A stretch of 64,000 nucleotides of DNA from the sequence record OR670491. The stretch is one strand, 5' to 3'. The notes beneath the pieces were generated by a model, which saw only the letters and a program-made list of their open reading frames with translations, had not been told where the DNA came from and did not search any database. The stretch comes from Escherichia phage vB_EcoM_JNE01. Each line of letters opens with the position of its first letter. Positions within the stretch are counted from its first letter, which is position 1. A program made the translations under genes and the position numbers. This document shows positions 1 to 64,000 of this stretch, piece after piece.

Positions 1-20
1 AACATGGTAGTGTTGAGAAT

Positions 21-398
21 TTGGCTACAAAGATCATTGAAAGCCTTAAATTTGATGAATACCATAAGAGACTTGCACACAATGTTATTGGTGTTTCAAA
101 AAGAGCCACCATTCTATATTTTCCTCGTTTACAAGAATATAACTTAGAATCAAACACAGATGGAACATTCTTTCAGGTGTACCGAAAAGAAGGTGAAGAC
201 CGTGTAAGAATGTCATTACAACTTCCCGCCTCTTACACATACAGAGTTAATGATATTGAAGAGTCATGCAAGACTGAAGAAGAATTCTTTCAGGTTAGTT
301 TGTTTCATGACTTGATCTTTTCTTATGAGTTCTTTAAAGAAGTCGAGTACTTGTTTAACTTGGCTGCCGAAAAACTGAAAAAAGATATGGAAAATTGA
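21..398 (+). CDS. hypothetical protein (5' end uncertain)
   Basis: 125-aa track ORF starting at TTG; the frame stays open back to position 3, so the gene may begin upstream of the window. Confidence 0.35.
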   Translation: MATKIIESLKFDEYHKRLAHNVIGVSKRATILYFPRLQEYNLESNTDGTFFQVYRKEGEDRVRMSLQLPASYTYRVNDIEESCKTEEEFFQVSLFHDLIFSYEFFKEVEYLFNLAAEKLKKDMEN

Positions 399-399
399 G

Positions 400-807
400 A
401 TGTTTTGTCTAACTGATGATATAATTAAAGAAGTTGTAGATATACTGAATAACCCTGGTACATTCACTAAATCCACTGAGTTGATTACTGAATTTCGTGA
501 TGGGTGCTCTTATTACACAAACAATAACAGTACATGCGTGAGTCTTAACCTATCGGATGGGACTGGGGCGTTAATGCACCGTTACAGTACTCCGTTAGAT
601 GGTGTACAATTTTCTTTTTCATTGATTGATAAAGAGTACAGTCTATTCTGTGATGATTATGAGAGTCTCAATGACCTGTATCTTGATTCTAAAATGTACT
701 TCTCCGAAGAAGAACACTTCATGGATAGTACAGTTGAAAATCTAACAATTCCTTACACTATTATGGAAGAATTCAATACATTTTGCAGGAACTACGCAAA
801 TGCATGA
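400..807 (+). CDS. hypothetical protein
   Basis: 135-aa ORF; ATG overlaps the upstream stop (TGAGATG), suggesting translational coupling. Confidence 0.45.
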   Translation: MFCLTDDIIKEVVDILNNPGTFTKSTELITEFRDGCSYYTNNNSTCVSLNLSDGTGALMHRYSTPLDGVQFSFSLIDKEYSLFCDDYESLNDLYLDSKMYFSEEEHFMDSTVENLTIPYTIMEEFNTFCRNYANA

Positions 808-1267
808 CTTATATGAAGATATTAATGATGTTATTGATGTAGCATTATGGACTGTTTTCGAATACAGAACAGAAAACAAACACTGGTCTAATTGGTATAC
901 TAATGATAACCAAAAACTACTGCTAGGTCATGGTAATACCGTTGAGTGTCTTGCATTCACTCGTCATGGGGCAAGTGATGATATAAGGGATTGTTTTAAT
1001 ATACAAATATCACTACTTGGACAAGGTGTGTTGTATAAGATTGATGTTTATCATGATCGTTTATTTGTAGTGTCTGGTAGTGCTACCCGCATTGTATTAG
1101 GTTATGACATGAACCCAAGTGAAGCGGATTTGTTTATTGGTGATTTCGATAAAGACATTGATTGTGCAAGATACTTTCAATTAAGTACTTTGTATAGTTT
1201 ATGTAATATTAGTCATCGTGGATTAAAGAAGTTACAAAGTATTGCACGAAATTTAAATTCTGAATAA
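800..1267 (+). CDS. hypothetical protein
   Basis: 155-aa ORF, start overlaps the upstream gene end. Confidence 0.45.
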   Translation: MHDLYEDINDVIDVALWTVFEYRTENKHWSNWYTNDNQKLLLGHGNTVECLAFTRHGASDDIRDCFNIQISLLGQGVLYKIDVYHDRLFVVSGSATRIVLGYDMNPSEADLFIGDFDKDIDCARYFQLSTLYSLCNISHRGLKKLQSIARNLNSE

Positions 1268-1279
1268 CAGGAGAATATT

Positions 1280-1726
1280 ATGAGTTTTAATGGTAACATT
1301 GCAAAAGTACTTATTGTGTTTGAAAACTGTGAGTCCTTTTATGTTGAACAAAAAGACATTCTATGGATGCACATTGGTGATATTAAAACTAAAGTGTTTC
1401 GCTATTCTAATGTACTTAGTATCGAAAATGTAGCTGGACAGTTTGGAATTGCACTACGCAAAGAAATTGAAACCGAATTTTGGGGAAATCAAACATTACT
1501 TAATCGTTTGGATATGCGTGATGTTACGAACATTACTCTATATGACGTTAACAATGAGAGCGTCTCTTATGTTGTTGAGTGGGCTGATTATAGCGATCAA
1601 CAAACGTCAATCAATCAACGTACTTTCGTGACACCCGATGGCAATGTTGTATTCGTCAGTACTACATCTGCTTTAGTGGATGTTGATGTTGAACGTATTG
1701 ATTTCAACGCTCAGTACATGTCTTGA
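1280..1726 (+). CDS. hypothetical protein
   Basis: 148-aa ORF with AGGAG about 7 nt upstream of ATG. Confidence 0.5.
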   Translation: MSFNGNIAKVLIVFENCESFYVEQKDILWMHIGDIKTKVFRYSNVLSIENVAGQFGIALRKEIETEFWGNQTLLNRLDMRDVTNITLYDVNNESVSYVVEWADYSDQQTSINQRTFVTPDGNVVFVSTTSALVDVDVERIDFNAQYMS

Positions 1727-1759
1727 CAACAGTATGTGCACGCTGTATAATGTGCACAT
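1723..1759 (+). promoter_or_regulatory. sigma70-type promoter with a palindrome bracketing the -10
   Basis: TTGACA (1723-1728), 17-nt spacer, TATAAT (1746-1751); perfect inverted repeat ATGTGCAC (1734-1741) / GTGCACAT (1752-1759) flanks the -10. Confidence 0.5.
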
Positions 1760-1782
1760 ATTAACTTAATGGGTATTTAAAA

Positions 1783-2211
1783 ATGAGTACAGTAAAAATC
1801 AATGTACACTTTCTTGATTCATGGAAAGATGTTTGTACTGGTGTTAGTGAAGTAGAATACAGTACTGAAACTATCCACGCGGAAGATAAATGGCAAGCTG
1901 AATCACAGTTAGAAAAACTAAAAGAAACAGTAGGAACATCAGTTTCTGCTGGAACTGAGCATACACGTAAAATCATTGGTATTGATGAAATTGCACAGGT
2001 TCAGGTATTCTTGACGAACGAACAAATGATGAAGTTCATTCTTGACAACAATGTGGAACTTGCATTGGATGGTTCAGTATGGCAGAAAACTGACGGTACA
2101 AAAGTACGAGTGAAGTACCGTGTTACCATCAATGGAACTGCTATGTGTGGCATGGATTTGGAAGATGCAATCAATTACTACGTAAACAACATAAGAGGAA
2201 AAAAATGCTAA
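1783..2211 (+). CDS. hypothetical protein
   Basis: 142-aa ORF about 30 nt downstream of the promoter -10. Confidence 0.5.
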   Translation: MSTVKINVHFLDSWKDVCTGVSEVEYSTETIHAEDKWQAESQLEKLKETVGTSVSAGTEHTRKIIGIDEIAQVQVFLTNEQMMKFILDNNVELALDGSVWQKTDGTKVRVKYRVTINGTAMCGMDLEDAINYYVNNIRGKKC

Positions 2212-2567
2212 CAGTTATATTGTGTACCTTGATGTGTTGTGTTACAATTATCATATGCCGATTGATCAATAACGCCTCTTTGGAAAAAGCATTTGAGCAT
2301 GAGAGAAATCTTAAAGAGTTGGAGAACCCATCACCAATTAAGAAACAAAAGTCTCCATATTCATTACGTAGGGTGTTGCATTCCAAATCAAAAAAATGGG
2401 GATATTGTCTTTTGGAGGGTGGTGGCATCTACACATCAGTTGATGGATACTACGAAGTGAATTATGATATCAAAGAAGCAATTGAGCTTTTGTGGACTAT
2501 GGAGGATTTAGGTAATTATGAGCGTACTAAGTTTGAATTCTTACAAGATGATCCAGGAACTTCATGA
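2205..2567 (+). CDS. hypothetical membrane-anchored protein
   Basis: Internal ATG of track ORF 2145 (frame +60) preceded by AGAGGA; hydrophobic N-terminus MLTVILCTLMCCVTIIIC. Confidence 0.45.
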   Translation: MLTVILCTLMCCVTIIICRLINNASLEKAFEHERNLKELENPSPIKKQKSPYSLRRVLHSKSKKWGYCLLEGGGIYTSVDGYYEVNYDIKEAIELLWTMEDLGNYERTKFEFLQDDPGTS

Positions 2568-2718
2568 AAAACATGCTATAATTGTAGATGTAGAAAAGCA
2601 GGAAGTTGTGATGAAGAAGAAAGCCTATCAGATTCTGGATAACTTCCGCTCTAAAGCATTCATCATGAAGTTGTGTGCTGACGAGCATTTAGTAGGAAGA
2701 TTTTTATACAAGGAGTAA
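2548..2718 (+). CDS. hypothetical small protein
   Basis: Internal ATG of track ORF 2518; start choice uncertain. Confidence 0.3.
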   Translation: MIQELHEKHAIIVDVEKQEVVMKKKAYQILDNFRSKAFIMKLCADEHLVGRFLYKE

Positions 2719-2724
2719 CACAAC

Positions 2725-3066
2725 ATGAACATGAGTAAAACTATTCAGTACTTGAGTTCAAATTTCAGCAAAATTATCACCAGAGGTGGAATGATTGTCC
2801 ACCCTGAAACTGATGAAATGTATATTGTCCGTTTCGATGCAAGTTCTTATGATCAAGTACTTGTGGTTTCTAAGATGGTAGGGTATAATGAAGTTATTCA
2901 ATTCTGTTGTACAGAATTTGGAATCTACATTAAAGATTCGGATACTAACACAATTTCACATTATTTTTATCACACGTTGATGGGTACTAAAGACTTTGGT
3001 CTTAAATTCGATGATTTAGTACAATGTCACTATATGTTCAAAACCTACCCAGCATCTGGGAACTAA
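2725..3066 (+). CDS. hypothetical protein
   Basis: 113-aa ORF with AGGAG upstream. Confidence 0.5.
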   Translation: MNMSKTIQYLSSNFSKIITRGGMIVHPETDEMYIVRFDASSYDQVLVVSKMVGYNEVIQFCCTEFGIYIKDSDTNTISHYFYHTLMGTKDFGLKFDDLVQCHYMFKTYPASGN

Positions 3067-3078
3067 GGAGTTACAAAT

Positions 3079-3927
3079 ATGTCTAACATTTTCTTCAAAT
3101 CCGTTTCTTTCAATAAAGCTGCTTACTCTTACTCTTATGTAGAAGGACGAGTACTGAACATTGTTGTTGATGGTGTACCACTATCTGTCCATTTTCAATC
3201 AAACGCTGAAGCCATTGACGGACTAAAAGAACTTACTGACCTTTTGAATGGCGAACGTGCGACCAATCAAGACACAGTGAAAACAAATCCACTTGACGAC
3301 CTCGTTAACAAAATGAAAAGTGGTAAAGTACTGAATATCTTGAACGAATGTAATGAAAAACTAAGCGGTGTTCTGGAACGTACAAAAGACACTGTAAGTG
3401 ATAAAGTAAGTGACGCAGCTTACCGTCACATTACCAGTGCAATTGAAGAACGTGCACGTCAACTATTCACTGACGTTGAAGACCGTCTTAAAGATTTAAA
3501 AGATAATCTACCTGATATTGAAGACGTTCTTAACCAGGCATTTAGCACTGAAGAACAACCAAAACAAGAACAAGAACAACCTAAACCAAAACCAACTGTT
3601 AAGACTAAACGTAGCTTCGGTACAGTTGAAGATGTATTTGGTTTTGAAGTAACTTCAACTAAAGAAGTTAAGAAAGAAGCAGTGGATACTTCTGAAGTTC
3701 TAATTGGTGATATGCGTCCATCTGAACTACGTGCAGCAATCGATGTATTTGTAAATGATATTACCAGTACTGAACGTGCACAATCCATGTTCAATAGTAT
3801 CATTTCTAACTTCGATAAAGAAACTGCCGATGAAGCGATGCAAGCATTCAAAGAACTAATCTACAATGTTGCAATCCAACATGAAGATAAAACACTAGAA
3901 CAAGTTCTACGTGAAAACTTCCAATAA
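3079..3927 (+). CDS. hypothetical acidic protein
   Basis: 282-aa ORF with AGGAG upstream, followed by a terminator. Confidence 0.5.
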   Translation: MSNIFFKSVSFNKAAYSYSYVEGRVLNIVVDGVPLSVHFQSNAEAIDGLKELTDLLNGERATNQDTVKTNPLDDLVNKMKSGKVLNILNECNEKLSGVLERTKDTVSDKVSDAAYRHITSAIEERARQLFTDVEDRLKDLKDNLPDIEDVLNQAFSTEEQPKQEQEQPKPKPTVKTKRSFGTVEDVFGFEVTSTKEVKKEAVDTSEVLIGDMRPSELRAAIDVFVNDITSTERAQSMFNSIISNFDKETADEAMQAFKELIYNVAIQHEDKTLEQVLRENFQ

Positions 3928-3935
3928 TTGAAAAA

Positions 3936-3964
3936 GAAAAAGCCTCCATATGGAGGCTTTTTTA
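3936..3964. terminator. bidirectional rho-independent terminator
   Basis: Perfect palindrome AGCCTCCATATGGAGGCT (3941-3958) flanked by an A-run and a T-run, between convergent genes. Confidence 0.65.
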
Positions 3965-5122
3965 TTATGCAGTATAACCAACAATGACGATGGATGAATC
4001 AAACGGCTCTACAGATCGTACTGTAACGTTGTCATCAGCATCTAGTTCAATCTCACATAGTACTGTATGATTCATATCATCATATACTTGTACTTGTGGA
4101 TATAACTTACCATGTGTTGCTTTAGGTATACTTAGTGTATACATCATTTCAGAATCAACTACCCAATCACTTGAAAGTATTTCATCGAAGTAAGGTGTAG
4201 TCTGGATTGTTTTACCAATTACGCTCAAAGAGATTGGTTCATTATCACTTTGATATACAGTGATATTACCACTTGCATCTACATTGATATCAACACCAAT
4301 GAGAAAATCATTTGCGTTGTAAGCTTGTAGTACTAGATGATCGCCACGGTCATGCACGACTTCAGGTAGGACCGCTTTATATAGCCCATCACTTACGAAA
4401 TCAAACTGTGCCAGTGCGATGTTCGTCACAAATCCAATATCCTCACCTGATTCCAACACGTCAAACTCAACTGTTTTAGTATTGTATATATCGGAAGTAA
4501 GTATTACAGTTCCCTTACCTTGTTGTGTAATAGCATCAACAGGAATGCTAAACACGTCATCGATAATTTCAGTAGTAAAGTATTCAGTACCGTCAGGTAG
4601 GATTACTGTGATTTTCATACCAGTAGTATCAATCACTTCACCTGCGTTAAACAAGCGACCACCAACCAAATCGTCACCAACAAACACTGGGAACATAATG
4701 ATGTTATCAATGTCATGGTCTACAATCCCACATTCAGGGACGTACATATCATATAGAGTGGTTGAGCTACCTAGAATTGTTTTATGTAAGAGGAACTTAT
4801 AAACGAACCCGTTTGGATCAGTACTAAGATTTTGTTCAGTATGGCCTCGAATGAAGAAAGAGTTTTTCTTAATTTCACTGAGTAGTTGATCATTGGTTTT
4901 ATTGTAGTTAAGCTGATACCCATTCGTATCAGTTGTTGTTAGTTGTACTTTGCGATAGATAACGTTAGTTTTTGGATCTAGAATATCGTATAGTCTGTGG
5001 CTTCGTTGACGATAGATTCTCATGTTCTTGAGCTTCGTACCATCTTGTAAATACACACCATCAACAATATACCCACATTCACCAAACTTATAACGTCCAG
5101 CAGCAGCAATTGACCTTGACAT
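3965..5122 (-). CDS. hypothetical protein
   Basis: Long minus-strand ORF; start placed at the Met preceded by GGAGGGAG (residue 21 of track ORF 3965..5182). Confidence 0.5.
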   Translation of the reverse strand: MSRSIAAAGRYKFGECGYIVDGVYLQDGTKLKNMRIYRQRSHRLYDILDPKTNVIYRKVQLTTTDTNGYQLNYNKTNDQLLSEIKKNSFFIRGHTEQNLSTDPNGFVYKFLLHKTILGSSTTLYDMYVPECGIVDHDIDNIIMFPVFVGDDLVGGRLFNAGEVIDTTGMKITVILPDGTEYFTTEIIDDVFSIPVDAITQQGKGTVILTSDIYNTKTVEFDVLESGEDIGFVTNIALAQFDFVSDGLYKAVLPEVVHDRGDHLVLQAYNANDFLIGVDINVDASGNITVYQSDNEPISLSVIGKTIQTTPYFDEILSSDWVVDSEMMYTLSIPKATHGKLYPQVQVYDDMNHTVLCEIELDADDNVTVRSVEPFDSSIVIVGYTA

Positions 5123-5238
5123 TACTCCCTCCATTGGTATAATAATTATAACGTATTTATTCCAGTTCATAAAAAATAGCACTTGACCACTAGTGATATT
5201 TGTTGTATTATTACGTGGAATATTGATAAGGGGATACC

Positions 5239-5823
5239 ATGAGTGTTTTAGAAAAACGTCTAGTAATCAGAGACAACAAAATGATTGTTAAGCTAAACAA
5301 AGATGAGGCTGATTCTTTTCTGGCTAAGGCCATTGAGAAATCAGAGAGATACAAAGTACTAGCACCGGATAACAAATCTCCATATGGTTTTAACCACATA
5401 CATGGTCACTTTGTTGGTATGGTATGTGAGCACGCGTCATTCGTTCTTTTTAATGAAATCGAAAATTCAACGGGTATTAAACTCAACATTGACCCTGCAT
5501 TCCAAAGTGATGGTCGTGATGGTGAATGTGATATTCTTGTTAACAACCTACGTATTGAAGTAAAAGGTATTAAGTACAAATCATGGAAAGACTTCGGTCC
5601 ATGTGTTAGTACTCGACAATTGAAAAATATTCAGAAAAAAGCTGACGTGGTTCTATGGGTATTGTATAATGAGAAAAAGCAGGAGTTCTCATTTGAAGGA
5701 TTCAACTACGTCAAGGACATTAGTTCAGTACCAGTAGTATTGACAGGTGTACCAGGCCGTGTTATGATTGAGAACCATCCAGTACTAAGTATCATTAAAC
5801 CATTACAGGAGCTACCACTATGA
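5239..5823 (+). CDS. hypothetical protein
   Basis: 194-aa ORF with purine-rich RBS. Confidence 0.5.
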   Translation: MSVLEKRLVIRDNKMIVKLNKDEADSFLAKAIEKSERYKVLAPDNKSPYGFNHIHGHFVGMVCEHASFVLFNEIENSTGIKLNIDPAFQSDGRDGECDILVNNLRIEVKGIKYKSWKDFGPCVSTRQLKNIQKKADVVLWVLYNEKKQEFSFEGFNYVKDISSVPVVLTGVPGRVMIENHPVLSIIKPLQELPL

Positions 5824-6050
5824 TTTGTGCAAACGTTTTTCAGGATACTGGTGACGAGTACAATACTAAACTTGGGTTTTTATCTTTCCCTGTTCTACCA
5901 CCCATCGGTGCAACATTAAATCTCACGATTAACGGACATGAAACTTATTTTAAAGTCATTGATATTGAGTACTGTGCTAAGTTGTACGAACGTATTCACG
6001 AATTGGCAATTCCAGTAGATATTGATATCATCGTTAAAGAGGATATTTAA
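5820..6050 (+). CDS. hypothetical protein
   Basis: 76-aa ORF, ATGA overlap with the upstream stop. Confidence 0.4.
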   Translation: MICANVFQDTGDEYNTKLGFLSFPVLPPIGATLNLTINGHETYFKVIDIEYCAKLYERIHELAIPVDIDIIVKEDI

Positions 6051-6560
6051 ATGTTTAAAAACTTTCTAGCTATTGCAGCAGTTGTTTTTCTGGTGAGTGC
6101 AGTTAGCAATCCTGTTTATGCTTCAGTTACTGAAGACACTACACCTACGCAGAAGATTAAAACTATCGGCACTGGAAAACAGCCACCTAAACGCAGTGCT
6201 GACGAGTATATCCCTGAGATGAGGGAGAACGCCAGACAGACTCGTGCTTTGCGTCAGAGCCGTGAAGATGCGTTATTCAGCCCTGAACAGCAACGTCTTC
6301 GTAAAAGCAAAGGTCATAAGTGGGATGTAGTGAAATCCCCATCATTCTGTGCTGGATATGCAAAAGTGAAGATGGAACAACACAACAACCAGTACTACCA
6401 GGATATGATTACATTCTATGATGCACGTATCTCGGATACAGATATGATGTCGGGAACTGTAGATCGTGAAAAGTTCCTTGCTGGCTATGACATGATTGAT
6501 GATAACAAAATCATGGAATGTGTTGAAGTATATGAGAAGTACAGAGGATTTGACGAATGA
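6051..6560 (+). CDS. hypothetical secreted protein
   Basis: N-terminal signal-peptide-like segment MFKNFLAIAAVVFLVSAVSNPVYA. Confidence 0.5.
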   Translation: MFKNFLAIAAVVFLVSAVSNPVYASVTEDTTPTQKIKTIGTGKQPPKRSADEYIPEMRENARQTRALRQSREDALFSPEQQRLRKSKGHKWDVVKSPSFCAGYAKVKMEQHNNQYYQDMITFYDARISDTDMMSGTVDREKFLAGYDMIDDNKIMECVEVYEKYRGFDE

Positions 6561-7021
6561 TTTATCTCGTATTACTTTTTTCACCTTTAATATTCTTTGT
6601 TGTGTACAATATTATTATTGACACACGAAACTTCAAGTACACAGTAATTATCTGTAAGAACGAGGGATGGTCTAACTTCCTTAGAGTTCTCTGGGAATCT
6701 TACTTCATTGATAAAAGATTCGTGAGGTGTCCTGAATTTGATAAGTGGGAGTATAGTAACGCTAAACTATCATCTATTGAGTACATACTTAGACATTACT
6801 TGAGTTCAACTAAAGGTGTTACATTCGAGAAAGCATACCCTTATGATAGGTCGTATGTAAAATATCGTTTGGAATATCAAGATAAACTTGTTAAACTAGA
6901 GATGTACCACAAGGGTGTGTTTTGCTATGTATTTGACTATCTGGTGATCCCACCTTACCATGCACGATTGATTGAAGCAGCAATTAAAAAGAATGATAAA
7001 AATATTCTTGACATACTTTAA
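6557..7021 (+). CDS. hypothetical protein
   Basis: 154-aa ORF, ATGA overlap. Confidence 0.45.
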   Translation: MIYLVLLFSPLIFFVVYNIIIDTRNFKYTVIICKNEGWSNFLRVLWESYFIDKRFVRCPEFDKWEYSNAKLSSIEYILRHYLSSTKGVTFEKAYPYDRSYVKYRLEYQDKLVKLEMYHKGVFCYVFDYLVIPPYHARLIEAAIKKNDKNILDIL

Positions 7022-7069
7022 ATAACCCAGTATACTAATCTCATAACGTAATCACTAGAGGATATAAAG

Positions 7070-7558
7070 ATGGACGTATTAGCTACCCAATTCAAACGTA
7101 ATGCAGAACTTCGTGAAGGTTACATGAGTATTAGTGAAGTTGTTGAGAACAATTTTAAACAATACATCTTTAACTCGGCTATCAAGATTAAGCCTACTAA
7201 AGAATCACCAGACCGTAGCTTTACCAAATGGATCGCTTACTGGGAAGAATCCCCGATTGCAATCGAGATGACTGTAATTACTACAGTACTGGAAACTGGT
7301 TACGTTAAGGCAACCATCGTTGATAAGAAAGTGCGTACCTTAGAAGAAGTGGGTGAGTATCCTGCACGTAACTCTAAAGTATTTGGCTATCTGGTTGATT
7401 CTAAGTTTAAACTAGAAAAAGATGTCCGTGCATATGTGATGGATAAAGTACAGCAACTTTCTGACACACAACAACAATCACCTGCACCTGTTTCAAAAAG
7501 CGAAGCTGTGGACCAAGCAGCGATTGAACAAATCAAAAAGGCATGGGGTCTGAAATAA
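7070..7558 (+). CDS. hypothetical protein
   Basis: 162-aa ORF, AGAGGA upstream. Confidence 0.5.
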   Translation: MDVLATQFKRNAELREGYMSISEVVENNFKQYIFNSAIKIKPTKESPDRSFTKWIAYWEESPIAIEMTVITTVLETGYVKATIVDKKVRTLEEVGEYPARNSKVFGYLVDSKFKLEKDVRAYVMDKVQQLSDTQQQSPAPVSKSEAVDQAAIEQIKKAWGLK

Positions 7559-7968
7559 TGTTCAGTTCACAAAACATTAAGTACATCTTCTTGTTTGGTA
7601 TTCTGTCATGGGTTATTCTTCCAGTACTAGATGTACTGGGAGTACCATCCGATAATAAAATTAATGAAATTTTCGGTTTATCATCTGCGTTTTTTGCTTT
7701 CGGTGTATTAGGTCTTGGTATATATATGGTTTTTGAGGGTTATGGTGATAAAGATGACCGACGCAGATTTTTCATGTTCATGTTTGGTAAGATGCATTAT
7801 AATTTCATCTTTACATTTAGTCTGATTCCGTGTATCATATATGCAGTGTGTTATGAATACTACGACTACGCAGGTTGGGGTCTTGAAGTGTTCTTGATTT
7901 TAGAATACATCAGGACTAAACAAAATGAATATGCATATTTGTATGCTATGATGAAAGTGAAGGAATGA
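7558..7968 (+). CDS. hypothetical membrane protein
   Basis: ATG overlapping the upstream stop; several hydrophobic segments. Confidence 0.45.
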   Translation: MFSSQNIKYIFLFGILSWVILPVLDVLGVPSDNKINEIFGLSSAFFAFGVLGLGIYMVFEGYGDKDDRRRFFMFMFGKMHYNFIFTFSLIPCIIYAVCYEYYDYAGWGLEVFLILEYIRTKQNEYAYLYAMMKVKE

Positions 7969-7972
7969 TAAA

Positions 7973-8416
7973 ATGTATTCAAAAAATAAAACATTGTTTA
8001 TTGTTTATATTATTATTATCATTGATGCAATTAGTAATTACCTCACACTCAATAACATTGAAACATTTATCAATCCGATATGGTTCTGTATAAATCTTGG
8101 AGCACTTGCAGTATTCTCAGCGATTGCATTACTGGGATTGATTGCAGTGTATCTGATTGGTTTGAACGAAAATGACAGAGTTGATTTTGTTAAGGAATAC
8201 GGAACGAAATCATTATCAAAATTCGTTTGGGTTCTTCCATTATGTTTGCTTATAGTGTATGATGTTCAAATGCATTTATATGAATCAGCCGTAATTTTAA
8301 CACCTATCATGCTTATATATAACGCTTTCGTTAATGAGCACAGGTTAGCCATTAAAGAACACTTCATACGAATGGCTAAGATGGGAACCACTCAATTGAA
8401 TGAACAAGAGGATTGA
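7973..8416 (+). CDS. hypothetical membrane protein
   Basis: 147-aa ORF with hydrophobic segments, AAGGAA upstream. Confidence 0.45.
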   Translation: MYSKNKTLFIVYIIIIIDAISNYLTLNNIETFINPIWFCINLGALAVFSAIALLGLIAVYLIGLNENDRVDFVKEYGTKSLSKFVWVLPLCLLIVYDVQMHLYESAVILTPIMLIYNAFVNEHRLAIKEHFIRMAKMGTTQLNEQED

Positions 8417-8420
8417 ACTA

Positions 8421-8672
8421 ATGAACGTTGAACGTGTCCAAGAATTAGCAGCAGCATTACAGGCGAACGAAAACCAATGTCAAGAACTGCGTGATACTAT
8501 TAAAGTCGAGTACGCACGCTTACAGGGTCTTCTCCAGGAATCTAACTGGGTAGTAACCAAAGGTATCGAAGCAATCTATAAAGATATTGAATCCCTTTTC
8601 AACAAGAAGTCTAAGTTTGAATCCGATTCTTACAACAAACGTAAAGAACTAAATTCAGTACTGGGTGTCTAA
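8421..8672 (+). CDS. hypothetical protein
   Basis: Internal ATG (frame +21) of track ORF 8400. Confidence 0.4.
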   Translation: MNVERVQELAAALQANENQCQELRDTIKVEYARLQGLLQESNWVVTKGIEAIYKDIESLFNKKSKFESDSYNKRKELNSVLGV

Positions 8673-8750
8673 AAAAAAAAGTACTTGACCAATTGAATAT
8701 CATGGAGTACATTGTGCTCCTACTTTAATGAAAAGCCAAAAGGAAATAAA

Positions 8751-9011
8751 ATGAAATCTATTCTCGTTGCAGTTAACCTGGTTGCTTCCCCATCTTTCAA
8801 CTTCAAAAAAGTTGTTGCTGACAATCTGAAGAACATCTGCCCTAATGCTGAATTGACTTTCTGTGTATTCGATTCCGAGAAACTAACAACTGTTGATCTA
8901 AACTATCTCTTGAACGATGTACAAAGTATTTCTGGTGAAAGTAACTTCAATGTAGTTCAGGAAGTTGCAGACGAGTATGATGATACTTTGGTTATTTCGG
9001 AGAATTTCTAA
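8751..9011 (+). CDS. hypothetical protein
   Basis: Internal ATG (frame +39) of track ORF 8712, AAAGGA upstream. Confidence 0.45.
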   Translation: MKSILVAVNLVASPSFNFKKVVADNLKNICPNAELTFCVFDSEKLTTVDLNYLLNDVQSISGESNFNVVQEVADEYDDTLVISENF

Positions 9012-9016
9012 ATCCA

Positions 9017-9436
9017 ATGCGAAGAATCATACAGTACTTAATCAGGAAATTATTTCGTTATGAAACGATAGAATATAAAGCTAATCTTGCATACCAAATT
9101 TACATAGCATTGTGTACTGGTGATTACGCTGTGTTGAATAAGTACTGTGCTTCTAAAGCAACTATTGATATAATGGCACTTCGTCTGTACGAGTGCCAGT
9201 TCTTTAGATACAATCATTATCAGTACAGATATGATGAAAAAGATTTCAATAGCATTGATATGCTAACGAAATTATGTAATAATAAAAAGAATATTCACAT
9301 ATCAGAATTCACCGCATTGTATTTTTATCTCAAGAGTTCATTATATATTAACTCTATGAAGAGATTCGATACTCGTGTTAATGCATTTGAAGGTAAAGAA
9401 TATGAGATATATGATAAATTTTTAGATAAGGTGTAA
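9017..9436 (+). CDS. hypothetical protein
   Basis: 139-aa ORF. Confidence 0.4.
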   Translation: MRRIIQYLIRKLFRYETIEYKANLAYQIYIALCTGDYAVLNKYCASKATIDIMALRLYECQFFRYNHYQYRYDEKDFNSIDMLTKLCNNKKNIHISEFTALYFYLKSSLYINSMKRFDTRVNAFEGKEYEIYDKFLDKV

Positions 9437-9437
9437 T

Positions 9438-9935
9438 ATGACTACTGTTTATATTGATAAGCGTTTAGGCGTATTAATGACTGATTCAAGGGTGACAAGT
9501 ACTCGCCCACGAATTTTTTTGGGTATCTTCCCATTAAAAGAAAAAAACCACTACGGTGTTGTTTCACAGAAAACCTTGTATGTTCATGACCGTCTCTTCA
9601 GTGCAGCAGGATCAGTTTCTGAAATTGACAAAGTACTGAATTATTTAATTACTGGTGAAAAGGTAATTCCTTCCAAAAAGCTATCGTGCCATTGTGTGTT
9701 GTTATCTAAGGACTATTGTATTCATTTTGTCCTAGTAGACGGTAAGTTCGTTAAGAAGTTAGTTTTTCTACACAAGGACTACACGTTTTTTATGGGTAGT
9801 GGTGGTGAATATATGATTGACGCAGCTTGTCATGAGGACTATAGTACTCTCCAAGCTAAAGTACTGGATACTTTTATGAAAGTAAAAAATCATGATTGTT
9901 TCAGTGATGATAATATTAATGTATATCGTTTTTGA
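9438..9935 (+). CDS. hypothetical protein
   Basis: 165-aa ORF. Confidence 0.45.
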   Translation: MTTVYIDKRLGVLMTDSRVTSTRPRIFLGIFPLKEKNHYGVVSQKTLYVHDRLFSAAGSVSEIDKVLNYLITGEKVIPSKKLSCHCVLLSKDYCIHFVLVDGKFVKKLVFLHKDYTFFMGSGGEYMIDAACHEDYSTLQAKVLDTFMKVKNHDCFSDDNINVYRF

Positions 9936-9957
9936 TTTTTTTCATTAGGAGCCGTAA

Positions 9958-10920
9958 TTGAAAAAGCTAGATCTAAATGCAATTGCTGATGAAGTACTGG
10001 ATGAATGTTTTGCTAGTGAAGAAGTCAACGTATTAGAGGCAATTGATGCCGTTGAAGAAGAACATGATGACCACAAGTTCGAGAAGCCTAACACTGGTAT
10101 CAGTTTGACTCGTCCTAAAGGTGTAACGAATGAAATGCTCATCCAGGAAGTACGTGATGGCATTAACGTTGAAAAGAACATTGATCTTCTGGTACGTTAC
10201 AACTACCCAATGATTGTTAGTACTGCTCGTAAATGTACATGTTTCATCCCATTTGAAGATAAGATTTCATATGGTGTTGAAGGTTTAATGCGAGCGATTC
10301 ATACATTCGATCCTACCAAGAACGTTAAGTTCATTACCTATGCAACAACAACAGTGTATATGACAATCTATAACGAAAGTGCAGACGCTAACTACCTAGT
10401 GCACTTCCCACGTTATATGAGTGTTAACAACATTTATGTGAAACGTTGTGTAGAAGCGTACCAAAAGAAATATGGTAGGTTCCCAACTCCAGAGATGGTC
10501 GCTGAAGAGACTGGTATTGAGATTCAACACGTTAAGAATTGTCTAACCTACACCAATACTTATATGGCATTGGATATGAAATTGAGTACTGATTCAGAAA
10601 GTACCTTGTCTGACATTGTTACTACAGTTGATCCTGATTACAACTTAGGTGCAGAAACTATCAGTATCCCACTGGTACAAAGTATTGCAGATATGATGCA
10701 TAATCTATCTGAAAAAGACCGTGAGTTGATTGAACGTGTACATGGTATTGGTTCAGCACAAGAACCAGAAACGCTACGAGAAATCATTGAGAGCGGTTTT
10801 GAAGATGAGAAGGGTAAAGTCATTACTGCTCGTTCTTCCTTGCACCGTAAGTACTCTGACGCAATGGAACGCCTACGTAAGATGGTGAAGTCCAGAGGTT
10901 ATGAGTTCGAAGATTTTTAA
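9958..10920 (+). CDS. phage-encoded sigma-70 family RNA polymerase sigma factor
   Basis: Region-2-like segment GVEGLMRAIHTFDPTKNVKFITYATTTVYMTI...HFPRYM and a C-terminal region-4-like helix-turn-helix (SEKDRELIERVHGIG...TARSSLHRKYSDAMERLRK); putative TTG start 6 nt after AGGAG, alternative ATG at 10135. Confidence 0.7.
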   Translation: MKKLDLNAIADEVLDECFASEEVNVLEAIDAVEEEHDDHKFEKPNTGISLTRPKGVTNEMLIQEVRDGINVEKNIDLLVRYNYPMIVSTARKCTCFIPFEDKISYGVEGLMRAIHTFDPTKNVKFITYATTTVYMTIYNESADANYLVHFPRYMSVNNIYVKRCVEAYQKKYGRFPTPEMVAEETGIEIQHVKNCLTYTNTYMALDMKLSTDSESTLSDIVTTVDPDYNLGAETISIPLVQSIADMMHNLSEKDRELIERVHGIGSAQEPETLREIIESGFEDEKGKVITARSSLHRKYSDAMERLRKMVKSRGYEFEDF

Positions 10921-10927
10921 GATTAAA

Positions 10928-10956
10928 GGGTTGACTTCGGTCAACCCTTTTTTTAT
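10928..10956 (+). terminator. rho-independent terminator with UUCG loop
   Basis: GGGTTGAC-TTCG-GTCAACCC followed by T7. Confidence 0.7.
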
Positions 10957-11582
10957 GGGACAAATTCGTAAATGGTGATACAATGATCTATGCACAACCA
11001 CAATGACAGTACTTGTACTGATAATCTTCCCTAATTCACTTGAAAACGTAAAGGATAGATGAGCTTTTCATTGTAGCGAACAGCAAAAGAAACCCGTTAG
11101 ATGTGGGCATAGTTTGAACCCCTCACGGCAATGCGGCTGTATAAAGAACCACGTTAGGATGGCTGGTGGTTCCTCGATAGACATATAAGGATAACACCTT
11201 ACGAATTATCTAAGGGAGAGTTATCAGATTTTGTACAATATAGTTGCGTCCAAAATTTGAGTACTCACATTAAGTATTTGATTGCATAGATACTTAATGA
11301 AGATACACTATGTTTAAAAGTGTAGACCGTCATATGAAACTGAAGTAGAGAGAAACAGGATGATCCGCTTTCGTGCTCTTTAAGAGTAATCTTCAATGCA
11401 ATAGCTCTGATACCATCAGCGTCAAATTCCCCTCTGTGTGGGGGGGGAAGAAAAATCCCTTTCTCAAATCCCGTCAATATTATAAAGTCCTTGACAGTTA
11501 TTATACATTCGCGTAAGATACGTAGTATCAGAAGCGAACAGACATCTCGAAGAGATGGATGATTAACATTAAGGAACATCTA

Positions 11583-11792
11583 ATGAATTCAACAATCTTC
11601 TTAGTAGCAGCTCTTTCAATGCAAAGCGGTGTACAAATCACTCCAATGAATTCCATGAATCAATGTATTTCTGTTCGTGATAGTACCTACGAACAGGTCA
11701 ATAAAAATATCTGGATGTCTATTGACAAAGAACAGATGTGGTGTTATAACAGTAATACAAAAGTTAAACTGTTTGTTGGTGAGAAAGAATAA
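11583..11792 (+). CDS. hypothetical small protein
   Basis: ATG 7 nt after AAGGA; internal start of track ORF 11559. Confidence 0.35.
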   Translation: MNSTIFLVAALSMQSGVQITPMNSMNQCISVRDSTYEQVNKNIWMSIDKEQMWCYNSNTKVKLFVGEKE

Positions 11793-11874
11793 TAGTTGAC
11801 ACGTAAGAAGTTCTAGAGTATAATTTCTACATTGAGTACTGAACTAAATCATTAATTAATCAAGAGGGTTTATC

Positions 11875-12060
11875 ATGCAAGTTATCGTTCTTATCGTTGG
11901 TATCGTACTGGGTGTTTATGGTCATTCCTGGATGCAGGAGAAGTTTCCTAATACTCGTCCAGACTTCTGTAGCACTACGGTGAGTTCTGAACTATCTAAA
12001 GATAGCAAAGATAGCATTGGTACTAAACTGGATAAAGTACTGAACGTAATTAACGAGTGA
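11875..12060 (+). CDS. hypothetical small membrane protein
   Basis: 61-aa ORF with hydrophobic N-terminus. Confidence 0.4.
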   Translation: MQVIVLIVGIVLGVYGHSWMQEKFPNTRPDFCSTTVSSELSKDSKDSIGTKLDKVLNVINE

Positions 12061-12071
12061 GGTAAGTTGTA

Positions 12072-12359
12072 ATGTTTATTCCTAATAATTCTAAAATTGG
12101 AACACAAGTACAACTTCTAGAAGATGTAAGTACTTGCAGTGGTACTTTCACTAAAGGTCACATCTTAACTATCACAGGTGAAACCGAGCGTGGTTATGAT
12201 TTGGAAGATGCTGATGGTAATCGTATCTTAGAAGCAGGGTTTAGTCGTTTTGTTGAAGTGGATAGTACTGACCAGAAAGAAACAGAAGGTCATTGTTTTG
12301 ATTACCAAGAAGTCAACTCAAAATGTATCTGTGGTGAAATTTATAGTAAATGGGATTGA
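12072..12359 (+). CDS. hypothetical protein
   Basis: 95-aa ORF. Confidence 0.45.
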   Translation: MFIPNNSKIGTQVQLLEDVSTCSGTFTKGHILTITGETERGYDLEDADGNRILEAGFSRFVEVDSTDQKETEGHCFDYQEVNSKCICGEIYSKWD

Positions 12360-12383
12360 CATAGTATAGAAATACTATATAAT
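12356..12383 (+). promoter_or_regulatory. sigma70-type promoter
   Basis: TTGACA, 16-nt spacer, TATAAT, 74 nt upstream of the 12430 ATG. Confidence 0.55.
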
Positions 12384-12429
12384 GTTTATATCAAATGAAA
12401 TTCACTTTAACCAACGATAGGAAAATATT

Positions 12430-12708
12430 ATGTCTTTAACCAAAGAAGAACGTGACCTTATTGAAAAAGCAATCTGGTTTTATGCAAATGAAAGCCAGTG
12501 CAGTGATGAAGAAGCACGTGAACTGTGCAACCACCTTAGACAGAAACAAGAACTGAAAGTGTATCGTATACGTGCTGTGGATGATGGGGATCGTATTGTT
12601 CTAGCGGAAACAAAAGAAGAAGCAGAACAAATCTTCACTGATAATAACGAAAATCCACATTACATGGAAGAAGTCTGTGAAGTGAAAAAAGGTACTTATA
12701 TCGATTGA
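12430..12708 (+). CDS. hypothetical protein
   Basis: 92-aa ORF downstream of promoter. Confidence 0.45.
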   Translation: MSLTKEERDLIEKAIWFYANESQCSDEEARELCNHLRQKQELKVYRIRAVDDGDRIVLAETKEEAEQIFTDNNENPHYMEEVCEVKKGTYID

Positions 12709-12733
12709 CAGTACTGAATAATAGCAGTATAAT
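12705..12733 (+). promoter_or_regulatory. sigma70-type promoter
   Basis: TTGACA, 17-nt spacer (gtactgaataatagcag), TATAAT; about 90-nt leader containing an inverted repeat. Confidence 0.55.
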
Positions 12734-12826
12734 GTTTATATCAAAGGGAATGCAGTGAAAGGAAAGACAGCATAATCGTACTCGTCACTGCGTTTCCACC
12801 CTTTTAAATTAAATGAGGAATTAATT

Positions 12827-13135
12827 ATGTTTCAAACTAACACTCAAGGTTTTGTAATCATCGATCTGAATAAAAACAGCGGTCATTGGATGAAACCTAC
12901 TGACGCATGTATGCAGTTTGATTTCTTAGGTTATAAAATCAGTGTAAGCACTGGTGGTTCAGTACTGCGTGGTGGTTGTATCGTTGAACATCTCGTCACT
13001 GATCCTGAAGGCCGCGAATACGAAATCGCAGGTTCAGTACAAGATGCTATCATGTTCGTGTGTCAGCGTGAAATGAATGGCAGTAACAGCAACGCACTGA
13101 CAAACGCATTATCACAAGAAGTGGAGGTTCGTTAA
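12827..13135 (+). CDS. hypothetical protein
   Basis: 102-aa ORF. Confidence 0.45.
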   Translation: MFQTNTQGFVIIDLNKNSGHWMKPTDACMQFDFLGYKISVSTGGSVLRGGCIVEHLVTDPEGREYEIAGSVQDAIMFVCQREMNGSNSNALTNALSQEVEVR

Positions 13136-13380
13136 TGAAATATATTGTTTTAGTAGTAATGGCGTTTTTACTGAGTGCTTGTGATGCAAGTACGAAAGAC
13201 CGAACCAGTGAATTCCTTCTCCCTACTGAGTTAAAGGATGCTGGGTGTAAGATTTACCGTATGCGTCAGGAAGGTGATGGTGCAACTTTGTACACAGTTT
13301 ACTGCCCTAATGCTAATACCAGTACATCTTTCCGTACAGGAAAGACAACCGTACATGCATCTGTCATCAATGGTGAATAA
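13135..13380 (+). CDS. putative lipoprotein
   Basis: N-terminus MKYIVLVVMAFLLSAC has a lipobox-like L-S-A-C. Confidence 0.45.
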   Translation: MKYIVLVVMAFLLSACDASTKDRTSEFLLPTELKDAGCKIYRMRQEGDGATLYTVYCPNANTSTSFRTGKTTVHASVINGE

Positions 13381-13381
13381 C

Positions 13382-13747
13382 ATGGGATTGGACACAACTA
13401 AAGCCCAAGAACTACATAAGCGAGCAATGGATGAAGAGTTTTTAGCAAACATTCGCTATAAGATGGAGAAGCTATATCGTAGTGCTGAAATCTTAGAAGA
13501 CAAAAAACCTTCCATGACTACAAAATATTTCAATATCACTAACGACATTTGTTATAGTCCAGGTGAAATTTGGATTGAGTGGGAGTCTTGGACAGGGGAT
13601 ATTCTTCGTGTGCAAGGTTATTGTGTTCAATACGCTTTCGACGGTAATTCTAAATCACTGAAGGTACTATGTACTAATACGAATGATGTAGTGGATGTCA
13701 ACTTACATTGTATTAAATGGGTTGACTTTGGAGATGTAGATGAATAA
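13382..13747 (+). CDS. hypothetical protein
   Basis: Internal ATG (frame +144) of track ORF 13238; start uncertain. Confidence 0.35.
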   Translation: MGLDTTKAQELHKRAMDEEFLANIRYKMEKLYRSAEILEDKKPSMTTKYFNITNDICYSPGEIWIEWESWTGDILRVQGYCVQYAFDGNSKSLKVLCTNTNDVVDVNLHCIKWVDFGDVDE

Positions 13748-14000
13748 AATTAAATTCATTGTACTTATGGTTCTCATGTGTGTTTCACTCACTGGGTGTG
13801 ATGAAGACCTTTCAGCTAAAACATTAGCTCGCTGGAACTGTAAGATGACTGGTGAGAAGTTCAAAACAGTCGAAAGTGTTTGTGTTGGTGAAGGTAGAAG
13901 CCGCTGCGACAAAATGGTTGACCATGAAGTGGAATTGTTTGTATATGATTGTCCAACAAAGGGTCGAGTACTGAGTAAAAGTGAGTTAATTTATAATTGA
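13740..14000 (+). CDS. putative lipoprotein
   Basis: N-terminus MNKIKFIVLMVLMCVSLTGC has a lipobox-like L-T-G-C. Confidence 0.45.
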   Translation: MNKIKFIVLMVLMCVSLTGCDEDLSAKTLARWNCKMTGEKFKTVESVCVGEGRSRCDKMVDHEVELFVYDCPTKGRVLSKSELIYN

Positions 14001-14032
14001 CAGTACACCACAAAAGGGATACAATGTATCCC
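13997..14032 (+). promoter_or_regulatory. sigma70-type promoter with palindrome over the -10
   Basis: TTGACA, 17-nt spacer, TACAAT (14020-14025); inverted repeat GGGATAC (14016-14022) / GTATCCC (14026-14032). Confidence 0.5.
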
Positions 14033-14056
14033 TACTTTAATCGAAGAGGCTAACAA

Positions 14057-14266
14057 ATGACTACTAATGAAATGCTGAAAGCAATCTGGGATAAAGGTTA
14101 TGAACTGAAAGTAACCAGTACTGAGATTCGCGTATTCAAGACTGAGTACTGTGAATATCTGGATTTAGATACTTATAACAGTATTGTCGTTGAGCAACAC
14201 AAAGGCAATGTTACTGAAAGTATTGATTCAGTACTTAAACGTTCTTTAGCTATCGTTGGTGCTTAA
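14057..14266 (+). CDS. hypothetical protein
   Basis: 69-aa ORF, AGAGG upstream. Confidence 0.45.
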   Translation: MTTNEMLKAIWDKGYELKVTSTEIRVFKTEYCEYLDLDTYNSIVVEQHKGNVTESIDSVLKRSLAIVGA

Positions 14267-14373
14267 AATGAATTCAGATTTACAGAAGATGATTGGATTT
14301 GGTATTTCTGTGTTTTTTGTTATGATTTCTTTTGCAATTTTCATCCCTAAACTATTTCATTAAGAGGTGTATT

Positions 14374-14568
14374 ATGATTTCTTTATATGTTGCTGTTATG
14401 CTCACTCATGGACAAATCGACCGCACCGTAGGTAAAGGTGTTTACACTACAGCAGATGAATGTTACACTGCTACTGCTTGGCCTCAAGATGAAGGTTCAA
14501 GTAATGAATTCAAATGTCTCAAAGTTAAAGGTGACTTTGTTAATCTTAAGGTTGTTGAGGCCAAATAA
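14374..14568 (+). CDS. hypothetical small protein
   Basis: Internal ATG (frame +42) of track ORF 14332, AGAGG upstream. Confidence 0.35.
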   Translation: MISLYVAVMLTHGQIDRTVGKGVYTTADECYTATAWPQDEGSSNEFKCLKVKGDFVNLKVVEAK

Positions 14569-15068
14569 TGGATATAAACGATTTACTATCGATAGTTTCA
14601 AGACCATGTAAACACTCTTTTGATAGTCATTCCTTTAATTACACAGACAAGATTCAAGTAGTCACCGAGGAATGTTATGGAGTAACAACTATACAGATTT
14701 TGGATAACTATAGTAATAGTTTATGTTATATATACTTGACAAACCGCAGTGATGAACTTAAAAAAACCGAAATTGTATTATTTGGCAAACAGTGTTCAGA
14801 CACGCGTGATATTGAGATACTTTATTATCCTGGAAAATCTACACGCGAAATTGTTTATGACATGTACGCACTAGATGATAACTTTGTTATTGATTACAGT
14901 ACTGAAGAAAAGGTTTTTCAACAAAGTTTAGTACACAACTTTGTGTTGGGTGATCCTGGTATTCCAAAGATTTTTAAAATTCTCGATTCAATTACAGTGG
15001 ATTTTGAATTTCATATGTGCATACGTTCTGAATACTTGGATGATTTTGTGGAGATTTTCGGTTTATGA
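14568..15068 (+). CDS. hypothetical protein
   Basis: 166-aa ORF. Confidence 0.45.
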   Translation: MDINDLLSIVSRPCKHSFDSHSFNYTDKIQVVTEECYGVTTIQILDNYSNSLCYIYLTNRSDELKKTEIVLFGKQCSDTRDIEILYYPGKSTREIVYDMYALDDNFVIDYSTEEKVFQQSLVHNFVLGDPGIPKIFKILDSITVDFEFHMCIRSEYLDDFVEIFGL

Positions 15069-15286
15069 AACGATTTTACATCAACTATCTGTGTGTATCC
15101 GAATTCAATAACGTAAGAGGTCACACAATCGAAAAGCAATCTATGGATGTATATGTTCGTGCTGAAAGTCCTACACATGCATTGTTTAAACTTATCAGTG
15201 AAGTCACCAAGTACAATACTCCCAAAACCCAACGCTACATTGGTGCTTTGTATGATATCAATGAAGTTCCAGGGTGTGATATATAA
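15065..15286 (+). CDS. hypothetical protein
   Basis: 73-aa ORF, ATGA overlap. Confidence 0.4.
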   Translation: MKRFYINYLCVSEFNNVRGHTIEKQSMDVYVRAESPTHALFKLISEVTKYNTPKTQRYIGALYDINEVPGCDI

Positions 15287-15293
15287 AAAGTAC

Positions 15294-15322
15294 TTGACTT
15301 GGATTAGAAATCTATATATAAT
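15294..15322 (+). promoter_or_regulatory. sigma70-type promoter
   Basis: TTGACT, 17-nt spacer, TATAAT. Confidence 0.55.
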
Positions 15323-15354
15323 ATATACATATTAATCGAAATGGAAAATAAATC

Positions 15355-16029
15355 ATGTTGGCTAATCTTCAGTACTTTGTAACTTCTCCGTGGGATGAAC
15401 GTGGTGTTGAACTGAACCACAAAGAAACAAGTTTTGATGACATTGGTGTAGGTACATACATCTCTGCAAATTACGACCGTAACCATCCATTTTGGGAAAA
15501 GTTTAAAGATAATGAAAGTAATCGTGTTATGTCATTATTTCAACTTAAACAACCAGGGATTGTAGCTGGTTATAATGAAGAAGACATGATCAATGTATTC
15601 ACTAACTATAAGGTAGTTGAAGAATTCCCGTGGATTAATAAACACAACGGCAATGCTTATAGTTCAGATGATTATCGTGAAATGGTCACAAATGATGATG
15701 CAATTACGTTACCAAGTGGACGTCCAGTTCCATCATCAACAAATTGTATGTCTTCTTATGGTACGGCTGATAATCTTCAGCAAATCCTGAAGAAGTATAA
15801 GCGTGTTCTGGATTCAGAAGACGAGTTAGTACTGTGTATTCATCCTGTGTACAAATCCGAACAACCAGAAAGTGGTGGCTGGCGTTGGCATAAGAATGGT
15901 ACATATATTGGTAACAAAAGAAGTAAACGTGGATATGAATACCTGGCTGATGAACCTGATATTGAAGTAGTAATCGGCTTTAAATTTCTTAAAGTACAGA
16001 GGAAAGACAATGCTTTATCTAATTCTTAG
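15355..16029 (+). CDS. hypothetical protein
   Basis: 224-aa ORF downstream of promoter. Confidence 0.5.
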   Translation: MLANLQYFVTSPWDERGVELNHKETSFDDIGVGTYISANYDRNHPFWEKFKDNESNRVMSLFQLKQPGIVAGYNEEDMINVFTNYKVVEEFPWINKHNGNAYSSDDYREMVTNDDAITLPSGRPVPSSTNCMSSYGTADNLQQILKKYKRVLDSEDELVLCIHPVYKSEQPESGGWRWHKNGTYIGNKRSKRGYEYLADEPDIEVVIGFKFLKVQRKDNALSNS

Positions 16030-16252
16030 TTTTGTGGTTGCAATCGTTTTTATGTTTTACCCAACCTTCGTAGCACTGGTTGTACAGAAAAGCTACCGTA
16101 CTATTGGCATCATCATGGTACTGAATATTGCACTTGCTCTAGTGTCTATGCTTGTAGTAGTATCATCGCTGGCGTGGGTTGATATCATTACATTTTGGTT
16201 ATTTGTGTTTTCTTATTTGATGATTGTTGAAGTCAAACCTATTGACTTATAA
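16010..16252 (+). CDS. hypothetical membrane protein
   Basis: 80-aa ORF with two hydrophobic segments. Confidence 0.4.
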   Translation: MLYLILSFVVAIVFMFYPTFVALVVQKSYRTIGIIMVLNIALALVSMLVVVSSLAWVDIITFWLFVFSYLMIVEVKPIDL

Positions 16253-16300
16253 GTTACTTCTGATATAATAACTTTACATTAACTGATATGAGGTATTAAA

Positions 16301-16633
16301 ATGTTAGCACTTATTTCTTCTATTCCGGCTATGGTACTCGTTTGGATTATTGTTTTTTATATGTTTTCATCTGCTAAAACGAAAGAAAAGATGGAAGACT
16401 TGTTCTTGTTGGATACAACTGTAGTTGAAGTATTCTTCTGGGTAGTAGTCATCGGAACTGTTGTAATGATTCTGAACTTTGTATTACCACTTGGAATCGC
16501 TCACAACATTCTGTCCCTTGTTGAATATTTTATTGCAATCATTTGGTTCATGCAATGTCTGTTTGCTGGTAAGGTTGGAATCTGGTTTACGTTGGTGAAA
16601 GAAAAGATTAGTACGCTTACTAAAACTAAGTAA
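16301..16633 (+). CDS. hypothetical membrane protein
   Basis: 110-aa ORF with hydrophobic segments. Confidence 0.4.
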   Translation: MLALISSIPAMVLVWIIVFYMFSSAKTKEKMEDLFLLDTTVVEVFFWVVVIGTVVMILNFVLPLGIAHNILSLVEYFIAIIWFMQCLFAGKVGIWFTLVKEKISTLTKTK

Positions 16634-16705
16634 TATTCTCAAAAATGTTAAATACTTCTGTACAAAGTAATGTTCAGAAGTATTTTTACTTTTATTGAGG
16701 GTATC

Positions 16706-17068
16706 ATGAAATATGTAATAATAACTATAACTTTTTTAATTGGATTGATTTCTAGTTCAGCCAATGCAGTAGTTGGTGAAGAACTAGATTGTATGGGGAA
16801 TGATGGGATATGGCATGTACTTACAAATGACCCACAAAATGGAACTAATATTGTAGTTGACGGTGATGTTTATAGGTTCAGAAACGAAAGTACAATAGGT
16901 AACAAAAAAGTCTCGACATATAAAAATGATGCTGATATAATAGCTAACGTAATCTTGATTGTAGATCCAAAGACAAGGGATGGAGATATCTATATTGTAA
17001 TATATAGAGATTCTTCGAATAAACGCGATGAGGATATAGATAAGCTTAATCTACATTGCGAATTTTAA
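16706..17068 (+). CDS. hypothetical secreted protein
   Basis: Internal ATG (frame +36) of track ORF 16670; signal-peptide-like MKYVIITITFLIGLISSSANA. Confidence 0.45.
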   Translation: MKYVIITITFLIGLISSSANAVVGEELDCMGNDGIWHVLTNDPQNGTNIVVDGDVYRFRNESTIGNKKVSTYKNDADIIANVILIVDPKTRDGDIYIVIYRDSSNKRDEDIDKLNLHCEF

Positions 17069-17079
17069 ACGAGGTTCTT

Positions 17080-17448
17080 ATGTTAAACACGGTTCTTCAG
17101 TACATCTTAAGCATTCCATTTATTCTTAGCAGTCTTGTATCTGTAGCATCAATACTTTTTAGTATCTTTTCAGTAATGTACTGTGTATATACTAAAAAAT
17201 ATACATTCATCAATAAGGTAAACTCCTTATTTGAAACTGATAGTGTACCGTATTGTGTGTGGTCTTTTAGTGCAGCGGGAATTTTTGCAACATTCCTTCT
17301 TTACTGCCTGGATATTATTGACAGAAGTTATGTTCTAATTAGCATTGGGGTAGGATTATATTCATCGTGTTGGTACTTGATTTATGTTGTAGACTCGTGG
17401 TATACTGCATATCAGCAGTACACGATTAATAAACAATATTCCAAGTGA
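17080..17448 (+). CDS. hypothetical membrane protein
   Basis: Internal ATG (frame +24) of track ORF 17056; hydrophobic segments. Confidence 0.4.
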   Translation: MLNTVLQYILSIPFILSSLVSVASILFSIFSVMYCVYTKKYTFINKVNSLFETDSVPYCVWSFSAAGIFATFLLYCLDIIDRSYVLISIGVGLYSSCWYLIYVVDSWYTAYQQYTINKQYSK

Positions 17449-17458
17449 GGATATGACC

Positions 17459-17812
17459 ATGAAAGTATTTTTATTCTTTATCTGTATGATTTTTTGTGCT
17501 GTACAAGCTCATGCGGAACCACTGGCAAAGATGTTTTGTTCAGAGGGTGAAGTACAGCACATCTATCAAGGTGATTCTGATGACCACGATATCATTTACA
17601 TTGATGGATCGATTTATAACTTTGTAAAAGAACATACAGTTGGTGATGTAAGTTTTACCGAGTACGCATCGAATGTAGATAAGAATGAGTTAGCGTTTAT
17701 CCAGGTTAACTTAGAAGAAGATGCTGATGAAGTACAAGATGTTAAATTGGTTCTAATGCGTAAAGGTGCAGGTACTACAGAGTTTGGTGGCTCCTGTGTG
17801 TTTGATGCATAG
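17459..17812 (+). CDS. hypothetical secreted protein
   Basis: Signal-peptide-like MKVFLFFICMIFCAVQAHA. Confidence 0.45.
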   Translation: MKVFLFFICMIFCAVQAHAEPLAKMFCSEGEVQHIYQGDSDDHDIIYIDGSIYNFVKEHTVGDVSFTEYASNVDKNELAFIQVNLEEDADEVQDVKLVLMRKGAGTTEFGGSCVFDA

Positions 17813-17826
17813 TCGGGAGATAAAAT

Positions 17827-18018
17827 ATGTTGATTTATCAAGGTGATGGTATTCGTGTATTGCAGCATCCATTCCTTCAAGTCTTCGATGTACAGAAGTT
17901 TCAAGAAGGTGATGATCCAAGAACATATGGACGTAAACATGATTACTTCACAGTAAAGCAATGTACAAGTATTGAAGAAGTTCGTTCATTAGTGAAAGAA
18001 CTAGAAAATAATGGTTGA
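17827..18018 (+). CDS. hypothetical small protein
   Basis: 63-aa ORF; its stop lies inside the terminator hairpin. Confidence 0.35.
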   Translation: MLIYQGDGIRVLQHPFLQVFDVQKFQEGDDPRTYGRKHDYFTVKQCTSIEEVRSLVKELENNG

Positions 18019-18043
18019 CTTCGGTCAACCTTTTTTGTATACT
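18013..18043 (+). terminator. composite terminator-promoter element
   Basis: GGTTGAC-TTCG-GTCAACC-T6; the -35 TTGACT (18015-18020) sits in the hairpin, 17-nt spacer, TATACT (18038-18043). Confidence 0.6.
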
Positions 18044-18073
18044 TAATTCATATTAATTGATGAGGGTATTGCG

Positions 18074-18520
18074 ATGCTGGTATATCGTTTTGAATTAGGC
18101 TTTAGTTATGTAGAAGAAAACTTATATCCAGTGAGATCAATTGGACCGTTCGCACGTTACTATTCACAATACAGTACTGACAACGGGTTTGACCGTTTGC
18201 GTTTAGGAACACCACACGAATTGCAACCTGAACCAGAAAAGGATGGCATTCATTGCATCAAGCACGGTTGGGCTTTTGGCTGTGCATCAATTAAAGACCT
18301 TATTCGTTTCTTCGCTAATGACTTAGGTCGTTTGCATCGTTCCGGCTTTCAGGTTTTTGTATATGAAGTTCCTGATAATCATGTTGATGTTGGTGGTCAC
18401 CAGGTTCAGTACTACGTAGGTAGTGCTAATTTAGTACGCATCATGGGTGTACGTGAAATGAAGCAAGAATACCGCCAGATGAAAGAGGTTGAAGATGCAA
18501 AAAACGCTGTACACGTTTAA
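18074..18520 (+). CDS. hypothetical protein
   Basis: 148-aa ORF. Confidence 0.45.
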   Translation: MLVYRFELGFSYVEENLYPVRSIGPFARYYSQYSTDNGFDRLRLGTPHELQPEPEKDGIHCIKHGWAFGCASIKDLIRFFANDLGRLHRSGFQVFVYEVPDNHVDVGGHQVQYYVGSANLVRIMGVREMKQEYRQMKEVEDAKNAVHV

Positions 18521-18854
18521 GAAGTGGTACACATTCACTTTACCTGGTGACAAATACTTTGACCAACAGGATGATGAATATTACAAAAAAGAAACTCTCA
18601 AATTACTGAAGATGGCTAAACAAGCCCTTTCTGTATACAACAGTTCTTTAAACGTAGCCTATGAGCATTACCGAATCACGGCAAAGATTGATGAAGAAGA
18701 TGGTGAACTTTCATTCTTTGAATACGATATTGTATACTTTGGTTACACCGATGATGAAGACCCAATCAACGTTGATAAGATACGACTTGACCTCACCGCT
18801 ATATCTGTTATACTTAAACAACTGGCTGAGATGTGTGGCTTAATTGAAACATAA
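18495..18854 (+). CDS. hypothetical protein
   Basis: ATG 6 nt after AGAGG; internal start of track ORF 18489. Confidence 0.45.
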   Translation: MQKTLYTFKKWYTFTLPGDKYFDQQDDEYYKKETLKLLKMAKQALSVYNSSLNVAYEHYRITAKIDEEDGELSFFEYDIVYFGYTDDEDPINVDKIRLDLTAISVILKQLAEMCGLIET

Positions 18855-18866
18855 TAGAGGAACACT

Positions 18867-19133
18867 ATGAAACTTAAAATTGAATACAGTGGTTTCTGTA
18901 TGCGTAAAAATACTGAATTTGTAAACCGCACTAAAGGTTCAGAACTCTTTTTTAAAGAGATGCAAATTCCTTATGTAATTGAGACAGTTGGAGATCGTGA
19001 AGTACTGTCCTATGAAGAATACACTAAAGTAGATGTACCGTGGTATTCTGAGCACATGTATATGGACATGGCAGAACGTTACAATTGCGAATTTATTATT
19101 AAACCAAAAACTATCACAATCAAATTTAACTAA
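18867..19133 (+). CDS. hypothetical protein
   Basis: 88-aa ORF. Confidence 0.4.
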   Translation: MKLKIEYSGFCMRKNTEFVNRTKGSELFFKEMQIPYVIETVGDREVLSYEEYTKVDVPWYSEHMYMDMAERYNCEFIIKPKTITIKFN

Positions 19134-19144
19134 GGTAAAATAAA

Positions 19145-19438
19145 ATGATCAGTGCTTCAGTGAATGCCAATATTGTTTCAGATGTAAATTTAATTAAAGA
19201 ATGCACAGATAATGATACTCGTGATCTTTATATTAACAACGTCATTGAGCAATATGGAAACATGGGTGTTATGGAGTTCGTCCGCTTAAACGGTGAACTA
19301 ATCAAGAATAAGATTCGTCTTAAACTTGCGGTTCATCCAAAGGCGTGGGCATTCACAATGAAGTACGCAGAAGATATGTTAGAGCTACGCCGCAGTACTG
19401 TTTACGAACGTTTACATAATGGCACATTAGAGGGTTAA
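19145..19438 (+). CDS. hypothetical protein
   Basis: 97-aa ORF. Confidence 0.4.
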   Translation: MISASVNANIVSDVNLIKECTDNDTRDLYINNVIEQYGNMGVMEFVRLNGELIKNKIRLKLAVHPKAWAFTMKYAEDMLELRRSTVYERLHNGTLEG

Positions 19439-19439
19439 T

Positions 19440-19685
19440 ATGAAAAAGATTGCATTGGGATTGGCTTTTCTTGCATTGAGTGCTTCTTCGTTTGCAGGGC
19501 AAGCAGAATATGATCAACCACGTTCTGTGAAGTGTGTAGATTTGCGTGGGGGAATTATATCTTATGATGAACATGAAGTACGACGTGCTAAAATTGATAG
19601 TGATGGAACAACGGTAATACTGAAGGATGGAAAATTCATTCAATTCAGTCCAGCAGTTCAATGTATCACGGTTTTGCAAGAATAA
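19440..19685 (+). CDS. hypothetical secreted protein
   Basis: Signal-peptide-like MKKIALGLAFLALSASSFAGQ. Confidence 0.45.
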   Translation: MKKIALGLAFLALSASSFAGQAEYDQPRSVKCVDLRGGIISYDEHEVRRAKIDSDGTTVILKDGKFIQFSPAVQCITVLQE

Positions 19686-19764
19686 AAGCTTTATTGATCT
19701 ATATCAATTTTCATTACCAAAATGTAAATATTAATGAGTAAAATATATTTTCATGGAGGTTTAT

Positions 19765-20001
19765 ATGGAAGTTGTTATTATAATATGTGCATTTATTTCT
19801 TTGATAGTAATGTTATCTCCAACTTTTATTGCACACAAATTGAAGAACAATAATGCTGAAGCAATAACATACGTTAACATTTGTTGTGTAATGACATATG
19901 GAATACTGTTGTTCTTTACTGAATTTACTTTTATTCCTATAGTTGTATGTTCATCAATGTTCATATGGTTATTCTTACTGTATGAATCTATTAAAAAATA
20001 A
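19765..20001 (+). CDS. hypothetical membrane protein
   Basis: Internal ATG of track ORF 19753 after GGAGG; hydrophobic. Confidence 0.35.
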   Translation: MEVVIIICAFISLIVMLSPTFIAHKLKNNNAEAITYVNICCVMTYGILLFFTEFTFIPIVVCSSMFIWLFLLYESIKK

Positions 20002-20010
20002 TCAATAACT

Positions 20011-20043
20011 GGGTTGACCGAAGTCAACCCTTTGTTGTATAGT
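20011..20043 (+). terminator. composite terminator-promoter element
   Basis: GGGTTGAC-CGAA-GTCAACCC, T-rich tail, TATAGT. Confidence 0.55.
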
Positions 20044-20052
20044 GAGGTTCTT

Positions 20053-20625
20053 ATGAATCGTAAAGGCCGCTTCAAAGTATCAAAGAAAAATAAGAGTTCC
20101 AAATTTAAGCCCATTGTTATATCCGTGAAAAGTAAGCCTGAATTAACTGCTCTTAGTCATAAGATTGTTTCACCTAAGATTAAAGTATCTTACATTAATT
20201 CGTTAAAATTCCAAAAGGTAAAACCACAAGACCAACTCATTTCACTTATATTTGAACGTAATGATTTTGAGATATCAGTCGATGATTATAGAGGCTATAA
20301 TGCTGGCTTCATTAATGTAACTTGTAATAAAGAACTAACTGCGTTAGAAAATTTGACATGTATAATAAATCTTGATAAAGGGGTGGTGACGTACCAATTT
20401 GTACATTTAACCAATATCAATAATGGTATGGGTGTGCAATCCAGAATAATAGTACCTACATGTGATGAGACTAGTTTAGCGAAGCTCAATGAAGAAGAAT
20501 ATTTTCAAGAAAGTATTGTAACTGAGCATTTGGATGTTATAATAGAAACCTACAAAGAATGCGTATGGGTTTTGAACGCAATCAAACCTAAATTATGTTT
20601 AATGAATATAGTTCGTGATTTGTAA
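20053..20625 (+). CDS. hypothetical protein
   Basis: Internal ATG (frame +39) of track ORF 20014, GAGG upstream. Confidence 0.45.
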   Translation: MNRKGRFKVSKKNKSSKFKPIVISVKSKPELTALSHKIVSPKIKVSYINSLKFQKVKPQDQLISLIFERNDFEISVDDYRGYNAGFINVTCNKELTALENLTCIINLDKGVVTYQFVHLTNINNGMGVQSRIIVPTCDETSLAKLNEEEYFQESIVTEHLDVIIETYKECVWVLNAIKPKLCLMNIVRDL

Positions 20626-20637
20626 ATTGGAGAGAAA

Positions 20638-21081
20638 ATGAGTTGGATACATGTTAATCATTCAGTACTGAACGAAATTGATATCTTTGCTTTCGTCAAC
20701 CTTAAGGATGATACTGTCCTTCGTGGACGTTTGTTCACTACACACGAAGGAGTTAAAGGTATTGCACTGATGGATACAAATGGTGCAGTATATGCTTCAC
20801 AGGAGCTACCTGCGTGGACGTATAGCAGTACTGAAGAGAATGTATTCGCAGAAGTAATGAAAGGCTTAGAGGCTCTGCCTGGTGGCGATATCCAGAACAT
20901 CGTATTCAATATTGAACGCGGTAATTACTCACCAGAACATCTAAGTGCATTAGCTATGAGAGCATTGAAGTCAGCTATAGTCACACCTAAGTGTGTGATT
21001 CTGAAGTATGTTCCTGACTTATCGTTAAGTGCACAAGATATGGAATCATTCATTTTTACATCTGAACTGAAACAATATTGA
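20638..21081 (+). CDS. hypothetical protein
   Basis: 147-aa ORF. Confidence 0.45.
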   Translation: MSWIHVNHSVLNEIDIFAFVNLKDDTVLRGRLFTTHEGVKGIALMDTNGAVYASQELPAWTYSSTEENVFAEVMKGLEALPGGDIQNIVFNIERGNYSPEHLSALAMRALKSAIVTPKCVILKYVPDLSLSAQDMESFIFTSELKQY

Positions 21082-21180
21082 ACAAATTTCAGTTAAGTGA
21101 TATAATTACAATGAGTTAATAAGAACAGAACTCATTTGTTATAAATACAAATGTAATTTATCTCTTTAAGGAGTATTGAA

Positions 21181-21564
21181 ATGGTTGATAAATGGAACAA
21201 GAAAGATCCATCACACGATGTGGATATTTCAGGTCTTGACAATGAGCACAAGCATAAGTATCTAGATTCACTAGGTCTACTAAAGCCTGACCAAAGTCTA
21301 TCTCATGACCGCCCTTCACGTGAAAAGGCATTCAGCCTTGAATCCTTGGGTCATGAATTGAATCGTGTATTTGAAGATCACCCAATCTATGTTCGTGATA
21401 TTATTGAAAAGCTTAAAGTAACTCCTAAAGAGCACTTTAAAGCAACAGTACATGCGGCGTTCCGCTCTTTGCACGAAGCACTAAAGAAAACTCATAACCT
21501 ACGTAAGATTCATGATGATATCGTGAAAGCTATCGAAGGTGAGAAACATAAGTTCAAGAAATAA
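21181..21564 (+). CDS. hypothetical charged protein
   Basis: 127-aa ORF; shares a YLDSLGLLKPDQ-type motif with the 22128 ORF. Confidence 0.45.
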   Translation: MVDKWNKKDPSHDVDISGLDNEHKHKYLDSLGLLKPDQSLSHDRPSREKAFSLESLGHELNRVFEDHPIYVRDIIEKLKVTPKEHFKATVHAAFRSLHEALKKTHNLRKIHDDIVKAIEGEKHKFKK

Positions 21565-21571
21565 ACACTAA

Positions 21572-21636
21572 GGTTGACTTCGGTCAGCATTTTTTATTGA
21601 TTTAGTATTGACACTATTAAAAGAAATGAATATAAT
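21572..21636 (+). terminator. terminator hairpin followed by a sigma70-type promoter
   Basis: GGTTGAC-TTCG-GTCAGC-T6 (21572-21595); TTGACA (21608-21613), 17-nt spacer, TATAAT (21631-21636). Confidence 0.55.
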
Positions 21637-21678
21637 ATCAATCAAGACGTAGATAAACCTAACTTAATGAGGATGTGT

Positions 21679-21972
21679 ATGAAAATTATTATTGCGTTGT
21701 TAGTATGTATATCATTTCAAGTATTATCTGCCCCACAATTAGTATGTACAATTACCCGAACTGATGGACAGACTATGACATTCAATACGAATGAATTGTT
21801 TGGAAGATCAAGTACTGAAACGGAAACCACATATCAATATCACCGACTTGATGTTGGTAATAATGTATCTACGCAAACAGACATGACCATCGATAAAATC
21901 ACACTTAAGGGTCGAATTATTGCTGAGAGAAGTGGTGTTCCAGCTTTATCGGCAACAGTAGACTGCAACTAA
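21679..21972 (+). CDS. hypothetical secreted protein
   Basis: Internal ATG (frame +12) of track ORF 21667; signal-peptide-like MKIIIALLVCISFQVLSAPQ. Confidence 0.45.
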   Translation: MKIIIALLVCISFQVLSAPQLVCTITRTDGQTMTFNTNELFGRSSTETETTYQYHRLDVGNNVSTQTDMTIDKITLKGRIIAERSGVPALSATVDCN

Positions 21973-21981
21973 GGAACAGGT

Positions 21982-22068
21982 ATGTATTTATATATCGCAA
22001 TTTCAAGTATTGTCTTTGTTGTTATCGTTACTGGATGGTTTGGGTATCTAATGTTAAGTACAAAATAG
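21982..22068 (+). CDS. possible 28-aa hydrophobic micro-protein
   Basis: MYLYIAISSIVFVVIVTGWFGYLMLSTK preceded by AAGGAACAGG; not in track (under 60 aa). Confidence 0.25.
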   Translation: MYLYIAISSIVFVVIVTGWFGYLMLSTK

Positions 22069-22098
22069 GTTGACTTCGGTCAGCCTTTTCTTTATACT
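22068..22098 (+). terminator. composite terminator-promoter element
   Basis: GGTTGAC-TTCG-GTCAGCC-TTTTCTTT; -35 TTGACT, 17-nt spacer, TATACT. Confidence 0.55.
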
Positions 22099-22127
22099 AT
22101 AAATATAGTCATAGAGAATAAACCAAT

Positions 22128-23972
22128 ATGAAATCTATGGAGAGAAATCAAATGCCAGGTCAATTTACTGATAAAAATGGTGGTAATATGGCTGGTCACT
22201 CTGACCGTTGGAGTGATGCTAACCGCCGTAAGAATAGTTATCAAGCAGGACAAGGTTCACGTGGTTCACGTAATCAAGGGACAGGTTTAGCTGGTAAGGC
22301 AAACGCAGAAGCAGGTGAAGTTAAGAGTACTGAGAACATGACTGAGCTAGAAAAGCTACGTTATGTTAACTCATTAGGTCTTCTTAACGCAACACAGAAA
22401 CAACGCCTTGCTGATATGGAACGTGCTGAGAAAGAACAAGCAGTTCCTAAAGAAGAACCAAAACCAGAAGCTCCTAAAGCAGCTAACCCTGTTAAAGAGT
22501 TATCTGATAACTTAGGTAAGATCTTTGCTAACAAACCACAGTTGATTCAGGGTATTGTCAAAGCACTACAGGCAGTTCCTAAAGAAGAACTCAAAGGTAA
22601 AGCACAAGCTGTACTTGATGCAATGAAAGGTAATAAGAGCACTGAACCTACTGAAGTATTCAGTACTATCATGCGTGCACTGGAAGGTAAACAGAAATCC
22701 TTACCACAAAAGACCGATCAAAAACCAAGCAAACCTAGTGGAAGAATGTCTGAAGACGAATTCCGTGAAGTAAATGATTACTTAGGTGCTAAGTTTGTGA
22801 ACGATATTATCAATCAAGCTAAACAATATACAGACTTAGAGAAAGCACTGTACATTATTGATATGGCAATTGAAAATGTAGATGATGTAAATGATTCTCG
22901 TGCAGTTCGTATGTCAATGTCAAGTGCTGCTGATGACCTCACATCAATGGGATTAACGCTCAAGGATGAAGACGAAAATAATGATATTGAGTTTGATGAA
23001 CACTCACACGATGATGTTAATCTGGAAAGTATTCTTAAAACTTTTGATAGTATTGGCAAAGCAGACCGTGCTAATGCACAGCAAGTCAAGAATGTACTAG
23101 CTAAACTTGAAAACCGTTTAGAAGGTAAAGACGATAAGATTCAATTAGTACATGATGCTATCAAATCAGCATTAGATTCTTATGCACCTGGTGAGAAGTC
23201 TCGATTCATCACTGCTATGAATGCTGCATTCAATACTATGAAAAAGTATGAAGCTGAACATGGTGAGAAAGTATCAAAAGATGGTTACTTAGTTCGTGAT
23301 GATGAAGAAGGGGCAGTTGACCAGAAAGATGCTGAAACATCTCATGATGATTTACCTGATACTGTTGATATGGATGGTTACATTCATCGTCCTGAAATGG
23401 GAGAGTTTGGTTCTGACAAAGAAGGATTTGAACATGCAATGGCAGTGTACAAAGCTCTCGTGAACAATCCAGATTATGCCAACCGATTTGTAGATGAGTT
23501 TGATAGTGCATGGAACAACTACAAAGACAAAGGTTATGACTTCCCTGCTGAGGCAGCATTCTTTGAACTTGGTAAACTTTTAGCTAAACATGGAATTGAT
23601 GTAGGTTCTAAAGATGGTACTGATACTGATGGCATGGAAGCAGAATTGGCTAAAGATCGTGAAATGAACGACAACTCCATTCATGAACTCCAGAAGCTAA
23701 TGATGTGGATATCCGATATTGGTAAAAAAGCTGGTGCTGATAATAAGAGTATCAACAAAAACATTAGTTGGATTAAAAGTAATGTTGGTAAAAATGCTCG
23801 TAAACTACAAAAAGCATGGACTGATTTAGTAAATGGTGCTGATGATGTTGACATTGAATCACCAGAAGCATACGAATATGCATTAACTACTCTTGATAAT
23901 TCCTTTAAAGATTACGATAACGGTAACGTAACTCATTGGGAAAAGGATATCATGAACAAATACGGTAAATGA
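22128..23972 (+). CDS. large charged (Lys/Glu/Asp-rich) hypothetical protein
   Basis: 614-aa ORF; low-complexity charged N-terminus, no recognisable catalytic motif. Confidence 0.5.
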   Translation: MKSMERNQMPGQFTDKNGGNMAGHSDRWSDANRRKNSYQAGQGSRGSRNQGTGLAGKANAEAGEVKSTENMTELEKLRYVNSLGLLNATQKQRLADMERAEKEQAVPKEEPKPEAPKAANPVKELSDNLGKIFANKPQLIQGIVKALQAVPKEELKGKAQAVLDAMKGNKSTEPTEVFSTIMRALEGKQKSLPQKTDQKPSKPSGRMSEDEFREVNDYLGAKFVNDIINQAKQYTDLEKALYIIDMAIENVDDVNDSRAVRMSMSSAADDLTSMGLTLKDEDENNDIEFDEHSHDDVNLESILKTFDSIGKADRANAQQVKNVLAKLENRLEGKDDKIQLVHDAIKSALDSYAPGEKSRFITAMNAAFNTMKKYEAEHGEKVSKDGYLVRDDEEGAVDQKDAETSHDDLPDTVDMDGYIHRPEMGEFGSDKEGFEHAMAVYKALVNNPDYANRFVDEFDSAWNNYKDKGYDFPAEAAFFELGKLLAKHGIDVGSKDGTDTDGMEAELAKDREMNDNSIHELQKLMMWISDIGKKAGADNKSINKNISWIKSNVGKNARKLQKAWTDLVNGADDVDIESPEAYEYALTTLDNSFKDYDNGNVTHWEKDIMNKYGK

Positions 23973-23981
23973 TAAAGAAAA

Positions 23982-24014
23982 GGGTTGACTTCGGTCAGCC
24001 CTTTTTGCTATAAT
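23982..24014 (+). terminator. composite terminator-promoter element
   Basis: GGGTTGAC-TTCG-GTCAGCCC-T5-gc-TATAAT (24009-24014). Confidence 0.65.
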
Positions 24015-24042
24015 CATTTCATCAACTCAAGAGGAAACAAAA

Positions 24043-24450
24043 ATGAAAAAGACTATTTTAAGCGTAATCGGTGCAGTACTGTTCATGGTAACTTCAGTTG
24101 CTTCTGCTGCAACAGTAGAAGAGATCTTTAATAACAACCTACCTACTCAAGAAGAGATGGGTATTAAGAAGTGTGACCTTTCCCGTTACATCATTTTGGG
24201 ATCACAACTGGTTCCTGATGGTAAGGTTAAAAATCGTGTTAATCTGGTTGAAGATGGTAACACCTTCAGTTTTGAATATGGCGTAGCACCAACCTCCGGT
24301 TCTATGGATAACGTTGATGAAAACACTGGTTCCACCTGGAGTACTAACAAAGGTGATGTGTTCCATCGTATGCGTGAAGGTGGTAAACTGAAATATGTTT
24401 ACGAAAGCCCATTCATCAAACGCGTGTATATTATGACCAACTGCCATTGA
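24043..24450 (+). CDS. hypothetical secreted protein
   Basis: Signal-peptide-like MKKTILSVIGAVLFMVTSVASA; AGAGGAAA upstream. Confidence 0.5.
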   Translation: MKKTILSVIGAVLFMVTSVASAATVEEIFNNNLPTQEEMGIKKCDLSRYIILGSQLVPDGKVKNRVNLVEDGNTFSFEYGVAPTSGSMDNVDENTGSTWSTNKGDVFHRMREGGKLKYVYESPFIKRVYIMTNCH

Positions 24451-24475
24451 CAGATACATTTCAGTACTGTATAAT
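24447..24475 (+). promoter_or_regulatory. sigma70-type promoter
   Basis: TTGACA, 17-nt spacer ending cagtactg, TATAAT. Confidence 0.55.
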
Positions 24476-24501
24476 ACCTACATCAACCAGAGGATATGAC
24501 A

Positions 24502-24786
24502 ATGAATGTATTAGCCAATCTTGTAGGACAGATGCGTTATAACGAAATCATCACTGATGTTTCTGAACTCACTGAATCAAAAAGCTACATCCACTTAGAT
24601 GAACTAATCATCAAGTACGGAGAGATTGGTGTCAATGAGCTTATTGTTTTTATGATTGAAACTCACAAGTTGAAGTACTTTAAGCTGAACTCTGAACCGT
24701 ATGCAGAACCTAATCTTTATTACAGTTATTACTTGAAGTACAAAGATGAATTCAATAGTATTTTTAGTAAACTATTACTTGCATAG
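24502..24786 (+). CDS. hypothetical protein
   Basis: ATG 7 nt after AGAGGA. Confidence 0.4.
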   Translation: MNVLANLVGQMRYNEIITDVSELTESKSYIHLDELIIKYGEIGVNELIVFMIETHKLKYFKLNSEPYAEPNLYYSYYLKYKDEFNSIFSKLLLA

Positions 24787-24795
24787 GATAACAAT

Positions 24796-25128
24796 ATGAA
24801 TTTTGAATTGATTAATAAAATATCATTCTGTTTCATGTGTTTAATACAATTGTATTTGACACTTGGATATATACTTAGATTTTTTAAGTACAAAAGTATA
24901 TATAAACGCTTTTATGATGATGCACCTATCTTCGATTTACTGTTCATCGGTAATGCGTTTTCTATAGGAGAAATTCTGGTTGATGGCATTGACCCTGCTC
25001 AACCACAGTTAGTTAGTATCTTACTTGGACTAATTGTATCATGTGTTGGTATATTCCCATTGGTGTGGTCATTCTTTCACTTCGTTGGGTGGCTTGATAA
25101 AATACGTAATAATTTACCGGAGCGATAA
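24796..25128 (+). CDS. small membrane protein, family A
   Basis: About 110 aa, 2-3 hydrophobic segments, basic C-terminal tail ...KIRNNLPER. Confidence 0.45.
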   Translation: MNFELINKISFCFMCLIQLYLTLGYILRFFKYKSIYKRFYDDAPIFDLLFIGNAFSIGEILVDGIDPAQPQLVSILLGLIVSCVGIFPLVWSFFHFVGWLDKIRNNLPER

Positions 25129-25463
25129 TGCAAACAGTAAACACATTAAGTTTTATCATTTGTACTGTGTCTGTATTTTATATGGTACTGTGTTATGTTT
25201 TGTGGTTTTTCAAATTTGAAAGCATTTTAGAACGTGTTTATAGGCTGGACTTAGAAGATGAGATTGGTATAACAGTACTCACTGTTCTAGGTTTTGTCTG
25301 TGGTGCGTCTATCCTGTTGGATATGTACATGAAACTACCCATTGATGCCCCACATCCTCCAGTAATCACCAGTTCAATTGTAATTGGTATTGTAGGTTTC
25401 CAGGGATTGATTAGTCTGTTTTCCTCAATAGCTACATATAGAGATAAGCTACCAAAGAGGTAA
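25128..25463 (+). CDS. small membrane protein, family A
   Basis: Paralog; C-terminus ...YRDKLPKR; start overlaps upstream stop. Confidence 0.45.
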   Translation: MQTVNTLSFIICTVSVFYMVLCYVLWFFKFESILERVYRLDLEDEIGITVLTVLGFVCGASILLDMYMKLPIDAPHPPVITSSIVIGIVGFQGLISLFSSIATYRDKLPKR

Positions 25464-25465
25464 AA

Positions 25466-25819
25466 ATGTCGGATAAGTACTACTTTACGGGTAAGAAATG
25501 TGAACCATACGTTTTGGATTACAAGGAGCAGGAACAACCTAAACCGAAAAAGAAAGCGAAGAAGGAAGTAGTGAAGAAACAAAAACCACTGGTTAAAGGA
25601 TTGAAACTTAAACCTTTCCAAAAACTGGACTTTGACACTTACAGAAAGATTTATTTGGATTTGACGTGTAACATTAGCTTTGATGTTAATGCGATGAACA
25701 GGAAGTATAACCTGAAGGGTAGTTTCAATTTTTATTATGACTTAAAGAATGATGATCTTGAATCTTACCATGAGTGGTATAACGTTATGAATAACCACGT
25801 CGATGACAATAACCCATAG
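25466..25819 (+). CDS. hypothetical lysine-rich protein
   Basis: 117-aa ORF. Confidence 0.4.
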   Translation: MSDKYYFTGKKCEPYVLDYKEQEQPKPKKKAKKEVVKKQKPLVKGLKLKPFQKLDFDTYRKIYLDLTCNISFDVNAMNRKYNLKGSFNFYYDLKNDDLESYHEWYNVMNNHVDDNNP

Positions 25820-25827
25820 GTGAATAT

Positions 25828-26178
25828 ATGATTGAAATTATCGGAACGATCAGTTTTGTGTCATGTGTATTGTTCTGCACTTACATGATAATTGGACACA
25901 TTTTGTATTTCTTCAATTACATTACTGTGTTTAAAAAATTCTACTTCGAAAAGAGTGGATTTTTGTTTTACATTTGTGATTTTTTCACATGGGTGTCAAT
26001 GGGTGCAGTTATAATGGATATTATGTTTAGTGAAGATGTTTCTAAGGTAGGGTTCGGAATGACGCTTCTACCATTTGCACTATTCGTTACCCTTGTAGCT
26101 TTGTTCTTGATAGTGTTATCAAGTAATTTTATATCAGAGAAATTAAACAAGGCTAGAGAAAACTTCCCAATGCGATAA
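25828..26178 (+). CDS. small membrane protein, family A
   Basis: Paralog; C-terminus ...KARENFPMR. Confidence 0.45.
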   Translation: MIEIIGTISFVSCVLFCTYMIIGHILYFFNYITVFKKFYFEKSGFLFYICDFFTWVSMGAVIMDIMFSEDVSKVGFGMTLLPFALFVTLVALFLIVLSSNFISEKLNKARENFPMR

Positions 26179-26189
26179 AGGAGTATACT

Positions 26190-26468
26190 ATGTTCGCACT
26201 ACGTAATAAAAAGACTCACCAAATCGTGGATTATGAATGGGTTTGCTATTACAATACTGGCAGCACTGATATGATTCTGTGCCATGATGGTGAAGAACCA
26301 TTTGTAACCAAACGTCGTGAAACACTCGAAGAGATCATCGAAGAATACAATACCAATGTAAATGCTGAAAATGGTCCTTATGGCGATGGCCTACGTGTAG
26401 AGTTACCAGATGCGTATGAAACTGGTAACATGGATTCTTACGAGATTGTAGAACTGGTGGTTAAGTAA
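26190..26468 (+). CDS. hypothetical protein
   Basis: 92-aa ORF; C-terminus YEIVELVVK resembles that of the 28327 ORF. Confidence 0.4.
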   Translation: MFALRNKKTHQIVDYEWVCYYNTGSTDMILCHDGEEPFVTKRRETLEEIIEEYNTNVNAENGPYGDGLRVELPDAYETGNMDSYEIVELVVK

Positions 26469-26845
26469 TGCGTGTAATGTATAAAGTAACTGAGCTAAAC
26501 AAGCGTCTGCTTAAGATTTCTATGTTTGAGGATAAAGAATCTCTCTATAACTTTAAACGTGCTGTAGAGGCTGCTACGCATCTACAGAAGCTTAAGGATA
26601 AAGGATGTATCATTCTTGAAAACAATTCAGTACTGGAAGGTAACTTCAGTGTAGCCTTTGATGAAGCAGAAGATGGAACACTTTCTATGCCACGTTTGGG
26701 TACTGGTGACATGACAGTGTGGATTGGCTTTACTATGGGAAACAAGAAAGGAACTGTATACGTTGATGAAGAAGAGTTGAAAGATAGCTTCAAAAACTTA
26801 TCGTACATCGAACCACAATACTCTCATAAACTAAGTTTATTTTGA
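26468..26845 (+). CDS. hypothetical protein
   Basis: 125-aa ORF. Confidence 0.4.
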   Translation: MRVMYKVTELNKRLLKISMFEDKESLYNFKRAVEAATHLQKLKDKGCIILENNSVLEGNFSVAFDEAEDGTLSMPRLGTGDMTVWIGFTMGNKKGTVYVDEEELKDSFKNLSYIEPQYSHKLSLF

Positions 26846-26846
26846 G

Positions 26847-26904
26847 TTGACAATAAAGTTCAGTACTGTATAATGTTTATCAAGGGGATGAACTTCTCAT
26901 CCCC
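26847..26904 (+). promoter_or_regulatory. promoter plus 5' stem-loop cassette
   Basis: TTGACA, 16-nt spacer, TATAAT (26869-26874), then hairpin GGGGATGA...TCATCCCC (26884-26904) ahead of RBS and ATG at 26922. Confidence 0.55.
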
Positions 26905-26921
26905 ACAATCGAGGAATTGTC

Positions 26922-27476
26922 ATGATTACTTTTAAGAAAACTGCTAACCACATCCATGAGATCTACATTAACGGTCACAAAGCTGGCCTTCTTCGTTTAC
27001 TCGCCCATCATCCGAATATTACCGTATCTGATAATGAACCTAAAGATTGGCGTGTATTTTTCTTTGGAAAGTACAGTGATTTTCAAGTATCAAACCTGAA
27101 GAACATTCGTTCAGTATGCACGTTAACTGAAATTAAAGAAAAGTTAACCAAAGCATTGAAAACTAATCCAGATAGTGTTCTTCCACCTGATAACTTTGTA
27201 GAGAAAGGATATGCCTTAGCTCATTTCAAAGATGGTACTATTCAATCTATCAGTACTGAATATGAATATCAATGGACTGAGTACTTCACTTATGGATCGC
27301 GTAATACATTGATGGCTTCACGTAGTAAATTGGAAGAAGTACTGACTCGTATGAATGAACGCGAGCGTCAATTTTATGACAAACCAGAAATGTGGAGTTC
27401 AACTTACATTGACCGTATTGACTATGTTATTATGACTCCAATATTTGACACTGCTTACTATGATTCTTTGAAATAA
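26922..27476 (+). CDS. hypothetical protein
   Basis: 184-aa ORF. Confidence 0.45.
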   Translation: MITFKKTANHIHEIYINGHKAGLLRLLAHHPNITVSDNEPKDWRVFFFGKYSDFQVSNLKNIRSVCTLTEIKEKLTKALKTNPDSVLPPDNFVEKGYALAHFKDGTIQSISTEYEYQWTEYFTYGSRNTLMASRSKLEEVLTRMNERERQFYDKPEMWSSTYIDRIDYVIMTPIFDTAYYDSLK

Positions 27477-27487
27477 GGATAACTTAT

Positions 27488-27664
27488 ATGAAACTACGTA
27501 CTCGTAATCGACTGATGGATGCACTGTACCATGAACAGCTTTCACTGAATGAAGTGAAGCGTCAGTTAATGTACACATATCTGTTACCCGCTCGCATTGC
27601 AAAACAACGTGCTAAAGAATTGCTGAAAGAAGCAATCGAGTACTGGGAATCTGATTCGTACTAA
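27488..27664 (+). CDS. hypothetical small basic protein
   Basis: 58-aa ORF MKLRTRNRLMDALYHEQ...; not in track. Confidence 0.3.
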   Translation: MKLRTRNRLMDALYHEQLSLNEVKRQLMYTYLLPARIAKQRAKELLKEAIEYWESDSY

Positions 27665-27692
27665 TTGTCACGTTAATTAAGTGAGGCGATAA

Positions 27693-27944
27693 ATGAAAAT
27701 TTTATTAGTTCTAATACTACTAATTGTTTTACCATTTACGTTAGTATCCCCTGAACTTGCATGGAATGTGTTTGTGTACTTACTATGTACTATTGTAGTA
27801 AATGGTATCTTGTTCTTAGTTCTATTCATAAATGGAATAGGACACGGTGGAGGATGGACCAGAACTGCTGATATTGTACATAAAACCACTATGTCTTTAT
27901 TTGTAGTGTGGAATTTATTCTGGACTTGGTTTGTGTTCTTCTAA
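27693..27944 (+). CDS. hypothetical membrane protein
   Basis: 83-aa hydrophobic ORF. Confidence 0.4.
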   Translation: MKILLVLILLIVLPFTLVSPELAWNVFVYLLCTIVVNGILFLVLFINGIGHGGGWTRTADIVHKTTMSLFVVWNLFWTWFVFF

Positions 27945-27953
27945 TTAAAAAAT

Positions 27954-28325
27954 ATGAATATAGATTTGAAAGGTGCAACCCGAACTGTCATACTCATTGG
28001 GGAATATGCTATCAAGATTCCAACCTTTAAAAGTTGGAAGCTATTCTTAACAGGGATGATAGCTAACCTCAATGAACGTTCTTGGATGCAGTACTCCAAA
28101 CGTAGTGACAGTGGTATATGTCCTACTTTGTGGTCATCTATGACTGGTCTGATAACAGTACAGAAGCGATGTAAACCAGTACATCACCGAGGATTGTTTT
28201 GGGTGGAGTTGTGTGCGTTAGCATCGAAATCAGAGTTGAGTACTGACTTCTTTTATTCAGATGCGAAGCCAGAAAACTTTGGGTATCTGAATGGTAAGTT
28301 AGTTAAACTTGATTACGGAGATTAA
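27954..28325 (+). CDS. hypothetical protein
   Basis: 123-aa ORF. Confidence 0.4.
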   Translation: MNIDLKGATRTVILIGEYAIKIPTFKSWKLFLTGMIANLNERSWMQYSKRSDSGICPTLWSSMTGLITVQKRCKPVHHRGLFWVELCALASKSELSTDFFYSDAKPENFGYLNGKLVKLDYGD

Positions 28326-28326
28326 T

Positions 28327-28596
28327 ATGTACGCATTATATAATAAAGAAAAGAAACGATTCGCTAAGGTTGAAATTTTTATTGATACATTTGATATGTT
28401 AGAGTATTGTATCATCACTGATACTTATGAAGCATTGTATTACGTTCTTGATGACGTATCAGTACTGCAACGATTACTTGAGCGTTCAAAAAGTACATGC
28501 CAGGGTATCCATGATGGTTCATCTTATGAAACACCTGATTGTCCACACGGTCAACTCGATGGGTATGAGATTGTTAAGTTGGGAATTATTGAGTAA
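28327..28596 (+). CDS. hypothetical protein
   Basis: Internal ATG of track ORF 28309; C-terminal similarity to the 26190 ORF. Confidence 0.4.
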   Translation: MYALYNKEKKRFAKVEIFIDTFDMLEYCIITDTYEALYYVLDDVSVLQRLLERSKSTCQGIHDGSSYETPDCPHGQLDGYEIVKLGIIE

Positions 28597-28602
28597 AAGG
28601 TA

Positions 28603-28631
28603 TTGACACAGTTCCCATTTAACAGTATTAT
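28603..28631 (+). promoter_or_regulatory. sigma70-type promoter
   Basis: TTGACA, 17-nt spacer, TATTAT. Confidence 0.45.
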
Positions 28632-28661
28632 GTATGTACACCAACTAATGAGGAATCTGAA

Positions 28662-29021
28662 ATGGCATCTTTAACTGAAATCACTGAACTTAATCCACTG
28701 GCAATTAGTACTGTTCAACGCACCAAGACGTTTTACTTCCGTCCAGCAGAAGGTTGGAAGCGTGGCGTGAATGGTGATTATCGTGAACTGGAAGATAATC
28801 TCGTGGGACGTGTTAATTCAGAACTTAATGTTTATGAAGGTGTTAAGGTTGTACGTTCACATTCTCGTTATTTTGAATACTACATTGAGTCTTCATCAGT
28901 GAATGAAAACAGTTCATTTTCTGTTGACAATACTGATACACTGCGTAATGCAGTATCTATTCTATGTAACATTGCAGAAGAGATGGGATTAACTATCGTA
29001 ACGATTGGTGAGTTAGCATGA
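28662..29021 (+). CDS. hypothetical protein
   Basis: 119-aa ORF, GAGGAA upstream. Confidence 0.45.
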   Translation: MASLTEITELNPLAISTVQRTKTFYFRPAEGWKRGVNGDYRELEDNLVGRVNSELNVYEGVKVVRSHSRYFEYYIESSSVNENSSFSVDNTDTLRNAVSILCNIAEEMGLTIVTIGELA

Positions 29022-29098
29022 TTAAAACTTTTATTCTTACAATGGTATTTGGTTCTTATGGTGCTGGTGTGCACCAGTAACTAAGAAATAAAAAAAGG

Positions 29099-29127
29099 TT
29101 GACAGTAGTCATCCCTTTCTATATAAT
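29099..29127 (+). promoter_or_regulatory. sigma70-type promoter
   Basis: TTGACA, 17-nt spacer, TATAAT; preceded by an A-run. Confidence 0.5.
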
Positions 29128-29158
29128 TAATACATCTTAAGCGAACGAGGATTTACAA

Positions 29159-29575
29159 ATGAATGCAACTCTGAATGGTAAAAATATCAACGTAGCTACT
29201 ATTGCTGCAATTCTGCTAAACAATCGTGAAGTAACTATTGACTTACCACTTACAACTAAAACTGGTATTCTCATTACACGAAATGAATCACACTTCGTTG
29301 GTTACAAAAAGCAAGATGTTATTTCCGTTTGTTTTTATGAATCAGACGGCATCGACGACGAAGTAACTAGTACTGAATACTTCAATACCGACATGATTGA
29401 ATCAGCATCTAAAGCTGCACTTGAGCGTCATGCAAGTGAAGATCCAACTGAAGCATCCAACTTCAGTGTTTCATTTGAAAACACTTTCATCAAAATTGAT
29501 GAAAATGTTATTGATTTTGAAATGGCTGATATCAGTCCGATGGATCTCAATGGCCTTCCAACTGTTAAAGGATAA
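29159..29575 (+). CDS. hypothetical protein
   Basis: 138-aa ORF. Confidence 0.45.
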   Translation: MNATLNGKNINVATIAAILLNNREVTIDLPLTTKTGILITRNESHFVGYKKQDVISVCFYESDGIDDEVTSTEYFNTDMIESASKAALERHASEDPTEASNFSVSFENTFIKIDENVIDFEMADISPMDLNGLPTVKG

Positions 29576-29580
29576 TACAA

Positions 29581-30000
29581 ATGAAATGTCCAATCTGTGA
29601 AAAACAATTGAATGTTGGATCAATTCCTTTCCTTTGGATGGATCGCTACGGTGATAAATGCGTTGCCAGGACTGAATGCTGTGGTCATGCAGTAACAATG
29701 CGTAAGGTTTCAACCTATACAGCAGACCCGTATGTTGGTGAGCGAAGCGAAGATGATTGGGGTACAGAGTTTACTCCTTTGAAGTCTAAAATCCAAGCAC
29801 AAGTAAACGATGAACTTTATGATTCAGTACTGATGCACTTGAAGAACAACGAACTGAGAGAAGCACTTGATGTTATTCGTTCTATTAAGAACCCTTTAAC
29901 AGCAGCTTGGGTGACTCATCAAGTACTGGAATATTTGGATACACCTAGCCAAAAACAAACGCGTAACTGGCTCATTAACGCATTGTATAGTGGAGTATAA
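29581..30000 (+). CDS. hypothetical protein with Cys-rich N-terminus
   Basis: CPIC...C...CC-H arrangement in the first 45 residues. Confidence 0.45.
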   Translation: MKCPICEKQLNVGSIPFLWMDRYGDKCVARTECCGHAVTMRKVSTYTADPYVGERSEDDWGTEFTPLKSKIQAQVNDELYDSVLMHLKNNELREALDVIRSIKNPLTAAWVTHQVLEYLDTPSQKQTRNWLINALYSGV

Positions 30001-30046
30001 GAGTAGTTGTAATCGAAGCTGTAATTTATATGTTGAGGTAGTTCAA

Positions 30047-30139
30047 ATGAAAGTTATGTTTGTATACAACGAATTTGAAGAATGCAAAGGTTGTGGTTTG
30101 CCGAACTATCTTTGTTCCTGTCATGGTGAGTATTTCTGA
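30047..30139 (+). CDS. possible 30-aa Cys-rich micro-protein
   Basis: MKVMFVYNEFEECKGCGLPNYLCSCHGEYF after GAGG; not in track. Confidence 0.25.
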   Translation: MKVMFVYNEFEECKGCGLPNYLCSCHGEYF

Positions 30140-30145
30140 AATAAA

Positions 30146-30177
30146 GGGTTGACTTCGGTCAGCCCTTTTTGCTATAA
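30146..30177 (+). terminator. composite terminator-promoter element
   Basis: GGGTTGAC-TTCG-GTCAGCCC-T5-gc-TATAAT (30172-30177); 30 nt upstream of the denV ATG. Confidence 0.65.
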
Positions 30178-30206
30178 TACTTTCATCAAGACGAGAGGAT
30201 GAAAAC

Positions 30207-30722
30207 ATGACACGCATTAACTTAGTACACGTTAAAGAACTTGCTGACCAACATCTGATGGCTGAATACCGTGAACTCCCACGCGTGTTTGGTGCTGTAC
30301 AAAAACATGTTCAAGCACGTAAACGTGTCCGTGATTTCAAAATTAACAGTACTTACCTGTTAGGTTCAGGTCATGTAACATTCTTCTACGACAAGTTACT
30401 TTACTTACAGAAGCGACATATTGATATTGTCAACGAATGTTTGCGTCGTGGTATGAAGATTCAAAACACTGAAGTAAACGATATCAGTGGGTTCCCTGCT
30501 GAGTTTTGTAATGATTACGTACCATCGGAGTCAGAGATTAAAACATCGCGTGAGCGTTTGATTGAGAAGCTCCAGATGAAGCCTAAGTGGTATAAATTTA
30601 CTGATGTTGAATGTCCACAGTACGTTAAAGATATGCAGAACGTAAGTAGTAAGATCGAATCTAGTACTGATATGTTCGACGAAATTGAAGAACAAATCAA
30701 AGATGAAATGAATAATTATTAA
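30207..30722 (+). CDS. denV: pyrimidine-dimer DNA glycosylase / AP lyase (T4 endonuclease V homologue)
   Basis: N-terminal ~100 aa closely match my recollection of T4 endonuclease V ([45 protein letters not shown]); catalytic Thr2 and Glu23 are present; acidic C-terminal extension. Confidence 0.85.
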
Positions 30723-30760
30723 AGGAAAGGATTGACTTCGGTCACACAAAGGAACATAAC

Positions 30761-30955
30761 ATGTTATTACTATATTCAAAGCGTTTCTGGATTTCTTTCA
30801 TTGTACTTTCGCTAATCGGCTTCGGTGTGAGTATAATCTTTTCGTGGGATGAATTGGGTACATGGTATTATGAAGTTCCGTGGTACATGAAGATAGCTCC
30901 TTGTTACGCGGCATTGTTCGTGTCCTTCCTTATTGTTGTCTTCAGTGAGGATTAG
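30761..30955 (+). CDS. hypothetical small membrane protein
   Basis: 64-aa hydrophobic ORF. Confidence 0.4.
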   Translation: MLLLYSKRFWISFIVLSLIGFGVSIIFSWDELGTWYYEVPWYMKIAPCYAALFVSFLIVVFSED

Positions 30956-31036
30956 TTGATGTAGTGGCTGATAAATCACATGAATTACTAAGGGTACGTT
31001 GGCCTCATCTTAATGAGAAGAAATAAACATTTTAAA

Positions 31037-31068
31037 GGGTTGACTTCTGTCAGCCCTTTTTGCTATAA
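31037..31068 (+). terminator. composite terminator-promoter element
   Basis: GGGTTGAC-TTCT-GTCAGCCC-T5-gc-TATAAT. Confidence 0.6.
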
Positions 31069-31095
31069 TTATTTCATTAACTAAAGAGGTAATAC

Positions 31096-31329
31096 ATGAA
31101 ACTATCTTTTATACGTTTAGCAGAATTCTTCGGTACTGATATCATTACTTTACAACAAATTGCAGACAATACTTCATTAAGTACACAAGAAGTACTTGAC
31201 TTGGATGTAATTAAGTGCGATAATACTTCCATCGATTACAAAGAAGGTCTTGTCGAAAAAGATAAGATTCAGGCTAAGATTAATGGTGCTGGACGGGTTC
31301 AGTACTGGAAAGGAGTTTTAAGTAAATGA
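31096..31329 (+). CDS. hypothetical protein
   Basis: 77-aa ORF, AGAGG upstream. Confidence 0.4.
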   Translation: MKLSFIRLAEFFGTDIITLQQIADNTSLSTQEVLDLDVIKCDNTSIDYKEGLVEKDKIQAKINGAGRVQYWKGVLSK

Positions 31330-32750
31330 AAATTTATATTGATAAATTTGGAACGACTTATGAATATTATGATTATACACATTATAATTCATATATACAA
31401 AAAAATCATAACCAAATGTCACCTTATTTGCATTATGAAGATTTAATGGAACTATTCTCTAAAAATGTAAATTCTATTAAATTTATTGGTTTTAAAGATG
31501 CAACATGGAAAAGTTCACATACGCATGTGTATTTTGAATATGATAATATGGTATATGAACATTCAATATCAAATATCAAAACAAAATTCGCTGATCATAG
31601 ACATAAACCAGGTAGAATATGTAGAACCTTGGAACAAATTATAAATGAGTCCATTTATATATTTAAAAAATATGATAAATTTAATTTTCATAGCAGTGCA
31701 TCATTTAATGGAGCACGAACTATAATCAATTATACAATTGAAGGACGTGAAAGAATATTTTCTATATCATTCAATTCATTAATAAAAGATTTTAAAGGGG
31801 GAAGCCCATGTTATTCATATGAAGAAGTAGAAAATATATCTATAAAAAAATTAAATGAACATAATTTGAGATTTATCTCAATTAGTAAATTTAATGGTGT
31901 GTTTAGTTGTATTGAATATGAACAACCAACACAGAAAGGAAAAAAATATGTTGATTTTAATATATTAATCTATAATGAATGGAAAGGTAATCTACCGAAT
32001 ATAACTAATGAAGAGGTGAATAATCGAATTTCAGAAAAAATGAAAAAACTAAATATCAATGAATATGAAATTGTAGAATATAACAGTACTAGGAGCATGG
32101 TTGAATATACAGTTGATGATATTTCATATACAACTAGTTACGATAAGATTATGCATCCAACTTGGAAAGGTAATCCAAGATATACAAAAGAAAGAATAAT
32201 AAAATTGTCGAAAAAATATTGCAAGGGTAAAAAATTTCAATTTAATAAAATAATTGGTAATGTTAAAGGAATTAATACTATCATTGAATTAGAACTTGAA
32301 AATGGTATGTTTATATATCCAAAATTTATACAATTAAAAGGAGGTTCTGACTTTAATACATCCACTGATGGTAAGATTTTAACAGAAATAATTTATCCTT
32401 TGTTCGACAATTATATCACACAAAAACGTTTTGAAAATTGTAGAAATCCTGAAACTGGATACTTGTTGCCATATGATTTGTATGTTCCAGAATTTAATTT
32501 ATTATTAGAAAAAGATGGAGTGCAACATTACAATCCAACAGCATATTTTAATAAAACATATGAATCATATTTGAAATTGAGAGAGAGAGATGAATTTAAA
32601 AACAAATATGCCATATCAAATGGTTATAATTTCATGCGAATAGCAGATTATGAAGATCATGAAAAAATATTGAAATCTTTCCTTAAACTCATTGAAGAGA
32701 ATCCAGGAAAGCAAATCGTGCAGATCTATGGTGAAGTACAAATTATCTAA
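31326..32750 (+). CDS. AT-rich ORF with C-terminal Vsr/DUF559-like PD-(D/E)xK nuclease motif; candidate homing-type endonuclease
   Basis: 474 aa, rich in Asn/Lys/Ile/Tyr, visibly lower G+C than its neighbours; C-terminal ...PETGYLLPYDLYVPEFNLLLEKDGVQHY fits the D...(I/L)E-x-DG-xx-H pattern of Vsr-like nucleases. Confidence 0.45.
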   Translation: MKIYIDKFGTTYEYYDYTHYNSYIQKNHNQMSPYLHYEDLMELFSKNVNSIKFIGFKDATWKSSHTHVYFEYDNMVYEHSISNIKTKFADHRHKPGRICRTLEQIINESIYIFKKYDKFNFHSSASFNGARTIINYTIEGRERIFSISFNSLIKDFKGGSPCYSYEEVENISIKKLNEHNLRFISISKFNGVFSCIEYEQPTQKGKKYVDFNILIYNEWKGNLPNITNEEVNNRISEKMKKLNINEYEIVEYNSTRSMVEYTVDDISYTTSYDKIMHPTWKGNPRYTKERIIKLSKKYCKGKKFQFNKIIGNVKGINTIIELELENGMFIYPKFIQLKGGSDFNTSTDGKILTEIIYPLFDNYITQKRFENCRNPETGYLLPYDLYVPEFNLLLEKDGVQHYNPTAYFNKTYESYLKLRERDEFKNKYAISNGYNFMRIADYEDHEKILKSFLKLIEENPGKQIVQIYGEVQII

Positions 32751-32757
32751 AACAAAA

Positions 32758-32789
32758 GGGTTGACACTAGTCAGCCCTTTTTGCTATAA
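32758..32789 (+). terminator. composite terminator-promoter element
   Basis: GGGTTGAC-ACTA-GTCAGCCC-T5-gc-TATAAT. Confidence 0.6.
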
Positions 32790-32818
32790 TCATTTCATCA
32801 ACTCAAGAGGATAAAGAC

Positions 32819-33592
32819 ATGACCCGTACAGAGAAAGCAATCCAAATCGAAAAGAACTTCAACAGCATGATGGCAGCTTTGGAATGTTTACTTGATACCC
32901 AAGCTAATTCAATCAATTCCCTGATTGTATCTGGTAAAGGTGGTGTTGGTAAAACTTACAACGTTGACCAGCGTTTACAGAAAGCTGATGATAACTTTGA
33001 AATCGACTACAAAAAGATCAGCGGTAAAGTAACCACTATGGGTTTGTACGAAGCACTGTATCGTTCACGTCATGCCGCTTCAGTACTGTTACTTGATGAC
33101 GTTGATATCTTCAGTGATGAAACTAACATTGACTTGCTCAAAGCAGTGTTGGACACGTCGGAGAAGCGGGTTGTATCTTATGCAACTTCTGGTAAGTACC
33201 TGGAGCAGCAGGGTATTCCTAAGCAGTTTGAATTCCGTGGGAAGGTAATCTTCCTGACGAACAAAAACCTGTCACAGATTGCTAAAGGTAAAAGCAGTTT
33301 AGCACCACACATTGATGCACTGATTACTCGTAGTATCTTTGTTGACCTACAACTGTTCACCAACGAAGAAGTCATGATTCACATTGAGAACATCATGAAC
33401 AAGACTAACATTCTTGAGAACAATGGTGTTAATAAAAATGGTTGTAAAGCAATCCTGAACTGGATGCTGAACAACGAAGAAAACCTGCGTTCACCTTCAC
33501 TGCGTATGCCGTGCCTGATTGCTGGTTTGTACAACAAATTCCCGTATGATTGGGAATCAATGGCAGAAAACATGTTCCTGGAAAAGAACTAA
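32819..33592 (+). CDS. P-loop NTPase
   Basis: Walker A SGKGGVGKT and Walker B-like VLLLDDVD. Confidence 0.55.
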   Translation: MTRTEKAIQIEKNFNSMMAALECLLDTQANSINSLIVSGKGGVGKTYNVDQRLQKADDNFEIDYKKISGKVTTMGLYEALYRSRHAASVLLLDDVDIFSDETNIDLLKAVLDTSEKRVVSYATSGKYLEQQGIPKQFEFRGKVIFLTNKNLSQIAKGKSSLAPHIDALITRSIFVDLQLFTNEEVMIHIENIMNKTNILENNGVNKNGCKAILNWMLNNEENLRSPSLRMPCLIAGLYNKFPYDWESMAENMFLEKN

Positions 33593-33595
33593 TAC

Positions 33596-33624
33596 TTGAC
33601 AGTACTACCAATGTACAGTACAAT
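33596..33624 (+). promoter_or_regulatory. sigma70-type promoter
   Basis: TTGACA, 17-nt spacer, TACAAT. Confidence 0.5.
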
Positions 33625-33651
33625 ACCTGTATTGAAAAGCGAGGAAACGAT

Positions 33652-33981
33652 ATGCAAGAATTTATAACACAAGATTGGGTACGAAGTTTGACATTCTTCT
33701 ATATGTTGGGGTTCGTATATTATCATGTACTGGTTGGTATACTATGGTACTTTAAGAAGCGAGCGTGTTTAACTCTGTATCCAGAATGGATGATTTTATT
33801 TTCTGTCGTACAAGGCGTTGGTGTGTTATTTGGGGCAATAACACATTGGGTGTATGTGACTGACCCTAGATTAATTTATATTGCACCTTACTTTGTATTT
33901 GGATTTGGTATCATATTTTTGTGCATGAGTGCAATATATGGTTTGGTAGTTTATCGTAGAAAAATTGTTGGCGATTTATAA
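33652..33981 (+). CDS. small membrane protein, family B
   Basis: Internal ATG (frame +102) of track ORF 33550; hydrophobic. Confidence 0.45.
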   Translation: MQEFITQDWVRSLTFFYMLGFVYYHVLVGILWYFKKRACLTLYPEWMILFSVVQGVGVLFGAITHWVYVTDPRLIYIAPYFVFGFGIIFLCMSAIYGLVVYRRKIVGDL

Positions 33982-33993
33982 GGGGATACAAAG

Positions 33994-34344
33994 ATGGGTT
34001 CTGATTACATTGAGTTTATTTTGAATAGCGGCATTGTACAAACTATTTCTATGTGTATCTTTTATCTTTATATTTTTGTTTGTGCATTTTTCTTTATTGG
34101 ATGGTACTTTAAACGTCCTTACTACGAAGTATATGCATACAGTGAAGAACTAAGTATTGCTAATAATATCTTAGCGTACTGTAGTGTAGGAGCATTAATT
34201 ATTGCAGTTGCAAGTGATAAAGGCTTAAATGTTGCATTTGCATTCTCTTATGGTGTCTGTGCATTGCCAGCATTCATTTTCTTTGGTATTATATTAGTAC
34301 TGAAATACCTTAACAAACTACGTAACCACATTCCAGAGGCATAA
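33994..34344 (+). CDS. small membrane protein, family B
   Basis: Hydrophobic; C-terminus ...LKYLNKLRNHIPEA. Confidence 0.45.
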   Translation: MGSDYIEFILNSGIVQTISMCIFYLYIFVCAFFFIGWYFKRPYYEVYAYSEELSIANNILAYCSVGALIIAVASDKGLNVAFAFSYGVCALPAFIFFGIILVLKYLNKLRNHIPEA

Positions 34345-34345
34345 T

Positions 34346-34684
34346 ATGGAGTACTTTCTGAGTTTATTACCAATGCACATTCTAATCGCTACAGGTTATT
34401 ATGTATTCTTTGCAGTATTCTTTTTCCTGATGTGGTTCTTCAAACGACCCATTTCAGTCGTGATTGACCGTAACTACTGGCCTCCTATGTTACACGTTTG
34501 GTACTGGTTTTCGTGCTTTATGTCTATTATTCACTACGCTTTGATTAGTACTGGTCAACGTTCAAATGGGGAAGGTATTTGTACTGTGTTTTTTATATTA
34601 GGAACAGCGGTATATATATTTCTTCTAGTAACACCACTGATTCAGAAGTTACGTTCTAAGATTCCTGACGTGAGAGGTCACTAA
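34346..34684 (+). CDS. small membrane protein, family B
   Basis: Hydrophobic; C-terminus ...QKLRSKIPDVRGH. Confidence 0.45.
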   Translation: MEYFLSLLPMHILIATGYYVFFAVFFFLMWFFKRPISVVIDRNYWPPMLHVWYWFSCFMSIIHYALISTGQRSNGEGICTVFFILGTAVYIFLLVTPLIQKLRSKIPDVRGH

Positions 34685-34686
34685 CA

Positions 34687-34995
34687 ATGTTTGAATTTGT
34701 AATGTTTACAGTAATTTCATTTTACTTTTGTATTTGCTGGGTTGGATTTCTCTTTGCACTGAAATCTTTTATCTTCTTTGAGAAGCAAGCAAAAGAGTTT
34801 TGGTTCCCAATCGCAGTAGTGACAGTAACATCACTGATTTGGGTATGGAAATTGTCATATGGTACATATGATGACATTCAGGTAGCACAATTTCTTCTTG
34901 GCCCTTGTGTAGTTGTATTTGTAGTAAGTTCAATTCCACCATTGTGTCGTGCAGTGAAGTCGTTTCATATGAAACAAAAAGCTAAACGCAGATAA
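34687..34995 (+). CDS. small membrane protein, family B
   Basis: Hydrophobic, basic C-terminus. Confidence 0.45.
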   Translation: MFEFVMFTVISFYFCICWVGFLFALKSFIFFEKQAKEFWFPIAVVTVTSLIWVWKLSYGTYDDIQVAQFLLGPCVVVFVVSSIPPLCRAVKSFHMKQKAKRR

Positions 34996-35006
34996 AGGAT
35001 AATAAC

Positions 35007-35324
35007 ATGCAAATTGAATTGATTCTATTCATCATCTGTGCTGTGTACATGTTATCGTGTTGGGTTGGATACCTGTTCGCAATCCCTGTATTTGACTTTT
35101 TTGAGAAACAATGCAAGAATGGTTTTATATGGGCGTGGGGTGCAACATTCAACAGTGTAATATGGACAGTACTACTTATATTCCATCCTCCTGAAGATAT
35201 GTACGGTGTGAGGATAGTACTGGTTATGACGCTTATATTAGTTGGATTATCAGCCTGTGAAGCACTATACAAAGTATTCACTTCCGTTCGTTTGAAGTAC
35301 TTGAATAAGAGGAAAGATGTATGA
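35007..35324 (+). CDS. small membrane protein, family B
   Basis: Hydrophobic; C-terminus ...LKYLNKRKDV. Confidence 0.45.
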   Translation: MQIELILFIICAVYMLSCWVGYLFAIPVFDFFEKQCKNGFIWAWGATFNSVIWTVLLIFHPPEDMYGVRIVLVMTLILVGLSACEALYKVFTSVRLKYLNKRKDV

Positions 35325-35698
35325 TTACATTTACATTAAATGCATTGACAGTAATTCTATGCTATAGTACACTAGTCTACATTGGTAAATTCTTTTGTGT
35401 AAGATTCTTTGAAGCACAATACGATGCAGCGGCTGAAGACGATATTGATAATGTTGCTATCAGTGCTATGTGTTATTGTTTTGGTTTATTCTTCACTGTA
35501 TGTGCATGGTTAACGTACTATTATGATTTTGGATACCTAGAGGGTGACAGATTCTTACTAGTGTTGTTATTGGTATTCGGTTCATTTTGTGTCGTGATAC
35601 ACTTTTTTATTCTTGTGTGTACTAGTGTAGTATATAAGTTAGTTCCGTTCTTTAAAGATTTGCACAGTAAAATCCGTGCTAAGAAGAGAGGTGAGTGA
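35321..35698 (+). CDS. small membrane protein, family B
   Basis: Hydrophobic; overlaps upstream stop; C-terminus ...SKIRAKKRGE. Confidence 0.45.
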   Translation: MITFTLNALTVILCYSTLVYIGKFFCVRFFEAQYDAAAEDDIDNVAISAMCYCFGLFFTVCAWLTYYYDFGYLEGDRFLLVLLLVFGSFCVVIHFFILVCTSVVYKLVPFFKDLHSKIRAKKRGE

Positions 35699-36051
35699 TG
35701 TTATCATTTGCGGGTCAGATTATCGTCATGGGTATTACATTATTATTCACGGTGAATAGTATTATTTTACTCGGTAAGTACTTTAATATTCGTCCAATGA
35801 ATAAGTTGTACGATAAATTAAAAGAAGATAATCCATTCTATGTATTTTTATCTGTAGCAATTGGCATAGGTTTCGTTTTAGAAGTTATTGGTTTAATTGC
35901 ATCTGCACCAGTTGTGATTGTTTTTGGAATCTTTTCTGCTACATGTGGGTTATTATTATTTTCTTTAGGTTTAATACTCGACCTATCGATTAACATTGGT
36001 ATTAAACTTAAGAAGTTTCATGAAAAGCAACTTCAGAGGGACGTAAAATGA
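35695..36051 (+). CDS. small membrane protein, family B
   Basis: Hydrophobic; overlapping start. Confidence 0.45.
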   Translation: MMLSFAGQIIVMGITLLFTVNSIILLGKYFNIRPMNKLYDKLKEDNPFYVFLSVAIGIGFVLEVIGLIASAPVVIVFGIFSATCGLLLFSLGLILDLSINIGIKLKKFHEKQLQRDVK

Positions 36052-36419
36052 CATACCGTGAGTACTTCCTAATTGTTCATATCTTATTTTTTACCGTATT
36101 TTCTGTTGTAGGGTTGATGTATTATTTTTGTATTCAACCAGTGTACAATTACTTCCAGAAGACTACTGACACAAAGGTTGTTGGTACAATTGCTGCAATC
36201 CTATTATATATGTTGAGTATCCTTCTTATAATTGGTGAAGTATTTTTTGATGGTATGCCAAATTCAGACGGTTTGCTTATTCATGAGTTTATAACTGGTT
36301 TATATTGTTTAGTTGGGTTTATTGCATTTGTGATTTTTACAGTGTACAGGATCTATAAATTTTTCATGTATCTTGGTGGACTACACGATTCTATTCGTCA
36401 GAAACGTATGGGGGAATAA
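36048..36419 (+). CDS. small membrane protein, family B
   Basis: Hydrophobic; C-terminus ...HDSIRQKRMGE. Confidence 0.45.
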   Translation: MTYREYFLIVHILFFTVFSVVGLMYYFCIQPVYNYFQKTTDTKVVGTIAAILLYMLSILLIIGEVFFDGMPNSDGLLIHEFITGLYCLVGFIAFVIFTVYRIYKFFMYLGGLHDSIRQKRMGE

Positions 36420-36465
36420 AAAAATACCCAGTACTGAAATATTGTACTGGGTATTTTAATATATT

Positions 36466-36819
36466 ATGAGATTCATTAAAGCGAGCTTGCAATCACAAAA
36501 GAAATGTCAAATTATAATTGAACACGATGGTTTGAAGATATCAGCATTTGATTTTGGAAGTACTAAACATTCTATTTGCTTTAATGATCCTGACAACGCA
36601 GTGTATTGTCTTATGATTAAAGTAAACTACTTACATAAACTTATAACAGAACCTGAATATTTTGTTCGTTTCAAAAACTTTAGTACAGAGAAACTACATG
36701 AGATATATAGAATTTCAATGATTGCATATACATTTTTGGGAATACCTGATGATGAACTTGATGTGACATTCCCTGGTGAAGCTAAAATACCTAAAGAATC
36801 ATTTTGGAAGGATTTATGA
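36466..36819 (+). CDS. hypothetical protein
   Basis: 117-aa ORF. Confidence 0.4.
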   Translation: MRFIKASLQSQKKCQIIIEHDGLKISAFDFGSTKHSICFNDPDNAVYCLMIKVNYLHKLITEPEYFVRFKNFSTEKLHEIYRISMIAYTFLGIPDDELDVTFPGEAKIPKESFWKDL

Positions 36820-37457
36820 AACACAGACTTAATAAGTTTTACACTGACTATTTCAAAGATGTAAATGCATTCTTTAAAAAATACAAGATGCATACTAAAA
36901 ATGCACAGAACAGACGAAACCCAGCATTTGCCAGACCAAGTAGAAATATTACTTCATGTACACCTACGTGCTCAACGAAAAAGATGTTAAGTGCCAAAGG
37001 TATAAAGATAGCTTATATTGAAGCATATAAAGATAATGCACGTTTGAATAGTACTGATGATATTAAATTCAGTTCTGTTAAAATGAAAATTGGTGATATT
37101 CAGTGTGAAATGGCTGTTGATTTGGAATACAATCTGGAAATCAGAATGTATGTAGCTCACGATAGTTCACGAAAAGTGGAATTAATGGGAATAACATCTT
37201 ATATTTGTAAAGATACAGATGGATTTGCATTGAAAACTTCAACGTTCAACGTTGATTCGGTAGATGATCTCGATGGTGCATTAAATCATCTGATGAGTTC
37301 TGAATGTACAGACGAACTAATGTTCCAGTACTCACTGTTGTATAAAGATATTGACCAGTACATTGAAATGTGCAAAGTACTACAACGTGTATATGATATG
37401 TACATGAAGACTGGAAAACTAACTGCATTTATTTTATATAACGCAGTAGAGGTATGA
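36816..37457 (+). CDS. hypothetical protein
   Basis: Internal ATG of track ORF 36804 after GGAAGGA; ATGA overlap. Confidence 0.45.
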   Translation: MKHRLNKFYTDYFKDVNAFFKKYKMHTKNAQNRRNPAFARPSRNITSCTPTCSTKKMLSAKGIKIAYIEAYKDNARLNSTDDIKFSSVKMKIGDIQCEMAVDLEYNLEIRMYVAHDSSRKVELMGITSYICKDTDGFALKTSTFNVDSVDDLDGALNHLMSSECTDELMFQYSLLYKDIDQYIEMCKVLQRVYDMYMKTGKLTAFILYNAVEV

Positions 37458-37458
37458 T

Positions 37459-37668
37459 ATGGAAAAGTTTTATAGTTCACTACTTCTATCTACTGAACTT
37501 GTATCATTTATGGTGTGCAAGACTAAGAAAGATTATTACATTAATAATCCAAATCCTTTAAATGATATAGAGCTATCACTTAAATTTGTAAATTGTACTG
37601 AAAATATATTAAAGTACAACAATAAAGTTTATTTTAATGTATTGAAATTGATATTTGTATATAACTAA
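37459..37668 (+). CDS. hypothetical small protein
   Basis: 69-aa ORF. Confidence 0.35.
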   Translation: MEKFYSSLLLSTELVSFMVCKTKKDYYINNPNPLNDIELSLKFVNCTENILKYNNKVYFNVLKLIFVYN

Positions 37669-37696
37669 AAAGCCAGTACAAAGTACTGGCTTTATT
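37669..37696. terminator. bidirectional rho-independent terminator
   Basis: GCCAGTAC-AAA-GTACTGGC flanked by an A-run and a T-run, between convergent genes. Confidence 0.65.
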
Positions 37697-38902
37697 TTAT
37701 ATACCACGACTGGGTATTTGATATAATTGGAATTTAGTGTAGTAATCAGAAACTGTTGTCCCGGCTGCTTGTGGGATATAGCCACTCAAATACACATCCC
37801 CTTGATTATCCATATACACTGTTGTACATTCACTTGAACAGAATAACTCGGTGTTAGATACTTTAGGAGCATCAACTGGTGTTACAAATGTAGTACTTGA
37901 TGTTGTATTACCGCGACCGAGCTTACCATACGTGTTTATACCACACATATAAAGTGAATCGGCAGTTTTAACCGTAAGCCCACCATATGTTAATGAATTT
38001 GATTTCATTTCCATATCATCTGATATTGGTAGAGTGGAGATAGTGGATAATACTGTCCAAGAATTAGCGGATGAACCATTACCCAAGTTACCATCGGACT
38101 GAATCCCACTTGCACGAACTGTATATGTATTATTCGTGTTGTGTTTATATACAACCCATGATGCACTCCCACCGAGTTCATAATGTATAACAGTATTGTT
38201 GGCGAATGCACCCATTTGTGTCCATACTCTAATGTTAGTTGCATTATTACTTATACCAAGCGAACCCCATGTGTTTTGACCAGTGACCCAAAGTGTTTTA
38301 TCAATTTTCTGCACAATCACTGCACTTGAACCTGTTTTAACACTATCAACATTCGTATTAATTGACGTAAAAGTTGATAATCTAGTGGTTGTGTTATTAC
38401 CAAAATATCCCTGTGTATTCGTCCCCATTCCATATAGCGTACCATTTTCAAGTAAAACAAAAATACCCTCACCTACAAGTTGAATGTCCTTAATTTGGGA
38501 CAATTGTGTAGCATTGAATACTGATGTAAAATATGAAGTACAATCAGTATAAGTACTGGCAGTACTTAAACCTGCACCAATAGCTTTACCAACCCCACTG
38601 TAATAAAATTTATTATCTTCAGTTTGGATTAAATTAAAAGTACCTTGGGCTGTTCTGAAACGTTTTACATTTTGGTATATTAAAGTCCATTCTTTTACTT
38701 TCGCATTATGTACACCATTCCCGAATCCATAGTTTTGTGAAGTAGTTCCACCTATACCCATTAAGTCTCCATTTTTATATAATAGTAAGAGTGCTGTTGC
38801 TGGAATTACTGACGCACTATAACCATTGTACATAAAGATTTCTTTCACTTCAGGAACTTTCATTTTATTAGCGTATTTAACCATTCTTGCAAAAGGTAAC
38901 AT
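37697..38902 (-). CDS. RCC1-like beta-propeller repeat protein, paralog 1
   Basis: 401 aa; N-terminus MLPFARMVKYANK; Gly/Asn/Thr/Ser-rich repeats typical of RCC1-like blades. Confidence 0.6.
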   Translation of the reverse strand: MLPFARMVKYANKMKVPEVKEIFMYNGYSASVIPATALLLLYKNGDLMGIGGTTSQNYGFGNGVHNAKVKEWTLIYQNVKRFRTAQGTFNLIQTEDNKFYYSGVGKAIGAGLSTASTYTDCTSYFTSVFNATQLSQIKDIQLVGEGIFVLLENGTLYGMGTNTQGYFGNNTTTRLSTFTSINTNVDSVKTGSSAVIVQKIDKTLWVTGQNTWGSLGISNNATNIRVWTQMGAFANNTVIHYELGGSASWVVYKHNTNNTYTVRASGIQSDGNLGNGSSANSWTVLSTISTLPISDDMEMKSNSLTYGGLTVKTADSLYMCGINTYGKLGRGNTTSSTTFVTPVDAPKVSNTELFCSSECTTVYMDNQGDVYLSGYIPQAAGTTVSDYYTKFQLYQIPSRGI

Positions 38903-49312: not shown

Positions 49313-49518
49313 CTCAAGAACAAATTATGCAGTACTACCTATGTGCTATATCAAAAGAACATCTGAATAGCATAGGGCATCAACAAATTATACTTGCAAA
49401 TGCGAAACGTTCGGCACTTCTGCTTAACTCCATCAGAAATAACCTCATAAGGAATTTTCTGGAAGGTAACGAATCTATGCAGTACTATTTCATCTTAACA
49501 CTACTAATCGAGTACTAA
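49309..49518 (+). CDS. small-ORF array member 2
   Basis: 69 aa; N-terminal ...QYY, C-terminal ...YYFILTLLIEY. Confidence 0.45.
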   Translation: MTQEQIMQYYLCAISKEHLNSIGHQQIILANAKRSALLLNSIRNNLIRNFLEGNESMQYYFILTLLIEY

Positions 49519-49722
49519 ATGAATAAAGAACAATTATTTCAGTACTATAAAAGTACTCTGTCCAAAGGTCTACAGGAAAGTATAGCAGTTGAGTCTGCAA
49601 TACTACAGAACCTTAATGCAGTAGAATTCACAAACAGAATCACCAGGCACGCACAAAATGCTTTACAAGGACATGAAACCTTGAGATACTATCACATCAT
49701 CGTGCTTTGTATGGAGGTATAA
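49519..49722 (+). CDS. small-ORF array member 3
   Basis: 67 aa; ...FQYYKSTLSK ... YYHIIVLCMEV. Confidence 0.45.
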   Translation: MNKEQLFQYYKSTLSKGLQESIAVESAILQNLNAVEFTNRITRHAQNALQGHETLRYYHIIVLCMEV

Positions 49723-49730
49723 CAGAACAA

Positions 49731-49922
49731 ATGAATCCAGAACATCTAGAGTACTACAAGACATTCATGAACCACAAGGATCAGTACAGTTACAATACTG
49801 CTATGGGGCATTTTCGATACCATACCAAAAAAATGCAAAAGCACACACTAACACTATGGACTGTACAAGCACAACGAGACGAACTAAGATTGTGTGCTAT
49901 AATTAAAATCCTGAACATCTAA
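49731..49922 (+). CDS. small-ORF array member 4
   Basis: Internal ATG of track ORF 49707; MNPEHLEYYKT... Confidence 0.4.
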   Translation: MNPEHLEYYKTFMNHKDQYSYNTAMGHFRYHTKKMQKHTLTLWTVQAQRDELRLCAIIKILNI

Positions 49923-49930
49923 GGAATACT

Positions 49931-50122
49931 ATGTACGAGCACAAAGAACAGTACTTAAACACTCTACCTAAAGATATACAAAGAGCATTCCCTTGTGCTC
50001 CGTGGGATTTAAACAGTAAATGGGGTTTTATTGAGTTCTATAACGATGTATGTATTGTACTGGAAAGTAAGTCCCTCTCAATGCAGTACTGTTCAATCTT
50101 GAACCTAATTTTTAAGTACTAA
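49931..50122 (+). CDS. small-ORF array member 5
   Basis: MYEHKEQYLNTLP ... LNLIFKY. Confidence 0.45.
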   Translation: MYEHKEQYLNTLPKDIQRAFPCAPWDLNSKWGFIEFYNDVCIVLESKSLSMQYCSILNLIFKY

Positions 50123-50126
50123 AACT

Positions 50127-50306
50127 ATGCAAACATTCTATACAGATAGACTAAGCCTTAGAGATACTTTTATGTACGAAACCTTTGTTAAGTACTATAA
50201 CTTAGGTACTCCAATTACAAAGAATATTAATCTACAGCACTGCACACACTCAGCAGTACATGACCACGATCCGTACAGATACATCTTAGCCCTTTTAAGT
50301 ATATAA
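50127..50306 (+). CDS. small-ORF array member 6
   Basis: 59 aa (not in track): MQTFYTDRLS ... YRYILALLSI. Confidence 0.35.
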   Translation: MQTFYTDRLSLRDTFMYETFVKYYNLGTPITKNINLQHCTHSAVHDHDPYRYILALLSI

Positions 50307-50315
50307 GGAACACTA

Positions 50316-50990
50316 ATGAAACTCAATAATTACAGTAAACAATACCTAAAGCATTTTAAGTACCTCAAAAGCATTAAGGCTGAATCTATCACCAGCAGCT
50401 ACGTTTACAGCCCTAATGTACTAAAACAATTAAAGTACAAGAAAGAAAAAGTATCAAAGAACCTCAAAAAGTTTCTTAAGCACAAAGACGCAAAGATTCA
50501 GTACTTGAACATTAAAAACGATCATCCAGTACTAAGCCTCAATACAAGTCTAAAGAATCTGGATAACTCTTCATTTATGCTTGAGTTCAATATAAATGAA
50601 AATACTCCAGCGGTTTTTACAATTGCGTATAATAAAGCACAAATCTTTTTAGGTGCAAAAACCGCACTTAAACTCAGTAAAGCACAATTCTGTTTAGGTG
50701 ACCAGTACTACGTAGGTAGTGTACATATTGAACTCGAAAAAGATATGTACTTCGGTAGTACCCACGATAATCCAGAACATAAAGATACTATTGACTTCTT
50801 CAGGAATCTCCCTAAAGAGTATTCAGAAGATGAAATGTTCCAGTGGAGTACTATTATTAAAGACCCACATCTTTGCTACGAAGTGTATAAGAAAGTACAA
50901 GGGATTAAACAAATGATTAAAGAAAATAAAAAAATGTACCAACTCTTGCAGTTCTTAACCGGAGAAAATCTAATTGTTCAAAGACCATAA
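50316..50990 (+). CDS. hypothetical protein inserted in the small-ORF array
   Basis: 224-aa ORF with repeated KxxYLK-like segments. Confidence 0.45.
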   Translation: MKLNNYSKQYLKHFKYLKSIKAESITSSYVYSPNVLKQLKYKKEKVSKNLKKFLKHKDAKIQYLNIKNDHPVLSLNTSLKNLDNSSFMLEFNINENTPAVFTIAYNKAQIFLGAKTALKLSKAQFCLGDQYYVGSVHIELEKDMYFGSTHDNPEHKDTIDFFRNLPKEYSEDEMFQWSTIIKDPHLCYEVYKKVQGIKQMIKENKKMYQLLQFLTGENLIVQRP

Positions 50991-51168
50991 AGAGTACTAC
51001 AGAAATCAACTCCCAAAGGAATGGCAAATAACATTAGAAACTAACCTAGCACAGATATATACCCAGAAGTTTCTTGCTATGACATGGGAGCACTGCATTG
51101 AGTCAGTACTGAATTCTTCAAATGAATCACAATATCTCAATACTCTTTTACTTGTATATAAATTCTAA
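50974..51168 (+). CDS. small-ORF array member 7
   Basis: (M)FKDHKEYYRNQLP ... LLLVYKF; apparent TTG start overlapping the upstream gene. Confidence 0.35.
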   Translation: MFKDHKEYYRNQLPKEWQITLETNLAQIYTQKFLAMTWEHCIESVLNSSNESQYLNTLLLVYKF

Positions 51169-51181
51169 AAAGGAATAACAA

Positions 51182-51388
51182 ATGCAATTCCATGAACATA
51201 TGGAGTACTACAGAAAACAACTACCAGAACCTTTATCGATGATAATCGGTTCCAGAAGTTTAATAAGTAATCCCAATTTTCATATGCGTAGTCACTATAA
51301 ATGTACTGCTTCAATTTGTAATGGAACTGCTCACAATGAACCGCACCAGCATCTATACCAAATCCTTAAACTAATATATCAGTACTAA
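51182..51388 (+). CDS. small-ORF array member 8
   Basis: MQFHEHMEYYRKQLP ... LKLIYQY. Confidence 0.45.
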   Translation: MQFHEHMEYYRKQLPEPLSMIIGSRSLISNPNFHMRSHYKCTASICNGTAHNEPHQHLYQILKLIYQY

Positions 51389-51391
51389 ATT

Positions 51392-51583
51392 ATGCACGAA
51401 TATAAAGAGTACTACAAAGATAAAATCCCAAAGTTTCTACAATACCAAATACCAGATGCTGCACTAGGAATAAATGATGTGCACACCTGTACAAGATTCT
51501 ATCAATGCACTGAAAGTTTTCTGGTAGATGATTATGACCAATGCAAGGTGTACTATGTTATTTCACTAATATATAGGTACTAA
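51392..51583 (+). CDS. small-ORF array member 9
   Basis: MHEYKEYYKDKIP ... ISLIYRY. Confidence 0.45.
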   Translation: MHEYKEYYKDKIPKFLQYQIPDAALGINDVHTCTRFYQCTESFLVDDYDQCKVYYVISLIYRY

Positions 51584-51586
51584 ATC

Positions 51587-51766
51587 ATGCACAACGATTT
51601 CTATATACAAAAACTTATCGACGCTGGCCTGGAAAGCTTCCCGATAAATCCTGTACAAACAAAAGGATTGCACTGGTACTTCATCCCCTGTACTAAAGCA
51701 TGTATAAACCCCAGCAATTACAAGGATCTATACCACAATATATTAATACTCGCATTGAGGTACTAA
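51587..51766 (+). CDS. small-ORF array member 10
   Basis: 59 aa (not in track): MHNDFYIQKL ... ILILALRY. Confidence 0.35.
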   Translation: MHNDFYIQKLIDAGLESFPINPVQTKGLHWYFIPCTKACINPSNYKDLYHNILILALRY

Positions 51767-51769
51767 ATT

Positions 51770-51952
51770 ATGCAAGAACACTTGGAGTACTACAGAAGCC
51801 ATCTCCCAAAGAAGGCACAAAGAAACTTCGACCAACAATATATAAACCAAAAGAATCAGTTCTATAATGCATTCTATTCGTCTATGAAAACTATTGCTAT
51901 ACAAGGCAAAGACCCGTACTATAGCATCCTGAACATCATCTTCAAGTACTAA
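51770..51952 (+). CDS. small-ORF array member 11
   Basis: MQEHLEYYRSHLP ... LNIIFKY. Confidence 0.45.
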   Translation: MQEHLEYYRSHLPKKAQRNFDQQYINQKNQFYNAFYSSMKTIAIQGKDPYYSILNIIFKY

Positions 51953-51955
51953 AGC

Positions 51956-52141
51956 ATGTACAGAGACTTCTATATAAGTAAACTTAATCCTGTACTACAA
52001 ACTCGTATTCCTCCAGCGAAATTTATCCTCAAAACAAAAGCACAAAGGTATGAGTTCAAAAAGTGTACAAAAGAAATACTCAGTACTAAAAGTAATAAGA
52101 ACATATACTATCAAGTACTCGTCCTTATATTCAAGTACTAA
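51956..52141 (+). CDS. small-ORF array member 12
   Basis: MYRDFYISKLNP ... VLVLIFKY. Confidence 0.45.
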   Translation: MYRDFYISKLNPVLQTRIPPAKFILKTKAQRYEFKKCTKEILSTKSNKNIYYQVLVLIFKY

Positions 52142-52161
52142 AGTACTAAAGGAATAAACAT

Positions 52162-52356
52162 ATGCAACACCAGCACAAATTGTACTACACGCAATTTCTT
52201 AATCAGCAACTACAACAATTTATACCTAATGAACCATTACCATATGATCATCCCCTGGGTGCACGCGTTTTCAAAAGAACTATTAATGAACTATTGAGTA
52301 CTACCGACGACGATTCCCTGTACTACTGCTTAATTAAACTTATATATAGGCACTAA
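52162..52356 (+). CDS. small-ORF array member 13
   Basis: MQHQHKLYYTQFL ... LIKLIYRH. Confidence 0.45.
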   Translation: MQHQHKLYYTQFLNQQLQQFIPNEPLPYDHPLGARVFKRTINELLSTTDDDSLYYCLIKLIYRH

Positions 52357-52357
52357 T

Positions 52358-52552
52358 ATGCAACTCCTGCACAGAGAATACTACACACAATTCCTTAAAG
52401 AGAACTACAGAGATTCAGTCCCCGTAACTCCTTTTGACCCAAATAACCCAAGTTCAATCTTCCTCTTTAACGACGCAACACGTACTGCACTCTGTACTAC
52501 CAATAAACATTGGCACTACGCATTTGTACTTATACTTATATACAGACACTAA
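52358..52552 (+). CDS. small-ORF array member 14
   Basis: MQLLHREYYTQFL ... LILIYRH. Confidence 0.45.
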   Translation: MQLLHREYYTQFLKENYRDSVPVTPFDPNNPSSIFLFNDATRTALCTTNKHWHYAFVLILIYRH

Positions 52553-52561
52553 GGCACTAAC

Positions 52562-52747
52562 ATGAATGAGCACAGAGAGTACTACATAAAGAGACTTCAC
52601 CCCGACCTACGAGATACTATACCATTCGTTCCACATAATATACATGAACCCGTAGTGCAGTACTACTTTAATATAACAGTACAAGCCGCATTAAGTGAAT
52701 ATAGACTTGAGTACTTCACTGTACTAAAACTTATATATAAGTACTAA
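52562..52747 (+). CDS. small-ORF array member 15
   Basis: MNEHREYYIKRLHP ... LKLIYKY. Confidence 0.45.
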   Translation: MNEHREYYIKRLHPDLRDTIPFVPHNIHEPVVQYYFNITVQAALSEYRLEYFTVLKLIYKY

Positions 52748-52812
52748 CCCCTTGACATATACTCCAAGAATGATATACTACTTTCTATATAGAAACAATA
52801 CAGAGATAACAT

Positions 52813-53022
52813 ATGCACGAACATAAAGATTTCTATGTAAGCCAACTCCCCGTAATAGACCAATTCTGGTTAGCTGATGCAGCACCGTGTAATACAGATA
52901 CTAAGTACGGACAATTGTGCTTTGTTGAATCTATAAAGAAAGTACTACAACAAGATAAAACTAAGTACCGTAAAGAAAAAGACTTGTACTTTAATATAGT
53001 AGAACTTACCTTTATGTTCTAG
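52813..53022 (+). CDS. small-ORF array member 16
   Basis: MHEHKDFYVSQLP ... VELTFMF. Confidence 0.45.
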   Translation: MHEHKDFYVSQLPVIDQFWLADAAPCNTDTKYGQLCFVESIKKVLQQDKTKYRKEKDLYFNIVELTFMF

Positions 53023-53343
53023 TATAGAGAATAGTACAGGATACTAAGGTCTAGATGTGTTCCTAGGGAAGCATTATAACAGGCTTTAACATCTCGTAAA
53101 GATGTTAAAATTCAGCCTGCTCGACGTCTGAATTGTTAAAATTCAGCCTGGACAAATGCGATCACTAGGATTCTATCTAGGCTGAATCCCGTAATCACAA
53201 GTACGCATATGTAATCATATATAAACATTTCCGTGAGAAGTTTTGAGTACTGTATAGTATTAAGAATCACCGTAGGAGCACAGAATGATTAAGAATGCAC
53301 GGGAATGATTCAGAATGATTCAGTACTGATATGTCACTAAGTA

Positions 53344-53369
53344 GGCAGAGGAAGTCTGCCGTACTTTTT
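53344..53369 (+). terminator. rho-independent terminator (approximate coordinates)
   Basis: GGCAGA-ggaag-TCTGCC followed by GTACTTTTT. Confidence 0.45.
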
Positions 53370-53707
53370 AGTTTCCAAGCTCCTTTTCCATTTTTCAAAT
53401 TACATCAAATGCAATCAAAAGTAATCACGCAATGATTAGTACTGAATTATTACTTTCACCTTAATTTCAAATACCCGTTGACCCTTCGGGGTAAAATTCC
53501 ATTACCCCTTGAGGCTCCAGCAAAAAGTTGGTTAGTACTCCATCCTAAATCTCGATCCTAAAAATTTTGGAGTACCTATGAAATAAAAGTTGGATCTTCG
53601 AAAGTTGAAATTTACGTTGGGATGATTAGGATTTGTGAACTATAATGTAGTTCAAGTTGGAGTACAGAGTGAGAACAATCTAGAGTACTGAAAGATGAAA
53701 TAACATC

Positions 53708-53735
53708 TTGACAATACAATTCAGTACTGTATAAT
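53708..53735 (+). promoter_or_regulatory. orphan sigma70-type promoter in non-coding region
   Basis: TTGACA, 16-nt spacer ending cagtactg, TATAAT; no ORF within 1.3 kb downstream. Confidence 0.45.
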
Positions 53736-54202
53736 GTTGTACATAGGGTGAGGGAACGGCGGCAACTGTTCCTTAATCTCAGTATCATGTCGTGAGACAT
53801 TACGCAAGTTATATCCTCCTGTGCATAGTGCTGGTGGTTATCTCTTGAACCTCATTTTTTCTCGTGAACTAAACAGTACTGATATTAACAGAATGGTAGC
53901 AGTACTGATATTAATCTAATGCATTATGCCACCAGCTTGTGCTGGTGGATTCCCTCTAACAGTATTCAGTACTACATGATGGTCTTCATCCTCCTGGGGT
54001 AACATAGTGAAGGTTATGATGGCAGTACTGAATACTCCAAACTCAAGATGGATTAAGGGTGTAGTACTGACGGATTTTGGGTGTAGTTACCCTGGATGGA
54101 TTTTGGACGTAGATATGTCTAGCCCTCCAGAAGTCTGGAAGTAAAGATGGCTATCCATCTAGACGGCTAAACGGCTAGATTTCTGGATGGCTGGACGTTT
54201 GG

Positions 54203-54234
54203 ACGGCTAAACGGCTAAACGGCTAAACGGCTAA
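54203..54234. repeat. iteron-like tandem repeat (ACGGCTAA x4)
   Basis: Four perfect 8-bp units with degenerate copies and GGATGG/GGACG motifs on both sides. Confidence 0.6.
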
Positions 54235-54878
54235 ACGTCTGGATGTATGGATGGCTAAATCAAAATTTTATTTTGTTTTTTCCAATAGTTCCCCTACCGC
54301 GTGGGGATAGTTTCCCCGCAGTATCTGGTGTTAGATTTTTCTGAATCTGGAATCATTATCTTATAAACTGGGGGCAATGTCAACGGCCTGGACGGATATT
54401 TTTAAAAATTTTTTCAGTACTGAATTTTGGGCGTAACTATGCACCCGGTGGGCTTGAGTCTTTCTCGACTTGATGGAACTATTATACAGTACTGAAAAAA
54501 TAAAGCAATACCCTGGAAGCAAAAAAGTTTTAATTAATTTGCTTGCTATCCTGGGCCGGACTATGGTACTATATTTCAGTACTGAGAAAGTGCGTTTACC
54601 TGCTAGGGTGCGGGAGTGTATCCTTTTTTTATATCTTGAATTTTGGACGGATCTTCCCACCCCCTGGGGTATCCGCTTTCTCGCGTCTATGTAGTAATTA
54701 TACGCTTTTTCAGGATCAAGTCAATACCTAAAAACAAAATAATTGAAAATAATTTAACGCGTTTAAACGGCCCGTAACGCCCTGGAATGATTAGAATGGT
54801 GCAAATGTATAGCTTAGGTGTATTAATGCGTTAGAATGCGTCTGAGGCCGTTTTATGGGGTGTAGTAGTGATTTGGTT

Positions 54879-55046
54879 GATTCAGTACTGAATAATAGTA
54901 CTCCTATATAGAAAGATAGTTCCCCTGGATTGATTCAGTACTGAATGATAGTACTGAATAATAGTACTCCTATATAGAAAGATAGTTCCCCTGGATTGAT
55001 TCAGTACTGAATGATAGTACTGAATAATAGTTCCCCTATATAGAAA
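54879..55046. repeat. tandem direct repeats (unit 53-66 bp, about 2.5 copies)
   Basis: Unit GATTCAGTACTGAATGATAGTACTGAATAATAGTACTCCTATATAGAAAGATAGTTCCCCTGGATT, each copy carrying 2-3 AGTACT palindromes. Confidence 0.65.
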
Positions 55047-55079
55047 GAAAACTATTTTAAAAGTATTTGTAGAAAGTAC

Positions 55080-55139
55080 TTGCACAGTACTGATAAAAGC
55101 GTATAATGTTTTACATCGAGAGCGGGAACTCTTCCCGCT
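55080..55139 (+). promoter_or_regulatory. promoter / 5' stem-loop cassette
   Basis: TTGCAC, 16-nt spacer, TATAAT (55102-55107), gttttacatc, hairpin AGCGGGAA-ctc-TTCCCGCT (55121-55139). Confidence 0.6.
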
Positions 55140-55162
55140 ACACTTTAAGAGAGATTAATACG

Positions 55163-55525
55163 ATGGCGACTCAAATCACTAAAATCATTGCTAACCTGGT
55201 TAACTTCCGCGACGATATGAAAGATCTTCCGGCGGCAACGGTTAAAACTCACATTGACGCATACCGCGAACTGATTAAAATGCTGCCGCTTAAGCGTGAA
55301 CAATACGCCGCCACCGTGATGCTTGATGCGATGATCCATAAGATGATCGCCAGTGATTTAACGATGGCTTATCAGTATATGGGTGAATTGTTCGCGGTGT
55401 ATAGTAAACCAGTACCAGGAATGGAAAGTACAGAAGTATTACACGGTTTAAATTTAAAACAAGATGCATGGGATAATATGCCTCGTTTCCTGGTATGGGC
55501 TGACAGTGGCAAAATTTACGAATAA
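55163..55525 (+). CDS. hypothetical protein
   Basis: Internal ATG (frame +57) of track ORF 55106, downstream of the cassette hairpin. Confidence 0.5.
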   Translation: MATQITKIIANLVNFRDDMKDLPAATVKTHIDAYRELIKMLPLKREQYAATVMLDAMIHKMIASDLTMAYQYMGELFAVYSKPVPGMESTEVLHGLNLKQDAWDNMPRFLVWADSGKIYE

Positions 55526-55538
55526 GTTAAAAATTAGT

Positions 55539-55597
55539 TTGACAGTACTGAATAAAAGCGTATAATGTTTTACATCAGGTGGGGAATAGTTCCCCAC
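55539..55597 (+). promoter_or_regulatory. promoter / 5' stem-loop cassette
   Basis: TTGACA-N16-TATAAT; hairpin GTGGGGAA-tag-TTCCCCAC. Confidence 0.6.
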
Positions 55598-55617
55598 TAT
55601 ATAAGAGGATTAAAAAA

Positions 55618-55857
55618 ATGGCTAAATCAAAAATGTTCTTAGGTCACAAAAATAAAACTCATTGGAATGTAAGCCTTTGGATTAATAACGATGAGGGATT
55701 GTATCGGTTGGCCCAGGACTTTATTAACGATAGCACTAATCGCAATGATGCGGCCCGTCATATGATGTTATTTTTAGAACAGACTGGACAAGATAAAACA
55801 CCGGACGGATTCAAATATAGCACTACTGCGATCCGTGCGGCAATGGTAGGAATGTAA
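55618..55857 (+). CDS. hypothetical protein (paralog of 57659..57898)
   Basis: 79 aa; shared GHKNKTHWNVSLWINN ... TPDGFKYSTTAIRAAMVGM. Confidence 0.5.
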   Translation: MAKSKMFLGHKNKTHWNVSLWINNDEGLYRLAQDFINDSTNRNDAARHMMLFLEQTGQDKTPDGFKYSTTAIRAAMVGM

Positions 55858-55943
55858 TAGAATATATTTAAAGTACTATCATTTTTTTGCGATAGTACTT
55901 TATAATAGTGTTTTATTCATACACCAACGATAAGGGCAACAGC

Positions 55944-56210
55944 ATGAATATTAAGTATTTTGCGACGCGTGAACAAGCTCGGATCGCCGCTCGCCAGGAC
56001 GGGGCAACGTTTAAAGATATGGGCGTACAATCGGAACGTGGTAAACGTTGGGCCATTGTAAAGCGTAGTACCGCCAGATCATTACAGTACTGGTTAGCGG
56101 CCTTAAAAAGTCCCGATAGTGTATCGCGTCGAGTGGTAGAAATAAAGCTCGACCGAAAGGGCAACCGCGTGACCGTGTACCGTACTAAAAAGATAGCAGT
56201 ACTTGAATAA
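55944..56210 (+). CDS. hypothetical basic protein
   Basis: Internal ATG (frame +36) of track ORF 55908. Confidence 0.45.
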   Translation: MNIKYFATREQARIAARQDGATFKDMGVQSERGKRWAIVKRSTARSLQYWLAALKSPDSVSRRVVEIKLDRKGNRVTVYRTKKIAVLE

Positions 56211-56217
56211 AAAGTAC

Positions 56218-56276
56218 TTGCAAACTATGTTTAATGGCGTATAATGTTTTACATCGAGAGCGGGAACTCTTCCCGC
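56218..56276 (+). promoter_or_regulatory. promoter / 5' stem-loop cassette
   Basis: TTGCAA-N16-TATAAT; hairpin GCGGGAA-ctc-TTCCCGC. Confidence 0.6.
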
Positions 56277-56297
56277 CTATAACCTGGAGTAATAAAA

Positions 56298-56528
56298 ATG
56301 ACTAATATGTATATGACTGAAGTTAAAACCGTAAAAGATACTACCACGAATAAAACTACTTACTTACAGCGGATCTGCGGTGTATGGCAACGTATCAGCA
56401 AATCAAAGTACTTTAAATTAACATCATATGCAAATCGTTCGGATTCATTCAGTACTGAAATAAAAGGTAATAAAGTACACCAATACGGCACTTATTATTA
56501 TTACAGCCTGGACGCGATTGCAGTATAA
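56298..56528 (+). CDS. hypothetical protein
   Basis: 76-aa ORF with GGAG RBS. Confidence 0.45.
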   Translation: MTNMYMTEVKTVKDTTTNKTTYLQRICGVWQRISKSKYFKLTSYANRSDSFSTEIKGNKVHQYGTYYYYSLDAIAV

Positions 56529-56778
56529 GCAGTTTACAAATCTTTACAATTGCCGGTATTGACTTATTTTGTCAGTACTGGCATAATGTATTCATTGGCA
56601 GATAAGCCGTAGCCCATAGGGTGCGGGAGTGTATCTATAGAAAAATTAGTTTAGTATAGTTACAATTGTGCACCCGGTGGGTTAGCTGTTGTCATGGGGT
56701 ATATTATGCCAGTACTTGATAATTCTGTCAATACTTTTTTTTTACTATTCAGTACTGAAAACTATTTTTAAAAAGTAC

Positions 56779-56896
56779 TTGCAAACTATGTTTAAAGGCG
56801 TATAATGTTTTACATCAGGACGGGGAACGAAATAAGTAACTTCCCGTTAAGTAGCCCAGGAGTAAGGCACACGAAAAACTCCCCTGATAAAATAGT
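56779..56896 (+). promoter_or_regulatory. orphan promoter with ~90-nt structured leader (candidate small RNA)
   Basis: TTGCAA-N16-TATAAT (to 56806), then tacatcaggacggggaac...acgaaaaactcccctga with no ORF; a second promoter follows. Confidence 0.45.
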
Positions 56897-56924
56897 TTGA
56901 CAAATGTTTTTAAAAGCGTATAAT
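56897..56924 (+). promoter_or_regulatory. sigma70-type promoter
   Basis: TTGACA-N16-TATAAT, 32 nt upstream of the 56957 ATG. Confidence 0.55.
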
Positions 56925-56956
56925 ACTTACATCAACTACTGAATGAGGGTTACAAA

Positions 56957-57568
56957 ATGAAAACTATCACTACTACTACTTTCGTTATGGATTTTTCTGA
57001 ATTGAACGCAGAACAACAAACGTCAGCTATCGAACTGGTTCGGGATCGTGAGCGTTCATGTGAGGATAATTTCTTTGCTGAGGGCGTTATCGAGTACTAT
57101 AAAGAAACAGTACTACCAGAATACGGCATAGATGAAGCTGAATTGCAATACAGTGGTTTTTGGTCGCAAGGTGACGGTGCATCAATCAGTACTGACAGCG
57201 TGGACGCAGTGAAGTTTTTACGCAAGATTAAAGCGTTAACGAAATATCGTTCTATCCGTCACTTGTTGAATGAAGATGATTTGGCAATGAGTGTAGAACG
57301 TTCACACTCTCGCTACGCACACGAAAACACGGTAAGCGGGTACATTGAATCGGCTTACACTGATTTAACCGCAAAACAAGAAACGTTAGTTAATGAGCTT
57401 GAGGAACTACTCACTGATACTATTCGTGAATTGTCCCGCAAGTTGTACCGTGATTTAGAGAATGCATATGAGGATCAATTCACTACTGAAAACATTACGG
57501 CACTGATTGAGGGTAACGAATATCAATTCAATGTTATTGATGGCGTAGTGGAATCAATCGAATATTAA
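56957..57568 (+). CDS. hypothetical acidic protein
   Basis: 203-aa ORF with GAGGGT RBS. Confidence 0.5.
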   Translation: MKTITTTTFVMDFSELNAEQQTSAIELVRDRERSCEDNFFAEGVIEYYKETVLPEYGIDEAELQYSGFWSQGDGASISTDSVDAVKFLRKIKALTKYRSIRHLLNEDDLAMSVERSHSRYAHENTVSGYIESAYTDLTAKQETLVNELEELLTDTIRELSRKLYRDLENAYEDQFTTENITALIEGNEYQFNVIDGVVESIEY

Positions 57569-57580
57569 TTTAAAAAGTAC

Positions 57581-57640
57581 TTGCAAACTAAGTTTAAAAG
57601 CGTATAATACTTTATATCGAGGCGGGGAGTGGTTCCCCGC
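57581..57640 (+). promoter_or_regulatory. promoter / 5' stem-loop cassette
   Basis: TTGCAA-N16-TATAAT; hairpin GCGGGGA-gtggt-TCCCCGC. Confidence 0.6.
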
Positions 57641-57658
57641 TCAAACGAGGATTTAAAA

Positions 57659-57898
57659 ATGGCTAGTACTAAAACTTACAACGGACACAAAAACAAAACT
57701 CATTGGAATGTAAGCCTTTGGATTAATAACGGTGAGTCATTGTATCGGCTTGCTCAAAGTTGCATCGCACAAAGTAGAACTAAAGATATTGCTGCGGAAT
57801 GTATGTACCGCAGATTAAAAGCCAACGGTACTACTACAACGCCGGACGGCTTTAAGTATAGCACTACTGCGATCCGTGCTGCAATGGTTGGAATGTAA
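57659..57898 (+). CDS. hypothetical protein (paralog of 55618..55857)
   Basis: 79 aa sharing the GHKNKTHWNVSLWINN motif. Confidence 0.5.
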   Translation: MASTKTYNGHKNKTHWNVSLWINNGESLYRLAQSCIAQSRTKDIAAECMYRRLKANGTTTTPDGFKYSTTAIRAAMVGM

Positions 57899-57955
57899 TA
57901 TTCAGTACTGAGATAATGGCGGGTAATAGTTCCCGCCTTTACTGAGGGTTATCTA

Positions 57956-58216
57956 ATGAGTAAAGTAATTAGCTATACAGCACTAAGCAAGACATTATCT
58001 ATTAGCCAGTGCACCGATGGTTATTGGCTATTTGATGAAACGCGTGGCATGAATTTAGCGATGCGTGCAAAAACTGCTGAGGCGGCGTATATTCAAGCAC
58101 TGGAATACTACCAGGAACGTTTAAAGGAAGTAGAAGAAGATTATAAAAGCCTCAAAGCGAAAGTAGATCATTTCGTCGGTCAATTCAACGAGGAAGACGA
58201 CGACAAACAATATTGA
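57956..58216 (+). CDS. hypothetical protein
   Basis: 86-aa ORF preceded by hairpin GGCGGG...CCCGCC and GAGGGT. Confidence 0.45.
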   Translation: MSKVISYTALSKTLSISQCTDGYWLFDETRGMNLAMRAKTAEAAYIQALEYYQERLKEVEEDYKSLKAKVDHFVGQFNEEDDDKQY

Positions 58217-58224
58217 AAAAGTAC

Positions 58225-58283
58225 TTGCAATTAGTTTTCAGTACTGTATAATGGTTTACATCAAAGGGAGAAATGGTTCTCCC
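58225..58283 (+). promoter_or_regulatory. promoter / 5' stem-loop cassette
   Basis: TTGCAA-N16-TATAAT; hairpin GGGAGAA-atgg-TTCTCCC. Confidence 0.6.
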
Positions 58284-58302
58284 TGGTAATGAGGAAAATA
58301 AA

Positions 58303-58524
58303 ATGGCTAATATCACTACTCTTTCCCAACTGGAAGCACTGGTGAAATCTATGCGGGAACATGCCGACAAAATCGGCGTACAAGATCCAGCCGTTTGCTT
58401 CTGCGACGAATTGAATGATGATACCCTGGTAATAGCAGAAGTCCAGGACGTTTCTAACTATTCCTCGCGTTACACTGGCGGCGTAGCAAATAAAGGCGAC
58501 TTCTGTTTATACCTTACAAAATAA
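58303..58524 (+). CDS. hypothetical protein
   Basis: Internal ATG (frame +30) of track ORF 58273. Confidence 0.45.
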   Translation: MANITTLSQLEALVKSMREHADKIGVQDPAVCFCDELNDDTLVIAEVQDVSNYSSRYTGGVANKGDFCLYLTK

Positions 58525-58529
58525 CAACG

Positions 58530-58559
58530 CGGGGAGATAATAACTCCCCGTTACTTTTT
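58530..58559 (+). terminator. rho-independent terminator
   Basis: CGGGGAG-ataataa-CTCCCCG followed by TTACTTTTT. Confidence 0.6.
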
Positions 58560-58692
58560 CAGTACTGAATCATTTAATAGACGGATCTCGGCACCCGGTG
58601 GGTTAGTGACTGTTTCGTCTTGATGTAGTAATTATGCCAGTACTGGATGCACTTGTCAACAACTATTTTTCAAATACTTTTTATTAAAATAC

Positions 58693-58740
58693 TTGCAATT
58701 AGTTTTTAAACGCGTATAATGTTTTGCATAGGGGGAGCGG
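58693..58740 (+). promoter_or_regulatory. promoter / 5' stem-loop cassette
   Basis: TTGCAA-N16-TATAAT; short hairpin GGGGA-gcggt-TCCCC. Confidence 0.55.
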
Positions 58741-58767
58741 TTCCCCTGGTAACTAAGGAATAATAAA

Positions 58768-59004
58768 ATGCTTGAACAAATCAAATCAACGTCTGCGAAT
58801 GTAACGGGAACGGTATCACACTTTACTAGTGATGAATCGCGTGGTGTTCCTTATTGTGCTGTACATGTAAACACTGATGGCAACTACTGGTTTACGGTTT
58901 ACGGATCATATTCATTTGGACGGCCAGGGCATCAAAAAATTCTGGATAAAGTACAACCAACGGGTAAAAATATCACTGCCGAAATGTTTTATAAAAAATC
59001 ATAA
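58768..59004 (+). CDS. hypothetical protein
   Basis: 78-aa ORF. Confidence 0.45.
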   Translation: MLEQIKSTSANVTGTVSHFTSDESRGVPYCAVHVNTDGNYWFTVYGSYSFGRPGHQKILDKVQPTGKNITAEMFYKKS

Positions 59005-59009
59005 AGTAC

Positions 59010-59069
59010 TTGCAATTAGTTTTTAGTACTGTATAATATTTTACATCGCAAGGGGAAACGGTTTCCCCT
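59010..59069 (+). promoter_or_regulatory. promoter / 5' stem-loop cassette
   Basis: TTGCAA-N16-TATAAT; hairpin AGGGGAAA-cgg-TTTCCCCT. Confidence 0.6.
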
Positions 59070-59088
59070 GGTAACTAAGGATAATCAA

Positions 59089-59388
59089 ATGAAAGTTGCA
59101 ATCATCGCCCTGGCTTTATCTGTATCGTCTTTCGCTGTTAACGCTTCCGTTGATGTACCGCGTGAAAAATTCATTCAGTGCACTGTTGCAATGACTAACG
59201 AGGAAACGGCTGAGATTGTTACCAAATCCCTGGAACTGGCCCCTGCAATGTTTGCTAATGGCCCGTACCATGAAGAAGATGATCAGGGTAGCACGACCAT
59301 CTATTACGATGCAAAAAGTAAACGCGGTTCAGTTACTGTAATGGATACTGAGAAAGTTACATTCACGGGAGTAATTAATTGTTTTTAA
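59089..59388 (+). CDS. hypothetical secreted protein
   Basis: Signal-peptide-like MKVAIIALALSVSSFAVNA. Confidence 0.5.
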   Translation: MKVAIIALALSVSSFAVNASVDVPREKFIQCTVAMTNEETAEIVTKSLELAPAMFANGPYHEEDDQGSTTIYYDAKSKRGSVTVMDTEKVTFTGVINCF

Positions 59389-59405
59389 TGAAGTACTGAA
59401 TCATA

Positions 59406-59433
59406 AGCCCACTATAAGAAGTGGGCTTTTTTT
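59406..59433 (+). terminator. rho-independent terminator
   Basis: AGCCCAC-tataagaa-GTGGGCT + T7. Confidence 0.6.
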
Positions 59434-59475
59434 ATTGTAGTACTGAATACTTTAAAAATAGTTTTGAAATAGTAG

Positions 59476-59618
59476 TTGACATTACCAGGGAAAGGCGTAG
59501 AATGTATTACATCAGGACGGGGAACACTAAGTAGACCGCCAGTAAGTCGAACGAAAAACTGGACACGACCTGGAAACTTTGATAAACTAACTTACACTTT
59601 AATTGAGGAATTAAAAAA
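59476..59618 (+). promoter_or_regulatory. promoter with long structured leader (second copy of the 56807 leader motif)
   Basis: TTGACA-N16-TAGAAT, then tacatcaggacggggaac ... cgaacgaaaaactgg, 115-nt leader before ATG. Confidence 0.45.
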
Positions 59619-60098
59619 ATGGCAAATGTAAAATCATTCTTTAAAGCACTGGTATCTTCTGACGTATCTATCGCCGCTGAATTGCTGGCTGACCTGGATA
59701 ATGATACCATGAAAGCAGTACGCAATAATTTTAATATGGCGTACAGTGCAGCAAAAGAACTGCAAGCCAAAAAGGTAGCAGAACTGGAAGCGGCAAAGGC
59801 AGAACGTGAAGCAGAACTGCAAGCAACAATCGAAAGCATCCAGGCGGCGGTAAGTGGATTGGATATCGAGATCGTAACCGATATGGCACATAAAGCCCTA
59901 GCTGCAAAATACGGTGAAGTAAAAGCGGTTAAAGAAAAGAAATGGATTCAGGACCGCGTTAACGTAGTACTTGACAACGGGGAAGAATATCTTATTCCTG
60001 TACGCGGTAACTGCATTGCCGTAGTACTGGACGCGATTAACTCCAGTGGTATGACACGCGAGGAATGGATCGAAGCTCATCGCAAAGTTGAAGCATAA
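59619..60098 (+). CDS. hypothetical protein
   Basis: 159-aa ORF, Ala/Glu/Lys-rich central segment. Confidence 0.5.
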   Translation: MANVKSFFKALVSSDVSIAAELLADLDNDTMKAVRNNFNMAYSAAKELQAKKVAELEAAKAEREAELQATIESIQAAVSGLDIEIVTDMAHKALAAKYGEVKAVKEKKWIQDRVNVVLDNGEEYLIPVRGNCIAVVLDAINSSGMTREEWIEAHRKVEA

Positions 60099-60119
60099 CA
60101 ATAAAAGTACTGAATCACT

Positions 60120-60146
60120 AGCCCACCTTAAACGGTGGGCTTTTTT
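60120..60146 (+). terminator. rho-independent terminator
   Basis: AGCCCACC-ttaaac-GGTGGGCT + T6. Confidence 0.6.
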
Positions 60147-60300
60147 GTGTTTATCGTTTACCAGGCCACCAGCACCGCCTAGAAACGATTCTAACGCATT
60201 AAACTGATTATCTGATGCATTGCCCTAGCTGGTGGCGTTAAGGCTGTAAGAACGCGATTGAGAGCGTTTAAAGTATTTTGCAAAAAGTAATAAAAAGTAC

Positions 60301-60328
60301 TTGCACGATTAAGAGATTAGCGTATAAT
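60301..60328 (+). promoter_or_regulatory. sigma70-type promoter
   Basis: TTGCAC-N16-TATAAT with A-rich upstream tract. Confidence 0.5.
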
Positions 60329-60373
60329 TAATTACATCAAGGCAAGACACCTTAACTAACTGAGGATATAAAG

Positions 60374-60526
60374 ATGAATACTTATGACCTGGATTGTTTT
60401 ACTTTACAAGTAATGTCAGTATGCAGTAAGAAAGATTGGTCATCAAAGGAATTTAAAGCAGTTATCGCGTGTGCAAAACACGGCAAGACTATCAATGAAA
60501 CGGCATCAATCATTGATAAACTTTAA
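60374..60526 (+). CDS. hypothetical 50-aa protein
   Basis: MNTYDLDCFTLQVMSVCSKKDW... after GAGGA; not in track. Confidence 0.35.
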   Translation: MNTYDLDCFTLQVMSVCSKKDWSSKEFKAVIACAKHGKTINETASIIDKL

Positions 60527-60534
60527 AAAATAGT

Positions 60535-60563
60535 TTGACAATAGTTTTAAGTACTGGCATAAT
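60535..60563 (+). promoter_or_regulatory. sigma70-type promoter (class B, CATAAT -10)
   Basis: TTGACA, 17-nt spacer ending agtactgg, CATAAT. Confidence 0.5.
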
Positions 60564-60595
60564 ACATACATCAACTACTGAATAGGAATTAAAAA

Positions 60596-60823
60596 ATGGC
60601 TATTATCATTACTCGCGTATCTGGTACTACTGGCAACGAACAAGTAGTTGCAGTCATTACCAACAAGGAAGGTGCGGAATTGCAAAATGCAATGAATACC
60701 TGGGCCGTTAATGAGTTCGGTCAGTGGGCAAGTGTAGCATACATTGAAACCTATCAAGTGCCGTCGATTAGTTTAACTGATTTGGGCGTTGAGCGTATCC
60801 TTTGCCTGGATGAATTAAATTAA
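60596..60823 (+). CDS. hypothetical protein
   Basis: 75-aa ORF. Confidence 0.45.
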   Translation: MAIIITRVSGTTGNEQVVAVITNKEGAELQNAMNTWAVNEFGQWASVAYIETYQVPSISLTDLGVERILCLDELN

Positions 60824-60831
60824 AAAAGTAC

Positions 60832-60891
60832 TTGCAAAGTAAATCGAATAAAGTATAATACATTACATCAAGGGGAGAAATGGTTCTCCCC
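60832..60891 (+). promoter_or_regulatory. promoter / 5' stem-loop cassette
   Basis: TTGCAA-N16-TATAAT; hairpin GGGGAGAA-atgg-TTCTCCCC. Confidence 0.6.
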
Positions 60892-60908
60892 ACTACAAGG
60901 AAACTAAA

Positions 60909-61052
60909 ATGAAAACTTGTCAATGTGGTCATAAATCTATTACGGGTTTTAAGCGGGGCGTTGCTCTTTGCCAGTACCATTATAATTTACAAGTATGGGG
61001 TAAAGAATGGGCCGACCAGGTGGAAGCAGCAAAGAAAGCAAAAAGTAAGTAA
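60909..61052 (+). CDS. hypothetical 47-aa Cys-rich protein
   Basis: MKTCQCGHKSITGFKRGVALCQYHY...; not in track. Confidence 0.35.
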   Translation: MKTCQCGHKSITGFKRGVALCQYHYNLQVWGKEWADQVEAAKKAKSK

Positions 61053-61070
61053 AATATTATCACAGTACTA

Positions 61071-61099
61071 TTGACATAGTTTGATAGTACTGGCATAAT
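61071..61099 (+). promoter_or_regulatory. sigma70-type promoter (class B)
   Basis: TTGACA-N17-CATAAT. Confidence 0.5.
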
Positions 61100-61140
61100 A
61101 GATTTTATCAAGACAACATATTAATTTAAGGAATACAAAA

Positions 61141-61464
61141 ATGGCTAAAACTATCATTAACACCGTTTCCCTGGCTGCAATCCGTGCAATCAATGTTGAC
61201 GGTAAACGTTGGACTGATACATATGGCAATACTTATCATTCTTGTCATGTAAGCGTTGAACTGGATAACGGTTTGAATGATCTGGCGGTTGAATCATTTA
61301 CTTATGGCTATGAAGATGCATATCAACAAACGGCGTTAGATCTATTAAAGGAATCAGTAGACGGGCTTAATACTGATGAAACCTCCCTTACTCGTTTGTG
61401 CAATGATCTTAATATCCCGTTGCATTGTACTGTACAGAATGTTAAACGCAAAAAAGATCTTTAA
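61141..61464 (+). CDS. hypothetical protein
   Basis: 107-aa ORF, AAGGAA RBS. Confidence 0.5.
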   Translation: MAKTIINTVSLAAIRAINVDGKRWTDTYGNTYHSCHVSVELDNGLNDLAVESFTYGYEDAYQQTALDLLKESVDGLNTDETSLTRLCNDLNIPLHCTVQNVKRKKDL

Positions 61465-61544
61465 TTAGCTTTACTTTATGCAGATACTTTGATATAGTGT
61501 CTGCATAGGGGAAAGAAATTAAATTAACTTAAGAGGATCGTATA

Positions 61545-61814
61545 ATGAAAAATATCAGTACTTTAATCGATACAGGTACTCATGTTCGTCGGTCTATGGT
61601 TGCAACCAGTACTACAAAACAAGTACCAAGCGGTTATCTTGTATTTGTGCACGATGGTAAACTCCTGGAACGTTCAATCAATTTTGATGTTAAAAACAAT
61701 TGCCGTTTTATTATCTTTAAGCGTGAGCAATATAAAATTGATTTACCAGCAAAGCCCATAAGCGGGGCGTACAACGTGCAATCATTGTTTGAACGTCAAC
61801 CATACACCTATTAA
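61545..61814 (+). CDS. hypothetical protein
   Basis: 89-aa ORF, AGAGGA RBS; near-palindrome ATGCAGATACT...AGTGTCTGCAT upstream. Confidence 0.45.
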   Translation: MKNISTLIDTGTHVRRSMVATSTTKQVPSGYLVFVHDGKLLERSINFDVKNNCRFIIFKREQYKIDLPAKPISGAYNVQSLFERQPYTY

Positions 61815-61865
61815 TCAAAACATCGTTAGCGGTCGATTTAGGCCGCGTATATTGGGGATTATACC

Positions 61866-62138
61866 ATGAACGTTAATCAAGTACTGAATGAGATCGAAAG
61901 CATCATTAAACCAATGAAACGCATTGATGCTATGTTAACACCGGAAGAATGCCGCCTTTATGAGCGTTACAGCGTCGAACAAGTCCAGGCAATGGCTATG
62001 GCTACCCCAGCCGTTAAACCGCCTGAGAATGCGTTACAGGACGTTACAGGGGATTATATCATCAATCCAGTACTAGGGAAGATGGCTGCAATCACCGAAG
62101 ATCAACAAGATTACTTAAGTCAGTACTTAAAAGGTTAA
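61866..62138 (+). CDS. hypothetical protein
   Basis: 90-aa ORF. Confidence 0.45.
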   Translation: MNVNQVLNEIESIIKPMKRIDAMLTPEECRLYERYSVEQVQAMAMATPAVKPPENALQDVTGDYIINPVLGKMAAITEDQQDYLSQYLKG

Positions 62139-62143
62139 TTAAT

Positions 62144-62353
62144 ATGCTTACTGTACAGGATAAGATCGACATCTTAAAGGTTAATATGTATGTGATTGAT
62201 GCAGTACCTGGTAAAGTATTTGCATACGATGACAGTACTGTAAGCGATTTCTACTATAGCCAGGACGTGGGGGATCTTTCTGTACAGTCGGTTATTGAAA
62301 ACGTAGTTAATGCAGCGTATGAGCATTTACTTTCAAATAGTACTTGCAATTAG
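62144..62353 (+). CDS. hypothetical protein
   Basis: 69-aa ORF; its last codons and stop lie inside the downstream promoter -35 (AGTACTTGCAATTAG). Confidence 0.45.
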   Translation: MLTVQDKIDILKVNMYVIDAVPGKVFAYDDSTVSDFYYSQDVGDLSVQSVIENVVNAAYEHLLSNSTCN

Positions 62354-62403
62354 TTTTTAAACGCGTATAATGTTTTACATGAAGGGGAGAAATGATTCTC
62401 CCC
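62344..62403 (+). promoter_or_regulatory. promoter / 5' stem-loop cassette
   Basis: TTGCAA-N16-TATAAT; hairpin GGGGAGAA-atga-TTCTCCCC. Confidence 0.6.
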
Positions 62404-62422
62404 ACTAATTAAGGAATATGAA

Positions 62423-62569
62423 ATGAAAGCATCAAAAAAGAGTAATACTAAGAAAGCACGTTCAACCTTAGATGGGGTATTCCCTTTACGTTTCGTTGAT
62501 GAAGTGGTGTCCTACCCGCCGGGCCTTACTCCTGAGATGGTAGAAAGTTTGCGTAAATCTAAAAAATAG
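62423..62569 (+). CDS. hypothetical 48-aa basic protein
   Basis: MKASKKSNTKKARSTLDGVFPLRF...; not in track. Confidence 0.35.
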   Translation: MKASKKSNTKKARSTLDGVFPLRFVDEVVSYPPGLTPEMVESLRKSKK

Positions 62570-62572
62570 TAC

Positions 62573-62632
62573 TTGCAATTAGTTTTTAGTACTGTATAAT
62601 AGTTTACATGAAGGGGAGAAATGATTCTCCCC
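62573..62632 (+). promoter_or_regulatory. promoter / 5' stem-loop cassette
   Basis: TTGCAA-N16-TATAAT; hairpin GGGGAGAA-atga-TTCTCCCC. Confidence 0.6.
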
Positions 62633-62650
62633 AATAACAGGAGAATCAAA

Positions 62651-62803
62651 ATGAAACAATACAACGCTCGGTTTGATGTTACTATCGGTAACGGCAAAGG
62701 TCAATTCTCTTTCAGTACTCGCAAAAGTTATACAGAAAACTTCCTGCGTAATTGTGCACTGACCGCCGCTCAAATTAAACATTACTTTCAGGCTAAAAAA
62801 TGA
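62651..62803 (+). CDS. hypothetical 50-aa protein
   Basis: Internal ATG (frame +30) of track ORF 62621, after AGGAG. Confidence 0.4.
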   Translation: MKQYNARFDVTIGNGKGQFSFSTRKSYTENFLRNCALTAAQIKHYFQAKK

Positions 62804-62889
62804 AAACATTAGCTTACTATAGTTCGGCCCTGGTCGGTGCATTGATCGCGGCGTTGTTAGTAACCTATCTATTCTTTATGGTGATTTAA
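62800..62889 (+). CDS. possible 29-aa hydrophobic micro-protein
   Basis: MKTLAYYSSALVGALIAALLVTYLFFMVI; ATGA overlap with the upstream stop. Confidence 0.25.
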   Translation: MKTLAYYSSALVGALIAALLVTYLFFMVI

Positions 62890-63033
62890 ATGAATCCAAC
62901 AGGTTTAAACTATAAAAGTTGTTCGGCGTTTACGAAAGCAAATAAAGCGAATGCACGTAAAGCGAAAGTACAAGAATACATCAAGCAAGGCATGACGCGA
63001 AAGGCGGCGATTCTAAAAGCTAAAAATAAATGA
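62890..63033 (+). CDS. hypothetical 47-aa basic protein
   Basis: MNPTGLNYKSCSAFTKANKANARKAKVQEY...; start directly after the upstream stop. Confidence 0.3.
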   Translation: MNPTGLNYKSCSAFTKANKANARKAKVQEYIKQGMTRKAAILKAKNK

Positions 63034-63040
63034 AAAAAGT

Positions 63041-63071
63041 GGTTGACTCCGGTCAGCCATTTTGCTATTAT
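63041..63071 (+). terminator. composite terminator-promoter element
   Basis: GGTTGAC-TCCG-GTCAGCC-ATTTTGC-TATTAT. Confidence 0.5.
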
Positions 63072-63175
63072 ATATTCATTGAGAGATAGCTCACTAGCCC
63101 ACAGGGTGCATAAGTGTATCTATTATATGAGTATTGAGTACTGAAAACTATTTTAAAAGTATTTGTAGAAAGTAC

Positions 63176-63234
63176 TTGCAAACTATCTCAATAAGCGTAT
63201 AATGTTTTACATCGAAAGGGGAAACGGTTTCCCC
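63176..63234 (+). promoter_or_regulatory. promoter / 5' stem-loop cassette
   Basis: TTGCAA-N16-TATAAT (63198-63203); hairpin GGGGAAAC / GTTTCCCC (63218-63234). Confidence 0.6.
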
Positions 63235-63254
63235 TGATAATAAGGAAACAAATC

Positions 63255-63596
63255 ATGACTATCTCAATTGCTCAATCTAACTTTGAAAACGAAATCATCG
63301 CCCAGGCACTGCGTTTAAATGATGGTCGGGCCGAAATTAATTACGGTTTCAATTCAGGCGGTTGTGAAAAATATCAGTACTTTGTAACGGCTGATGGCGG
63401 TGTCCTGGGTATCAATACAGTTATTGTAAACATCCAAAAAATTAATTTCAATGATCCAGACGATAGCCAGTTTTACATCACTGGCGTAGACGTGAACTAT
63501 GAGGATGACTCACTAACTGATGATCACACTGGTGAGAAGTTAGAGAGTGCATACGGTGAAGATGATTATCAGTCAGTACCGGAAGATTTTGAATAA
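63255..63596 (+). CDS. hypothetical acidic protein
   Basis: 113-aa ORF, AAGGAAA RBS. Confidence 0.5.
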   Translation: MTISIAQSNFENEIIAQALRLNDGRAEINYGFNSGGCEKYQYFVTADGGVLGINTVIVNIQKINFNDPDDSQFYITGVDVNYEDDSLTDDHTGEKLESAYGEDDYQSVPEDFE

Positions 63597-63611
63597 TATT
63601 AAAAAAATAGT

Positions 63612-63671
63612 TTGACAATAGATTATAGTACTGTATAATAGTTTACATCAAGGGGAGAAAAACTTCTCCCC
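63612..63671 (+). promoter_or_regulatory. promoter / 5' stem-loop cassette
   Basis: TTGACA-N16-TATAAT; hairpin GGGGAGAA-aaac-TTCTCCCC. Confidence 0.6.
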
Positions 63672-63693
63672 ACTAACAGAGAGAGAAAACAAA

Positions 63694-63906
63694 ATGGCTA
63701 ATATCTGCACTGTACTGAAAAATGCAAAACAAGTTTTATTTTCTGATCACGATCATTTAAACAAGGATATTACTGGCGTTCGGAATATCAAAGATGTAAA
63801 AAGTGTTATGGGTATCTATTGCAATATGAAACGTGTTGGAACGTTCGGCGACAAAGTACTATACCAGGCAGGGGATTACAATTTTACACTGACTATCATT
63901 AACTAA
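63694..63906 (+). CDS. hypothetical protein
   Basis: 70-aa ORF. Confidence 0.45.
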   Translation: MANICTVLKNAKQVLFSDHDHLNKDITGVRNIKDVKSVMGIYCNMKRVGTFGDKVLYQAGDYNFTLTIIN

Positions 63907-63934
63907 AAATATATTACCAGTACTATTAAATCTA

Positions 63935-63963
63935 TTGACAACGTTTGATAGTACTGACATAAT
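63935..63963 (+). promoter_or_regulatory. sigma70-type promoter (class B); gene continues beyond window
   Basis: TTGACA-N17-CATAAT, then acatcaactacactactaaggaattaaaaaat at the window edge. Confidence 0.45.
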
Positions 63964-64000
63964 AACTTTTATCAACTACACTACTAAGGAATTAAAAAAT

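What the first reader, a model, noticed from the sequence alone, without database searches (positions are those of the whole stretch)
31326..32750. Compositionally foreign AT-rich ORF with a Vsr/DUF559-like nuclease motif
This 474-aa ORF looks much lower in G+C than its neighbours and almost lacks the AGTACT motif. Its C-terminus (PETGYLLPYDLYVPEFNLLLEKDGVQHY) fits the PD-(D/E)xK Vsr-like endonuclease pattern, and the N-terminal two-thirds contains internal repeats. It lies between a denV module and a P-loop ATPase, each with its own terminator-promoter unit, consistent with a free-standing homing-type endonuclease insertion.
Basis: partly seen in the sequence, partly recalled or inferred. Interest (0 to 1): 0.6.

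Follow-up and report, generated by a model that had tools for sequence, protein, structure and literature searches.

The report
Free-standing Vsr-like homing endonuclease gene
This AT-rich 474-codon gene in a 121Q-like jumbo coliphage is a selfish, mobile "homing" nuclease gene of a known (Vsr-like/EDxHD) type, sitting in a hot spot where related phages carry many different nuclease genes or none. That makes it a good example of a known phenomenon, not a new kind of system.

Summary
ORF 31326-32750 (+) encodes 474 aa at 25.1% G+C, the lowest of any equal-sized stretch in the window (mean 35.9%, 4.6 SD).

- **N-terminal region:** it holds five ~62-aa repeats with no detectable homologue.
- **Host and distribution:** the window is an Asteriusvirus (121Q/PBECO4-like jumbo phage). 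The same gene occurs in only two of 50,697 phage records, at the same site, differing at 5 of 1425 nt. The ATPase gene immediately downstream is only ~60% identical.
- **Empty site:** Salmonella phages SD-15_S21 and SD-2_S15 show an exact empty site, so the insert is essentially the ORF alone.
- **Hot spot:** at least eight other nuclease-type ORFs start at the same nucleotide in other relatives. Those with a Vsr-type domain share a near-identical final 60-90 nt, and WPEC3 keeps a frameshifted remnant of that end.

Verdict: a free-standing EDxHD/Vsr-like homing endonuclease gene in a turnover hot spot. It is a new member of a known kind. Cleavage activity and target site are untested.

The parts
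31326..32750 (+). Free-standing homing endonuclease gene (474 aa), 25.1% G+C
   Evidence: ORF. GC minimum of the window. Differs at 5 of 1425 nt from the copies in SHEFM2K and ELP-22. Absent with a precise junction in SD-15_S21.
31431..32360 (+). N-terminal array of five ~62-aa repeats (aa 36-100, 101-162, 163-224, 225-287, 288-345), the presumed DNA-recognition region. Orphan at sequence level.
   Evidence: Self-alignment score 76 vs 39 +/- 6.4 for shuffles. Repeat alignment A2. No homologue in 5.8 billion proteins. No PHROG family. AF2 single-sequence model has pLDDT 37. Only weak similarity to zinc-ribbon CapR/DUF723-type modules.
32346..32747 (+). C-terminal Vsr-like (EDxHD-type, PD-(D/E)xK-fold) nuclease domain, aa 341-474. 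Key residues: D384 (32475-32477), E395, K396, D397, H401 (32526-32528), D422 (32589-32591), K425.
32670..32750 (+). 3'-terminal ~80 nt of the ORF, near-identical at nucleotide level in the Vsr-type HEGs of this slot whose 3' ends were compared. Acts as a right-hand homology arm together with the cassette.
   Evidence: 100% nt identity, third codon positions included, to the G17 paralogue over the last ~70 nt, while the rest of the domain is ~50% aa identical. The same holds for the P0004, P0005 and P0006 loci. A frameshifted remnant survives in WPEC3.
31096..31329 (+). 77-aa ORF (phrog_34150, function unknown). Its 3' end is the common left junction and supplies the Shine-Dalgarno AAGGAG (31310-31315) for the HEG. 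Its TGA stop is created by the HEG's ATGA.
   Evidence: Eight aligned left junctions. In the empty site the ORF runs on to 88 aa.
31034..31069 (+). Composite terminator-promoter cassette (hairpin 31034-31059, TTGACT-18-TATAAT 31040-31069) that drives the 77-aa ORF + HEG unit
   Evidence: Promoter scan 11/12 with TG. Hairpin -16.8 kcal/mol, z -6.2. 16 similar cassettes in the window.
32754..32790 (+). Composite terminator-promoter cassette directly after the HEG stop (hairpin 32754-32781, TTGACA-18-TATAAT 32761-32790). Terminates the HEG unit and drives the ATPase gene. Forms the right boundary of the insertion.
   Evidence: Promoter scan 12/12. Hairpin -17.2 kcal/mol, z -5.0. The equivalent hairpin is annotated as a terminator in G17 and UE-S1. 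Identity to SHEFM2K collapses from about 32766 onward.
32819..33592 (+). P-loop ATPase gene (phrog_1250), the conserved right neighbour. It exists as two allele classes about 66% identical.
   Evidence: Window allele is ~95% identical to WPEC3/CMSTMSU, 87-88% to ph0011 and UE-S1, and 57-67% to SHEFM2K/ELP-22/121Q/PBECO4.
30207..30722 (+). denV (pyrimidine-dimer DNA glycosylase), the conserved left anchor of the variable slot
   Evidence: PF03013 E 1e-14, phrog_1183 E 6e-59.

Best explanation
The ORF is a free-standing homing endonuclease gene (HEG) of the Vsr-like 'EDxHD' family, resident in a jumbo coliphage of the genus Asteriusvirus.

Shown:
- It is a compositionally foreign insert consisting of essentially the ORF alone.
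- It lies between the last sense codon of a conserved 77-aa ORF and the terminator-promoter cassette of a conserved ATPase gene.
- It is transcribed with the 77-aa ORF from the upstream cassette promoter. It is translated from an AAGGAG inside that ORF, with an ATGA stop/start overlap.
- The protein has a C-terminal Vsr-fold nuclease domain that keeps the family's invariant residues D384, E395, D397, H401, D422 and K425. Before it lies an N-terminal array of five ~62-aa repeats.
- The gene is nearly identical in three phages whose flanking genes are 2-40% diverged.
- An exact empty site exists.
- The same nucleotide position holds at least eight other nuclease-type ORFs in relatives.

Inferred:
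- During mixed infection the repeat array binds a long DNA site at or near the unoccupied or differently occupied allele. A likely site is the junction ...GGAGTTTTAAGTAAA|AAAAGGGTTGAC..., which the insert disrupts.
- The Vsr-like domain, probably as a dimer as in I-Bth0305I, makes a double-strand break.
- Recombinational repair from the HEG-carrying genome copies the gene in. The homology arms are the 3' end of the 77-aa ORF on the left, and the conserved last ~80 nt of the nuclease ORF plus the cassette on the right.
- Repeated invasion, replacement and decay at this site explain the allelic series and the WPEC3 remnant.
For: Fold and family:
- AF2 model of aa 341-474 has pLDDT 89.6.
- The exhaustive profile search finds 22,860 representatives. 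Distant ones pass the Pfam thresholds for DUF559, DUF2726 and DUF5889.
- PHROG hits to 'homing endonuclease' and 'intron encoded nuclease' map to this domain only.
- tblastn finds the domain in 269 phage records. Several of those listed are annotated as group I intron proteins, and one as 'group I intron-associated VSR homing endonuclease'.
- Residue spacing D384-(12)-K396-(5)-H401 equals D196-(12)-N208-(5)-H213 of I-Bth0305I (PMC3239194).

Mobility:
- Only 2 of 50,697 phage records carry the gene.
- 5 of 1425 nt differ from those copies. By contrast, denV is 93-96% identical, the 77-aa ORF 89-98%, and the ATPase gene 57-67%. The break begins about 15 nt after the stop codon.
- The empty site in SD-15_S21 and SD-2_S15 has a cassette identical to that of the HEG-bearing SHEFM2K/ELP-22.
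- Eight aligned junctions share the same left boundary.
- Paralogues P0004, P0005, P0006 and the G17 gene sit in the same slot.
- The last ~70 nt are 100% identical between paralogues.
- WPEC3 carries a remnant.
- The ORF is the GC minimum of the window.
- No group I intron or other Rfam family lies within 30000-34000.
Against: - No cleavage activity, target site or homing has been demonstrated for this protein or any close relative.
- The window protein itself reaches no Pfam threshold and no PDB sequence hit. The fold assignment rests on a predicted structure.
- The helix-1 acidic residue of the EDxHD motif is ambiguous. The alignments place D348 or K350 there, with E354 one helical turn away.
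- The N-terminal array has no detectable relative and no confident model, so DNA binding is assumed, not shown.
- The empty site is documented only in SD-series assemblies. These come from one study and show other deletions or truncations.
- The shared arms mean that ordinary homologous recombination could move the gene without any nuclease action.
Confidence: 0.75

Rival explanations
1. The gene is a passenger moved only by homologous recombination between conserved arms: the 3' end of the 77-aa ORF, the shared 3' end of the nuclease ORF and the PeSL-like terminator-promoter cassettes. The nuclease does not drive its own spread. It serves the phage in another way, for example by degrading host DNA or the DNA of competing phages (exclusion).
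For: There are 16 near-identical cassettes in the window, and cassettes lie at indel boundaries between relatives. This matches the PeSL-mediated shuffling described in T4-type phages (PMC2839356, PMC4122927). The last ~70 nt are 100% identical between paralogues. The larger module (77-aa ORF + HEG) is bounded by two cassettes and is absent as a whole in ph0011 and UE-S1.
Against: The ORF-only indel seen against SD-15_S21 is flanked by a cassette on one side only. The slot is filled almost exclusively by nuclease-type ORFs of at least two catalytic families, which is the signature of HEGs rather than random cargo. The domain family is associated with group I introns elsewhere. The gene is far more conserved than its flanks.
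Confidence: 0.15
2. The gene is a decaying or inactive HEG. The nuclease or the DNA-binding array has lost function (the zinc ligands of the ancestral modules are gone), and the ORF persists only because it was acquired recently.
For: The repeats lack the Cys/His knuckles present in the modules of paralogues. The helix-1 Glu is not clearly conserved. HEG decay at this site is documented by the WPEC3 remnant.
Against: The ORF is intact in three phages, with only 3 aa differences. Positions D384, E395, D397, G398, H401, D422 and K425, all invariant or near-invariant in the family, are retained. The repeats remain detectably periodic.
Confidence: 0.07
3. The gene encodes a DNA-repair enzyme that works with the neighbouring denV, for example a Vsr-like mismatch or lesion endonuclease.
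For: The best structural match is Vsr, and the gene is close to denV.
Against: The gene is absent from most relatives that keep denV. Its composition is foreign. It is 474 aa with a large repeat array, unlike ~150-aa Vsr. The residue before the catalytic His is Q400, where Vsr has the intercalating W68. denV and the ORF lie in different transcription units.
Confidence: 0.03

Closest known systems
I-Bth0305I and the EDxHD (Vsr-like) homing endonuclease family (Taylor et al. 2011, PMC3239194; PDB 3R3P)
   Different: I-Bth0305I is encoded inside a group I intron in recA and uses NUMOD/HTH motifs. This gene is free-standing at a gene boundary, with no intron, and carries five ~62-aa orphan repeats. 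It also has a ~30-aa C-terminal extension (a helix plus a beta-hairpin...SFLKLIEENPGKQIVQIYGEVQII) that only closer relatives share.
E. coli Vsr very-short-patch repair endonuclease (PDB 1CW0/1VSR)
   Different: Vsr is a ~155-aa stand-alone bacterial repair nickase with a zinc site and intercalating Trp residues. This protein has Q400 before the catalytic His, a 340-aa N-terminal array and a mobile, patchy distribution in phages.
Free-standing HEGs of T4-type phages (Seg GIY-YIG and Mob HNH genes; 'intronless homing')
   Same: Both are AT-rich ORFs inserted between conserved genes, variably present among close relatives, and associated with sharp changes in flank identity. This comparison rests on established knowledge. 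See also Barth et al. 2023, PMC10055350, on HEGs at the boundaries of genetic exchange and on HEG turnover.
   Different: The catalytic fold differs: Vsr-like here, not GIY-YIG or HNH. Here the insert is exactly ORF-sized and shares a start position with at least eight alternative nuclease ORFs.
PeSL composite terminator/promoter cassettes of T4-like phages (Arbiol et al. 2010, PMC2839356; Comeau et al. 2014, PMC4122927)
   Same: The flanking GGGTTGAC-loop-GTCAGCCC-TTTTTGC-TATAAT units are stem-loop terminators fused to sigma70-type promoters. They are repeated many times and lie at indel boundaries.
   Different: They occur in a different phage lineage (Asteriusvirus). Here the -35 hexamer lies inside the 5' arm of the hairpin. 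They bound the larger module, not the ORF-only indel.
Pfam DUF559 / DUF2726 / DUF5889 (PD-(D/E)xK clan) and PHROG 9084/559
   Different: The window protein itself is below every Pfam threshold. The phrog_559 label 'HNH endonuclease' does not describe this domain, which has a restriction-endonuclease-like fold.

Membership tests
EDxHD (Vsr-like) homing endonucleases | Catalytic domain with the Vsr endonuclease fold | tested here: met
EDxHD (Vsr-like) homing endonucleases | Conserved D, x, H, D catalytic positions (Vsr D51/H64/H69/D97; I-Bth0305I D196/N208/H213/D222) | tested here: met
   D384, K396 (the variable 'x'), H401 and D422 are present. The 12 and 5 spacing is identical to I-Bth0305I. 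D384, H401 and D422 are invariant in alignments A1 and A4. The residue mapping is by motif spacing and structural match, not by a residue-level superposition.
EDxHD (Vsr-like) homing endonucleases | Conserved Glu in the first helix (the 'E' of EDxHD) | tested here: inconclusive
   Distant relatives have G-E in helix 1. In the window protein the alignments place D348 (A1) or K350 (A4) there, and E354 lies one turn away. Model coordinates could not be inspected.
EDxHD (Vsr-like) homing endonucleases | N-terminal NUMOD/HTH DNA-binding motifs (typical of described members, not strictly defining) | tested here: not met
   No Pfam or PHROG family matches aa 1-345. No homologue found. The region holds five orphan ~62-aa repeats instead.
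Homing endonuclease genes in general | Presence/absence polymorphism at a fixed site among close relatives, with a precise empty site | tested here: met
   Present in the window, SHEFM2K and ELP-22. The exact empty site ...AAGTAAA|AAAAGGG... is found in SD-15_S21 and SD-2_S15. Caveat: the empty-site records all come from one study.
Homing endonuclease genes in general | The element is more conserved than its flanks, indicating recent horizontal spread and flank co-conversion | tested here: met
   The ORF is 99.65% identical, against 89-98% for the upstream ORF and 57-67% for the downstream ATPase gene.
Homing endonuclease genes in general | Site-specific cleavage of the element-free allele and super-Mendelian inheritance | not testable with these tools
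   Needs in vitro cleavage assays and phage crosses.
Vsr mismatch-repair endonucleases | Small stand-alone protein with the intercalating Trp (W68) next to the catalytic His, and a zinc site | tested here: not met
   The protein is 474 aa with a 340-aa N-terminal array. Q400 precedes H401, and the family consensus is Q-H. W68/H69 adjacency is taken from PMC3239194.
Pfam DUF559 (PF04480) | Score above the gathering threshold | tested here: not met
   The window protein has no DUF559 hit at E<=1 (full protein) or E<=10 (nuclease domain alone). One of the 8 close paralogues reaches E 0.013. Distant homologues P0041 and P0143 pass the threshold. Relationship is therefore transitive and structural only.
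HNH endonucleases (label carried by phrog_559 and several GenBank paralogues) | beta-beta-alpha-Me fold with an H-N-H motif | tested here: not met
   No HNH family appears in the Pfam scan. The matching part of phrog_559 (positions 315-416) is the Vsr-fold domain.
PeSL-type terminator/promoter cassettes (flanks) | Stable stem-loop fused to a sigma70-type promoter, repeated, and located at indel boundaries | tested here: met
   Hairpins of -16.6 to -17.2 kcal/mol, z -4.7 to -6.2. Promoter matches of 11-12 out of 12. 16 copies in the window. Boundaries shown.

The most novel reading that the evidence does not exclude
The site may be more than a passive hot spot. It could be a standardised 'docking bay' in which HEGs compete with one another. 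The bay has a fixed left arm that supplies the promoter, Shine-Dalgarno and start position. It has a fixed right arm made of the last ~80 nt of the nuclease ORF plus the cassette. Between these arms, unrelated DNA-recognition arrays are swapped onto the same Vsr-like nuclease. In one case (G17 vs PBECO4) the same N-terminus is joined to two different nuclease families. Under this reading each new array targets rival occupants of the same locus, which would give frequency-dependent diversification of specificity. The five zinc-less ~62-aa repeats of this ORF would then be a previously undescribed modular DNA-recognition array.
Probability: 0.2. Interest if true: 0.6.

Novelty: new member of a known kind. 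Interest (0 to 1): 0.35.

Why it matters
The finding gives a clean, well-delimited natural example of a free-standing Vsr-like (EDxHD) homing endonuclease gene. It comes with an exact empty site, a set of at least nine alternative occupants at one nucleotide position, a decayed remnant and a mosaic right flank. Together these cover invasion, replacement and decay of a HEG within one genus of jumbo phages. The EDxHD family has a single characterised prototype, so the ORF and its paralogues offer a ready panel of one nuclease domain fused to different recognition arrays for specificity studies. For annotation, the analysis shows that the 'HNH endonuclease' labels on the paralogues are wrong for this domain. 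It does not reveal a new kind of system.

Tried and rejected
- **Direct sequence searches.** phmmer of the whole protein against PDB sequences gave nothing. The 8-sequence domain profile gave only spurious ankyrin/DARPin matches. The 35-sequence profile reached only the AbaSI Vsr-like domain, at E 0.043. Pfam gave no meaningful hit for the protein itself. NCBIfam and PADLOC gave nothing. The fold assignment therefore rests on predicted structure plus transitive homology.
- **N-terminal array.** BLASTP against the occupants of the same slot in 121Q, WPEC3 and PBECO4 showed no similarity. The homologue search found only the protein itself. PHROGs gave nothing. The AF2 single-sequence model had pLDDT 37, so it was not used for a fold search.
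- **Link to zinc-ribbon modules.** hhalign against zinc-ribbon (CapR/DUF4379/DUF723-type) modules of paralogues gave probability 54%. Against a 150-module profile it gave probability 7% with score 14.5, versus 4.5-8.4 for column-shuffled controls. This is suggestive of a degenerate, zinc-less version of those modules but not demonstrated.
- **ECO103 4-12-1 contig as a second empty site.** Rejected. It carries yet another nuclease-type ORF starting at the same position.
- **Group I intron or other structured RNA around the ORF.** Rejected, with no Rfam match at E<=1.
- **AGTACT depletion as evidence of foreignness.** True but not significant on its own.
- **Other copies in the window.** There are no paralogues of the ORF elsewhere in the 64-kb window.
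- **Terminator scan.** The pattern scanner did not list the cassette hairpins. Direct folding shows they are stable.
Full report
**1. The observation**

The ORF listing gives an ORF at exactly 31326-32750 (+), ATG start, 474 aa. Its G+C is 25.1% against 35.9% for the window. Among all 1425-nt windows of the 64-kb sequence (mean 35.9%, SD 2.4%), the minimum is 25.1% and falls exactly at position 31326. No other region drops below 29% (profile).

AGTACT occurs 243 times in the window and once in the ORF. However, about 4-5 copies are expected from local density, and seven other AGTACT-free gaps of about 1 kb or more exist, so this is not significant on its own.

The quoted C-terminal peptide is present at aa 374-402.

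The internal repeats are real. The best internal local alignment scores 76, against 39 +/- 6.4 (maximum 59) in 100 shuffles. There are five units of about 62 aa: aa 36-100, 101-162, 163-224, 225-287 and 288-345.

The neighbours are as described. denV lies at 30207-30722 (PF03013, phrog_1183) and a P-loop ATPase at 32819-33592 (phrog_1250). A 64-aa ORF and a 77-aa ORF (31096-31329, phrog_34150) lie between denV and the ORF.

**2. Local anatomy**

Three near-identical units of the form AAAGGGTTGAC-loop-GTCAGCCCTTTTTGCTATAAT lie at about 30143-30178, 31034-31069 and 32754-32790.
- They are the three best sigma70-type promoter matches in 30000-34000, at 11-12 of 12 positions with an extended -10 TG.
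- Their hairpins are stable: -16.6 to -17.2 kcal/mol, z -4.7 to -6.2, with no shuffle folding as well.
- The equivalent hairpins are annotated as terminators in G17 and UE-S1.
- Sixteen such cassettes occur in the window.
- They resemble the PeSL composite terminator/promoter motifs that mediate module shuffling in T4-like phages (PMC2839356, PMC4122927).

The ORF has no cassette of its own. Its ATG overlaps the TGA stop of the 77-aa ORF (ATGA), and an AAGGAG sits 10 nt upstream, inside that ORF. The 77-aa ORF and the ORF therefore form one transcription unit between two cassettes.

**3. The C-terminal domain is a Vsr-type nuclease**

A word-indexed search of 5.8 billion proteins found only eight relatives. 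All share the last ~130 aa and differ completely in the N-terminal part.

In their alignment (A1), the invariant positions include D384, E395, D397, G398, H401, D422 and K425 in full-protein numbering.

An exhaustive profile search found 22,860 cluster representatives at E<=0.001 and 6,165 at E<=1e-10. Among ten distant ones, several pass the Pfam gathering thresholds of DUF559, DUF2726 or DUF5889. Their N-terminal parts carry DUF723, DUF4379 or CapR zinc-ribbon modules.

The window protein itself hits no Pfam family, and sequence searches of the PDB fail.

AlphaFold2 on alignment A1 gives a confident model, with pLDDT 89.6, pTM 0.84 and an alpha-beta-beta-beta-alpha-beta core.
- Foldseek ranks E. 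coli Vsr first, followed by PvuRts1I/AbaSI Vsr-like domains.

Taylor et al. (PMC3239194) define the EDxHD family by Vsr-equivalent residues: I-Bth0305I D196/N208/H213/D222 correspond to Vsr D51/H64/H69/D97. The spacing D384-12-K396-5-H401 in the window protein is identical to D196-12-N208-5-H213, and D422 follows.

The helix-1 glutamate is ambiguous. The alignments place D348 or K350 there, and E354 lies one turn later.

PHROG matches ('homing endonuclease' phrog_9084, 'intron encoded nuclease' phrog_7140, and positions 315-416 of phrog_559) map entirely to this domain. The 'HNH endonuclease' label of phrog_559 and of several GenBank paralogues is wrong for this domain.

tblastn finds the domain in 269 phage records. 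Several of those listed are annotated as group I intron proteins, including a 'group I intron-associated VSR homing endonuclease' in a Staphylococcus phage terminase gene.

**4. The N-terminal array is an orphan**

- Residues 1-345 have no homologue other than the protein itself and no PHROG or Pfam family.
- The single-sequence model has pLDDT 37, so it was not used.
- Each repeat reads helix, strands, then 'KG.P...'. In paralogues, the equivalent ~65-aa modules end in a G-C-x-x-C zinc knuckle.
- Profile-profile comparison with those modules gives probability 54% (E 1e-4). With a 150-module profile it gives score 14.5, versus 4.5-8.4 for column-shuffled controls, at probability 7%.

A zinc-less, degenerate derivative of the zinc-ribbon module is plausible but not shown.

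**5. Mobility**

The window is an Asteriusvirus (121Q/PBECO4-like jumbo coliphage). Only SHEFM2K and BAU.Micro_ELP-22 carry the same gene, at the same site. In both it is annotated 'homing endonuclease'.

Along the locus, identity between the window and these two phages is as follows:

| Segment | Identity to SHEFM2K / ELP-22 |
|---|---|
| denV | 93-96% |
| 77-aa ORF | 98% / 89-95% |
| The ORF | 99.65% (5 of 1425 nt differ) |
| ATPase gene | 57-67% |

The collapse in identity begins at about 32766, in the loop of the hairpin 15 nt after the stop codon. The window's ATPase allele is instead ~95% identical to that of WPEC3/CMSTMSU and 87-88% to those of ph0011 and UE-S1. The same gene therefore sits next to both allele classes of its right-hand neighbour.

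Salmonella phages SD-15_S21 and SD-2_S15 contain the 77-aa ORF joined directly to the cassette...GGAGTTTTAAGTAAA|AAAAGGGTTGACTTCGGTCGGCCC.... This cassette, including its unusual GTCGGCCC arm, is identical to the one in the HEG-bearing SHEFM2K/ELP-22.
- Relative to this empty allele, the insert runs from the T of the ATG to the stop codon, give or take an A-run.
- Without the insert, the small ORF lacks its TGA and runs on to 88 aa, ending in the TAA of TATAAT.
- Caveat: all SD records come from one study and show other truncations.

No Rfam family, including group I introns, matches 30000-34000.

**6. A hot spot with an allelic series**

The denV-ATPase interval takes many forms among relatives:

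| Phage or locus | Occupant of the slot |
|---|---|
| ph0011 | Nothing (denV directly followed by the ATPase gene) |
| UE-S1 | Small ORFs only |
| 121Q | 487-aa phrog_681 'endonuclease' ORF |
| PBECO4 | 379-aa phrog_681 'endonuclease' ORF |
| WPEC3 | 516-aa phrog_681 'endonuclease' ORF |
| G17, and probably Sharanji and JP4 | 372-aa paralogue with the Vsr-type domain (context checked only in G17) |
| Loci encoding P0006, P0004, P0005 | Vsr-type paralogues of 444, 466 and 472 aa |
| ECO103 4-12-1 contig | Another repeat-bearing ORF (contig truncated) |

Eight aligned left junctions share ...CAGTACTGGAAAGGAGTTTTAAGTAA. They then diverge from the first codon of each occupant, at TAATG or TAAATG. 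Every occupant therefore uses the same promoter, Shine-Dalgarno and start position.

On the right, the compared Vsr-type occupants share a near-identical last 60-90 nt.
- The window and G17 are 100% identical over the last ~70 nt, third codon positions included, while the rest of the domain is ~50% identical at protein level.
- At 32717 the window agrees with WPEC3 and G17, not with SHEFM2K. This places a crossover within this arm.
- WPEC3 retains a frameshifted ~55-nt remnant of this 3' end, directly upstream of the same cassette and ATPase allele as the window.
- G17's Vsr-type ORF and PBECO4's phrog_681-type ORF share their first ~90 aa at 42% identity, with the first 30 nearly identical, but have different nuclease domains.

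This is the pattern of HEG invasion, replacement and decay. It fits published observations that nuclease genes mark the boundaries of genetic exchange between phages and undergo turnover (PMC10055350).

**7. Mechanism, rivals and novelty**

Shown: the fold, the conserved residues, the expression context, the exact indel, conservation above the flanks, and the allelic series.

Inferred: the repeat array recognises a long site at or near the unoccupied or rival allele. The Vsr-like domain then cuts, and repair copies the gene using the two arms.

Rivals:
- Recombination-only spread via arms and cassettes, with the nuclease used for another purpose (0.15).
- An inactive, decaying HEG (0.07).
- A denV-linked repair enzyme (0.03).

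None of these is favoured, for three reasons. The slot is filled almost exclusively by nuclease-type ORFs. The ORF-only indel has a cassette on one side only. The ORF is intact, with all invariant residues, in three phages.

The gene is already labelled 'homing endonuclease' by automated annotation in two GenBank records. It belongs to a described family that includes free-standing phage members. I rate it a new member of a known kind. The orphan repeat array and the highly standardised docking site are the only unusual aspects.

Noticed in passing
whole window; e.g. 31300-31307: The palindrome AGTACT occurs 243 times against 21.8 expected (11-fold). The octamer CAGTACTG occurs 53 times against 1.0 expected (53-fold). 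It appears about equally in all three reading frames (74/49/55), with 65 copies in the ~15% non-coding DNA, so it is a DNA-level signal and not a codon effect. Density doubles in 48-64 kb. One copy lies ~20 nt upstream of the HEG insertion point and is conserved in all eight left junctions. No paper combining 'AGTACT' and 'jumbo phage' was found. Function unknown.
   Followed up: partly
whole window: Four palindromic hexamers are completely absent: CCATGG, CAGCTG, AGGCCT and AGCGCT (0 observed vs 4-9 expected). This suggests restriction-site avoidance.
   Followed up: no
window 10928, 18012, 20011, 21571, 22067, 23982, 29096, 30146, 31037, 32758, 63040 (+ strand) and 5 on the - strand: Sixteen copies of a composite terminator-promoter cassette (GGGTTGAC-loop-GTCAGCCC-TTTTT..TATAAT, with the -35 hexamer inside the hairpin arm). 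They resemble the PeSLs of T4-like phages and lie at indel boundaries between Asteriusviruses.
   Followed up: partly
L003 (WPEC3) about 4650-4712: A frameshifted ~55-nt remnant of the 3' end of a Vsr-type HEG (…CCAGGAAAGCAAATCGTGCAAGATCTATGATGAAGTACAAATTATCTAA) lies just upstream of the ATPase cassette. This phage now carries a different (phrog_681) nuclease ORF in the slot.
   Followed up: yes
L008 (G17) 2158-3276 vs L007 (PBECO4) 4721-5860: Two occupants of the same slot share their first ~90 aa (MFEQYY.NEDGEKVYF..., 42% identity). They end in different nuclease families (Vsr-like vs phrog_681), which implies nuclease-domain swapping on a common N-terminus.
   Followed up: partly
window 32819-33592 and relatives: The conserved P-loop ATPase gene next to the HEG exists as two allele classes only ~66% identical at DNA level among otherwise ~90-95% identical phages. 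One class is the window/WPEC3/CMSTMSU/ph0011/UE-S1 type and the other the 121Q/PBECO4/SHEFM2K/ELP-22 type. The switch occurs at the cassette.
   Followed up: partly
window 28600-30139: The window carries an extra module upstream of denV that is absent from this position in seven relatives. It contains a 119-aa ORF (28662-29021) that is a ~77% DNA-identity paralogue of the phrog_32140 ORF found downstream of denV in relatives. It also contains a 138-aa ORF and a Cys-rich 139-aa ORF (29581-30000).
   Followed up: no
window 33550-36051: A tandem series of seven small ORFs (102-143 aa) encodes very hydrophobic proteins, several ending in a similar short basic tail. It looks like a paralogous family of small membrane proteins directly downstream of the ATPase gene.
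   Followed up: no
L009, L010 (Salmonella phages SD-15_S21, SD-2_S15): The SD-series genomes (310-326 kb vs ~350 kb for relatives) show a lengthened denV CDS, and SD-2_S15 has a truncated ATPase ORF. These are either real deletions or assembly problems. This matters because they are the only records of the empty site.
   Followed up: no

Follow-up and report, generated by a model that had tools for sequence, protein, structure and literature searches.

What does a phage gain from a run of eight small, consecutive membrane-protein open reading frames (ORFs), and do they belong with three similar ORFs further upstream? The question is raised by the window analysed here, a 64,000-nt stretch of Escherichia phage vB_EcoM_JNE01, which is Asteriusvirus-like jumbo coliphage DNA with 97.8% identity to phage Turkey5. 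Few phage genes are as poorly understood as those for small early membrane proteins, which jumbo phages possess by the dozen. A first-pass annotation had read the locus, from its letters alone, as an array of paralogs that could relate to superinfection exclusion, lysis timing or membrane-embedded anti-defence. All 11 ORFs that it listed were present on the + strand, eight at 33652-36419 and three at 24796-26178, and its structural reading (small polytopic membrane proteins, one family, tandem array) was supported.

Genes of the two clusters

The upstream (A) cluster consists of three + strand genes of what is defined below as subgroup I. A1 (24796..25128, 110 aa, tail KIRNNLPER; subgroup I HMM E-value 4e-31) has an SD-like site ahead of its ATG and three hydrophobic segments, with 1/5/0/3 K/R residues across the N-terminus, loop 1, loop 2 and C-tail. 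Its stop overlaps by 1 nt the start of A2 (25128..25463, 111 aa; HMM E-value 4e-34). Between A2 and A3 (25828..26178, 116 aa; HMM E-value 2e-27) lies a 117-aa ORF (25466-25819) for an unrelated soluble protein; PBECO4 and Turkey3 have the three A genes in direct succession.

The B array, likewise on the + strand, starts with three subgroup I genes, B0 (33652..33981, 109 aa; HMM E-value 3e-23), B1 (33994..34344, 116 aa, tail KLRNHIPEA; assigned by HMM and modelled with AlphaFold2) and B2 (34346..34684, 112 aa; assigned by HMM). B2 is the best conserved member, with 52-54% identity to PBECO4-type orthologues and 33% to RaK2. Two subgroup II genes follow: B3 (34687..34995, 102 aa; assigned by HMM), 100% identical to a vB_EcoM_JNE01 protein and orthologous to the sole subgroup II gene of other Asteriusvirus genomes, and B4 (35007..35324, 105 aa), an additional lineage-specific paralog of B3 with 30% identity to it. 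Subgroup III closes the array with B5 (35321..35698, 125 aa, GKFFCV motif, tail HSKIRAKKRGE; HMM E-value 3e-40), B6 (35698..36051, 117 aa) and the final member B7 (36048..36419, 123 aa; HMM E-value 3e-33). For B6 we used ATG 35698, as annotated in Turkey5, rather than GTG 35695 (118 aa); the other family starts are annotated identically in Turkey5. The proteins thus span 102-125 aa, a narrower range than the 100-145 aa first reported, and a length of 143 aa requires B0 to start at a TTG further upstream. Genes described as often overlapping do so at three of the seven B-array junctions (1-4 nt), the other junctions being gaps of 1-12 nt.

An SD-like site precedes all 11 starts, pooled pN/pS against Turkey5 is 0.20 for the family and 0.18 for its neighbours, and syntenic orthologues occur in PBECO4, Turkey3, vB_Ec-M-J, phAPEC6 and WPEC3 with the order kept. 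On these grounds the 11 ORFs are real genes, not chance ORFs, and in these comparisons all members were shown to be under purifying selection. The description of the locus as an unusual investment is fair, if modest in scale, with 11 genes making up ~3.7 kb, or ~1% of a 351 kb genome.

One superfamily with three subgroups and a predicted topology

Pairwise similarity among the members is mostly weak, and BLASTP links only A1-A2-A3, B3-B4 and, weakly, B5-B6-B7. Jackhmmer and hmmsearch, run on the window ORFs and related loci together with reversed decoys, recovered three robust subgroups with essentially no decoy matches (none in hmmsearch at E<=10): subgroup I (A1-A3, B0-B2), subgroup II (B3, B4) and subgroup III (B5-B7). 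Profile-profile comparison of enlarged alignments joined I with III at 95.1% (E 3e-8, 111 columns) and II with III at 94.0% (E 1e-7, 103 columns), and I with II at 41.7%. Reversed-profile controls reached at most 19%, and unrelated membrane ORFs of the window (six 3-TM, two 2-TM and two single-TM) all stayed below 2%. An aromatic-FF-basic motif after TM1 and a tail motif aligned across subgroups in a common register. These profile comparisons, which bear out the similarity first claimed, show that the 11 genes form one divergent superfamily of three subgroups.

It is highly unlikely, and already largely refuted, that the members are unrelated small hydrophobic ORFs alike only through membrane-protein composition. 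Such a reading could draw on the non-significant pairwise BLAST between subgroups, the I-II probability of only 42% and the placement of the members in seven PHROGs families; it is countered by the full-length matches at 94-95% with reversed profiles at <=19%, by the scores of <2% for ten further membrane ORFs from the window, by the zero reversed decoys and by the shared motif register. Further small multi-TM ORFs in the window were ruled out as hidden members by profile scores below 2%, and a scan of the whole Turkey5 genome and the window found no twelfth member. Recent duplication was also ruled out, the sole DNA repeat being a 24-nt B3/B4 remnant. Instead, the three subgroups were shown to stem from ancient tandem duplication, with the array order conserved.

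Kyte-Doolittle windows placed strong hydrophobic segments in every member, two to three per protein, and the C-tails carry 3-7 K/R, both in line with the original description. AlphaFold2 models of B1 (pLDDT 66.6; helices 13-38, 51-76, 80-110) and B5 (pLDDT 69.6; helices 2-24, 28-38, 43-69, 76-123) both contain three long helices at medium confidence (pLDDT 67-70). Across 126 sequences, K+R per protein was 0-0.4 in the N-terminus, 2.6-3.7 in loop 1, 0.3-0.65 in loop 2 and 3.4-6.9 in the C-tail, a charge distribution from which an N-out/C-in orientation is predicted. Hydropathy, charge bias and these models together point to a predicted family topology of three TM helices, N-out/C-in. Once inserted in the host inner membrane, each protein would expose its N-terminus and TM2-TM3 loop to the periplasm and keep loop 1 and the C-tail on the cytoplasmic side.

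Conservation in 75 subgroup I sequences was maximal at LWFFK and R.KIP, and the tail motif reads R-x-K-I-P in subgroup I and H-x-x-I-x-x-K in subgroup III. The best conserved parts, namely the R-x-K-I-P tail and, following TM1, an LWFFK-type motif, are predicted to be cytoplasmic. The tail and the aromatic-Phe-Phe-basic motif with which TM1 ends would be conserved cytoplasm-proximal elements, and the TM2-loop-TM3 hairpin would be free to vary. Part of the charged tail is under a further constraint, since the SD of the following gene is embedded in its coding sequence.

Database searches gave the family no functional name. Pfam and NCBIfam scans returned no meaningful match, and the 11 proteins had zero matches to PADLOC-DB models at E<=0.1 and none at E<=1 to holin Pfam families or to PF14373 (Imm_superinfect). 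In hhalign, the family profiles reached at most 2.1% against the Imm-like protein of phage Hallingskeid and <1% against a lambda S sequence. Foldseek searches with the B1 and B5 models found nothing significant in BFVD (E>=1.9) and 0 matches in the PDB; the top non-significant matches were membrane proteins of CBB and GAP32, and holins were also among the non-significant ones. A word-indexed search of 5.8 billion proteins yielded 15, 12 and 6 matches for the three subgroups, without names or domains. Exhaustive HMMER against 1.84 billion representatives retrieved 60 clusters, all of them 89-128 aa single-domain proteins, and thus no fusion or annotated relative as a functional lead.

PHROGs matches were obtained to 19285, 19454, 26405, 33258, 27396, 27618 and 19046 (best E-values 2e-12 to 9e-35), none of the seven having a functional annotation. 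These PHROGs and the "conserved putative membrane proteins" of Rak2-like phages (CBB, GAP32, Muenster) are the same proteins or orthologues; the databases split them into seven unrelated families, whereas here they form one superfamily. The family was absent from papers on Sharanji, fEgEco12, UE-S1, phAPEC6 and CBB and from a 2026 jumbo-phage review, and no description of its unity, topology, motifs, array logic or early promoter was found in the literature searched.

Promoters, relatives and divergence

The + strand carries 33 near-consensus sigma-70 sites, against ~2 expected. One of them (TTGACA-17-TACAAT, 33596..33624, +) lies between the stop of an upstream ATPase gene (33592) and the B0 start (33652), and a near-identical sequence occupies the same position in Turkey5, Turkey3, PBECO4, WPEC3 and phAPEC6 (six genomes with the window). 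A perfect-consensus sigma-70-type promoter (24447..24475, +) precedes a 96-aa ORF (24496-24786) that is followed by A1; up to 26847 there is no further site with a score of 11-12 of 12, and this promoter is the probable one for the A cluster. In a paper on a related phage, promoter-rich short-ORF regions of this kind were assigned to early genes (PMC5259590), and the distantly related phage PA5oct depends on host RNA polymerase (PMC7318152). With a near-consensus promoter directly upstream, in a promoter-packed region, the B array is probably expressed early, a timing that we infer from promoter sequence. Using the conserved sigma-70 promoter, host RNA polymerase would transcribe it as soon as infection begins, and it would be translated as a tightly coupled operon.

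Downstream, a bidirectional terminator-like hairpin (37669..37693, 11 bp stem) separates the B-array + strand unit from convergent RCC1-repeat genes. In all genomes examined, this paralog array follows the B array immediately downstream in convergent orientation, and it is likewise a lineage-specific tandem expansion in the same phages. Its products, however, are large soluble beta-propeller proteins rather than small membrane proteins, and RCC1-repeat proteins have been reported in virions (PMC7247149). On the upstream side, a functional module joining the array to the P-loop ATPase was ruled out: the ATPase is a T4 NrdC.10 homologue found in 1309 phage records, T4-like phages lack the array beside their NrdC.10 homologue, and ATPase and array alleles reassort in WPEC3.

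Homologues of B5 were found in 35 phage records, and those of B2 and B5 in every matching Asteriusvirus-type Escherichia or Salmonella phage record. Erwinia phage Hallingskeid and one metagenomic contig keep the order of subgroup I then III, and tblastn matches extend to RaK2, K64-1 and Muenster; the family was shown to be confined to Rak2-like jumbo phages of Enterobacterales. The comparison of copy number proposed at the outset gave 1-4 recognisable members in Munch/Kae01, 7-8 in Asteriusvirus and 10 in Hallingskeid. Given the presence of B2 and B5 in all matching records and the order of the full set in the genomes read, the array seems to be a stable trait of the lineage, not an arsenal of sporadic occurrence.

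Within this fixed order the proteins diverge quickly. Identity to PBECO4 is 23-54% for the family versus 77-96% for neighbouring genes, and between Turkey3 and PBECO4 it is 62-91% versus 94-97%. Deeply divergent cassette "alleles" (30-54% identity) occur within genomes that are otherwise ~90% identical, and the array is swapped between lineages as one block, with the adjacent ATPase reassorting independently.

Candidate functions of the array

Taken as a whole, the best explanation is an early-expressed three-pass inner-membrane superfamily acting as exclusion or protection factors, to which we assign a probability of about 0.4. T4 Imm and Sp are small early inner-membrane proteins with host-type promoters, are conserved within their lineage and act on the envelope of the infected cell. 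The family would share with them its small size and its predicted location and early timing, and would be a functional analogue, not a homologue. It has no sequence relationship to Imm (PF14373 not matched), and it differs from these single genes in having 11 paralogs in two arrays and three TM helices, compared with two in Imm and one in Sp. In the least certain part of the proposal, the proteins would act early in the inner membrane of the infected cell; their variable hairpins would recognise distinct membrane targets, for example host membrane proteins or the machinery by which competing phages bring in their DNA, and the common cytoplasmic motifs would provide a shared anchoring or partner-binding function. 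The family also appears to be neither virion nor lysis protein, which was counted for this proposal: the phAPEC6 orthologues gp012-gp017 go unmentioned throughout the main text, structural-proteome table included, of the paper on virion mass spectrometry, and the endolysins are distant. Against exclusion stand the missing homology to Imm_superinfect and to the Imm-like protein of a related phage, and the tiny predicted periplasm-exposed parts (~8-14 residues each), which leave little surface for recognising incoming phages.

The predicted early expression and inner-membrane location and the faster-than-neighbour divergence are compatible with both superinfection exclusion and membrane-embedded anti-defence. 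It is nevertheless improbable that each member counters a different membrane-acting abortive-infection effector or host membrane sensor. The 30-54% identity cassette alleles would suit that role, but anti-defence genes are usually distributed patchily among close relatives, and here the order is kept in the genomes read, with B2 and B5 present in every record that matched; selection over the short term is purifying, without an excess of non-synonymous change, and no similarity to PADLOC components hints at mimicry. The occurrence of B2 and B5 homologues in every matching Asteriusvirus-type record and the fixed order in the genomes read suit a conserved housekeeping role or a complex of several subunits no less well than an arsenal for an arms race. 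The array might encode the subunits of one hetero-oligomeric inner-membrane complex, for example a channel or platform for the phage's own cycle, built early from 7-8 different three-pass subunits in Asteriusvirus and ~10 in Hallingskeid-type phages. Fixed gene set and subgroup order (I, II, III) in the Asteriusvirus genomes read, exchange of the whole array as a block while the ATPase reassorts, purifying selection on every member, and overlaps or gaps of <=12 nt with the SD inside the upstream gene, suggestive of stoichiometric coupled translation, all speak for this account. We still consider it rather unlikely, as three members lie in a separate cluster 8.5 kb off under a different promoter, copy number varies by genus and one lineage tolerates an additional subgroup II copy. 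Its more specific form, in which 7-10 different, ordered and translationally coupled paralogs make up a single membrane machine, a channel or platform placed in the host membrane as infection begins, with the cytoplasmic LWFFK and R-x-K-I-P motifs as the interface between subunits or with a partner, seems quite unlikely.

The suggestion of a role in lysis timing fared worst. Class I holins of the lambda S105 type resemble the family in size (~105-125 aa), three predicted TM helices, N-out/C-in orientation and charged C-tail, and holins do appear among the non-significant Foldseek matches. That the members are holins or antiholins is very improbable all the same, given the lack of holin matches in the Pfam and hhalign comparisons, conserved juxtamembrane and tail motifs that differ from those of holins, the conserved early-type promoter directly upstream, and a position at 326-329 kb in Turkey5, >140 kb from both annotated endolysins (115194-116120 and 180876-181364); to our knowledge, eleven copies would also be unprecedented for a holin. 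Membrane-level exclusion or protection remains our best guess, with a hetero-oligomeric membrane complex as its main rival.

With seven "unrelated" PHROGs united in one superfamily that has a predicted topology, two conserved, putatively cytoplasmic motifs and a fixed array order, 11 anonymous ORFs become a single tractable target. Should the proteins be Imm-like exclusion factors, the result would be useful but unsurprising; should they form a complex, this would represent a novel type of membrane assembly built by a virus. Rak2-like phages (PBECO4, 121Q and RaK2 relatives) are under consideration for therapy, and the family could reveal the means by which they condition their host's membrane, keep out competitors or withstand defences based in the membrane.

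Coding status of the A and B clusters

The eleven small ORFs that the first-pass annotation had placed in two clusters were all recovered on the + strand, and the annotation of Escherichia phage Turkey5 has the same genes. The A cluster comprises A1 (24796-25128), A2 (25128-25463), and A3 (25828-26178), and the B array comprises B0 (33652-33981), B1 (33994-34344), B2 (34346-34684), B3 (34687-34995), B4 (35007-35324), B5 (35321-35698), B6 (35698-36051), and B7 (36048-36419); their products are 102-125 aa. All 11 genes have a GAGG/AGGA-type Shine-Dalgarno (SD) sequence 6-10 nt before the start. Neighbouring genes overlap by 1-4 nt or lie 1-12 nt apart, and each SD consequently falls in the final 3-5 codons of the gene before it, at 34330-34345, 34670-34686, 35305-35320, 35680-35697, and 36030-36047 in the B array. 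The extreme C-terminal residues (for example, PEA, VRGH, KRKDV, KKRGE, and QRDVK) are therefore under dual coding constraint, and the purine-rich SD also constrains the final residues of several "charged tails". Compared with Turkey5, the family had 45.5 synonymous and 33.5 non-synonymous differences, and its pN/pS of 0.20 was indistinguishable from that of 20 neighbouring genes (0.18). Given the SD sites, the gene calls in Turkey5 and this pN/pS, the eleven are functional protein-coding genes.

A superfamily of predicted three-span membrane proteins

BLASTP linked A1-A2-A3, B3-B4, and, weakly, B5-B6-B7, and no further pairs. We gathered syntenic loci from PBECO4, Turkey3, vB_Ec-M-J, CMSTMSU, Munch, fENko-Kae01, and Erwinia phage Hallingskeid, and searched profiles against the full set of their ORFs plus reversed-sequence decoys. 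Three robust subgroups were obtained: I (A1, A2, A3, B0, B1, B2), II (B3, B4), and III (B5, B6, B7). The iterated searches taken together gave a single reversed decoy (E 0.0055), and none matched in the subgroup HMM searches at E<=10. The alignments were enlarged with database relatives to 90 (I), 11 (II), and 28 (III) sequences. The CMSTMSU array (L002 6497-8637), broken into short pieces of 71-104 aa, was left out of the profiles because this fragmentation is consistent with frameshift sequencing errors; the record is flagged UNVERIFIED_ORG.

With the enlarged alignments, hhalign gave 95.1% for I and III (E 3e-8, 111 columns), 94.0% for II and III (E 1e-7, 103 columns), and 41.7% for I and II, against at most 19% for reversed profiles and <2% for ten other membrane ORFs of the window. 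A motif following the first transmembrane segment (TM1; ILWFFK in I, LGKFFCV in III) and a tail motif (lR.KIPe in I, iH..I..K in III) were in register across these alignments. As the profile scores exceed the controls and the motifs share a register, A1-A3 and B0-B7 form one superfamily, with II joined via III, and the paralogy proposed on first reading is supported. An HMM scan covering the whole Turkey5 genome as well as the window detected no member beyond the eleven. Eight further small + strand ORFs with 2-3 TMs (7543-7968, 7973-8416, 16010-16252, 16301-16633, 17056-17448, 19753-20001, 27693-27944, and 30761-30955) were rejected as relatives (hhalign <2%). One of them, an 82-aa ORF (19753-20001), shows a weak alignment (pairwise E 0.007) to a Hallingskeid protein annotated "superinfection immunity", which itself matches Pfam Imm_superinfect weakly (E 0.012).

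The predicted topology was profiled by counting K+R around the three best hydrophobic windows of each of 126 family sequences. The counts per protein were 0-0.4 at the N-terminus, 2.6-3.7 in loop 1, 0.3-0.65 in loop 2, and 3.4-6.9 in the C-tail, and the N-terminus and loop 2 were net acidic. By the positive-inside rule, this predicts three spans with N-out/C-in orientation, in line with the hydrophobic segments and basic tail noted previously. The medium-confidence AlphaFold2 models have helices at 13-38, 51-76, and 80-110 in B1 (pLDDT 66.6) and at 2-24, 28-38, 43-69, and 76-123 in B5 (pLDDT 69.6). In subgroup I (75 sequences), information content was highest at two places, LWFFK directly behind TM1 and R.KIP close to the C-terminus, and TM2, loop 2, and TM3 were poorly conserved. 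The conserved surface is thus predicted to be cytoplasm-proximal, and the variable part to be a membrane-embedded and periplasmic hairpin.

Distribution and mosaic evolution

Window positions 33500-36500 shared 97.8% identity with Turkey5 (PQ471516.1, 351 kb), and a distant DNA search with this segment matched 34 further jumbo phages of roughly 337-386 kb, which are PBECO4/121Q-type (Asteriusvirus) phages and relatives. By tblastn, 35 phage records (Escherichia and Salmonella) contain B5 and 44 contain B2, the latter also including the Klebsiella phages RaK2, K64-1, and Muenster. Family proteins stand in databases as hypothetical proteins. Pfam, NCBIfam, and PADLOC scans gave no matches, and PHROGs spreads the members over seven families of unknown function. 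A word-indexed search of 5.8 billion proteins returned 15, 12, and 6 clusters for subgroups I, II, and III, and exhaustive HMMER against 1.84 billion representatives only 60, all of 89-128 aa with end-to-end matches.

A typical Asteriusvirus has three contiguous A genes and a B array of seven, which runs I, I, I, II, III, III, III; the window lineage has one additional subgroup II gene (B4, with B3 as the orthologue). Copy number, whose comparison had been suggested at the outset, varies among relatives: in Hallingskeid and a metagenomic contig, ten members can be recognised downstream of the same ATPase gene, subgroup I-type followed by III-type with an I-like last gene, and in Munch and Kae01 this place holds four small membrane genes, only one of which is clearly recognisable as family. 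The arrays of these four also contain a soluble 42-aa ORF (MKP..W.IED.R.MR...ESYL.LL.WYVKVLNSKE; L011 18400-18528, L009 7435-7563, L013 6075-6203) with 67-86% identity, conservation far above that of its membrane-protein neighbours; neither the window nor the PBECO4-type arrays contain it. The PBECO4 A2 orthologue is unannotated, in a RefSeq gap at L010 18951-19319, minus strand (record 178951-179319).

The family diverges faster than its surroundings, with orthologues of Turkey3 and PBECO4 sharing 62-91% identity versus 94-97% for neighbours. The window versions are deeply divergent from those of PBECO4 (23-54%, in mosaic blocks), and many nearby genes share 77-96%. The duplications are old, since the sole DNA-level repeat inside the arrays is a 24-nt remnant common to B3 and B4. 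Nearly all genes surrounding the clusters are on the + strand. Nine tandem RCC1-repeat genes (37697-48965, minus strand; 358-447 aa) are convergent to the B array, as in all related genomes examined; measured against PBECO4, identities of 85-96% alternate with identities of about 31-34%, which makes the RCC1 array mosaic as well. A 474-aa HNH/homing-endonuclease-like ORF (31326-32750; PHROG 559/9084) is absent from the same site in PBECO4 and Turkey3, and is thus probably a mobile insertion beside a recombination-prone block.

Between this ORF and B0 lies a gene for a 257-aa P-loop ATPase (32819-33592), a homologue of T4 NrdC.10 (about 40% identity; 1309 phage records) for which annotations as "FleQ", "clamp loader", and "thioredoxin" exist. 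The window allele shares 99% identity with WPEC3, 87% with Hallingskeid, and only 59% with PBECO4; being nearer to the Erwinia phage than to PBECO4, it shows mosaic exchange across host genera. We considered the ATPase and array as a functional module and rejected this, because T4-type phages lack an array beside the NrdC.10 homologue and WPEC3 joins a window-type ATPase (99.2%) to a PBECO4-type array; their adjacency is positional.

Presumed early transcription and candidate functions

Promoter-like sites (TTGACA-16..18-TATAAT, at least 11 of 12 positions matching) numbered 33 on the + strand, 15 of them perfect (12/12), and 5 on the minus strand, against about 2 per strand expected from a first-order Markov model. 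The + strand sites are dense across 1-37500 and 49000-64000, and by this density the window is a large presumed early-gene region. Near the clusters they sit in gaps directly 5' of ORFs: one (33596-33624, +) takes up the 59 nt that separate B0 from the ATPase gene, and a perfect match (24447-24475, +) precedes a 96-aa ORF ahead of A1. An 11/12 match also precedes a 135-aa ORF (24043-24450) just upstream of the A cluster, whose signal-peptide-like N-terminus (MKKTILSVIGAVLFMVTSVASA) suggests a product that is probably early and secreted or periplasmic. Both the place and the sequence of the B0 promoter are conserved in Turkey5, Turkey3, PBECO4, WPEC3, and phAPEC6. Hallingskeid and Munch lack this gap, and their array directly abuts the ATPase gene. 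A strong bidirectional hairpin (37669-37693) closes the transcription unit holding the B array. In the CBB genome paper, short-ORF, promoter-dense regions were assigned to early genes (PMC5259590). Together, the dense sigma-70-type sites, the conserved B0 promoter and the CBB parallel make early transcription of the family by host polymerase a well-founded inference. In PBECO4-type genomes the -35 and -10 hexamers of the B0 promoter flank a spacer with an inverted repeat, AGTACTAC ... GTAGTACT (compared at the ATPase/first-array-gene gap of L012, L010, L016, and L024), imperfect in the window's own spacer (33596-33624); it could be an operator shutting off early transcription.

Foldseek found no significant match among viral models or in the PDB. 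The family resembles class I holins in size and predicted topology, and lysis timing had been among the roles first suggested; a holin/antiholin role is disfavoured by the lack of a match to holin profiles, the early-type promoter, the distance of both annotated endolysins from the arrays, and the presence of eleven copies. The phAPEC6 orthologues gp012-gp017 are unnamed in the main text, including the structural-proteome table, of the phAPEC6 virion proteome paper, which is weak evidence because mass spectrometry easily misses small hydrophobic proteins. With modest confidence, we propose that the family may be exclusion or protection factors acting early in the host inner membrane, for which T4 Imm and Sp would be analogues and the variable hairpin would be the specificity element. 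The main rival is that the array products form a hetero-oligomeric membrane complex, which fits well with the unchanging order of the genes, with B2 and B5 being present in all matching records, with the coupled translation suggested by the tight junctions, and with the exchange of the whole array as a block. Anti-defence factors are also possible, but the stable genus-wide distribution fits them less well.

The literature searched yielded no description of the superfamily's unity, topology, motifs, array order, or dedicated early promoter. As possible early exclusion or protection factors, these proteins are not a surprise among small early phage membrane proteins, and the family is a clean, testable target among them.

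What the first reader, a model, noticed from the sequence alone, without database searches (positions are those of the whole stretch)
53040..55079. Two-kilobase non-coding, repeat-rich region: iteron-like repeats, tandem 66-bp repeats and an orphan promoter
No ORF of 100 aa or more spans about 2 kb. The region contains ACGGCTAA x4 (54203-54234) with GGATGG/GGACG motifs nearby, 2.5 tandem copies of a 53-66-bp unit full of AGTACT palindromes (54879-55046), short direct repeats (GTTAAAATTCAGCCTG x2, GAATGATT x3), a UUCG-loop hairpin, and an orphan promoter at about 53708. It could be a replication origin, packaging site, small-RNA cluster or a recombination junction between two genome modules. 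It sits exactly where base composition and gene architecture change.
Basis: seen in the sequence. Interest (0 to 1): 0.65.

Follow-up and report, generated by a model that had tools for sequence, protein, structure and literature searches.

The report
Genome end and untranslated terminal-repeat leader
The gene-free 2 kb is where this giant E. coli phage's DNA molecule physically begins: the start of its roughly 21-kb terminal repeat, followed by a conserved untranslated control region carrying a promoter, a host recombination hotspot, a protein-binding-type repeat array and small gene-less transcription units.

Summary
In detail: no ORF of 100 aa or more, and every listed repeat and the promoter were found. 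The window comes from an Asteriusvirus jumbo coliphage (PBECO4/121Q/G17 group). The mapped genome ends of two relatives, fEgEco12 and G17, both align to window 53340. That position is the left boundary of the ~21-kb direct terminal repeat (DTR).

- **53040-53339** is the variable tail of the unique genome.
- **53340-55162** is a 1.8-kb untranslated DTR leader before the first early gene. It is as conserved as the neighbouring coding DNA, has no conserved ORF, and is collinear in three other jumbo-phage genera.

The leader holds:
- the cut site (CACTA^AGTAGG)
- a conserved sigma-70 promoter driving a structured ORF-less RNA
- a Chi/anti-Chi palindrome
- a ~19-unit 8-bp array, of which ACGGCTAA x4 is only the perfect core
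- three ORF-less promoter-plus-motif units
- a copy-variable 66-bp repeat

The whole DTR is Chi-dense and orientation-biased in three genera. No DnaA boxes, iterons or AT-rich unwinding element were found.

The "packaging site / module junction" reading is supported and the small-RNA reading is plausible. The origin reading is not supported. The functions I propose are inferred, not shown.

The parts
53040..53339 (.). Tail of the unique genome just outside the terminal repeat. It holds TGTTAAAATTCAGCCTG x2 (53103, 53134), a 9-bp-stem inverted repeat (about 53141-53187) and GAATGATT-type 10-bp repeats (53281-53323). Only the last ~25 bp before the cut (TTCAGTACTGATATGYCACTA) are well conserved.
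   Evidence: Homology with most relatives starts only at 53130/53134, with CMSTMSU exactly at 53340 and with EJP2 at 53546. Conservation is 0.42-0.81. Repeats, junction alignment.
53335..53345 (.). Physical genome terminus and left DTR boundary. The cut lies between 53339 and 53340 (CACTA^AGTAGG).
   Evidence: fEgEco12 record position 1 (PhageTerm plus restriction digests, PMC13070987) and the reverse-complemented right end of the G17 record both align to window 53340. The vB_Ec-M-J DTR start (357,049) matches the position predicted within 1 nt. The outside flank ends in CTA at all five mapped junctions in three genera.
53341..53369 (+). Hairpin GGCAGAGGAAGTCTGCC plus a T-run in the first 30 nt of the repeat. 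It is terminator-like and could stop read-through from the unique region in concatemeric or circular DNA, or serve as an end structure.
   Evidence: Terminator scan. Conserved in 11 of 13 genomes. Kae01 also has an inverted repeat in its first 24 nt.
53534..53576 (.). Element A: AGTACTCCATCCTAAATCTCGATCCTAAAAATTTTGGAGTACC. It is the most conserved block of the leader and is also present near the termini of other genera.
   Evidence: 0.97-0.98 conservation within the genus. 93% identical to fENko-Kae01 86-128 and 82% to XbC2 54-120.
53708..53735 (+). It faces into the repeat, 368 bp from the genome end.
   Evidence: TTGACA-16-TATAAT, 12/12. Conserved in 13/13 genomes. An equivalent promoter sits at the same relative place in Kae01, XbC2 and Muenster.
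53743..53950 (+). Inferred ORF-less structured transcript. It has a 5' hairpin, a GUGA-loop hairpin, a hairpin formed by two CAGTACTG copies, and a terminal Chi hairpin.
   Evidence: RNA MFE -63.3 kcal/mol, z = -3.18, 0 of 200 shuffles as good. Consensus fold of 8 relatives has 53 pairs, 8 with compensatory double changes. No conserved ORF. Transcription itself is not shown.
53929..53948 (.). Chi/anti-Chi palindrome CCACCAGC-TTGT-GCTGGTGG. CCACCAGC is the orientation read by RecBCD entering from the left genome end, 590 bp away. There is no U-tract, so it is not a canonical terminator.
   Evidence: CCACCAGC is present in 11 of 13 Asteriusvirus genomes, with a loop flip TTGT/ACAA. The same palindrome lies at Kae01 484-503. 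An extra phage-specific Chi lies at 53830.
54091..54258 (.). Array of about 19-21 in-phase 8-bp units, AYGKCTRR (ACGGCTAA, ACGGCTAG, ATGGCTGG, ACGTCTGG and similar). It is a candidate multimeric protein-binding array.
   Evidence: Indels among 13 relatives are multiples of 8 bp. The same unit family lies near genome ends of XbC2, the T7-like phages KPV811 and PGT2, and the T5-like Vibrio phage Pontus.
54258..54270 (+). IHF consensus (WATCAANNNNTTR) AATCAAAATTTTA, abutting the array.
   Evidence: One of only 3 matches in the 64-kb window. Conserved in 12/13 genomes. Binding is not tested.
54355..54383 (-). Leftward promoter TTGACA-17-GATAAT, pointing at the array and the genome end.
   Evidence: 11/12 match. 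The region is 0.91-0.97 conserved. The same arrangement is seen in Kae01.
54436..54508 (-). ORF-less unit 'E'. Leftward promoter (-35 TTGCTT 54508-54503, -10 TATAAT 54486-54481), followed by the motif GCCCACCGGGTGC (54453-54441).
   Evidence: The 16 nt TTCAGTACTGTATAAT is a perfect inverted copy of the 53708 promoter core (I12). Family listing. Conservation 0.95-0.98.
54543..54631 (+). ORF-less unit. Weak promoter TTGCTA-18-TACTAT (54543-54572), then ...GCTAGGGTGCGGGAGTGTATCC followed by T7 (terminator-like, 54605-54631). Predicted RNA of about 50 nt.
   Evidence: 72% identical over 223 bp to Klebsiella phages Muenster, RaK2 and K64-1.
54640..54724 (-). ORF-less unit 'F'. Leftward early-type promoter TTGACT-16-TATAAT (54724-54697), then hairpin GGATACCCCAGGGGGTGGGAAGATCC (54674-54649). 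It is the most deeply conserved block across genera.
   Evidence: 87-90% identical to XbC2 998-1071 and Kae01 1073-1124.
54884..55048 (.). 66-bp tandem repeat, 2.5 copies, rich in (C)AGTACT(G). Copy number is variable between phages.
   Evidence: Relatives carry 1-1.5 copies.
55080..55162 (+). Early-class promoter of the first DTR gene (TTGCAC-16-TATAAT, 55080-55107), 5' hairpin AGCGGGAActcTTCCCGCT (55121-55139) and Shine-Dalgarno sequence.
   Evidence: Same architecture as about 20 other promoters in the DTR part of the window. 0.87-0.99 conserved.
55163..55525 (+). First protein-coding gene of the terminal repeat (120 aa, unknown function; equals fEgEco12 g01).
   Evidence: Annotated in G17, SP27, PBECO4, fEgEco12 and others. 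Matches phrog_7352, unknown function. No Pfam hit.

Best explanation
The stretch straddles the left boundary of the phage's ~21-kb direct terminal repeat.

**Shown by homology to mapped relatives**
- The packaged DNA molecule begins at window 53340. DNA to the left is the variable end of the unique genome.
- 53340-55162 is a conserved untranslated leader that precedes the first of many small early genes, each with its own promoter.

**Inferred function: a composite cis-acting control region for the genome end**
1. The terminase system cuts at CACTA^AGTAGG here. It cuts at an inverted copy of the motif (GCTA^AGG on the other strand) at the far DTR boundary. These are staggered nicks about 21 kb apart on opposite strands. 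Strand-displacement synthesis across the repeat would give each packaged genome a full copy, as in the T7 model.
2. After injection, host RecBCD entering the ends meets Chi. The leader palindrome provides the correctly oriented Chi 590 bp from the left end. The rest of the DTR carries 7-12 Chi oriented against entry from the right end. Degradation would therefore switch to RecA loading and recombination between the two repeat copies, giving circles or concatemers, as proposed for P1.
3. The 8-bp array with its adjacent IHF consensus is a binding platform for a multimeric protein. The small terminase or another end-handling factor is most likely.
4. Host RNA polymerase fires from the conserved inward promoter and from three ORF-less units, two of which face the end. 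These make short non-coding RNAs of unknown role.
For: **Identity of the phage.** 41 Asteriusvirus records match at 80-95% identity.

**Terminus.**
- fEgEco12 position 1 and the G17 record end both align to 53340.
- The DTRs are exact duplications of 20,993 and 20,668 bp.
- DTRs were determined independently by PhageTerm plus digests, by coverage, and by PhageTerm.
- The vB_Ec-M-J DTR start agrees within 1 nt.
- Homology breakpoints fall at or near 53340.

**Non-coding and constrained.**
- Curated annotations leave the region empty.
- No ORF is intact across 13 genomes except one 44-aa TTG ORF without a Shine-Dalgarno sequence.
- Conservation is 0.83-0.99 over 53880-54870, equal to the adjacent CDS.
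- The leader is collinear in three other genera whose records start at a PhageTerm DTR.

**Cut motif.** CTA^ lies on the outside flank at 5/5 mapped junctions.

**Chi.**
- GCTGGTGG occurs 10 times against 0.41 expected in the fEgEco12 DTR, with a maximum of 3 in 500 simulations.
- Orientation is 10:2 (fEgEco12), 9:1 (G17), 12:2 (Kae01) and 7:1 (Muenster). There is 1 Chi in 75.8 kb of unique DNA.
- P1 is the precedent.

**Array.**. IHF consensus.

**Promoters and units.**. RNA structure.
Against: - The window alone cannot show the duplication or the ends. The terminus is inferred from relatives that are 83-90% identical here.
- No function was tested. Cutting chemistry, RecBCD involvement, protein binding and transcription are all inferences.
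- The Chi palindrome is missing in A4 and in Muenster.
- The 8-bp array is replaced by different repeats in Kae01 and Muenster. Neither element can therefore be indispensable in that exact form.
- The array lies about 750-920 bp from the cut, farther than lambda cosB lies from cosN.
- The proposed long-hairpin structure of the motif units was not supported. Own versus cross 5'/3' complementarity was -3.94 versus -3.96 kcal/mol.
- Right-boundary junctions of the three genera are probably homologous, so the cut-motif recurrences are not all independent.
Confidence: 0.8

Rival explanations
1. The leader is a T5-like injection-stop or pausing region. The genome enters right end first, so the right DTR copy with its ~55 early genes is delivered as a first-step-transfer segment. 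The untranslated repeat-rich leader at the inner end of that copy, straddling the DTR/unique boundary, would halt or pace transfer until early proteins are made.
For: - The topology mirrors T5. The T5 LTR is 1-10139, with a 1.2-kb conserved untranslated Repeat Region 3 (9194-10409) straddling the LTR end and proposed to contain iss. The essential pre-early genes dmp, A1 and A2 point toward the entering end.
- Here all DTR genes point to the right end, and the leader overruns about 200 bp into unique DNA.
- Chi sites are overwhelmingly oriented against RecBCD entry from the right end (29:5). That is expected if the right end is exposed first.
- The T5-like phage Pontus carries the same 8-bp array next to DnaA boxes near its record start.
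Against: - The leader has no DnaA boxes, which is the conserved feature of T5-like iss regions.
- T5 itself lacks the 8-bp array.
- There is no evidence on which end enters first, or that transfer is two-step, in any Rak2-like phage.
- The iss mechanism is itself unresolved.
Confidence: 0.15
2. The main function is a cluster of small non-coding RNA genes: the ~200-nt RNA from the 53708 promoter plus three ~50-70-nt RNAs of the RCCC-N3-GGGTGC family. These would act early on host or phage targets.
For: - The promoter is conserved in 13/13 genomes and the transcript is structured (z = -3.18), with compensatory changes.
- 43 motif copies in five DTR sequences (four phages, three genera) are all inside the DTRs, and 42 have a sigma-70-like promoter within 75 nt upstream.
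- One copy ends in a T7 terminator-like run.
- There are no conserved ORFs.
Against: - No Rfam family matches.
- No consensus secondary structure exists beyond a 3-4-bp apical stem, and there is no instance-specific stem complementarity.
- Most copies lack a terminator.
- This reading does not explain the array, the terminus, Chi or element A.
- Transcription was not observed.
Confidence: 0.3
3. The region is a replication origin. The repeats would act as iterons, or promoter-driven R-loop priming would occur as at T4 or T7 origins, with leftward promoters transcribing into the array.
For: - Promoters converge on the array (53708 on the plus strand; 54383, 54508 and 54724 on the minus strand).
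- GC skew changes sign near 53,000.
- A moderately A/T-rich run lies at 54260-54290 next to the array.
- T7 has a replication promoter in its left-end non-coding region (from my own knowledge, not tested here).
Against: - The units are 8 bp, not 17-22-bp iterons.
- There are no DnaA boxes and no 40-nt window of 85% A+T or more.
- No replication initiator gene lies nearby. All ten DTR proteins scanned in PHROGs and ten (overlapping set) scanned in Pfam gave no functional assignment.
- The skew change coincides with a change of gene module and strand composition, not with a clean skew minimum.
- The array is absent from two related genera that keep the rest of the leader.
Confidence: 0.12
4. The region encodes several very small proteins, as automatic annotations of some relatives suggest, or it is decaying junk at a recombination junction.
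For: Automated records place 5-8 hypothetical proteins of 30-80 aa on it. DNA left of 53340 is variable between phages.
Against: - Those ORFs are interrupted by stops or frameshifts in most of 13 genomes.
- Curated annotations omit them.
- About 1.3 kb is 83-99% conserved, and blocks are 87-93% identical across genera that share only about 29% overall identity. This is incompatible with junk.
Confidence: 0.04

Closest known systems
Bacteriophage T5 left terminal repeat, untranslated Repeat Region 3 (contains the proposed injection stop signal)
   Same: Both are long terminal repeats (10 kb in T5, 21 kb here) full of small early genes. Both have a >1-kb untranslated stretch crowded with repeats, inverted repeats and palindromes that is better conserved than many neighbouring ORFs and straddles the repeat/unique boundary.
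   Different: T5 region 3 is defined by paired DnaA boxes and GTGCAAATCCGACA (DRD) repeats. Neither occurs here. T5 lacks the 8-bp array and has only 2 Chi in its LTR. Two-step injection is unknown for Rak2-like phages.
Bacteriophage T7 genome ends: direct terminal repeat generated from concatemers, short repeat arrays and strong host-RNAP promoters in the non-coding left end (from my own knowledge, not tested here)
   Same: Both have exact, sequence-defined ends with a direct repeat. Both have short tandem repeat arrays close to the end, and T7-like KPV811 and PGT2 carry the same AYGKCTRR-type units within ~150 bp of their ends. In both, the first functional element inward is a sigma-70 promoter a few hundred bp from the end.
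   Different: The repeat is 21 kb instead of 160 bp and encodes ~55 genes. The array lies 750-920 bp from the end. The cut motif is different. T7's own arrays use a different unit.
Phage P1 terminal redundancy with clustered Chi sites (Subramaniam and Smith, bioRxiv 10.1101/2021.07.08.451572; PMC12315714)
   Same: Chi octamers are strongly concentrated in the DNA that forms the terminal repeats of packaged genomes. Their orientation is suited to RecBCD entering from the ends, and the proposed role is RecBCD/RecA-promoted circularisation.
   Different: P1 is temperate, headful-packaged from pac, and has variable, permuted redundancy. Here the ends are fixed and the phage is a virulent jumbo myovirus. 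The dependence on RecBCD is experimentally supported for P1 and untested here.
Lambda cosB (terminase small-subunit R sites interspersed with an IHF site next to the cut site cosN; from my own knowledge, not tested here)
   Same: Multiple short repeated sites plus an IHF consensus lie near a terminase cut site.
   Different: The units are 8 bp in about 19 contiguous in-phase copies rather than three 16-bp R sites. They lie ~750 bp from the cut. The ends carry a long direct repeat rather than 12-nt cohesive ends. No binding data exist.

Membership tests
Boundary of the long direct terminal repeat of Asteriusvirus genomes | Sequence is orthologous to the experimentally or bioinformatically mapped physical terminus of related phages | tested here: met
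   fEgEco12 position 1 and the G17 record end both align to window 53340. The termini come from PhageTerm plus digests, from coverage, and from PhageTerm.
Boundary of the long direct terminal repeat of Asteriusvirus genomes | DNA to the right of the boundary is present at both ends of the packaged genome | tested here: met
   Met in relatives: 100% identical 20,993-bp and 20,668-bp copies at both ends of the fEgEco12 and G17 records. It cannot be tested for this phage from a 64-kb window.
Boundary of the long direct terminal repeat of Asteriusvirus genomes | Two-fold read coverage and sharp read-start peaks at the boundaries in this phage's own virion DNA | not testable with these tools
   No reads are available.
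Iteron- or DnaA-type replication origin | Three or more direct repeats of ~17-22 bp (iterons) and/or DnaA boxes | tested here: not met
   The repeat unit is 8 bp. There are no TTWTNCACA matches on either strand in 52800-55300.
Iteron- or DnaA-type replication origin | Adjacent AT-rich unwinding element | tested here: not met
   No 40-nt window with 85% A+T or more in 53000-55200.
Iteron- or DnaA-type replication origin | Initiator gene next to the repeats | tested here: inconclusive
   Neighbouring proteins have no recognisable function. Absence of a match does not exclude a novel initiator.
T5-type injection stop (iss) region | Large conserved untranslated repeat region at the repeat/unique boundary of a long terminal repeat | tested here: met
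   Searches compared.
T5-type injection stop (iss) region | Paired DnaA boxes in large inverted repeats (IRD'-spacer-IRC') | tested here: not met
   No DnaA boxes. No long inverted repeat pair of that kind was found.
T5-type injection stop (iss) region | Two-step DNA transfer stopping at the region | not testable with these tools
   Needs interrupted-infection experiments.
Chi recombination hotspot (E. coli RecBCD) | Exact octamer 5'-GCTGGTGG-3' | tested here: met
   53830 and 53941 on the plus strand and 53929 on the minus strand in the leader. DTR-wide enrichment is 10 against 0.41 expected.
Chi recombination hotspot (E. coli RecBCD) | Orientation such that RecBCD entering from a nearby DNA end meets Chi from its 3' side | tested here: met
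   CCACCAGC lies 590 bp from the left end. 29 of 34 DTR Chi sites in three genera face the right end.
Chi recombination hotspot (E. coli RecBCD) | RecBCD-dependent stimulation of recombination or protection from degradation | not testable with these tools
   Requires genetics in recBCD and recA hosts and Chi-mutant phage.
Known small-RNA or tRNA families | Match to a curated covariance model or tRNA model | tested here: not met
   0 tRNA/tmRNA. 0 Rfam hits at gathering score in the window. Only chance-level hits at E up to 5 in 53000-57000.
cos/pac-type terminase recognition region | Repeated small-terminase binding sites with a host bending-protein site near the cut | tested here: inconclusive
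   An array plus IHF consensus is present, but it lies 750-920 bp from the cut. The array is absent in two related genera. No binding data exist and no small terminase has been identified.

The most novel reading that the evidence does not exclude
The ~21-kb terminal repeat of Rak2-like jumbo phages is a self-contained first-entry module. The right end enters first and is shielded from RecBCD by a one-directional series of Chi sites. About 55 individually promoted early genes are expressed from it. The untranslated leader at its inner edge is the cis-acting centre that (a) pauses or gates transfer of the remaining 330 kb, (b) is where terminase nicks to regenerate the repeat, and (c) emits a new family of DTR-specific small RNAs. 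This would be a T5-like two-step strategy combined with deliberate hijacking of host Chi/RecBCD recombination, in virulent jumbo phages.
Probability: 0.12. Interest if true: 0.75.

Novelty: new member of a known kind. Interest (0 to 1): 0.45.

Why it matters
- **Genome ends.** It fixes where the genome of this phage group really starts. Many Asteriusvirus records are opened arbitrarily, or carry spurious 30-80-aa "genes" over this region.
- **Engineering.** It identifies the cis elements that any engineering, packaging or synthetic rebooting of these therapeutic-candidate jumbo phages must keep. These are the cut motif, the leader and the array.
- **Chi bias.** The DTR-wide, orientation-biased Chi enrichment appears in three genera. 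It suggests that virulent jumbo phages rely on host RecBCD-Chi-RecA to join their terminal repeats, an idea so far argued mainly for P1 and lambdoid phages. This is directly testable in rec mutants.
- **Shared array.** The 8-bp array shared with T7-like and T5-like phages points to a common, uncharacterised end-associated DNA element.

Tried and rejected
- **tRNA and Rfam.** tRNA/tmRNA scan and Rfam searches (gathering score on the whole window; E up to 5 on 53000-57000) gave nothing meaningful.
- **Conserved small ORFs.** Every ORF of 30 aa or more in the leader is broken in most relatives. The one exception is a 44-aa TTG ORF without a Shine-Dalgarno sequence, in a 93-97% identical stretch where the test has little power.
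- **Long-hairpin RNA model for the RCCC-N3-GGGTGC units.** I thought I saw covarying basal stems. A permutation test of own versus cross 5'/3' complementarity showed none (mean -3.94 vs -3.96 kcal/mol; 10,056 of 20,000 permutations as good). RNAalifold kept only a 3-bp apical stem. The structure claim is dropped and the sequence-motif family is kept.
- **Equating the 8-bp array with T5's DRD repeats.** T5 DRD is GTGCAAATCCGACA, and T5 has no AYGKCTRR array.
- **Origin signatures.** No DnaA boxes and no AT-rich element.
- **CCTCCT motifs in the promoter transcript.** I considered them as anti-Shine-Dalgarno sites or as minus-strand ribosome-binding sites. No conserved ORF follows them and their significance is unclear.
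- **The search for related loci in IMG/VR** with the first DTR protein returned only 121Q itself.
- **PHROGs and Pfam scans of DTR proteins**, looking for a RecBCD inhibitor, initiator or small terminase, returned only unknown-function families and sub-threshold hits.
- **Literature.** A search for CAGTACTG returned no phage-related paper among the ten top-ranked of 928. In the two Asteriusvirus papers I term-searched for this (fEgEco12, Sharanji), 'promoter' and 'non-coding' do not occur.


Full report
**What the window is.** The 2-kb query matches 41 phage records at 80-95% identity. Almost all are 320-386-kb Escherichia and Salmonella jumbo phages of the genus Asteriusvirus, such as PBECO4, 121Q, G17, SP27 and fEgEco12. 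Curated annotations of G17, PBECO4, SP27, BF17, A4 and 121Q leave the stretch without genes. Automatic annotations scatter 30-80-aa hypothetical proteins over it.

**Checking the observation.**
- No ORF of 100 aa or more; the longest is 99 aa.
- ACGGCTAA x4.4 at 54203-54237, and the 66-bp repeat x2.5 at 54884-55048.
- TGTTAAAATTCAGCCTG x2 and the GAATGATT repeats.
- A perfect sigma-70 consensus at 53708-53735.
- A switch in GC and AT skew at ~53,000.

Two refinements apply.
- The ACGGCTAA run is only the perfect core of a ~19-21-unit array with strict 8-bp periodicity (AYGKCTRR, about 54091-54258). It is the only such array in the window.
- The AGTACT palindromes are not special to this region. 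CAGTACTG occurs 53 times in the window against 1.1 expected, including inside coding sequence.

**What it is: the genome end.**
- In the longer records (367-384 kb) the match always lies ~20-22 kb from one record end.
- G17 and fEgEco12 carry exact terminal duplications of 20,668 and 20,993 bp.
- The fEgEco12 termini were determined with PhageTerm and confirmed by restriction digests. G17's repeat was seen by coverage. Sharanji's 20,668-bp DTR came from PhageTerm.
- Position 1 of fEgEco12 and the reverse-complemented end of G17 both align to exactly window 53340.
- The published vB_Ec-M-J DTR length places its boundary within 1 nt of the predicted position.
- Homology with CMSTMSU begins exactly at 53340. 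The 200-300 bp to the left are the least conserved part.

The finding therefore consists of the variable tail of the unique genome (53040-53339), the cut site, and a 1.8-kb untranslated leader (53340-55162). The leader precedes the first DTR gene, 55163-55525, which equals fEgEco12 g01.

**The leader is constrained but non-coding.**
- In a 13-genome alignment, 53340-53630 and 53880-54870 are 83-99% conserved. That is as high as the adjacent coding gene.
- No ORF stays intact across genomes. The exception is a 44-aa TTG ORF without a ribosome-binding site, in a nearly invariant stretch.
- The leaders of fENko-Kae01, Muenster (Alcyoneusvirus) and XbC2 (Mimasvirus) all start at a PhageTerm-defined DTR or at the record start. 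They are gene-poor for 1.3-1.7 kb and collinear with this one.
- Blocks in those leaders are 82-93% identical, although the genomes share only ~29% overall identity.

**Anatomy, left to right.**
1. *Cut site.* It reads CACTA^AGTAGG. The far DTR boundary reads, on the other strand, CGCTA^AGGTTA. Kae01 has CGCTA^TATCTT and GGCTA^AGGCAT. Muenster's right boundary is TGCTA^AGCCTA. An inverted CTA^ motif at the two boundaries fits nicks on opposite strands followed by displacement synthesis across the repeat, which is the T7-type way of regenerating a DTR. This is inference.
2. *Terminal hairpin.* A hairpin plus T-run lies in the first 30 nt.
3. *Element A* (53534-53576) is the best conserved block and is shared across genera.
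4. *The 'orphan' promoter* is conserved in 13/13 genomes. Its ~200-nt ORF-less transcript folds better than all 200 shuffles (z = -3.18). It shows 8 base pairs with compensatory double changes.
5. *Chi palindrome.* The transcript ends in CCACCAGC-TTGT-GCTGGTGG (53929-53948). It lacks a U-tract. It is conserved in most Asteriusviruses, with loop inversion, and is present at the same place in Kae01.
6. *The 8-bp array.* Its indels between phages are multiples of 8 bp. One of only three IHF consensus matches in the window abuts it.
   - Arrays of the same unit family sit within ~150 bp of the ends of the T7-like phages KPV811 and PGT2. They also occur in XbC2 and in the T5-like Vibrio phage Pontus.
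   - Kae01 and Muenster instead carry repeats resembling Fur boxes at that position (the Fur consensus is from memory).
7. *ORF-less promoter-plus-motif units.* There are three: one rightward (54543-54631, ending in a T7 run) and two leftward (54508-54436 and 54724-54640). A further leftward promoter lies at 54383-54355.
   - The motif RCCC-N3-4-GGGTGC occurs 43 times in the five DTR sequences examined (four phages, three genera).
   - It always lies inside the DTR, and 42 copies have a sigma-70-like promoter within 75 nt upstream.
8. *The 66-bp repeat.* Its extra copy is unique to this phage.
9. *The first gene's promoter* is of the early class and carries a 5' hairpin.

**Chi beyond the leader.** Following the palindrome led to a DTR-wide pattern.
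- GCTGGTGG occurs 10 times in the fEgEco12 DTR. An order-3 Markov model predicts 0.41, and the maximum in 500 simulations was 3.
- The sites lie in diverse coding and intergenic contexts.
- Orientation is 10:2 in fEgEco12, 9:1 in G17, 12:2 in Kae01 and 7:1 in Muenster. The 75.8 kb of unique DNA examined contains a single Chi.
- By the established polarity of Chi recognition, the majority orientation stops RecBCD entering from the right genome end. The leader's CCACCAGC is the first correctly oriented Chi for the left end.
- Smith and colleagues proposed exactly this use of clustered Chi sites for circularising P1's terminally redundant DNA. The fEgEco12 authors independently speculated that the DTR mediates circularisation.
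- I found no mention of jumbo phages in the two Chi papers read, and no mention of 121Q, PBECO4 or Asteriusvirus where each was searched.

**Rivals.**
- *Origin of replication.* This is not supported. There are no iterons of usual size, no DnaA boxes, no AT-rich element and no recognisable initiator.
- *T5-like injection-stop role.* The topology is attractive. T5's 1.2-kb untranslated Repeat Region 3 also straddles the repeat/unique boundary, and the Chi bias hints that the right end is the exposed one. However, the DnaA-box signature of T5 iss regions is absent, and entry polarity is unknown.
- *Small-RNA cluster.* This is plausible and not exclusive of the main explanation, but it is unproven. 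My initial impression of covarying stems in the motif units failed a permutation test.
- *Small proteins or junk.* Both are contradicted.

**Verdict.** The feature is real, and its identity is largely explained by genome architecture already published for sister phages: a DTR of about 20-21 kb. The internal anatomy of the boundary and leader is not mentioned in the papers I read. That anatomy comprises the cut motif, the Chi palindrome within a Chi-dense oriented DTR, the 8-bp array shared across phage families, and the DTR-specific ORF-less units. I file it as a new member of a known kind: an untranslated control region at the edge of a long terminal repeat, as in T5 and T7. Interest is moderate. 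All functional statements are inferences awaiting the experiments listed.

Noticed in passing
whole window, e.g. 1860, 12709, 24462, 26861, 40206, 53321-55092 (11 copies), 55543-62233: The 8-bp palindrome CAGTACTG occurs 53 times against 1.1 expected. AGTACT occurs 243 times against roughly 22 expected from base composition (my rough estimate, not a tool result). Copies lie both inside coding sequences and in promoter spacers (TTCAGTACTGTATAAT). The motif is also abundant in the Muenster DTR (61 in 20 kb against 11 in the next 20 kb). Such over-representation of a palindrome is unusual for a phage, and I found no explanation among the top-ranked papers of a literature search.
   Followed up: partly
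window 49309-53022 (+ strand): A tandem array of at least 14 paralogous genes of 59-69 aa, interrupted once by a 224-aa ORF at 50316-50990. They are packed end to end just outside the terminal repeat. They share a pattern (M..H.EYY...LP...Y..IL.LIYKY/LIYRH) and pairwise BLASTP E-values down to 5e-10. This module has negative GC skew and strongly positive AT skew despite being on the plus strand.
   Followed up: partly
DTRs of fEgEco12 (L005 1-20993), G17 (L003/L004), fENko-Kae01 (L010+L022 1-19736), Muenster (L011+L025 1-20030); window 53340-64000: Chi (GCTGGTGG) is about 25-fold enriched in the terminal repeats and almost absent from unique DNA (1 in 75.8 kb). The orientation bias is 10:2, 9:1, 12:2 and 7:1 toward the right end. 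In the window's DTR part: plus-strand sites at 53830, 53941 and 60228; minus-strand sites at 53929 and 60166.
   Followed up: yes
window 56559-56640 (+), 56731-56660 (-), 58659-58590 (-), 63043-63125 (+); also throughout the DTRs of fEgEco12, Kae01 and Muenster: More copies of the ORF-less unit, made of a sigma-70 promoter, 27-34 nt, and (R)CCCA(Y)N-GGGTGC-(R)NN(R)N-TGTATC(T). They occur in both orientations, sometimes as convergent pairs, with 9-11 copies per DTR and none outside it. No consensus RNA structure could be established.
   Followed up: partly
window 55539-55600, 56218-56290, 56779-56850, 57581-57650, 58225-58290, 59010-59080, 62344-62420, 63612-63680 and others: About 20 near-identical early promoters, (AAAAGTAC)TTGCAA/TTGACA-N16-TATAATGTTTTACATC. 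Each is followed by a short GGGGA...TCCCC-type 5' hairpin and then a Shine-Dalgarno sequence, with one promoter per small gene. The hairpin stems differ between genes but stay paired.
   Followed up: no
L011 (Muenster) 780-900 and 1080-1330; L010 (fENko-Kae01) 690-800: At the position of the 8-bp array, the Klebsiella-phage leaders carry several copies of GAGAATGATAATGATTCTCATTT-type repeats. These match the E. coli Fur-box consensus (recalled from memory as GATAATGATAATCATTATC) at about 16 of 19 positions.
   Followed up: no
L005 (fEgEco12) about 13480-13510, 16760-16790, 19500-19530; window about 63035-63065: Terminator hairpins of the form GGGATTGACTCCGGTCAGTCCC-TTT contain the -35 hexamer (TTGACT) of the following ORF-less unit. 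The terminator and the next promoter are fused.
   Followed up: no
window 53815, 53990 (relatives have three copies in the same ~200 nt): CCTCCT, the complement of a strong Shine-Dalgarno sequence, recurs within and just after the transcript of the 53708 promoter. Elsewhere in the window this hexamer mainly marks ribosome-binding sites of minus-strand genes, but no conserved minus-strand ORF follows here.
   Followed up: partly

What the first reader, a model, noticed from the sequence alone, without database searches (positions are those of the whole stretch)
54441..63119. Recurrent ~70-bp non-coding element GCACCCGGTGGGTTAG... with inverted partner CCCA(T/C)AGGGTGC
Copies of TGCACCCGGTGGG(T/C)T..G...TATTATGCCAGTACT occur near 54441, 56680 and 58592. 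An inverted-orientation partner (TAGCCCA[TC]AGGGTGC[AG]...GTGTATC) occurs near 54605, 56615 and 63094, sometimes paired about 40 bp apart. All copies are intergenic, and several adjacent terminators share the AGCCCAC/GTGGGCT stem. These may be small structured RNAs, MITE-like elements or protein-binding sites.
Basis: seen in the sequence. Interest (0 to 1): 0.5.

Follow-up and report, generated by a model that had tools for sequence, protein, structure and literature searches.

The report
Repeated small-RNA genes in jumbo-phage terminus
The repeated motif is real: it marks about seven copies of a tiny unit, made of a strong bacterial-type promoter followed by a short structured non-coding RNA, found only in the terminal repeat of Rak2-like giant phages, undescribed so far and of unknown function.

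Summary
The "element" and its "inverted partner" are one oriented unit seen on opposite strands. Each unit has a near-consensus sigma-70 promoter, a start near CAT, a short hairpin H1, a 3-5 nt linker, the invariant R-CCC-ANN-GGGUGC (hairpin H2), a purine-rich 6-mer and a pyrimidine-rich tail.

A covariance model finds seven copies in the window, all within 54425-63125. Four are on the minus strand and three on the plus strand. None lie in the other 54 kb. A complete related genome has nine copies, all inside 19 kb of 352 kb, matching the annotated direct terminal repeat of a sister phage.

The family occurs in 63 phage records. All those listed are ~310-390-kb Rak2-like jumbo phages of seven host genera, apart from one 52-kb Klebsiella record. 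No match was found in 5,426 E. coli genomes by BLAST, in Rfam, or in the searchable literature.

H1 shows compensatory changes at every pair. The CCC/GGG core never varies. No reading frame is conserved.

About a third of copies sit in convergent pairs with fixed gaps of 13, 24 or 31 nt. About 40% of copies point against the neighbouring genes.

Best reading: stand-alone immediate-early small RNA genes, probably with a protein-binding handle. The function is inferred, not shown.

The parts
56559..56640 (+). Unit A: promoter TTGACT-17-CATAAT with TG (56559-56587), then the RNA module (H1 GGC/GCC with loop AGAUAA; core 56613-56624 CCCAUAGGGUGC; tail GUAUCU). It faces unit D.
   Evidence: Promoter 10/12 with TG. 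Model hit 42.6 bits, E 6e-9. Aligned.
56654..56731 (-). Unit D, 'short' class without a full H1: promoter TTGACA-17-CATAAT with TG (56731-56703); core 56681-56670; tail GUAACU. It is convergent with A, with 13 nt between model ends.
   Evidence: Promoter 11/12. Model hit 27.4 bits, E 8e-5. The A/D arms are inverted repeats, 35 nt at 71% and 35 nt at 77% complementarity. Read-through folds into a hairpin of -42.7 kcal/mol, z -5.1.
63036..63125 (+). Unit B: a terminator-like hairpin (63036-63063) whose stem contains the -35 box; promoter TTGACT-17-TATTAT (63043-63071); RNA module 63075-63125 (H1 GAG/CUC; core 63098-63109). The next early promoter starts about 50 nt downstream (63176-63203).
   Evidence: (41.4 bits, E 1e-8).
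58575..58659 (-). Unit C: promoter TTGACA-17-CATAAT with TG (58659-58631); H1 GAC/GUC; core 58602-58591; tail CCGUCU. It points against the flanking genes and runs into the bidirectional terminator 58529-58551.
   Evidence: 34.7 bits, E 9e-7. The 96 nt are 100% identical in 11 related genomes and at least 90% identical in most.
54641..54724 (-). Unit E, a variant core: promoter TTGACT-16-TATAAT (54724-54697); H1 CGC/GCG with loop GAGAAA; core CCCAGGGGGUGG (54668-54657). It is convergent with G.
   Evidence: Promoter 11/12. Model hit 19.0 bits, E 0.015. Orthologues in UE-S1 and vB_Ec-M-J read CCCAGAGGGUGC.
54574..54631 (+). Unit G, a degenerate copy: weak promoter (TTGCTT-17-TATGGT at 54539-54567, read directly from the sequence), CCU-GCUA-GGGUGC, and the alternative hairpin GGGUGC/GUAUCC followed by seven T, which makes it terminator-like.
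   Evidence: Model hit 14.9 bits, E 0.19. Terminator-like site 54605-54624 plus a T run.
54425..54508 (-). Unit F: -10 TATAAT preceded by TG (54486-54481) and a weak -35 TTGCTT (54508-54503), both read directly from the sequence; H1 AGUC/GACU with loop GAGAAA; core 54452-54441; tail ACGCCC, which pairs strongly with GGGUG. It points towards the genome end.
   Evidence: Model hit 27.6 bits, E 7e-5. RNAfold picks GGGUG:CGCCC.

Best explanation
These are stand-alone genes for small non-coding RNAs, present in about 10 copies per terminal repeat of Rak2-like jumbo phages.

Shown: each unit carries its own near-consensus sigma-70 promoter, so it needs only host RNA polymerase. In annotated relatives all copies lie in the direct terminal repeat. 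Whether this end of the DNA enters the cell first is an inference by analogy with T5, not a result.

Shown: the transcribed part begins with a short hairpin H1 whose stem differs between copies but always pairs. Next come a 3-5 nt linker and the invariant R-CCC-ANN-GGGUGC, which can form a 4-bp hairpin H2 with a 3-4 nt loop. Then come six purine-rich bases and a tail N-Y-R-Y-C-Y. The tail is always complementary to GGGUG, giving an alternative hairpin H3 of about equal stability to H2.

Inferred: the RNA acts in trans. H1 serves as a 5' stabilising clamp, and the invariant hairpin is a sequence-specific handle for a protein. The high gene dosage suggests a stoichiometric job, such as titrating a host or phage RNA-binding factor.

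Inferred: 3' ends are set in three ways, by collision with or read-through into a convergent partner, by a neighbouring bidirectional terminator, or by H3 plus a U-rich run.
For: Recurrence beyond chance: 7 motif matches against 0.70 expected; model hits with E down to 6e-9.

Promoter linkage: 73 of 76 copies have a promoter match of at least 9/12, and 63 of 76 at least 10/12, against 5% of random windows. The -10 box ends at a fixed 19-21 or 24-28 nt before the core.

RNA structure: all H1 pairs show changes on both sides, 105 cells in all, against 36 in shuffles. RNAalifold recovers H1 and H2 unaided on 16 ungapped natural copies, with 4 of 4 H1 pairs compensated and none broken. Stems of at least 4 Watson-Crick pairs occur in 27 of 60 copies, against 6.7 expected and a maximum of 14. 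The H2 loop varies in sequence and length (ACA, ACC, AUA, AUU, AGA, UCAA, GCUA) while CCC and GGG stay fixed.

Not coding: the distance from promoter to core takes values that are not multiples of three, and no common start codon is visible in the sequences.

Not cis-regulatory in general. In the window 4 of 7 copies point against the genes. In RaK2 it is 2 of 8 and in Hallingskeid 4 of 11. Antisense copies such as C are followed by a terminator and no ORF.

Conservation and confinement: 63 phage records, from seven host genera. There are 84 model hits at E below 0.05 in about 1 Mb of fetched loci, all but four weak ones in Rak2-like jumbo-phage loci. A whole 352-kb genome has 9 hits, all within 18.8 kb. 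In vB_Ec-M-J, 10 hits lie inside the annotated terminal repeat.
Against: No expression data exist, so transcript ends and abundance are inferred.

Folding energies of single copies are not unusual (z -0.05 to -1.9).

H2 and the GGGUGC side of H3 never vary, so neither helix can be proven by covariation. H3 shows one-sided changes only.

No binding partner is known. Invariance of a 12-mer at a fixed distance from a promoter could also reflect a DNA-level or RNA-polymerase-level role.

About a third of copies are followed by another promoter with no terminator. Those transcripts could simply be long leaders of the next gene.
Confidence: 0.55

Rival explanations
1. Cis-acting transcription control module. 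The nascent H1 and H2 act on the transcribing polymerase, as a put- or nut-like antiterminator would. Alternatively the H2/H3 pair works as a small attenuator that decides whether polymerase reads on into downstream early genes.
For: The module lies immediately after the start site. H2 and H3 are mutually exclusive and nearly isoenergetic: mean -3.8 against -3.4 kcal/mol, with H3 more stable in 39 of 70 copies. The tail is 95% compatible with GGGUG in register, against 31-70% when slid. Of 73 copies, 20 have a T-rich run right after H3. Copy G is a textbook terminator-like site. Co-directional copies sit between a terminator and the next gene.
Against: Four of the 7 window copies, 2 of 8 in RaK2 and 4 of 11 in Hallingskeid point against every neighbouring gene or face another unit, so they have nothing to regulate in cis. 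Most copies lack a U tract. BoxA-like sequences occur only at chance level and none is next to a unit. BLAST shows no sequence similarity to any phage outside the Rak2-like group.
Confidence: 0.2
2. DNA-level element. It could be a PeSL-type promoter/terminator cassette serving as recombination homology for module shuffling. It could also be a binding site, single or palindromic in the convergent pairs, for a phage or host DNA-binding protein.
For: Co-directional copies have a G/C stem-loop terminator fused to a consensus promoter, as PeSLs do (PMC2839356, PMC4122927). A neighbouring gene shared with rV5-like phages ends exactly at unit A's promoter. Convergent pairs form roughly 100-bp imperfect palindromes with quantised spacing. 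The core CCC-NNN-GGG is a dyad.
Against: Compensatory changes in H1 and the strand-specific GGGUGC and tail make sense for RNA, not duplex DNA. The unit promoter does not drive an ORF directly. The one locus tested (A/D) shows no insertion/deletion polymorphism among 34 genomes.
Confidence: 0.15
3. Miniature transposable element (MITE/REP-like) that has spread through the region.
For: Multiple dispersed copies lie in both orientations in intergenic DNA. CAGTACTG palindromes flank some copies.
Against: The unit has no unit-specific terminal inverted repeats and no target-site duplications were seen by eye. The CAGTACTG motif is common throughout the region's promoters. Copies are syntenic and stable across genomes. 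They are confined to 5% of the genome.
Confidence: 0.04
4. Chance similarity or ordinary terminators.
For: Two real terminators nearby share AGCCCAC stems.
Against: Statistics. The motif is conserved across phages of seven host genera.
Confidence: 0.01

Closest known systems
PeSLs (promoter-early stem-loop cassettes) of T4-type phages (Arbiol et al. 2010, PMC2839356; Comeau et al. 2014, PMC4122927)
   Same: Both are repeated intergenic cassettes in regions full of tiny orphan genes. Both have a near-consensus sigma-70 promoter with an adjacent G/C-rich stem-loop terminator. In co-directional units the terminator stem even contains the -35 box.
   Different: PeSLs drive the next ORF and have no conserved transcribed module. 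Here the promoter is followed by a conserved, structured, non-coding 50-nt module. Often a second promoter comes before the gene. Antisense and convergent copies have no PeSL-type terminator upstream. No shuffling was seen at the one locus tested.
Promoter-proximal antitermination RNAs: lambda nut (boxA + boxB) and HK022 put (from my own knowledge of these systems)
   Same: Both have two short hairpins in the first 40-50 nt of an early transcript made by host polymerase. H1 loops are purine-rich (GAGAAA, GCGAAA, AGAACAA) like boxB loops. The H2 stem GCCC/GGG resembles the lambda boxB stem GCCCU/AGGGC.
   Different: There is no boxA. The H2 loop is 3-4 nt, not a GNRA-like pentaloop. A large minority of copies point against the genes. 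There are about 10 copies rather than 2. BLAST shows no sequence similarity.
Abundant viral decoy RNAs: adenovirus VA RNA, phage RNA anti-CRISPRs (solitary repeat units), pseudo-ToxI of phage PhiTE (from my own knowledge)
   Same: These are small structured viral RNAs with their own promoters, made early and in quantity. They act by occupying a host protein.
   Different: The unit shows no similarity to E. coli type I-E or I-F CRISPR repeats or to ToxI (compared by eye). It does not occur as a tandem array. No target protein is known. The decoy role here is only an inference from copy number and the invariant hairpin.
Intrinsic (Rho-independent) terminators
   Same: Copy G, and about a quarter of copies elsewhere, have the H3 hairpin followed by a T-rich run.
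   Different: Most copies have a weak, G.U-rich 5-6 bp H3 and no U tract. Ordinary terminators do not keep an invariant 12-mer at a fixed distance from a promoter.

Membership tests
PeSL cassette | Near-consensus sigma-70 early promoter | tested here: met
   Matches of 9-12 out of 12 in 73 of 76 copies.
PeSL cassette | Adjacent stem-loop that terminates upstream transcription | tested here: inconclusive
   Present and overlapping the -35 box in co-directional copies (B at 63036-63063; L124 copies). Absent upstream of antisense copies C, D, E and F.
PeSL cassette | Promoter directly serves the flanking orphan ORF | tested here: not met
   The promoter is followed by the non-coding module. After that comes another promoter (25 of 74), a convergent unit (26 of 74) or a terminator (9 of 74).
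PeSL cassette | Marks insertion/deletion boundaries between close relatives | tested here: inconclusive
   The A/D locus is intact in 34 genomes. However, a gene shared with rV5-like phages ends at unit A's promoter. Only one locus was tested.
MITE / REP-like mobile element | Terminal inverted repeats and target-site duplication; filled and empty sites | tested here: not met
   Single units have no unit-specific terminal inverted repeats. The inverted repeats found at C and F are generic CAGTACTG palindromes. No empty site among 34 genomes at the one locus tested.
lambda-type nut site | boxA (YGCUCUUWA) next to a boxB hairpin with a GNRA-like pentaloop, upstream of terminators in the same operon | tested here: not met
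   BoxA-like matches are at chance level (50 against 49.5 expected) and none is in a unit. The H2 loop is 3-4 nt. In the window 4 of 7 copies are antisense to the genes.
HK022 put RNA | Two stem-loops just downstream of an early promoter that act in cis to make polymerase terminator-resistant | not testable with these tools
   The architecture is superficially similar. BLAST with a unit finds only Rak2-like phage records. Orientation argues against this role for many copies. The function itself needs experiments.
Any Rfam 15 family | Score at or above the family gathering threshold | tested here: not met
   No hits in the window at gathering thresholds. Only three chance-level hits, none on a unit, at E up to 10.
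tRNA / tmRNA | Cloverleaf detected by ARAGORN | tested here: not met
   No genes found in the window.
Type III antitoxin (ToxI-like) or CRISPR-repeat mimic | Tandem direct repeats of the RNA unit, or similarity to host CRISPR repeats | tested here: not met
   Copies are dispersed, each with its own promoter. Tandem repeat arrays in the region do not involve the unit. No resemblance to E. coli I-E or I-F repeats by inspection.
Intrinsic terminator | G+C-rich hairpin immediately followed by a U tract | tested here: inconclusive
   Met by copy G and approximately by 20 of 73 copies. Not met by A, B, C, D, E or F.

The most novel reading that the evidence does not exclude
The units are an RNA-based immediate-early countermeasure. 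About twenty gene copies per virion genome would flood the cell with a small RNA. Its invariant CCC-ANN-GGGUGC hairpin would trap a host RNA-binding defence or decay factor, much as VA RNA does for adenovirus. The near-isoenergetic H2/H3 alternative and the fixed-gap convergent pairs could add a switch or a double-stranded RNA output. This would be a new class of phage anti-host RNA.
Probability: 0.2. Interest if true: 0.8.

Novelty: new variant of a known kind. Interest (0 to 1): 0.58.

Why it matters
Rak2-like jumbo phages are candidates for phage therapy. Most of their genes have no known function (83% in phAPEC6), and their terminal repeats are treated as strings of tiny orphan genes. This work shows that the repeat also carries a conserved multi-copy family of promoter-driven structured RNAs, which no annotation, Rfam family or searchable paper records.

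If the RNAs are made as predicted, they would be among the first products of infection. They would be a tractable entry point for RNA-based host takeover or anti-defence in giant phages. At the least, the family gives annotators a model for labelling these intergenic regions. It also extends the PeSL promoter/terminator cassette idea to cassettes whose cargo is an RNA rather than an ORF.

Tried and rejected
(1) A pseudoknot between the H1 loop or 5' end and the tail looked good in a few copies (AGAUA:UAUCU, UAGACA:UGUCUA). It does not beat mismatched partners: mean longest run 4.04 against 3.86, permutation p 0.06. Dropped.

(2) tRNA-like, ribozyme or riboswitch identity. There are no ARAGORN or Rfam hits. 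By eye there is no hammerhead, pistol or preQ1 signature.

(3) Small ORF. There is no common start codon, and indels break the frame.

(4) CsrA or Shine-Dalgarno mimic in the 6-nt spacer. By eye, roughly half of the copies carry GGA there, judging from the column counts.

(5) Seed for base-pairing to a target. The two central core positions vary freely, as expected for a loop and not a seed.

(6) Host counterpart. BLAST of a consensus unit against 5,426 E. coli genomes found nothing. A 13-nt core alone would be invisible to BLAST, so this is weak evidence.

(7) The covariance-model alignment A4 mis-aligns H1, because the seed used N padding. I therefore did not use it for H1 counts and used only its ungapped 3' half.

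(8) Literature searches for the motif strings and for transcriptomes of these phages found nothing relevant.

A 14-15-mer would return mostly chance hits.


Full report
WHAT THE WINDOW IS. Window 54300-58800 matches Asteriusvirus jumbo coliphages: UE-S1 at 96.3% over 100% of the query, and also Turkey3, BF17, PBECO4 and 121Q. In the sister phage vB_Ec-M-J the orthologous stretch lies inside the annotated 21,525-bp direct terminal repeat. Related records (Muenster, fENko-Kae01, CBB) also place their copies in terminal or redundant repeats. By offset from the first gene, the repeat should begin near window 53400. The last roughly 10.6 kb of the window would then be the start of the terminal repeat. 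This is a region of tiny plus-strand genes, each with its own promoter.

THE OBSERVATION. GCACCCGGTGGG is exact at 54441, 56670 and 58591. Its reverse complement occurs, with 1-2 changes, at 56613 and 63098. That makes 7 matches at up to 2 mismatches against 0.70 expected, and none of 100 shuffles reaches 7.

A sigma-70-type promoter comes first, then about 7 nt, then CAT and the conserved module. The simple promoter scan finds these promoters on its own: C 11/12 with TG, D 11/12 with TG, E 11/12, A 10/12 with TG, B 10/12 with TG.

A covariance model run over all 64 kb with filters off returns seven copies:
- A 56582-56640 (+), 42.6 bits
- B 63075-63125 (+), 41.4 bits
- C 58575-58627 (-), 34.7 bits
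- F 54425-54474 (-), 27.6 bits
- D 56654-56720 (-), 27.4 bits
- E 54641-54693 (-), 19.0 bits, E 0.015
- G 54574-54627 (+), 14.9 bits, E 0.19, degenerate

The next hit scores 12.5 bits. Nothing lies in window 1-54000.

ANATOMY. I collected copies from Klebsiella phage RaK2 (L002), Erwinia phage Hallingskeid (L003), vB_Ec-M-J (L124) and IMG/VR jumbo contigs including 121Q, GAP32, CBB and Serratia BF. From 71 distinct copies, the consensus downstream of H1 reads: U-A-R, CCC (71/71), A (70/71), Y, A, GGGUG (71/71), C (65/71), R-G-A-R-R-U, then N-Y-R-U-C-Y, then A-U-A.

Upstream lies hairpin H1. It has 3-5 bp and a purine-rich 6-9 nt loop (GAGAAA, GCGAAA, AGAUAA, AGAACAA, GUGUAA). Its stem differs from copy to copy: UGGC/GCCG, UGAG/CUCA, AGCA/UGCU, AGAC/GUCU, GGAG/CUCC, GGAA/UUCC, ACCG/CGGU, GCCA/UGGC, ACAAA/UUUGU, UCCUG/CAGGA. 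A "short" class, which includes window copy D, lacks the 5' strand of H1.

STRUCTURE EVIDENCE. I built a hand alignment of 52 copies, padded with N so that it stayed ungapped (A3). On it, every H1 pair shows changes on both sides: 105 cells against 36 in shuffles, and covariation score 0.55 against 0.14. That alignment was fitted to the hairpin, so I added two independent controls.
- A fixed hairpin finder gives stems of at least 4 Watson-Crick pairs in 27 of 60 real upstream segments. Shuffled segments give 6.7 on average, with a maximum of 14 in 200 shuffle sets.
- RNAalifold on 16 natural copies of identical geometry, with no padding, predicts H1 and H2 by itself. All four H1 pairs are compensated and none is broken.

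H2 (R-CCC/GGG-U) never varies except at its closing pair (G.U 28, A-U 21). It therefore cannot be proven by covariation. Its loop, however, changes in sequence and length while CCC and GGG stay put.

The tail is complementary to GGGUG in 95.4% of cells in register, against 31-70% in slid registers. All of its changes are one-sided, G.U to G-C or U-A to U.G.

H2 and H3 compete for GGG and are nearly isoenergetic. Their means are -3.8 and -3.4 kcal/mol, and H3 is the more stable in 39 of 70 copies.

A loop-to-tail pseudoknot that I first favoured is not supported (p 0.06). Single-copy folding energies are unremarkable.

THE PROMOTER IS PART OF THE UNIT. Of 76 copies, 73 have a match of at least 9/12 and 63 at least 10/12. 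Only 5% of random 85-nt windows from the same loci reach 10/12. The -10 box ends 19-21 nt (short class) or 24-28 nt before the core. A TG extended -10 is present in 44 of 73. Those distances are not multiples of three, and no common start codon exists, so the unit is not a small gene.

DISTRIBUTION. BLAST with a consensus unit finds 63 phage records. All those listed are ~310-390-kb Rak2-like jumbo phages, apart from one 52-kb Klebsiella record (phiKp_21). Their hosts are Escherichia, Klebsiella, Salmonella, Erwinia, Cronobacter, Pectobacterium and Serratia. It finds nothing in 5,426 complete E. coli genomes.

The model gives 84 hits with E below 0.05 in about 1 Mb of fetched loci. All but four weak ones are in jumbo-phage loci, even though the other loci were selected for carrying the exact 14-mer of the core.

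In the complete 351,992-bp genome of phage ECO103 4-12-1 there are nine hits. All fall between 302,365 and 321,165. Ten lie in the vB_Ec-M-J terminal repeat.

There is no Rfam family and no tRNA. None of the records whose annotation I read, or that were listed, labels a unit as an RNA; a few place a "hypothetical protein" CDS over one. I found no paper carrying the motif or describing such RNAs.

CONTEXT. Among 74 non-redundant copies, 26 sit in convergent pairs whose model ends are exactly 13, 24 or 31 nt apart. In the window A/D and G/E both have 13 nt. Another 25 are followed within 20-60 nt by another promoter, 9 by a terminator-like hairpin, and 14 by neither.

Co-directional copies such as B have a characteristic upstream end. 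It is a G/C stem-loop terminator whose stem contains the -35 box (for example GGGATTGACTCCGGTCAGTCCC TTTGCTATTAT). Antisense copies such as C run straight into the bidirectional terminator of the neighbouring gene.

In the window, four of seven copies point against the genes. In RaK2 it is two of eight, and in Hallingskeid four of eleven.

The two arms of a pair are different paralogues, so the pairs are not concerted palindromes. Even so, read-through across A/D would fold into a long hairpin (-42.7 kcal/mol, z -5.1).

The A/D locus is syntenic in 34 related genomes, and unit C is 90-100% identical in 36. Single units have no unit-specific terminal inverted repeats. The inverted repeats flanking C and F are the generic CAGTACTG palindromes of the region.

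WHAT IT MOST LIKELY IS. The fixed link to a promoter, the compensatory changes in H1 and the strand-specific invariant motif all point one way. So do the absence of a reading frame and the many copies with no gene downstream. Together they indicate stand-alone small-RNA genes transcribed by host polymerase from the terminal repeat.

What is shown: the recurrence, the promoters, H1, the invariance and the confinement.

What is inferred: that the RNAs accumulate and act in trans, and that the invariant hairpin is a protein handle. I also infer that about 10 copies per repeat (about 20 per virion genome, with the repeat at both ends) point to a stoichiometric, decoy-like role.

I put 0.55 on "independent structured small-RNA genes". 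I put only about 0.2 on the specific decoy mechanism.

RIVALS. A cis-acting antiterminator or attenuator fits the promoter-proximal position and the H2/H3 competition. It also fits copy G's clear terminator and the T-rich run after 20 of 73 copies. It fails on orientation, on the lack of U tracts in most copies and on the absence of boxA.

A DNA-level PeSL-like cassette (PMC2839356, PMC4122927) shares the promoter-plus-terminator design. It may well describe the evolutionary origin of the upstream half. It does not explain the conserved transcribed module or the H1 covariation.

The MITE and chance readings are effectively excluded.

NOVELTY. The unit is not a member of any family I could test. 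It works most like a PeSL cassette whose cargo is a small RNA instead of an ORF. I therefore rate it a new variant of a known kind, of moderate to high interest, because it is conserved across seven host genera and wholly unannotated.

Noticed in passing
window 53830, 53941, 60228 (+) and 53929, 60166 (-); L124, L002, L003, L131: Chi sites (GCTGGTGG) are more than tenfold enriched in the terminal-repeat region and lie almost all on the gene strand. Nine of the 16 minus-strand Chi sites in the complete ECO103 4-12-1 genome lie in 19 kb of 352 kb. There are 9 in the vB_Ec-M-J locus L124, 9 in the RaK2 locus and 11 in Hallingskeid. Some abut units. This may protect the linear ends from RecBCD.
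   Followed up: partly
window 56813-56890 and 59507-59590: A second candidate non-coding RNA. A consensus early promoter is followed by AUCAGGACGGGGAAC...AAAAACUCCCCUGAU with no ORF, and then by another consensus promoter. There are two paralogues in the window. The first stretch (window ~56794-56942) is 86% identical in the rV5-like phage muut.
   Followed up: no
window 55119-55140, 55578-55598, 56259-56278, 57620-57640, 58264-58285, 58729-58746, 59050-59069 and others: Nearly every early mRNA promoter (AAAGTACTTGCAA-N16-TATAAT-GTTTTACATC) is followed by a 5'-UTR hairpin of the form GGGGAA-nnnn-TTCCCC. The stems vary but always pair. It sits in a position analogous to H1.
   Followed up: no
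window 48000-64000; whole region: AGTACT, usually as CAGTACTG, is about 2.5 times denser in the terminal-repeat part than elsewhere. It overlaps promoter elements systematically: the -35 box of mRNA promoters (AGTACTTGCA) and the extended -10 of unit promoters (AGTACTGGCATAAT). It may be an operator for early-promoter shut-off.
   Followed up: partly
L003 19375-19400 and 19913-19945; L002 about 22820; L007/L103: In convergent pairs with 24- or 31-nt gaps in non-Asteriusvirus relatives, the gap holds a Fur-box-like palindrome (AATGAGAATGATAATCATT). It is absent from the window's 13-nt-gap pairs.
   Followed up: no
window 54159-54259 and 54884-55048: Two tandem arrays lie in the 2-kb non-coding stretch at the presumed start of the terminal repeat. 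One has ACGGCTAA 8-mers, in part at 100% identity. The other has 2.5 copies of a 66-bp unit rich in AGTACTGAAT, at 97% identity.
   Followed up: partly
window 54288-54316: AGTTCCCCTACCGCGTGGGGATAGTTTCC loosely resembles the E. coli type I-E CRISPR repeat GAGTTCCCCGCGCCAGCGGGGATAAACCG: same flanks and GGGG/CCCC stem, about 18 of 29 identical by eye. It could be chance, given how common GGGGAA/TTCCCC hairpins are here.
   Followed up: no
window 56272-56531 (gene 56298-56528): This small gene is about 92% identical in several rV5-like (Vequintavirinae) records and in records labelled 'Campylobacter phage'. The match stops exactly where unit A's promoter begins. This suggests module exchange bounded by the unit.
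   Followed up: no
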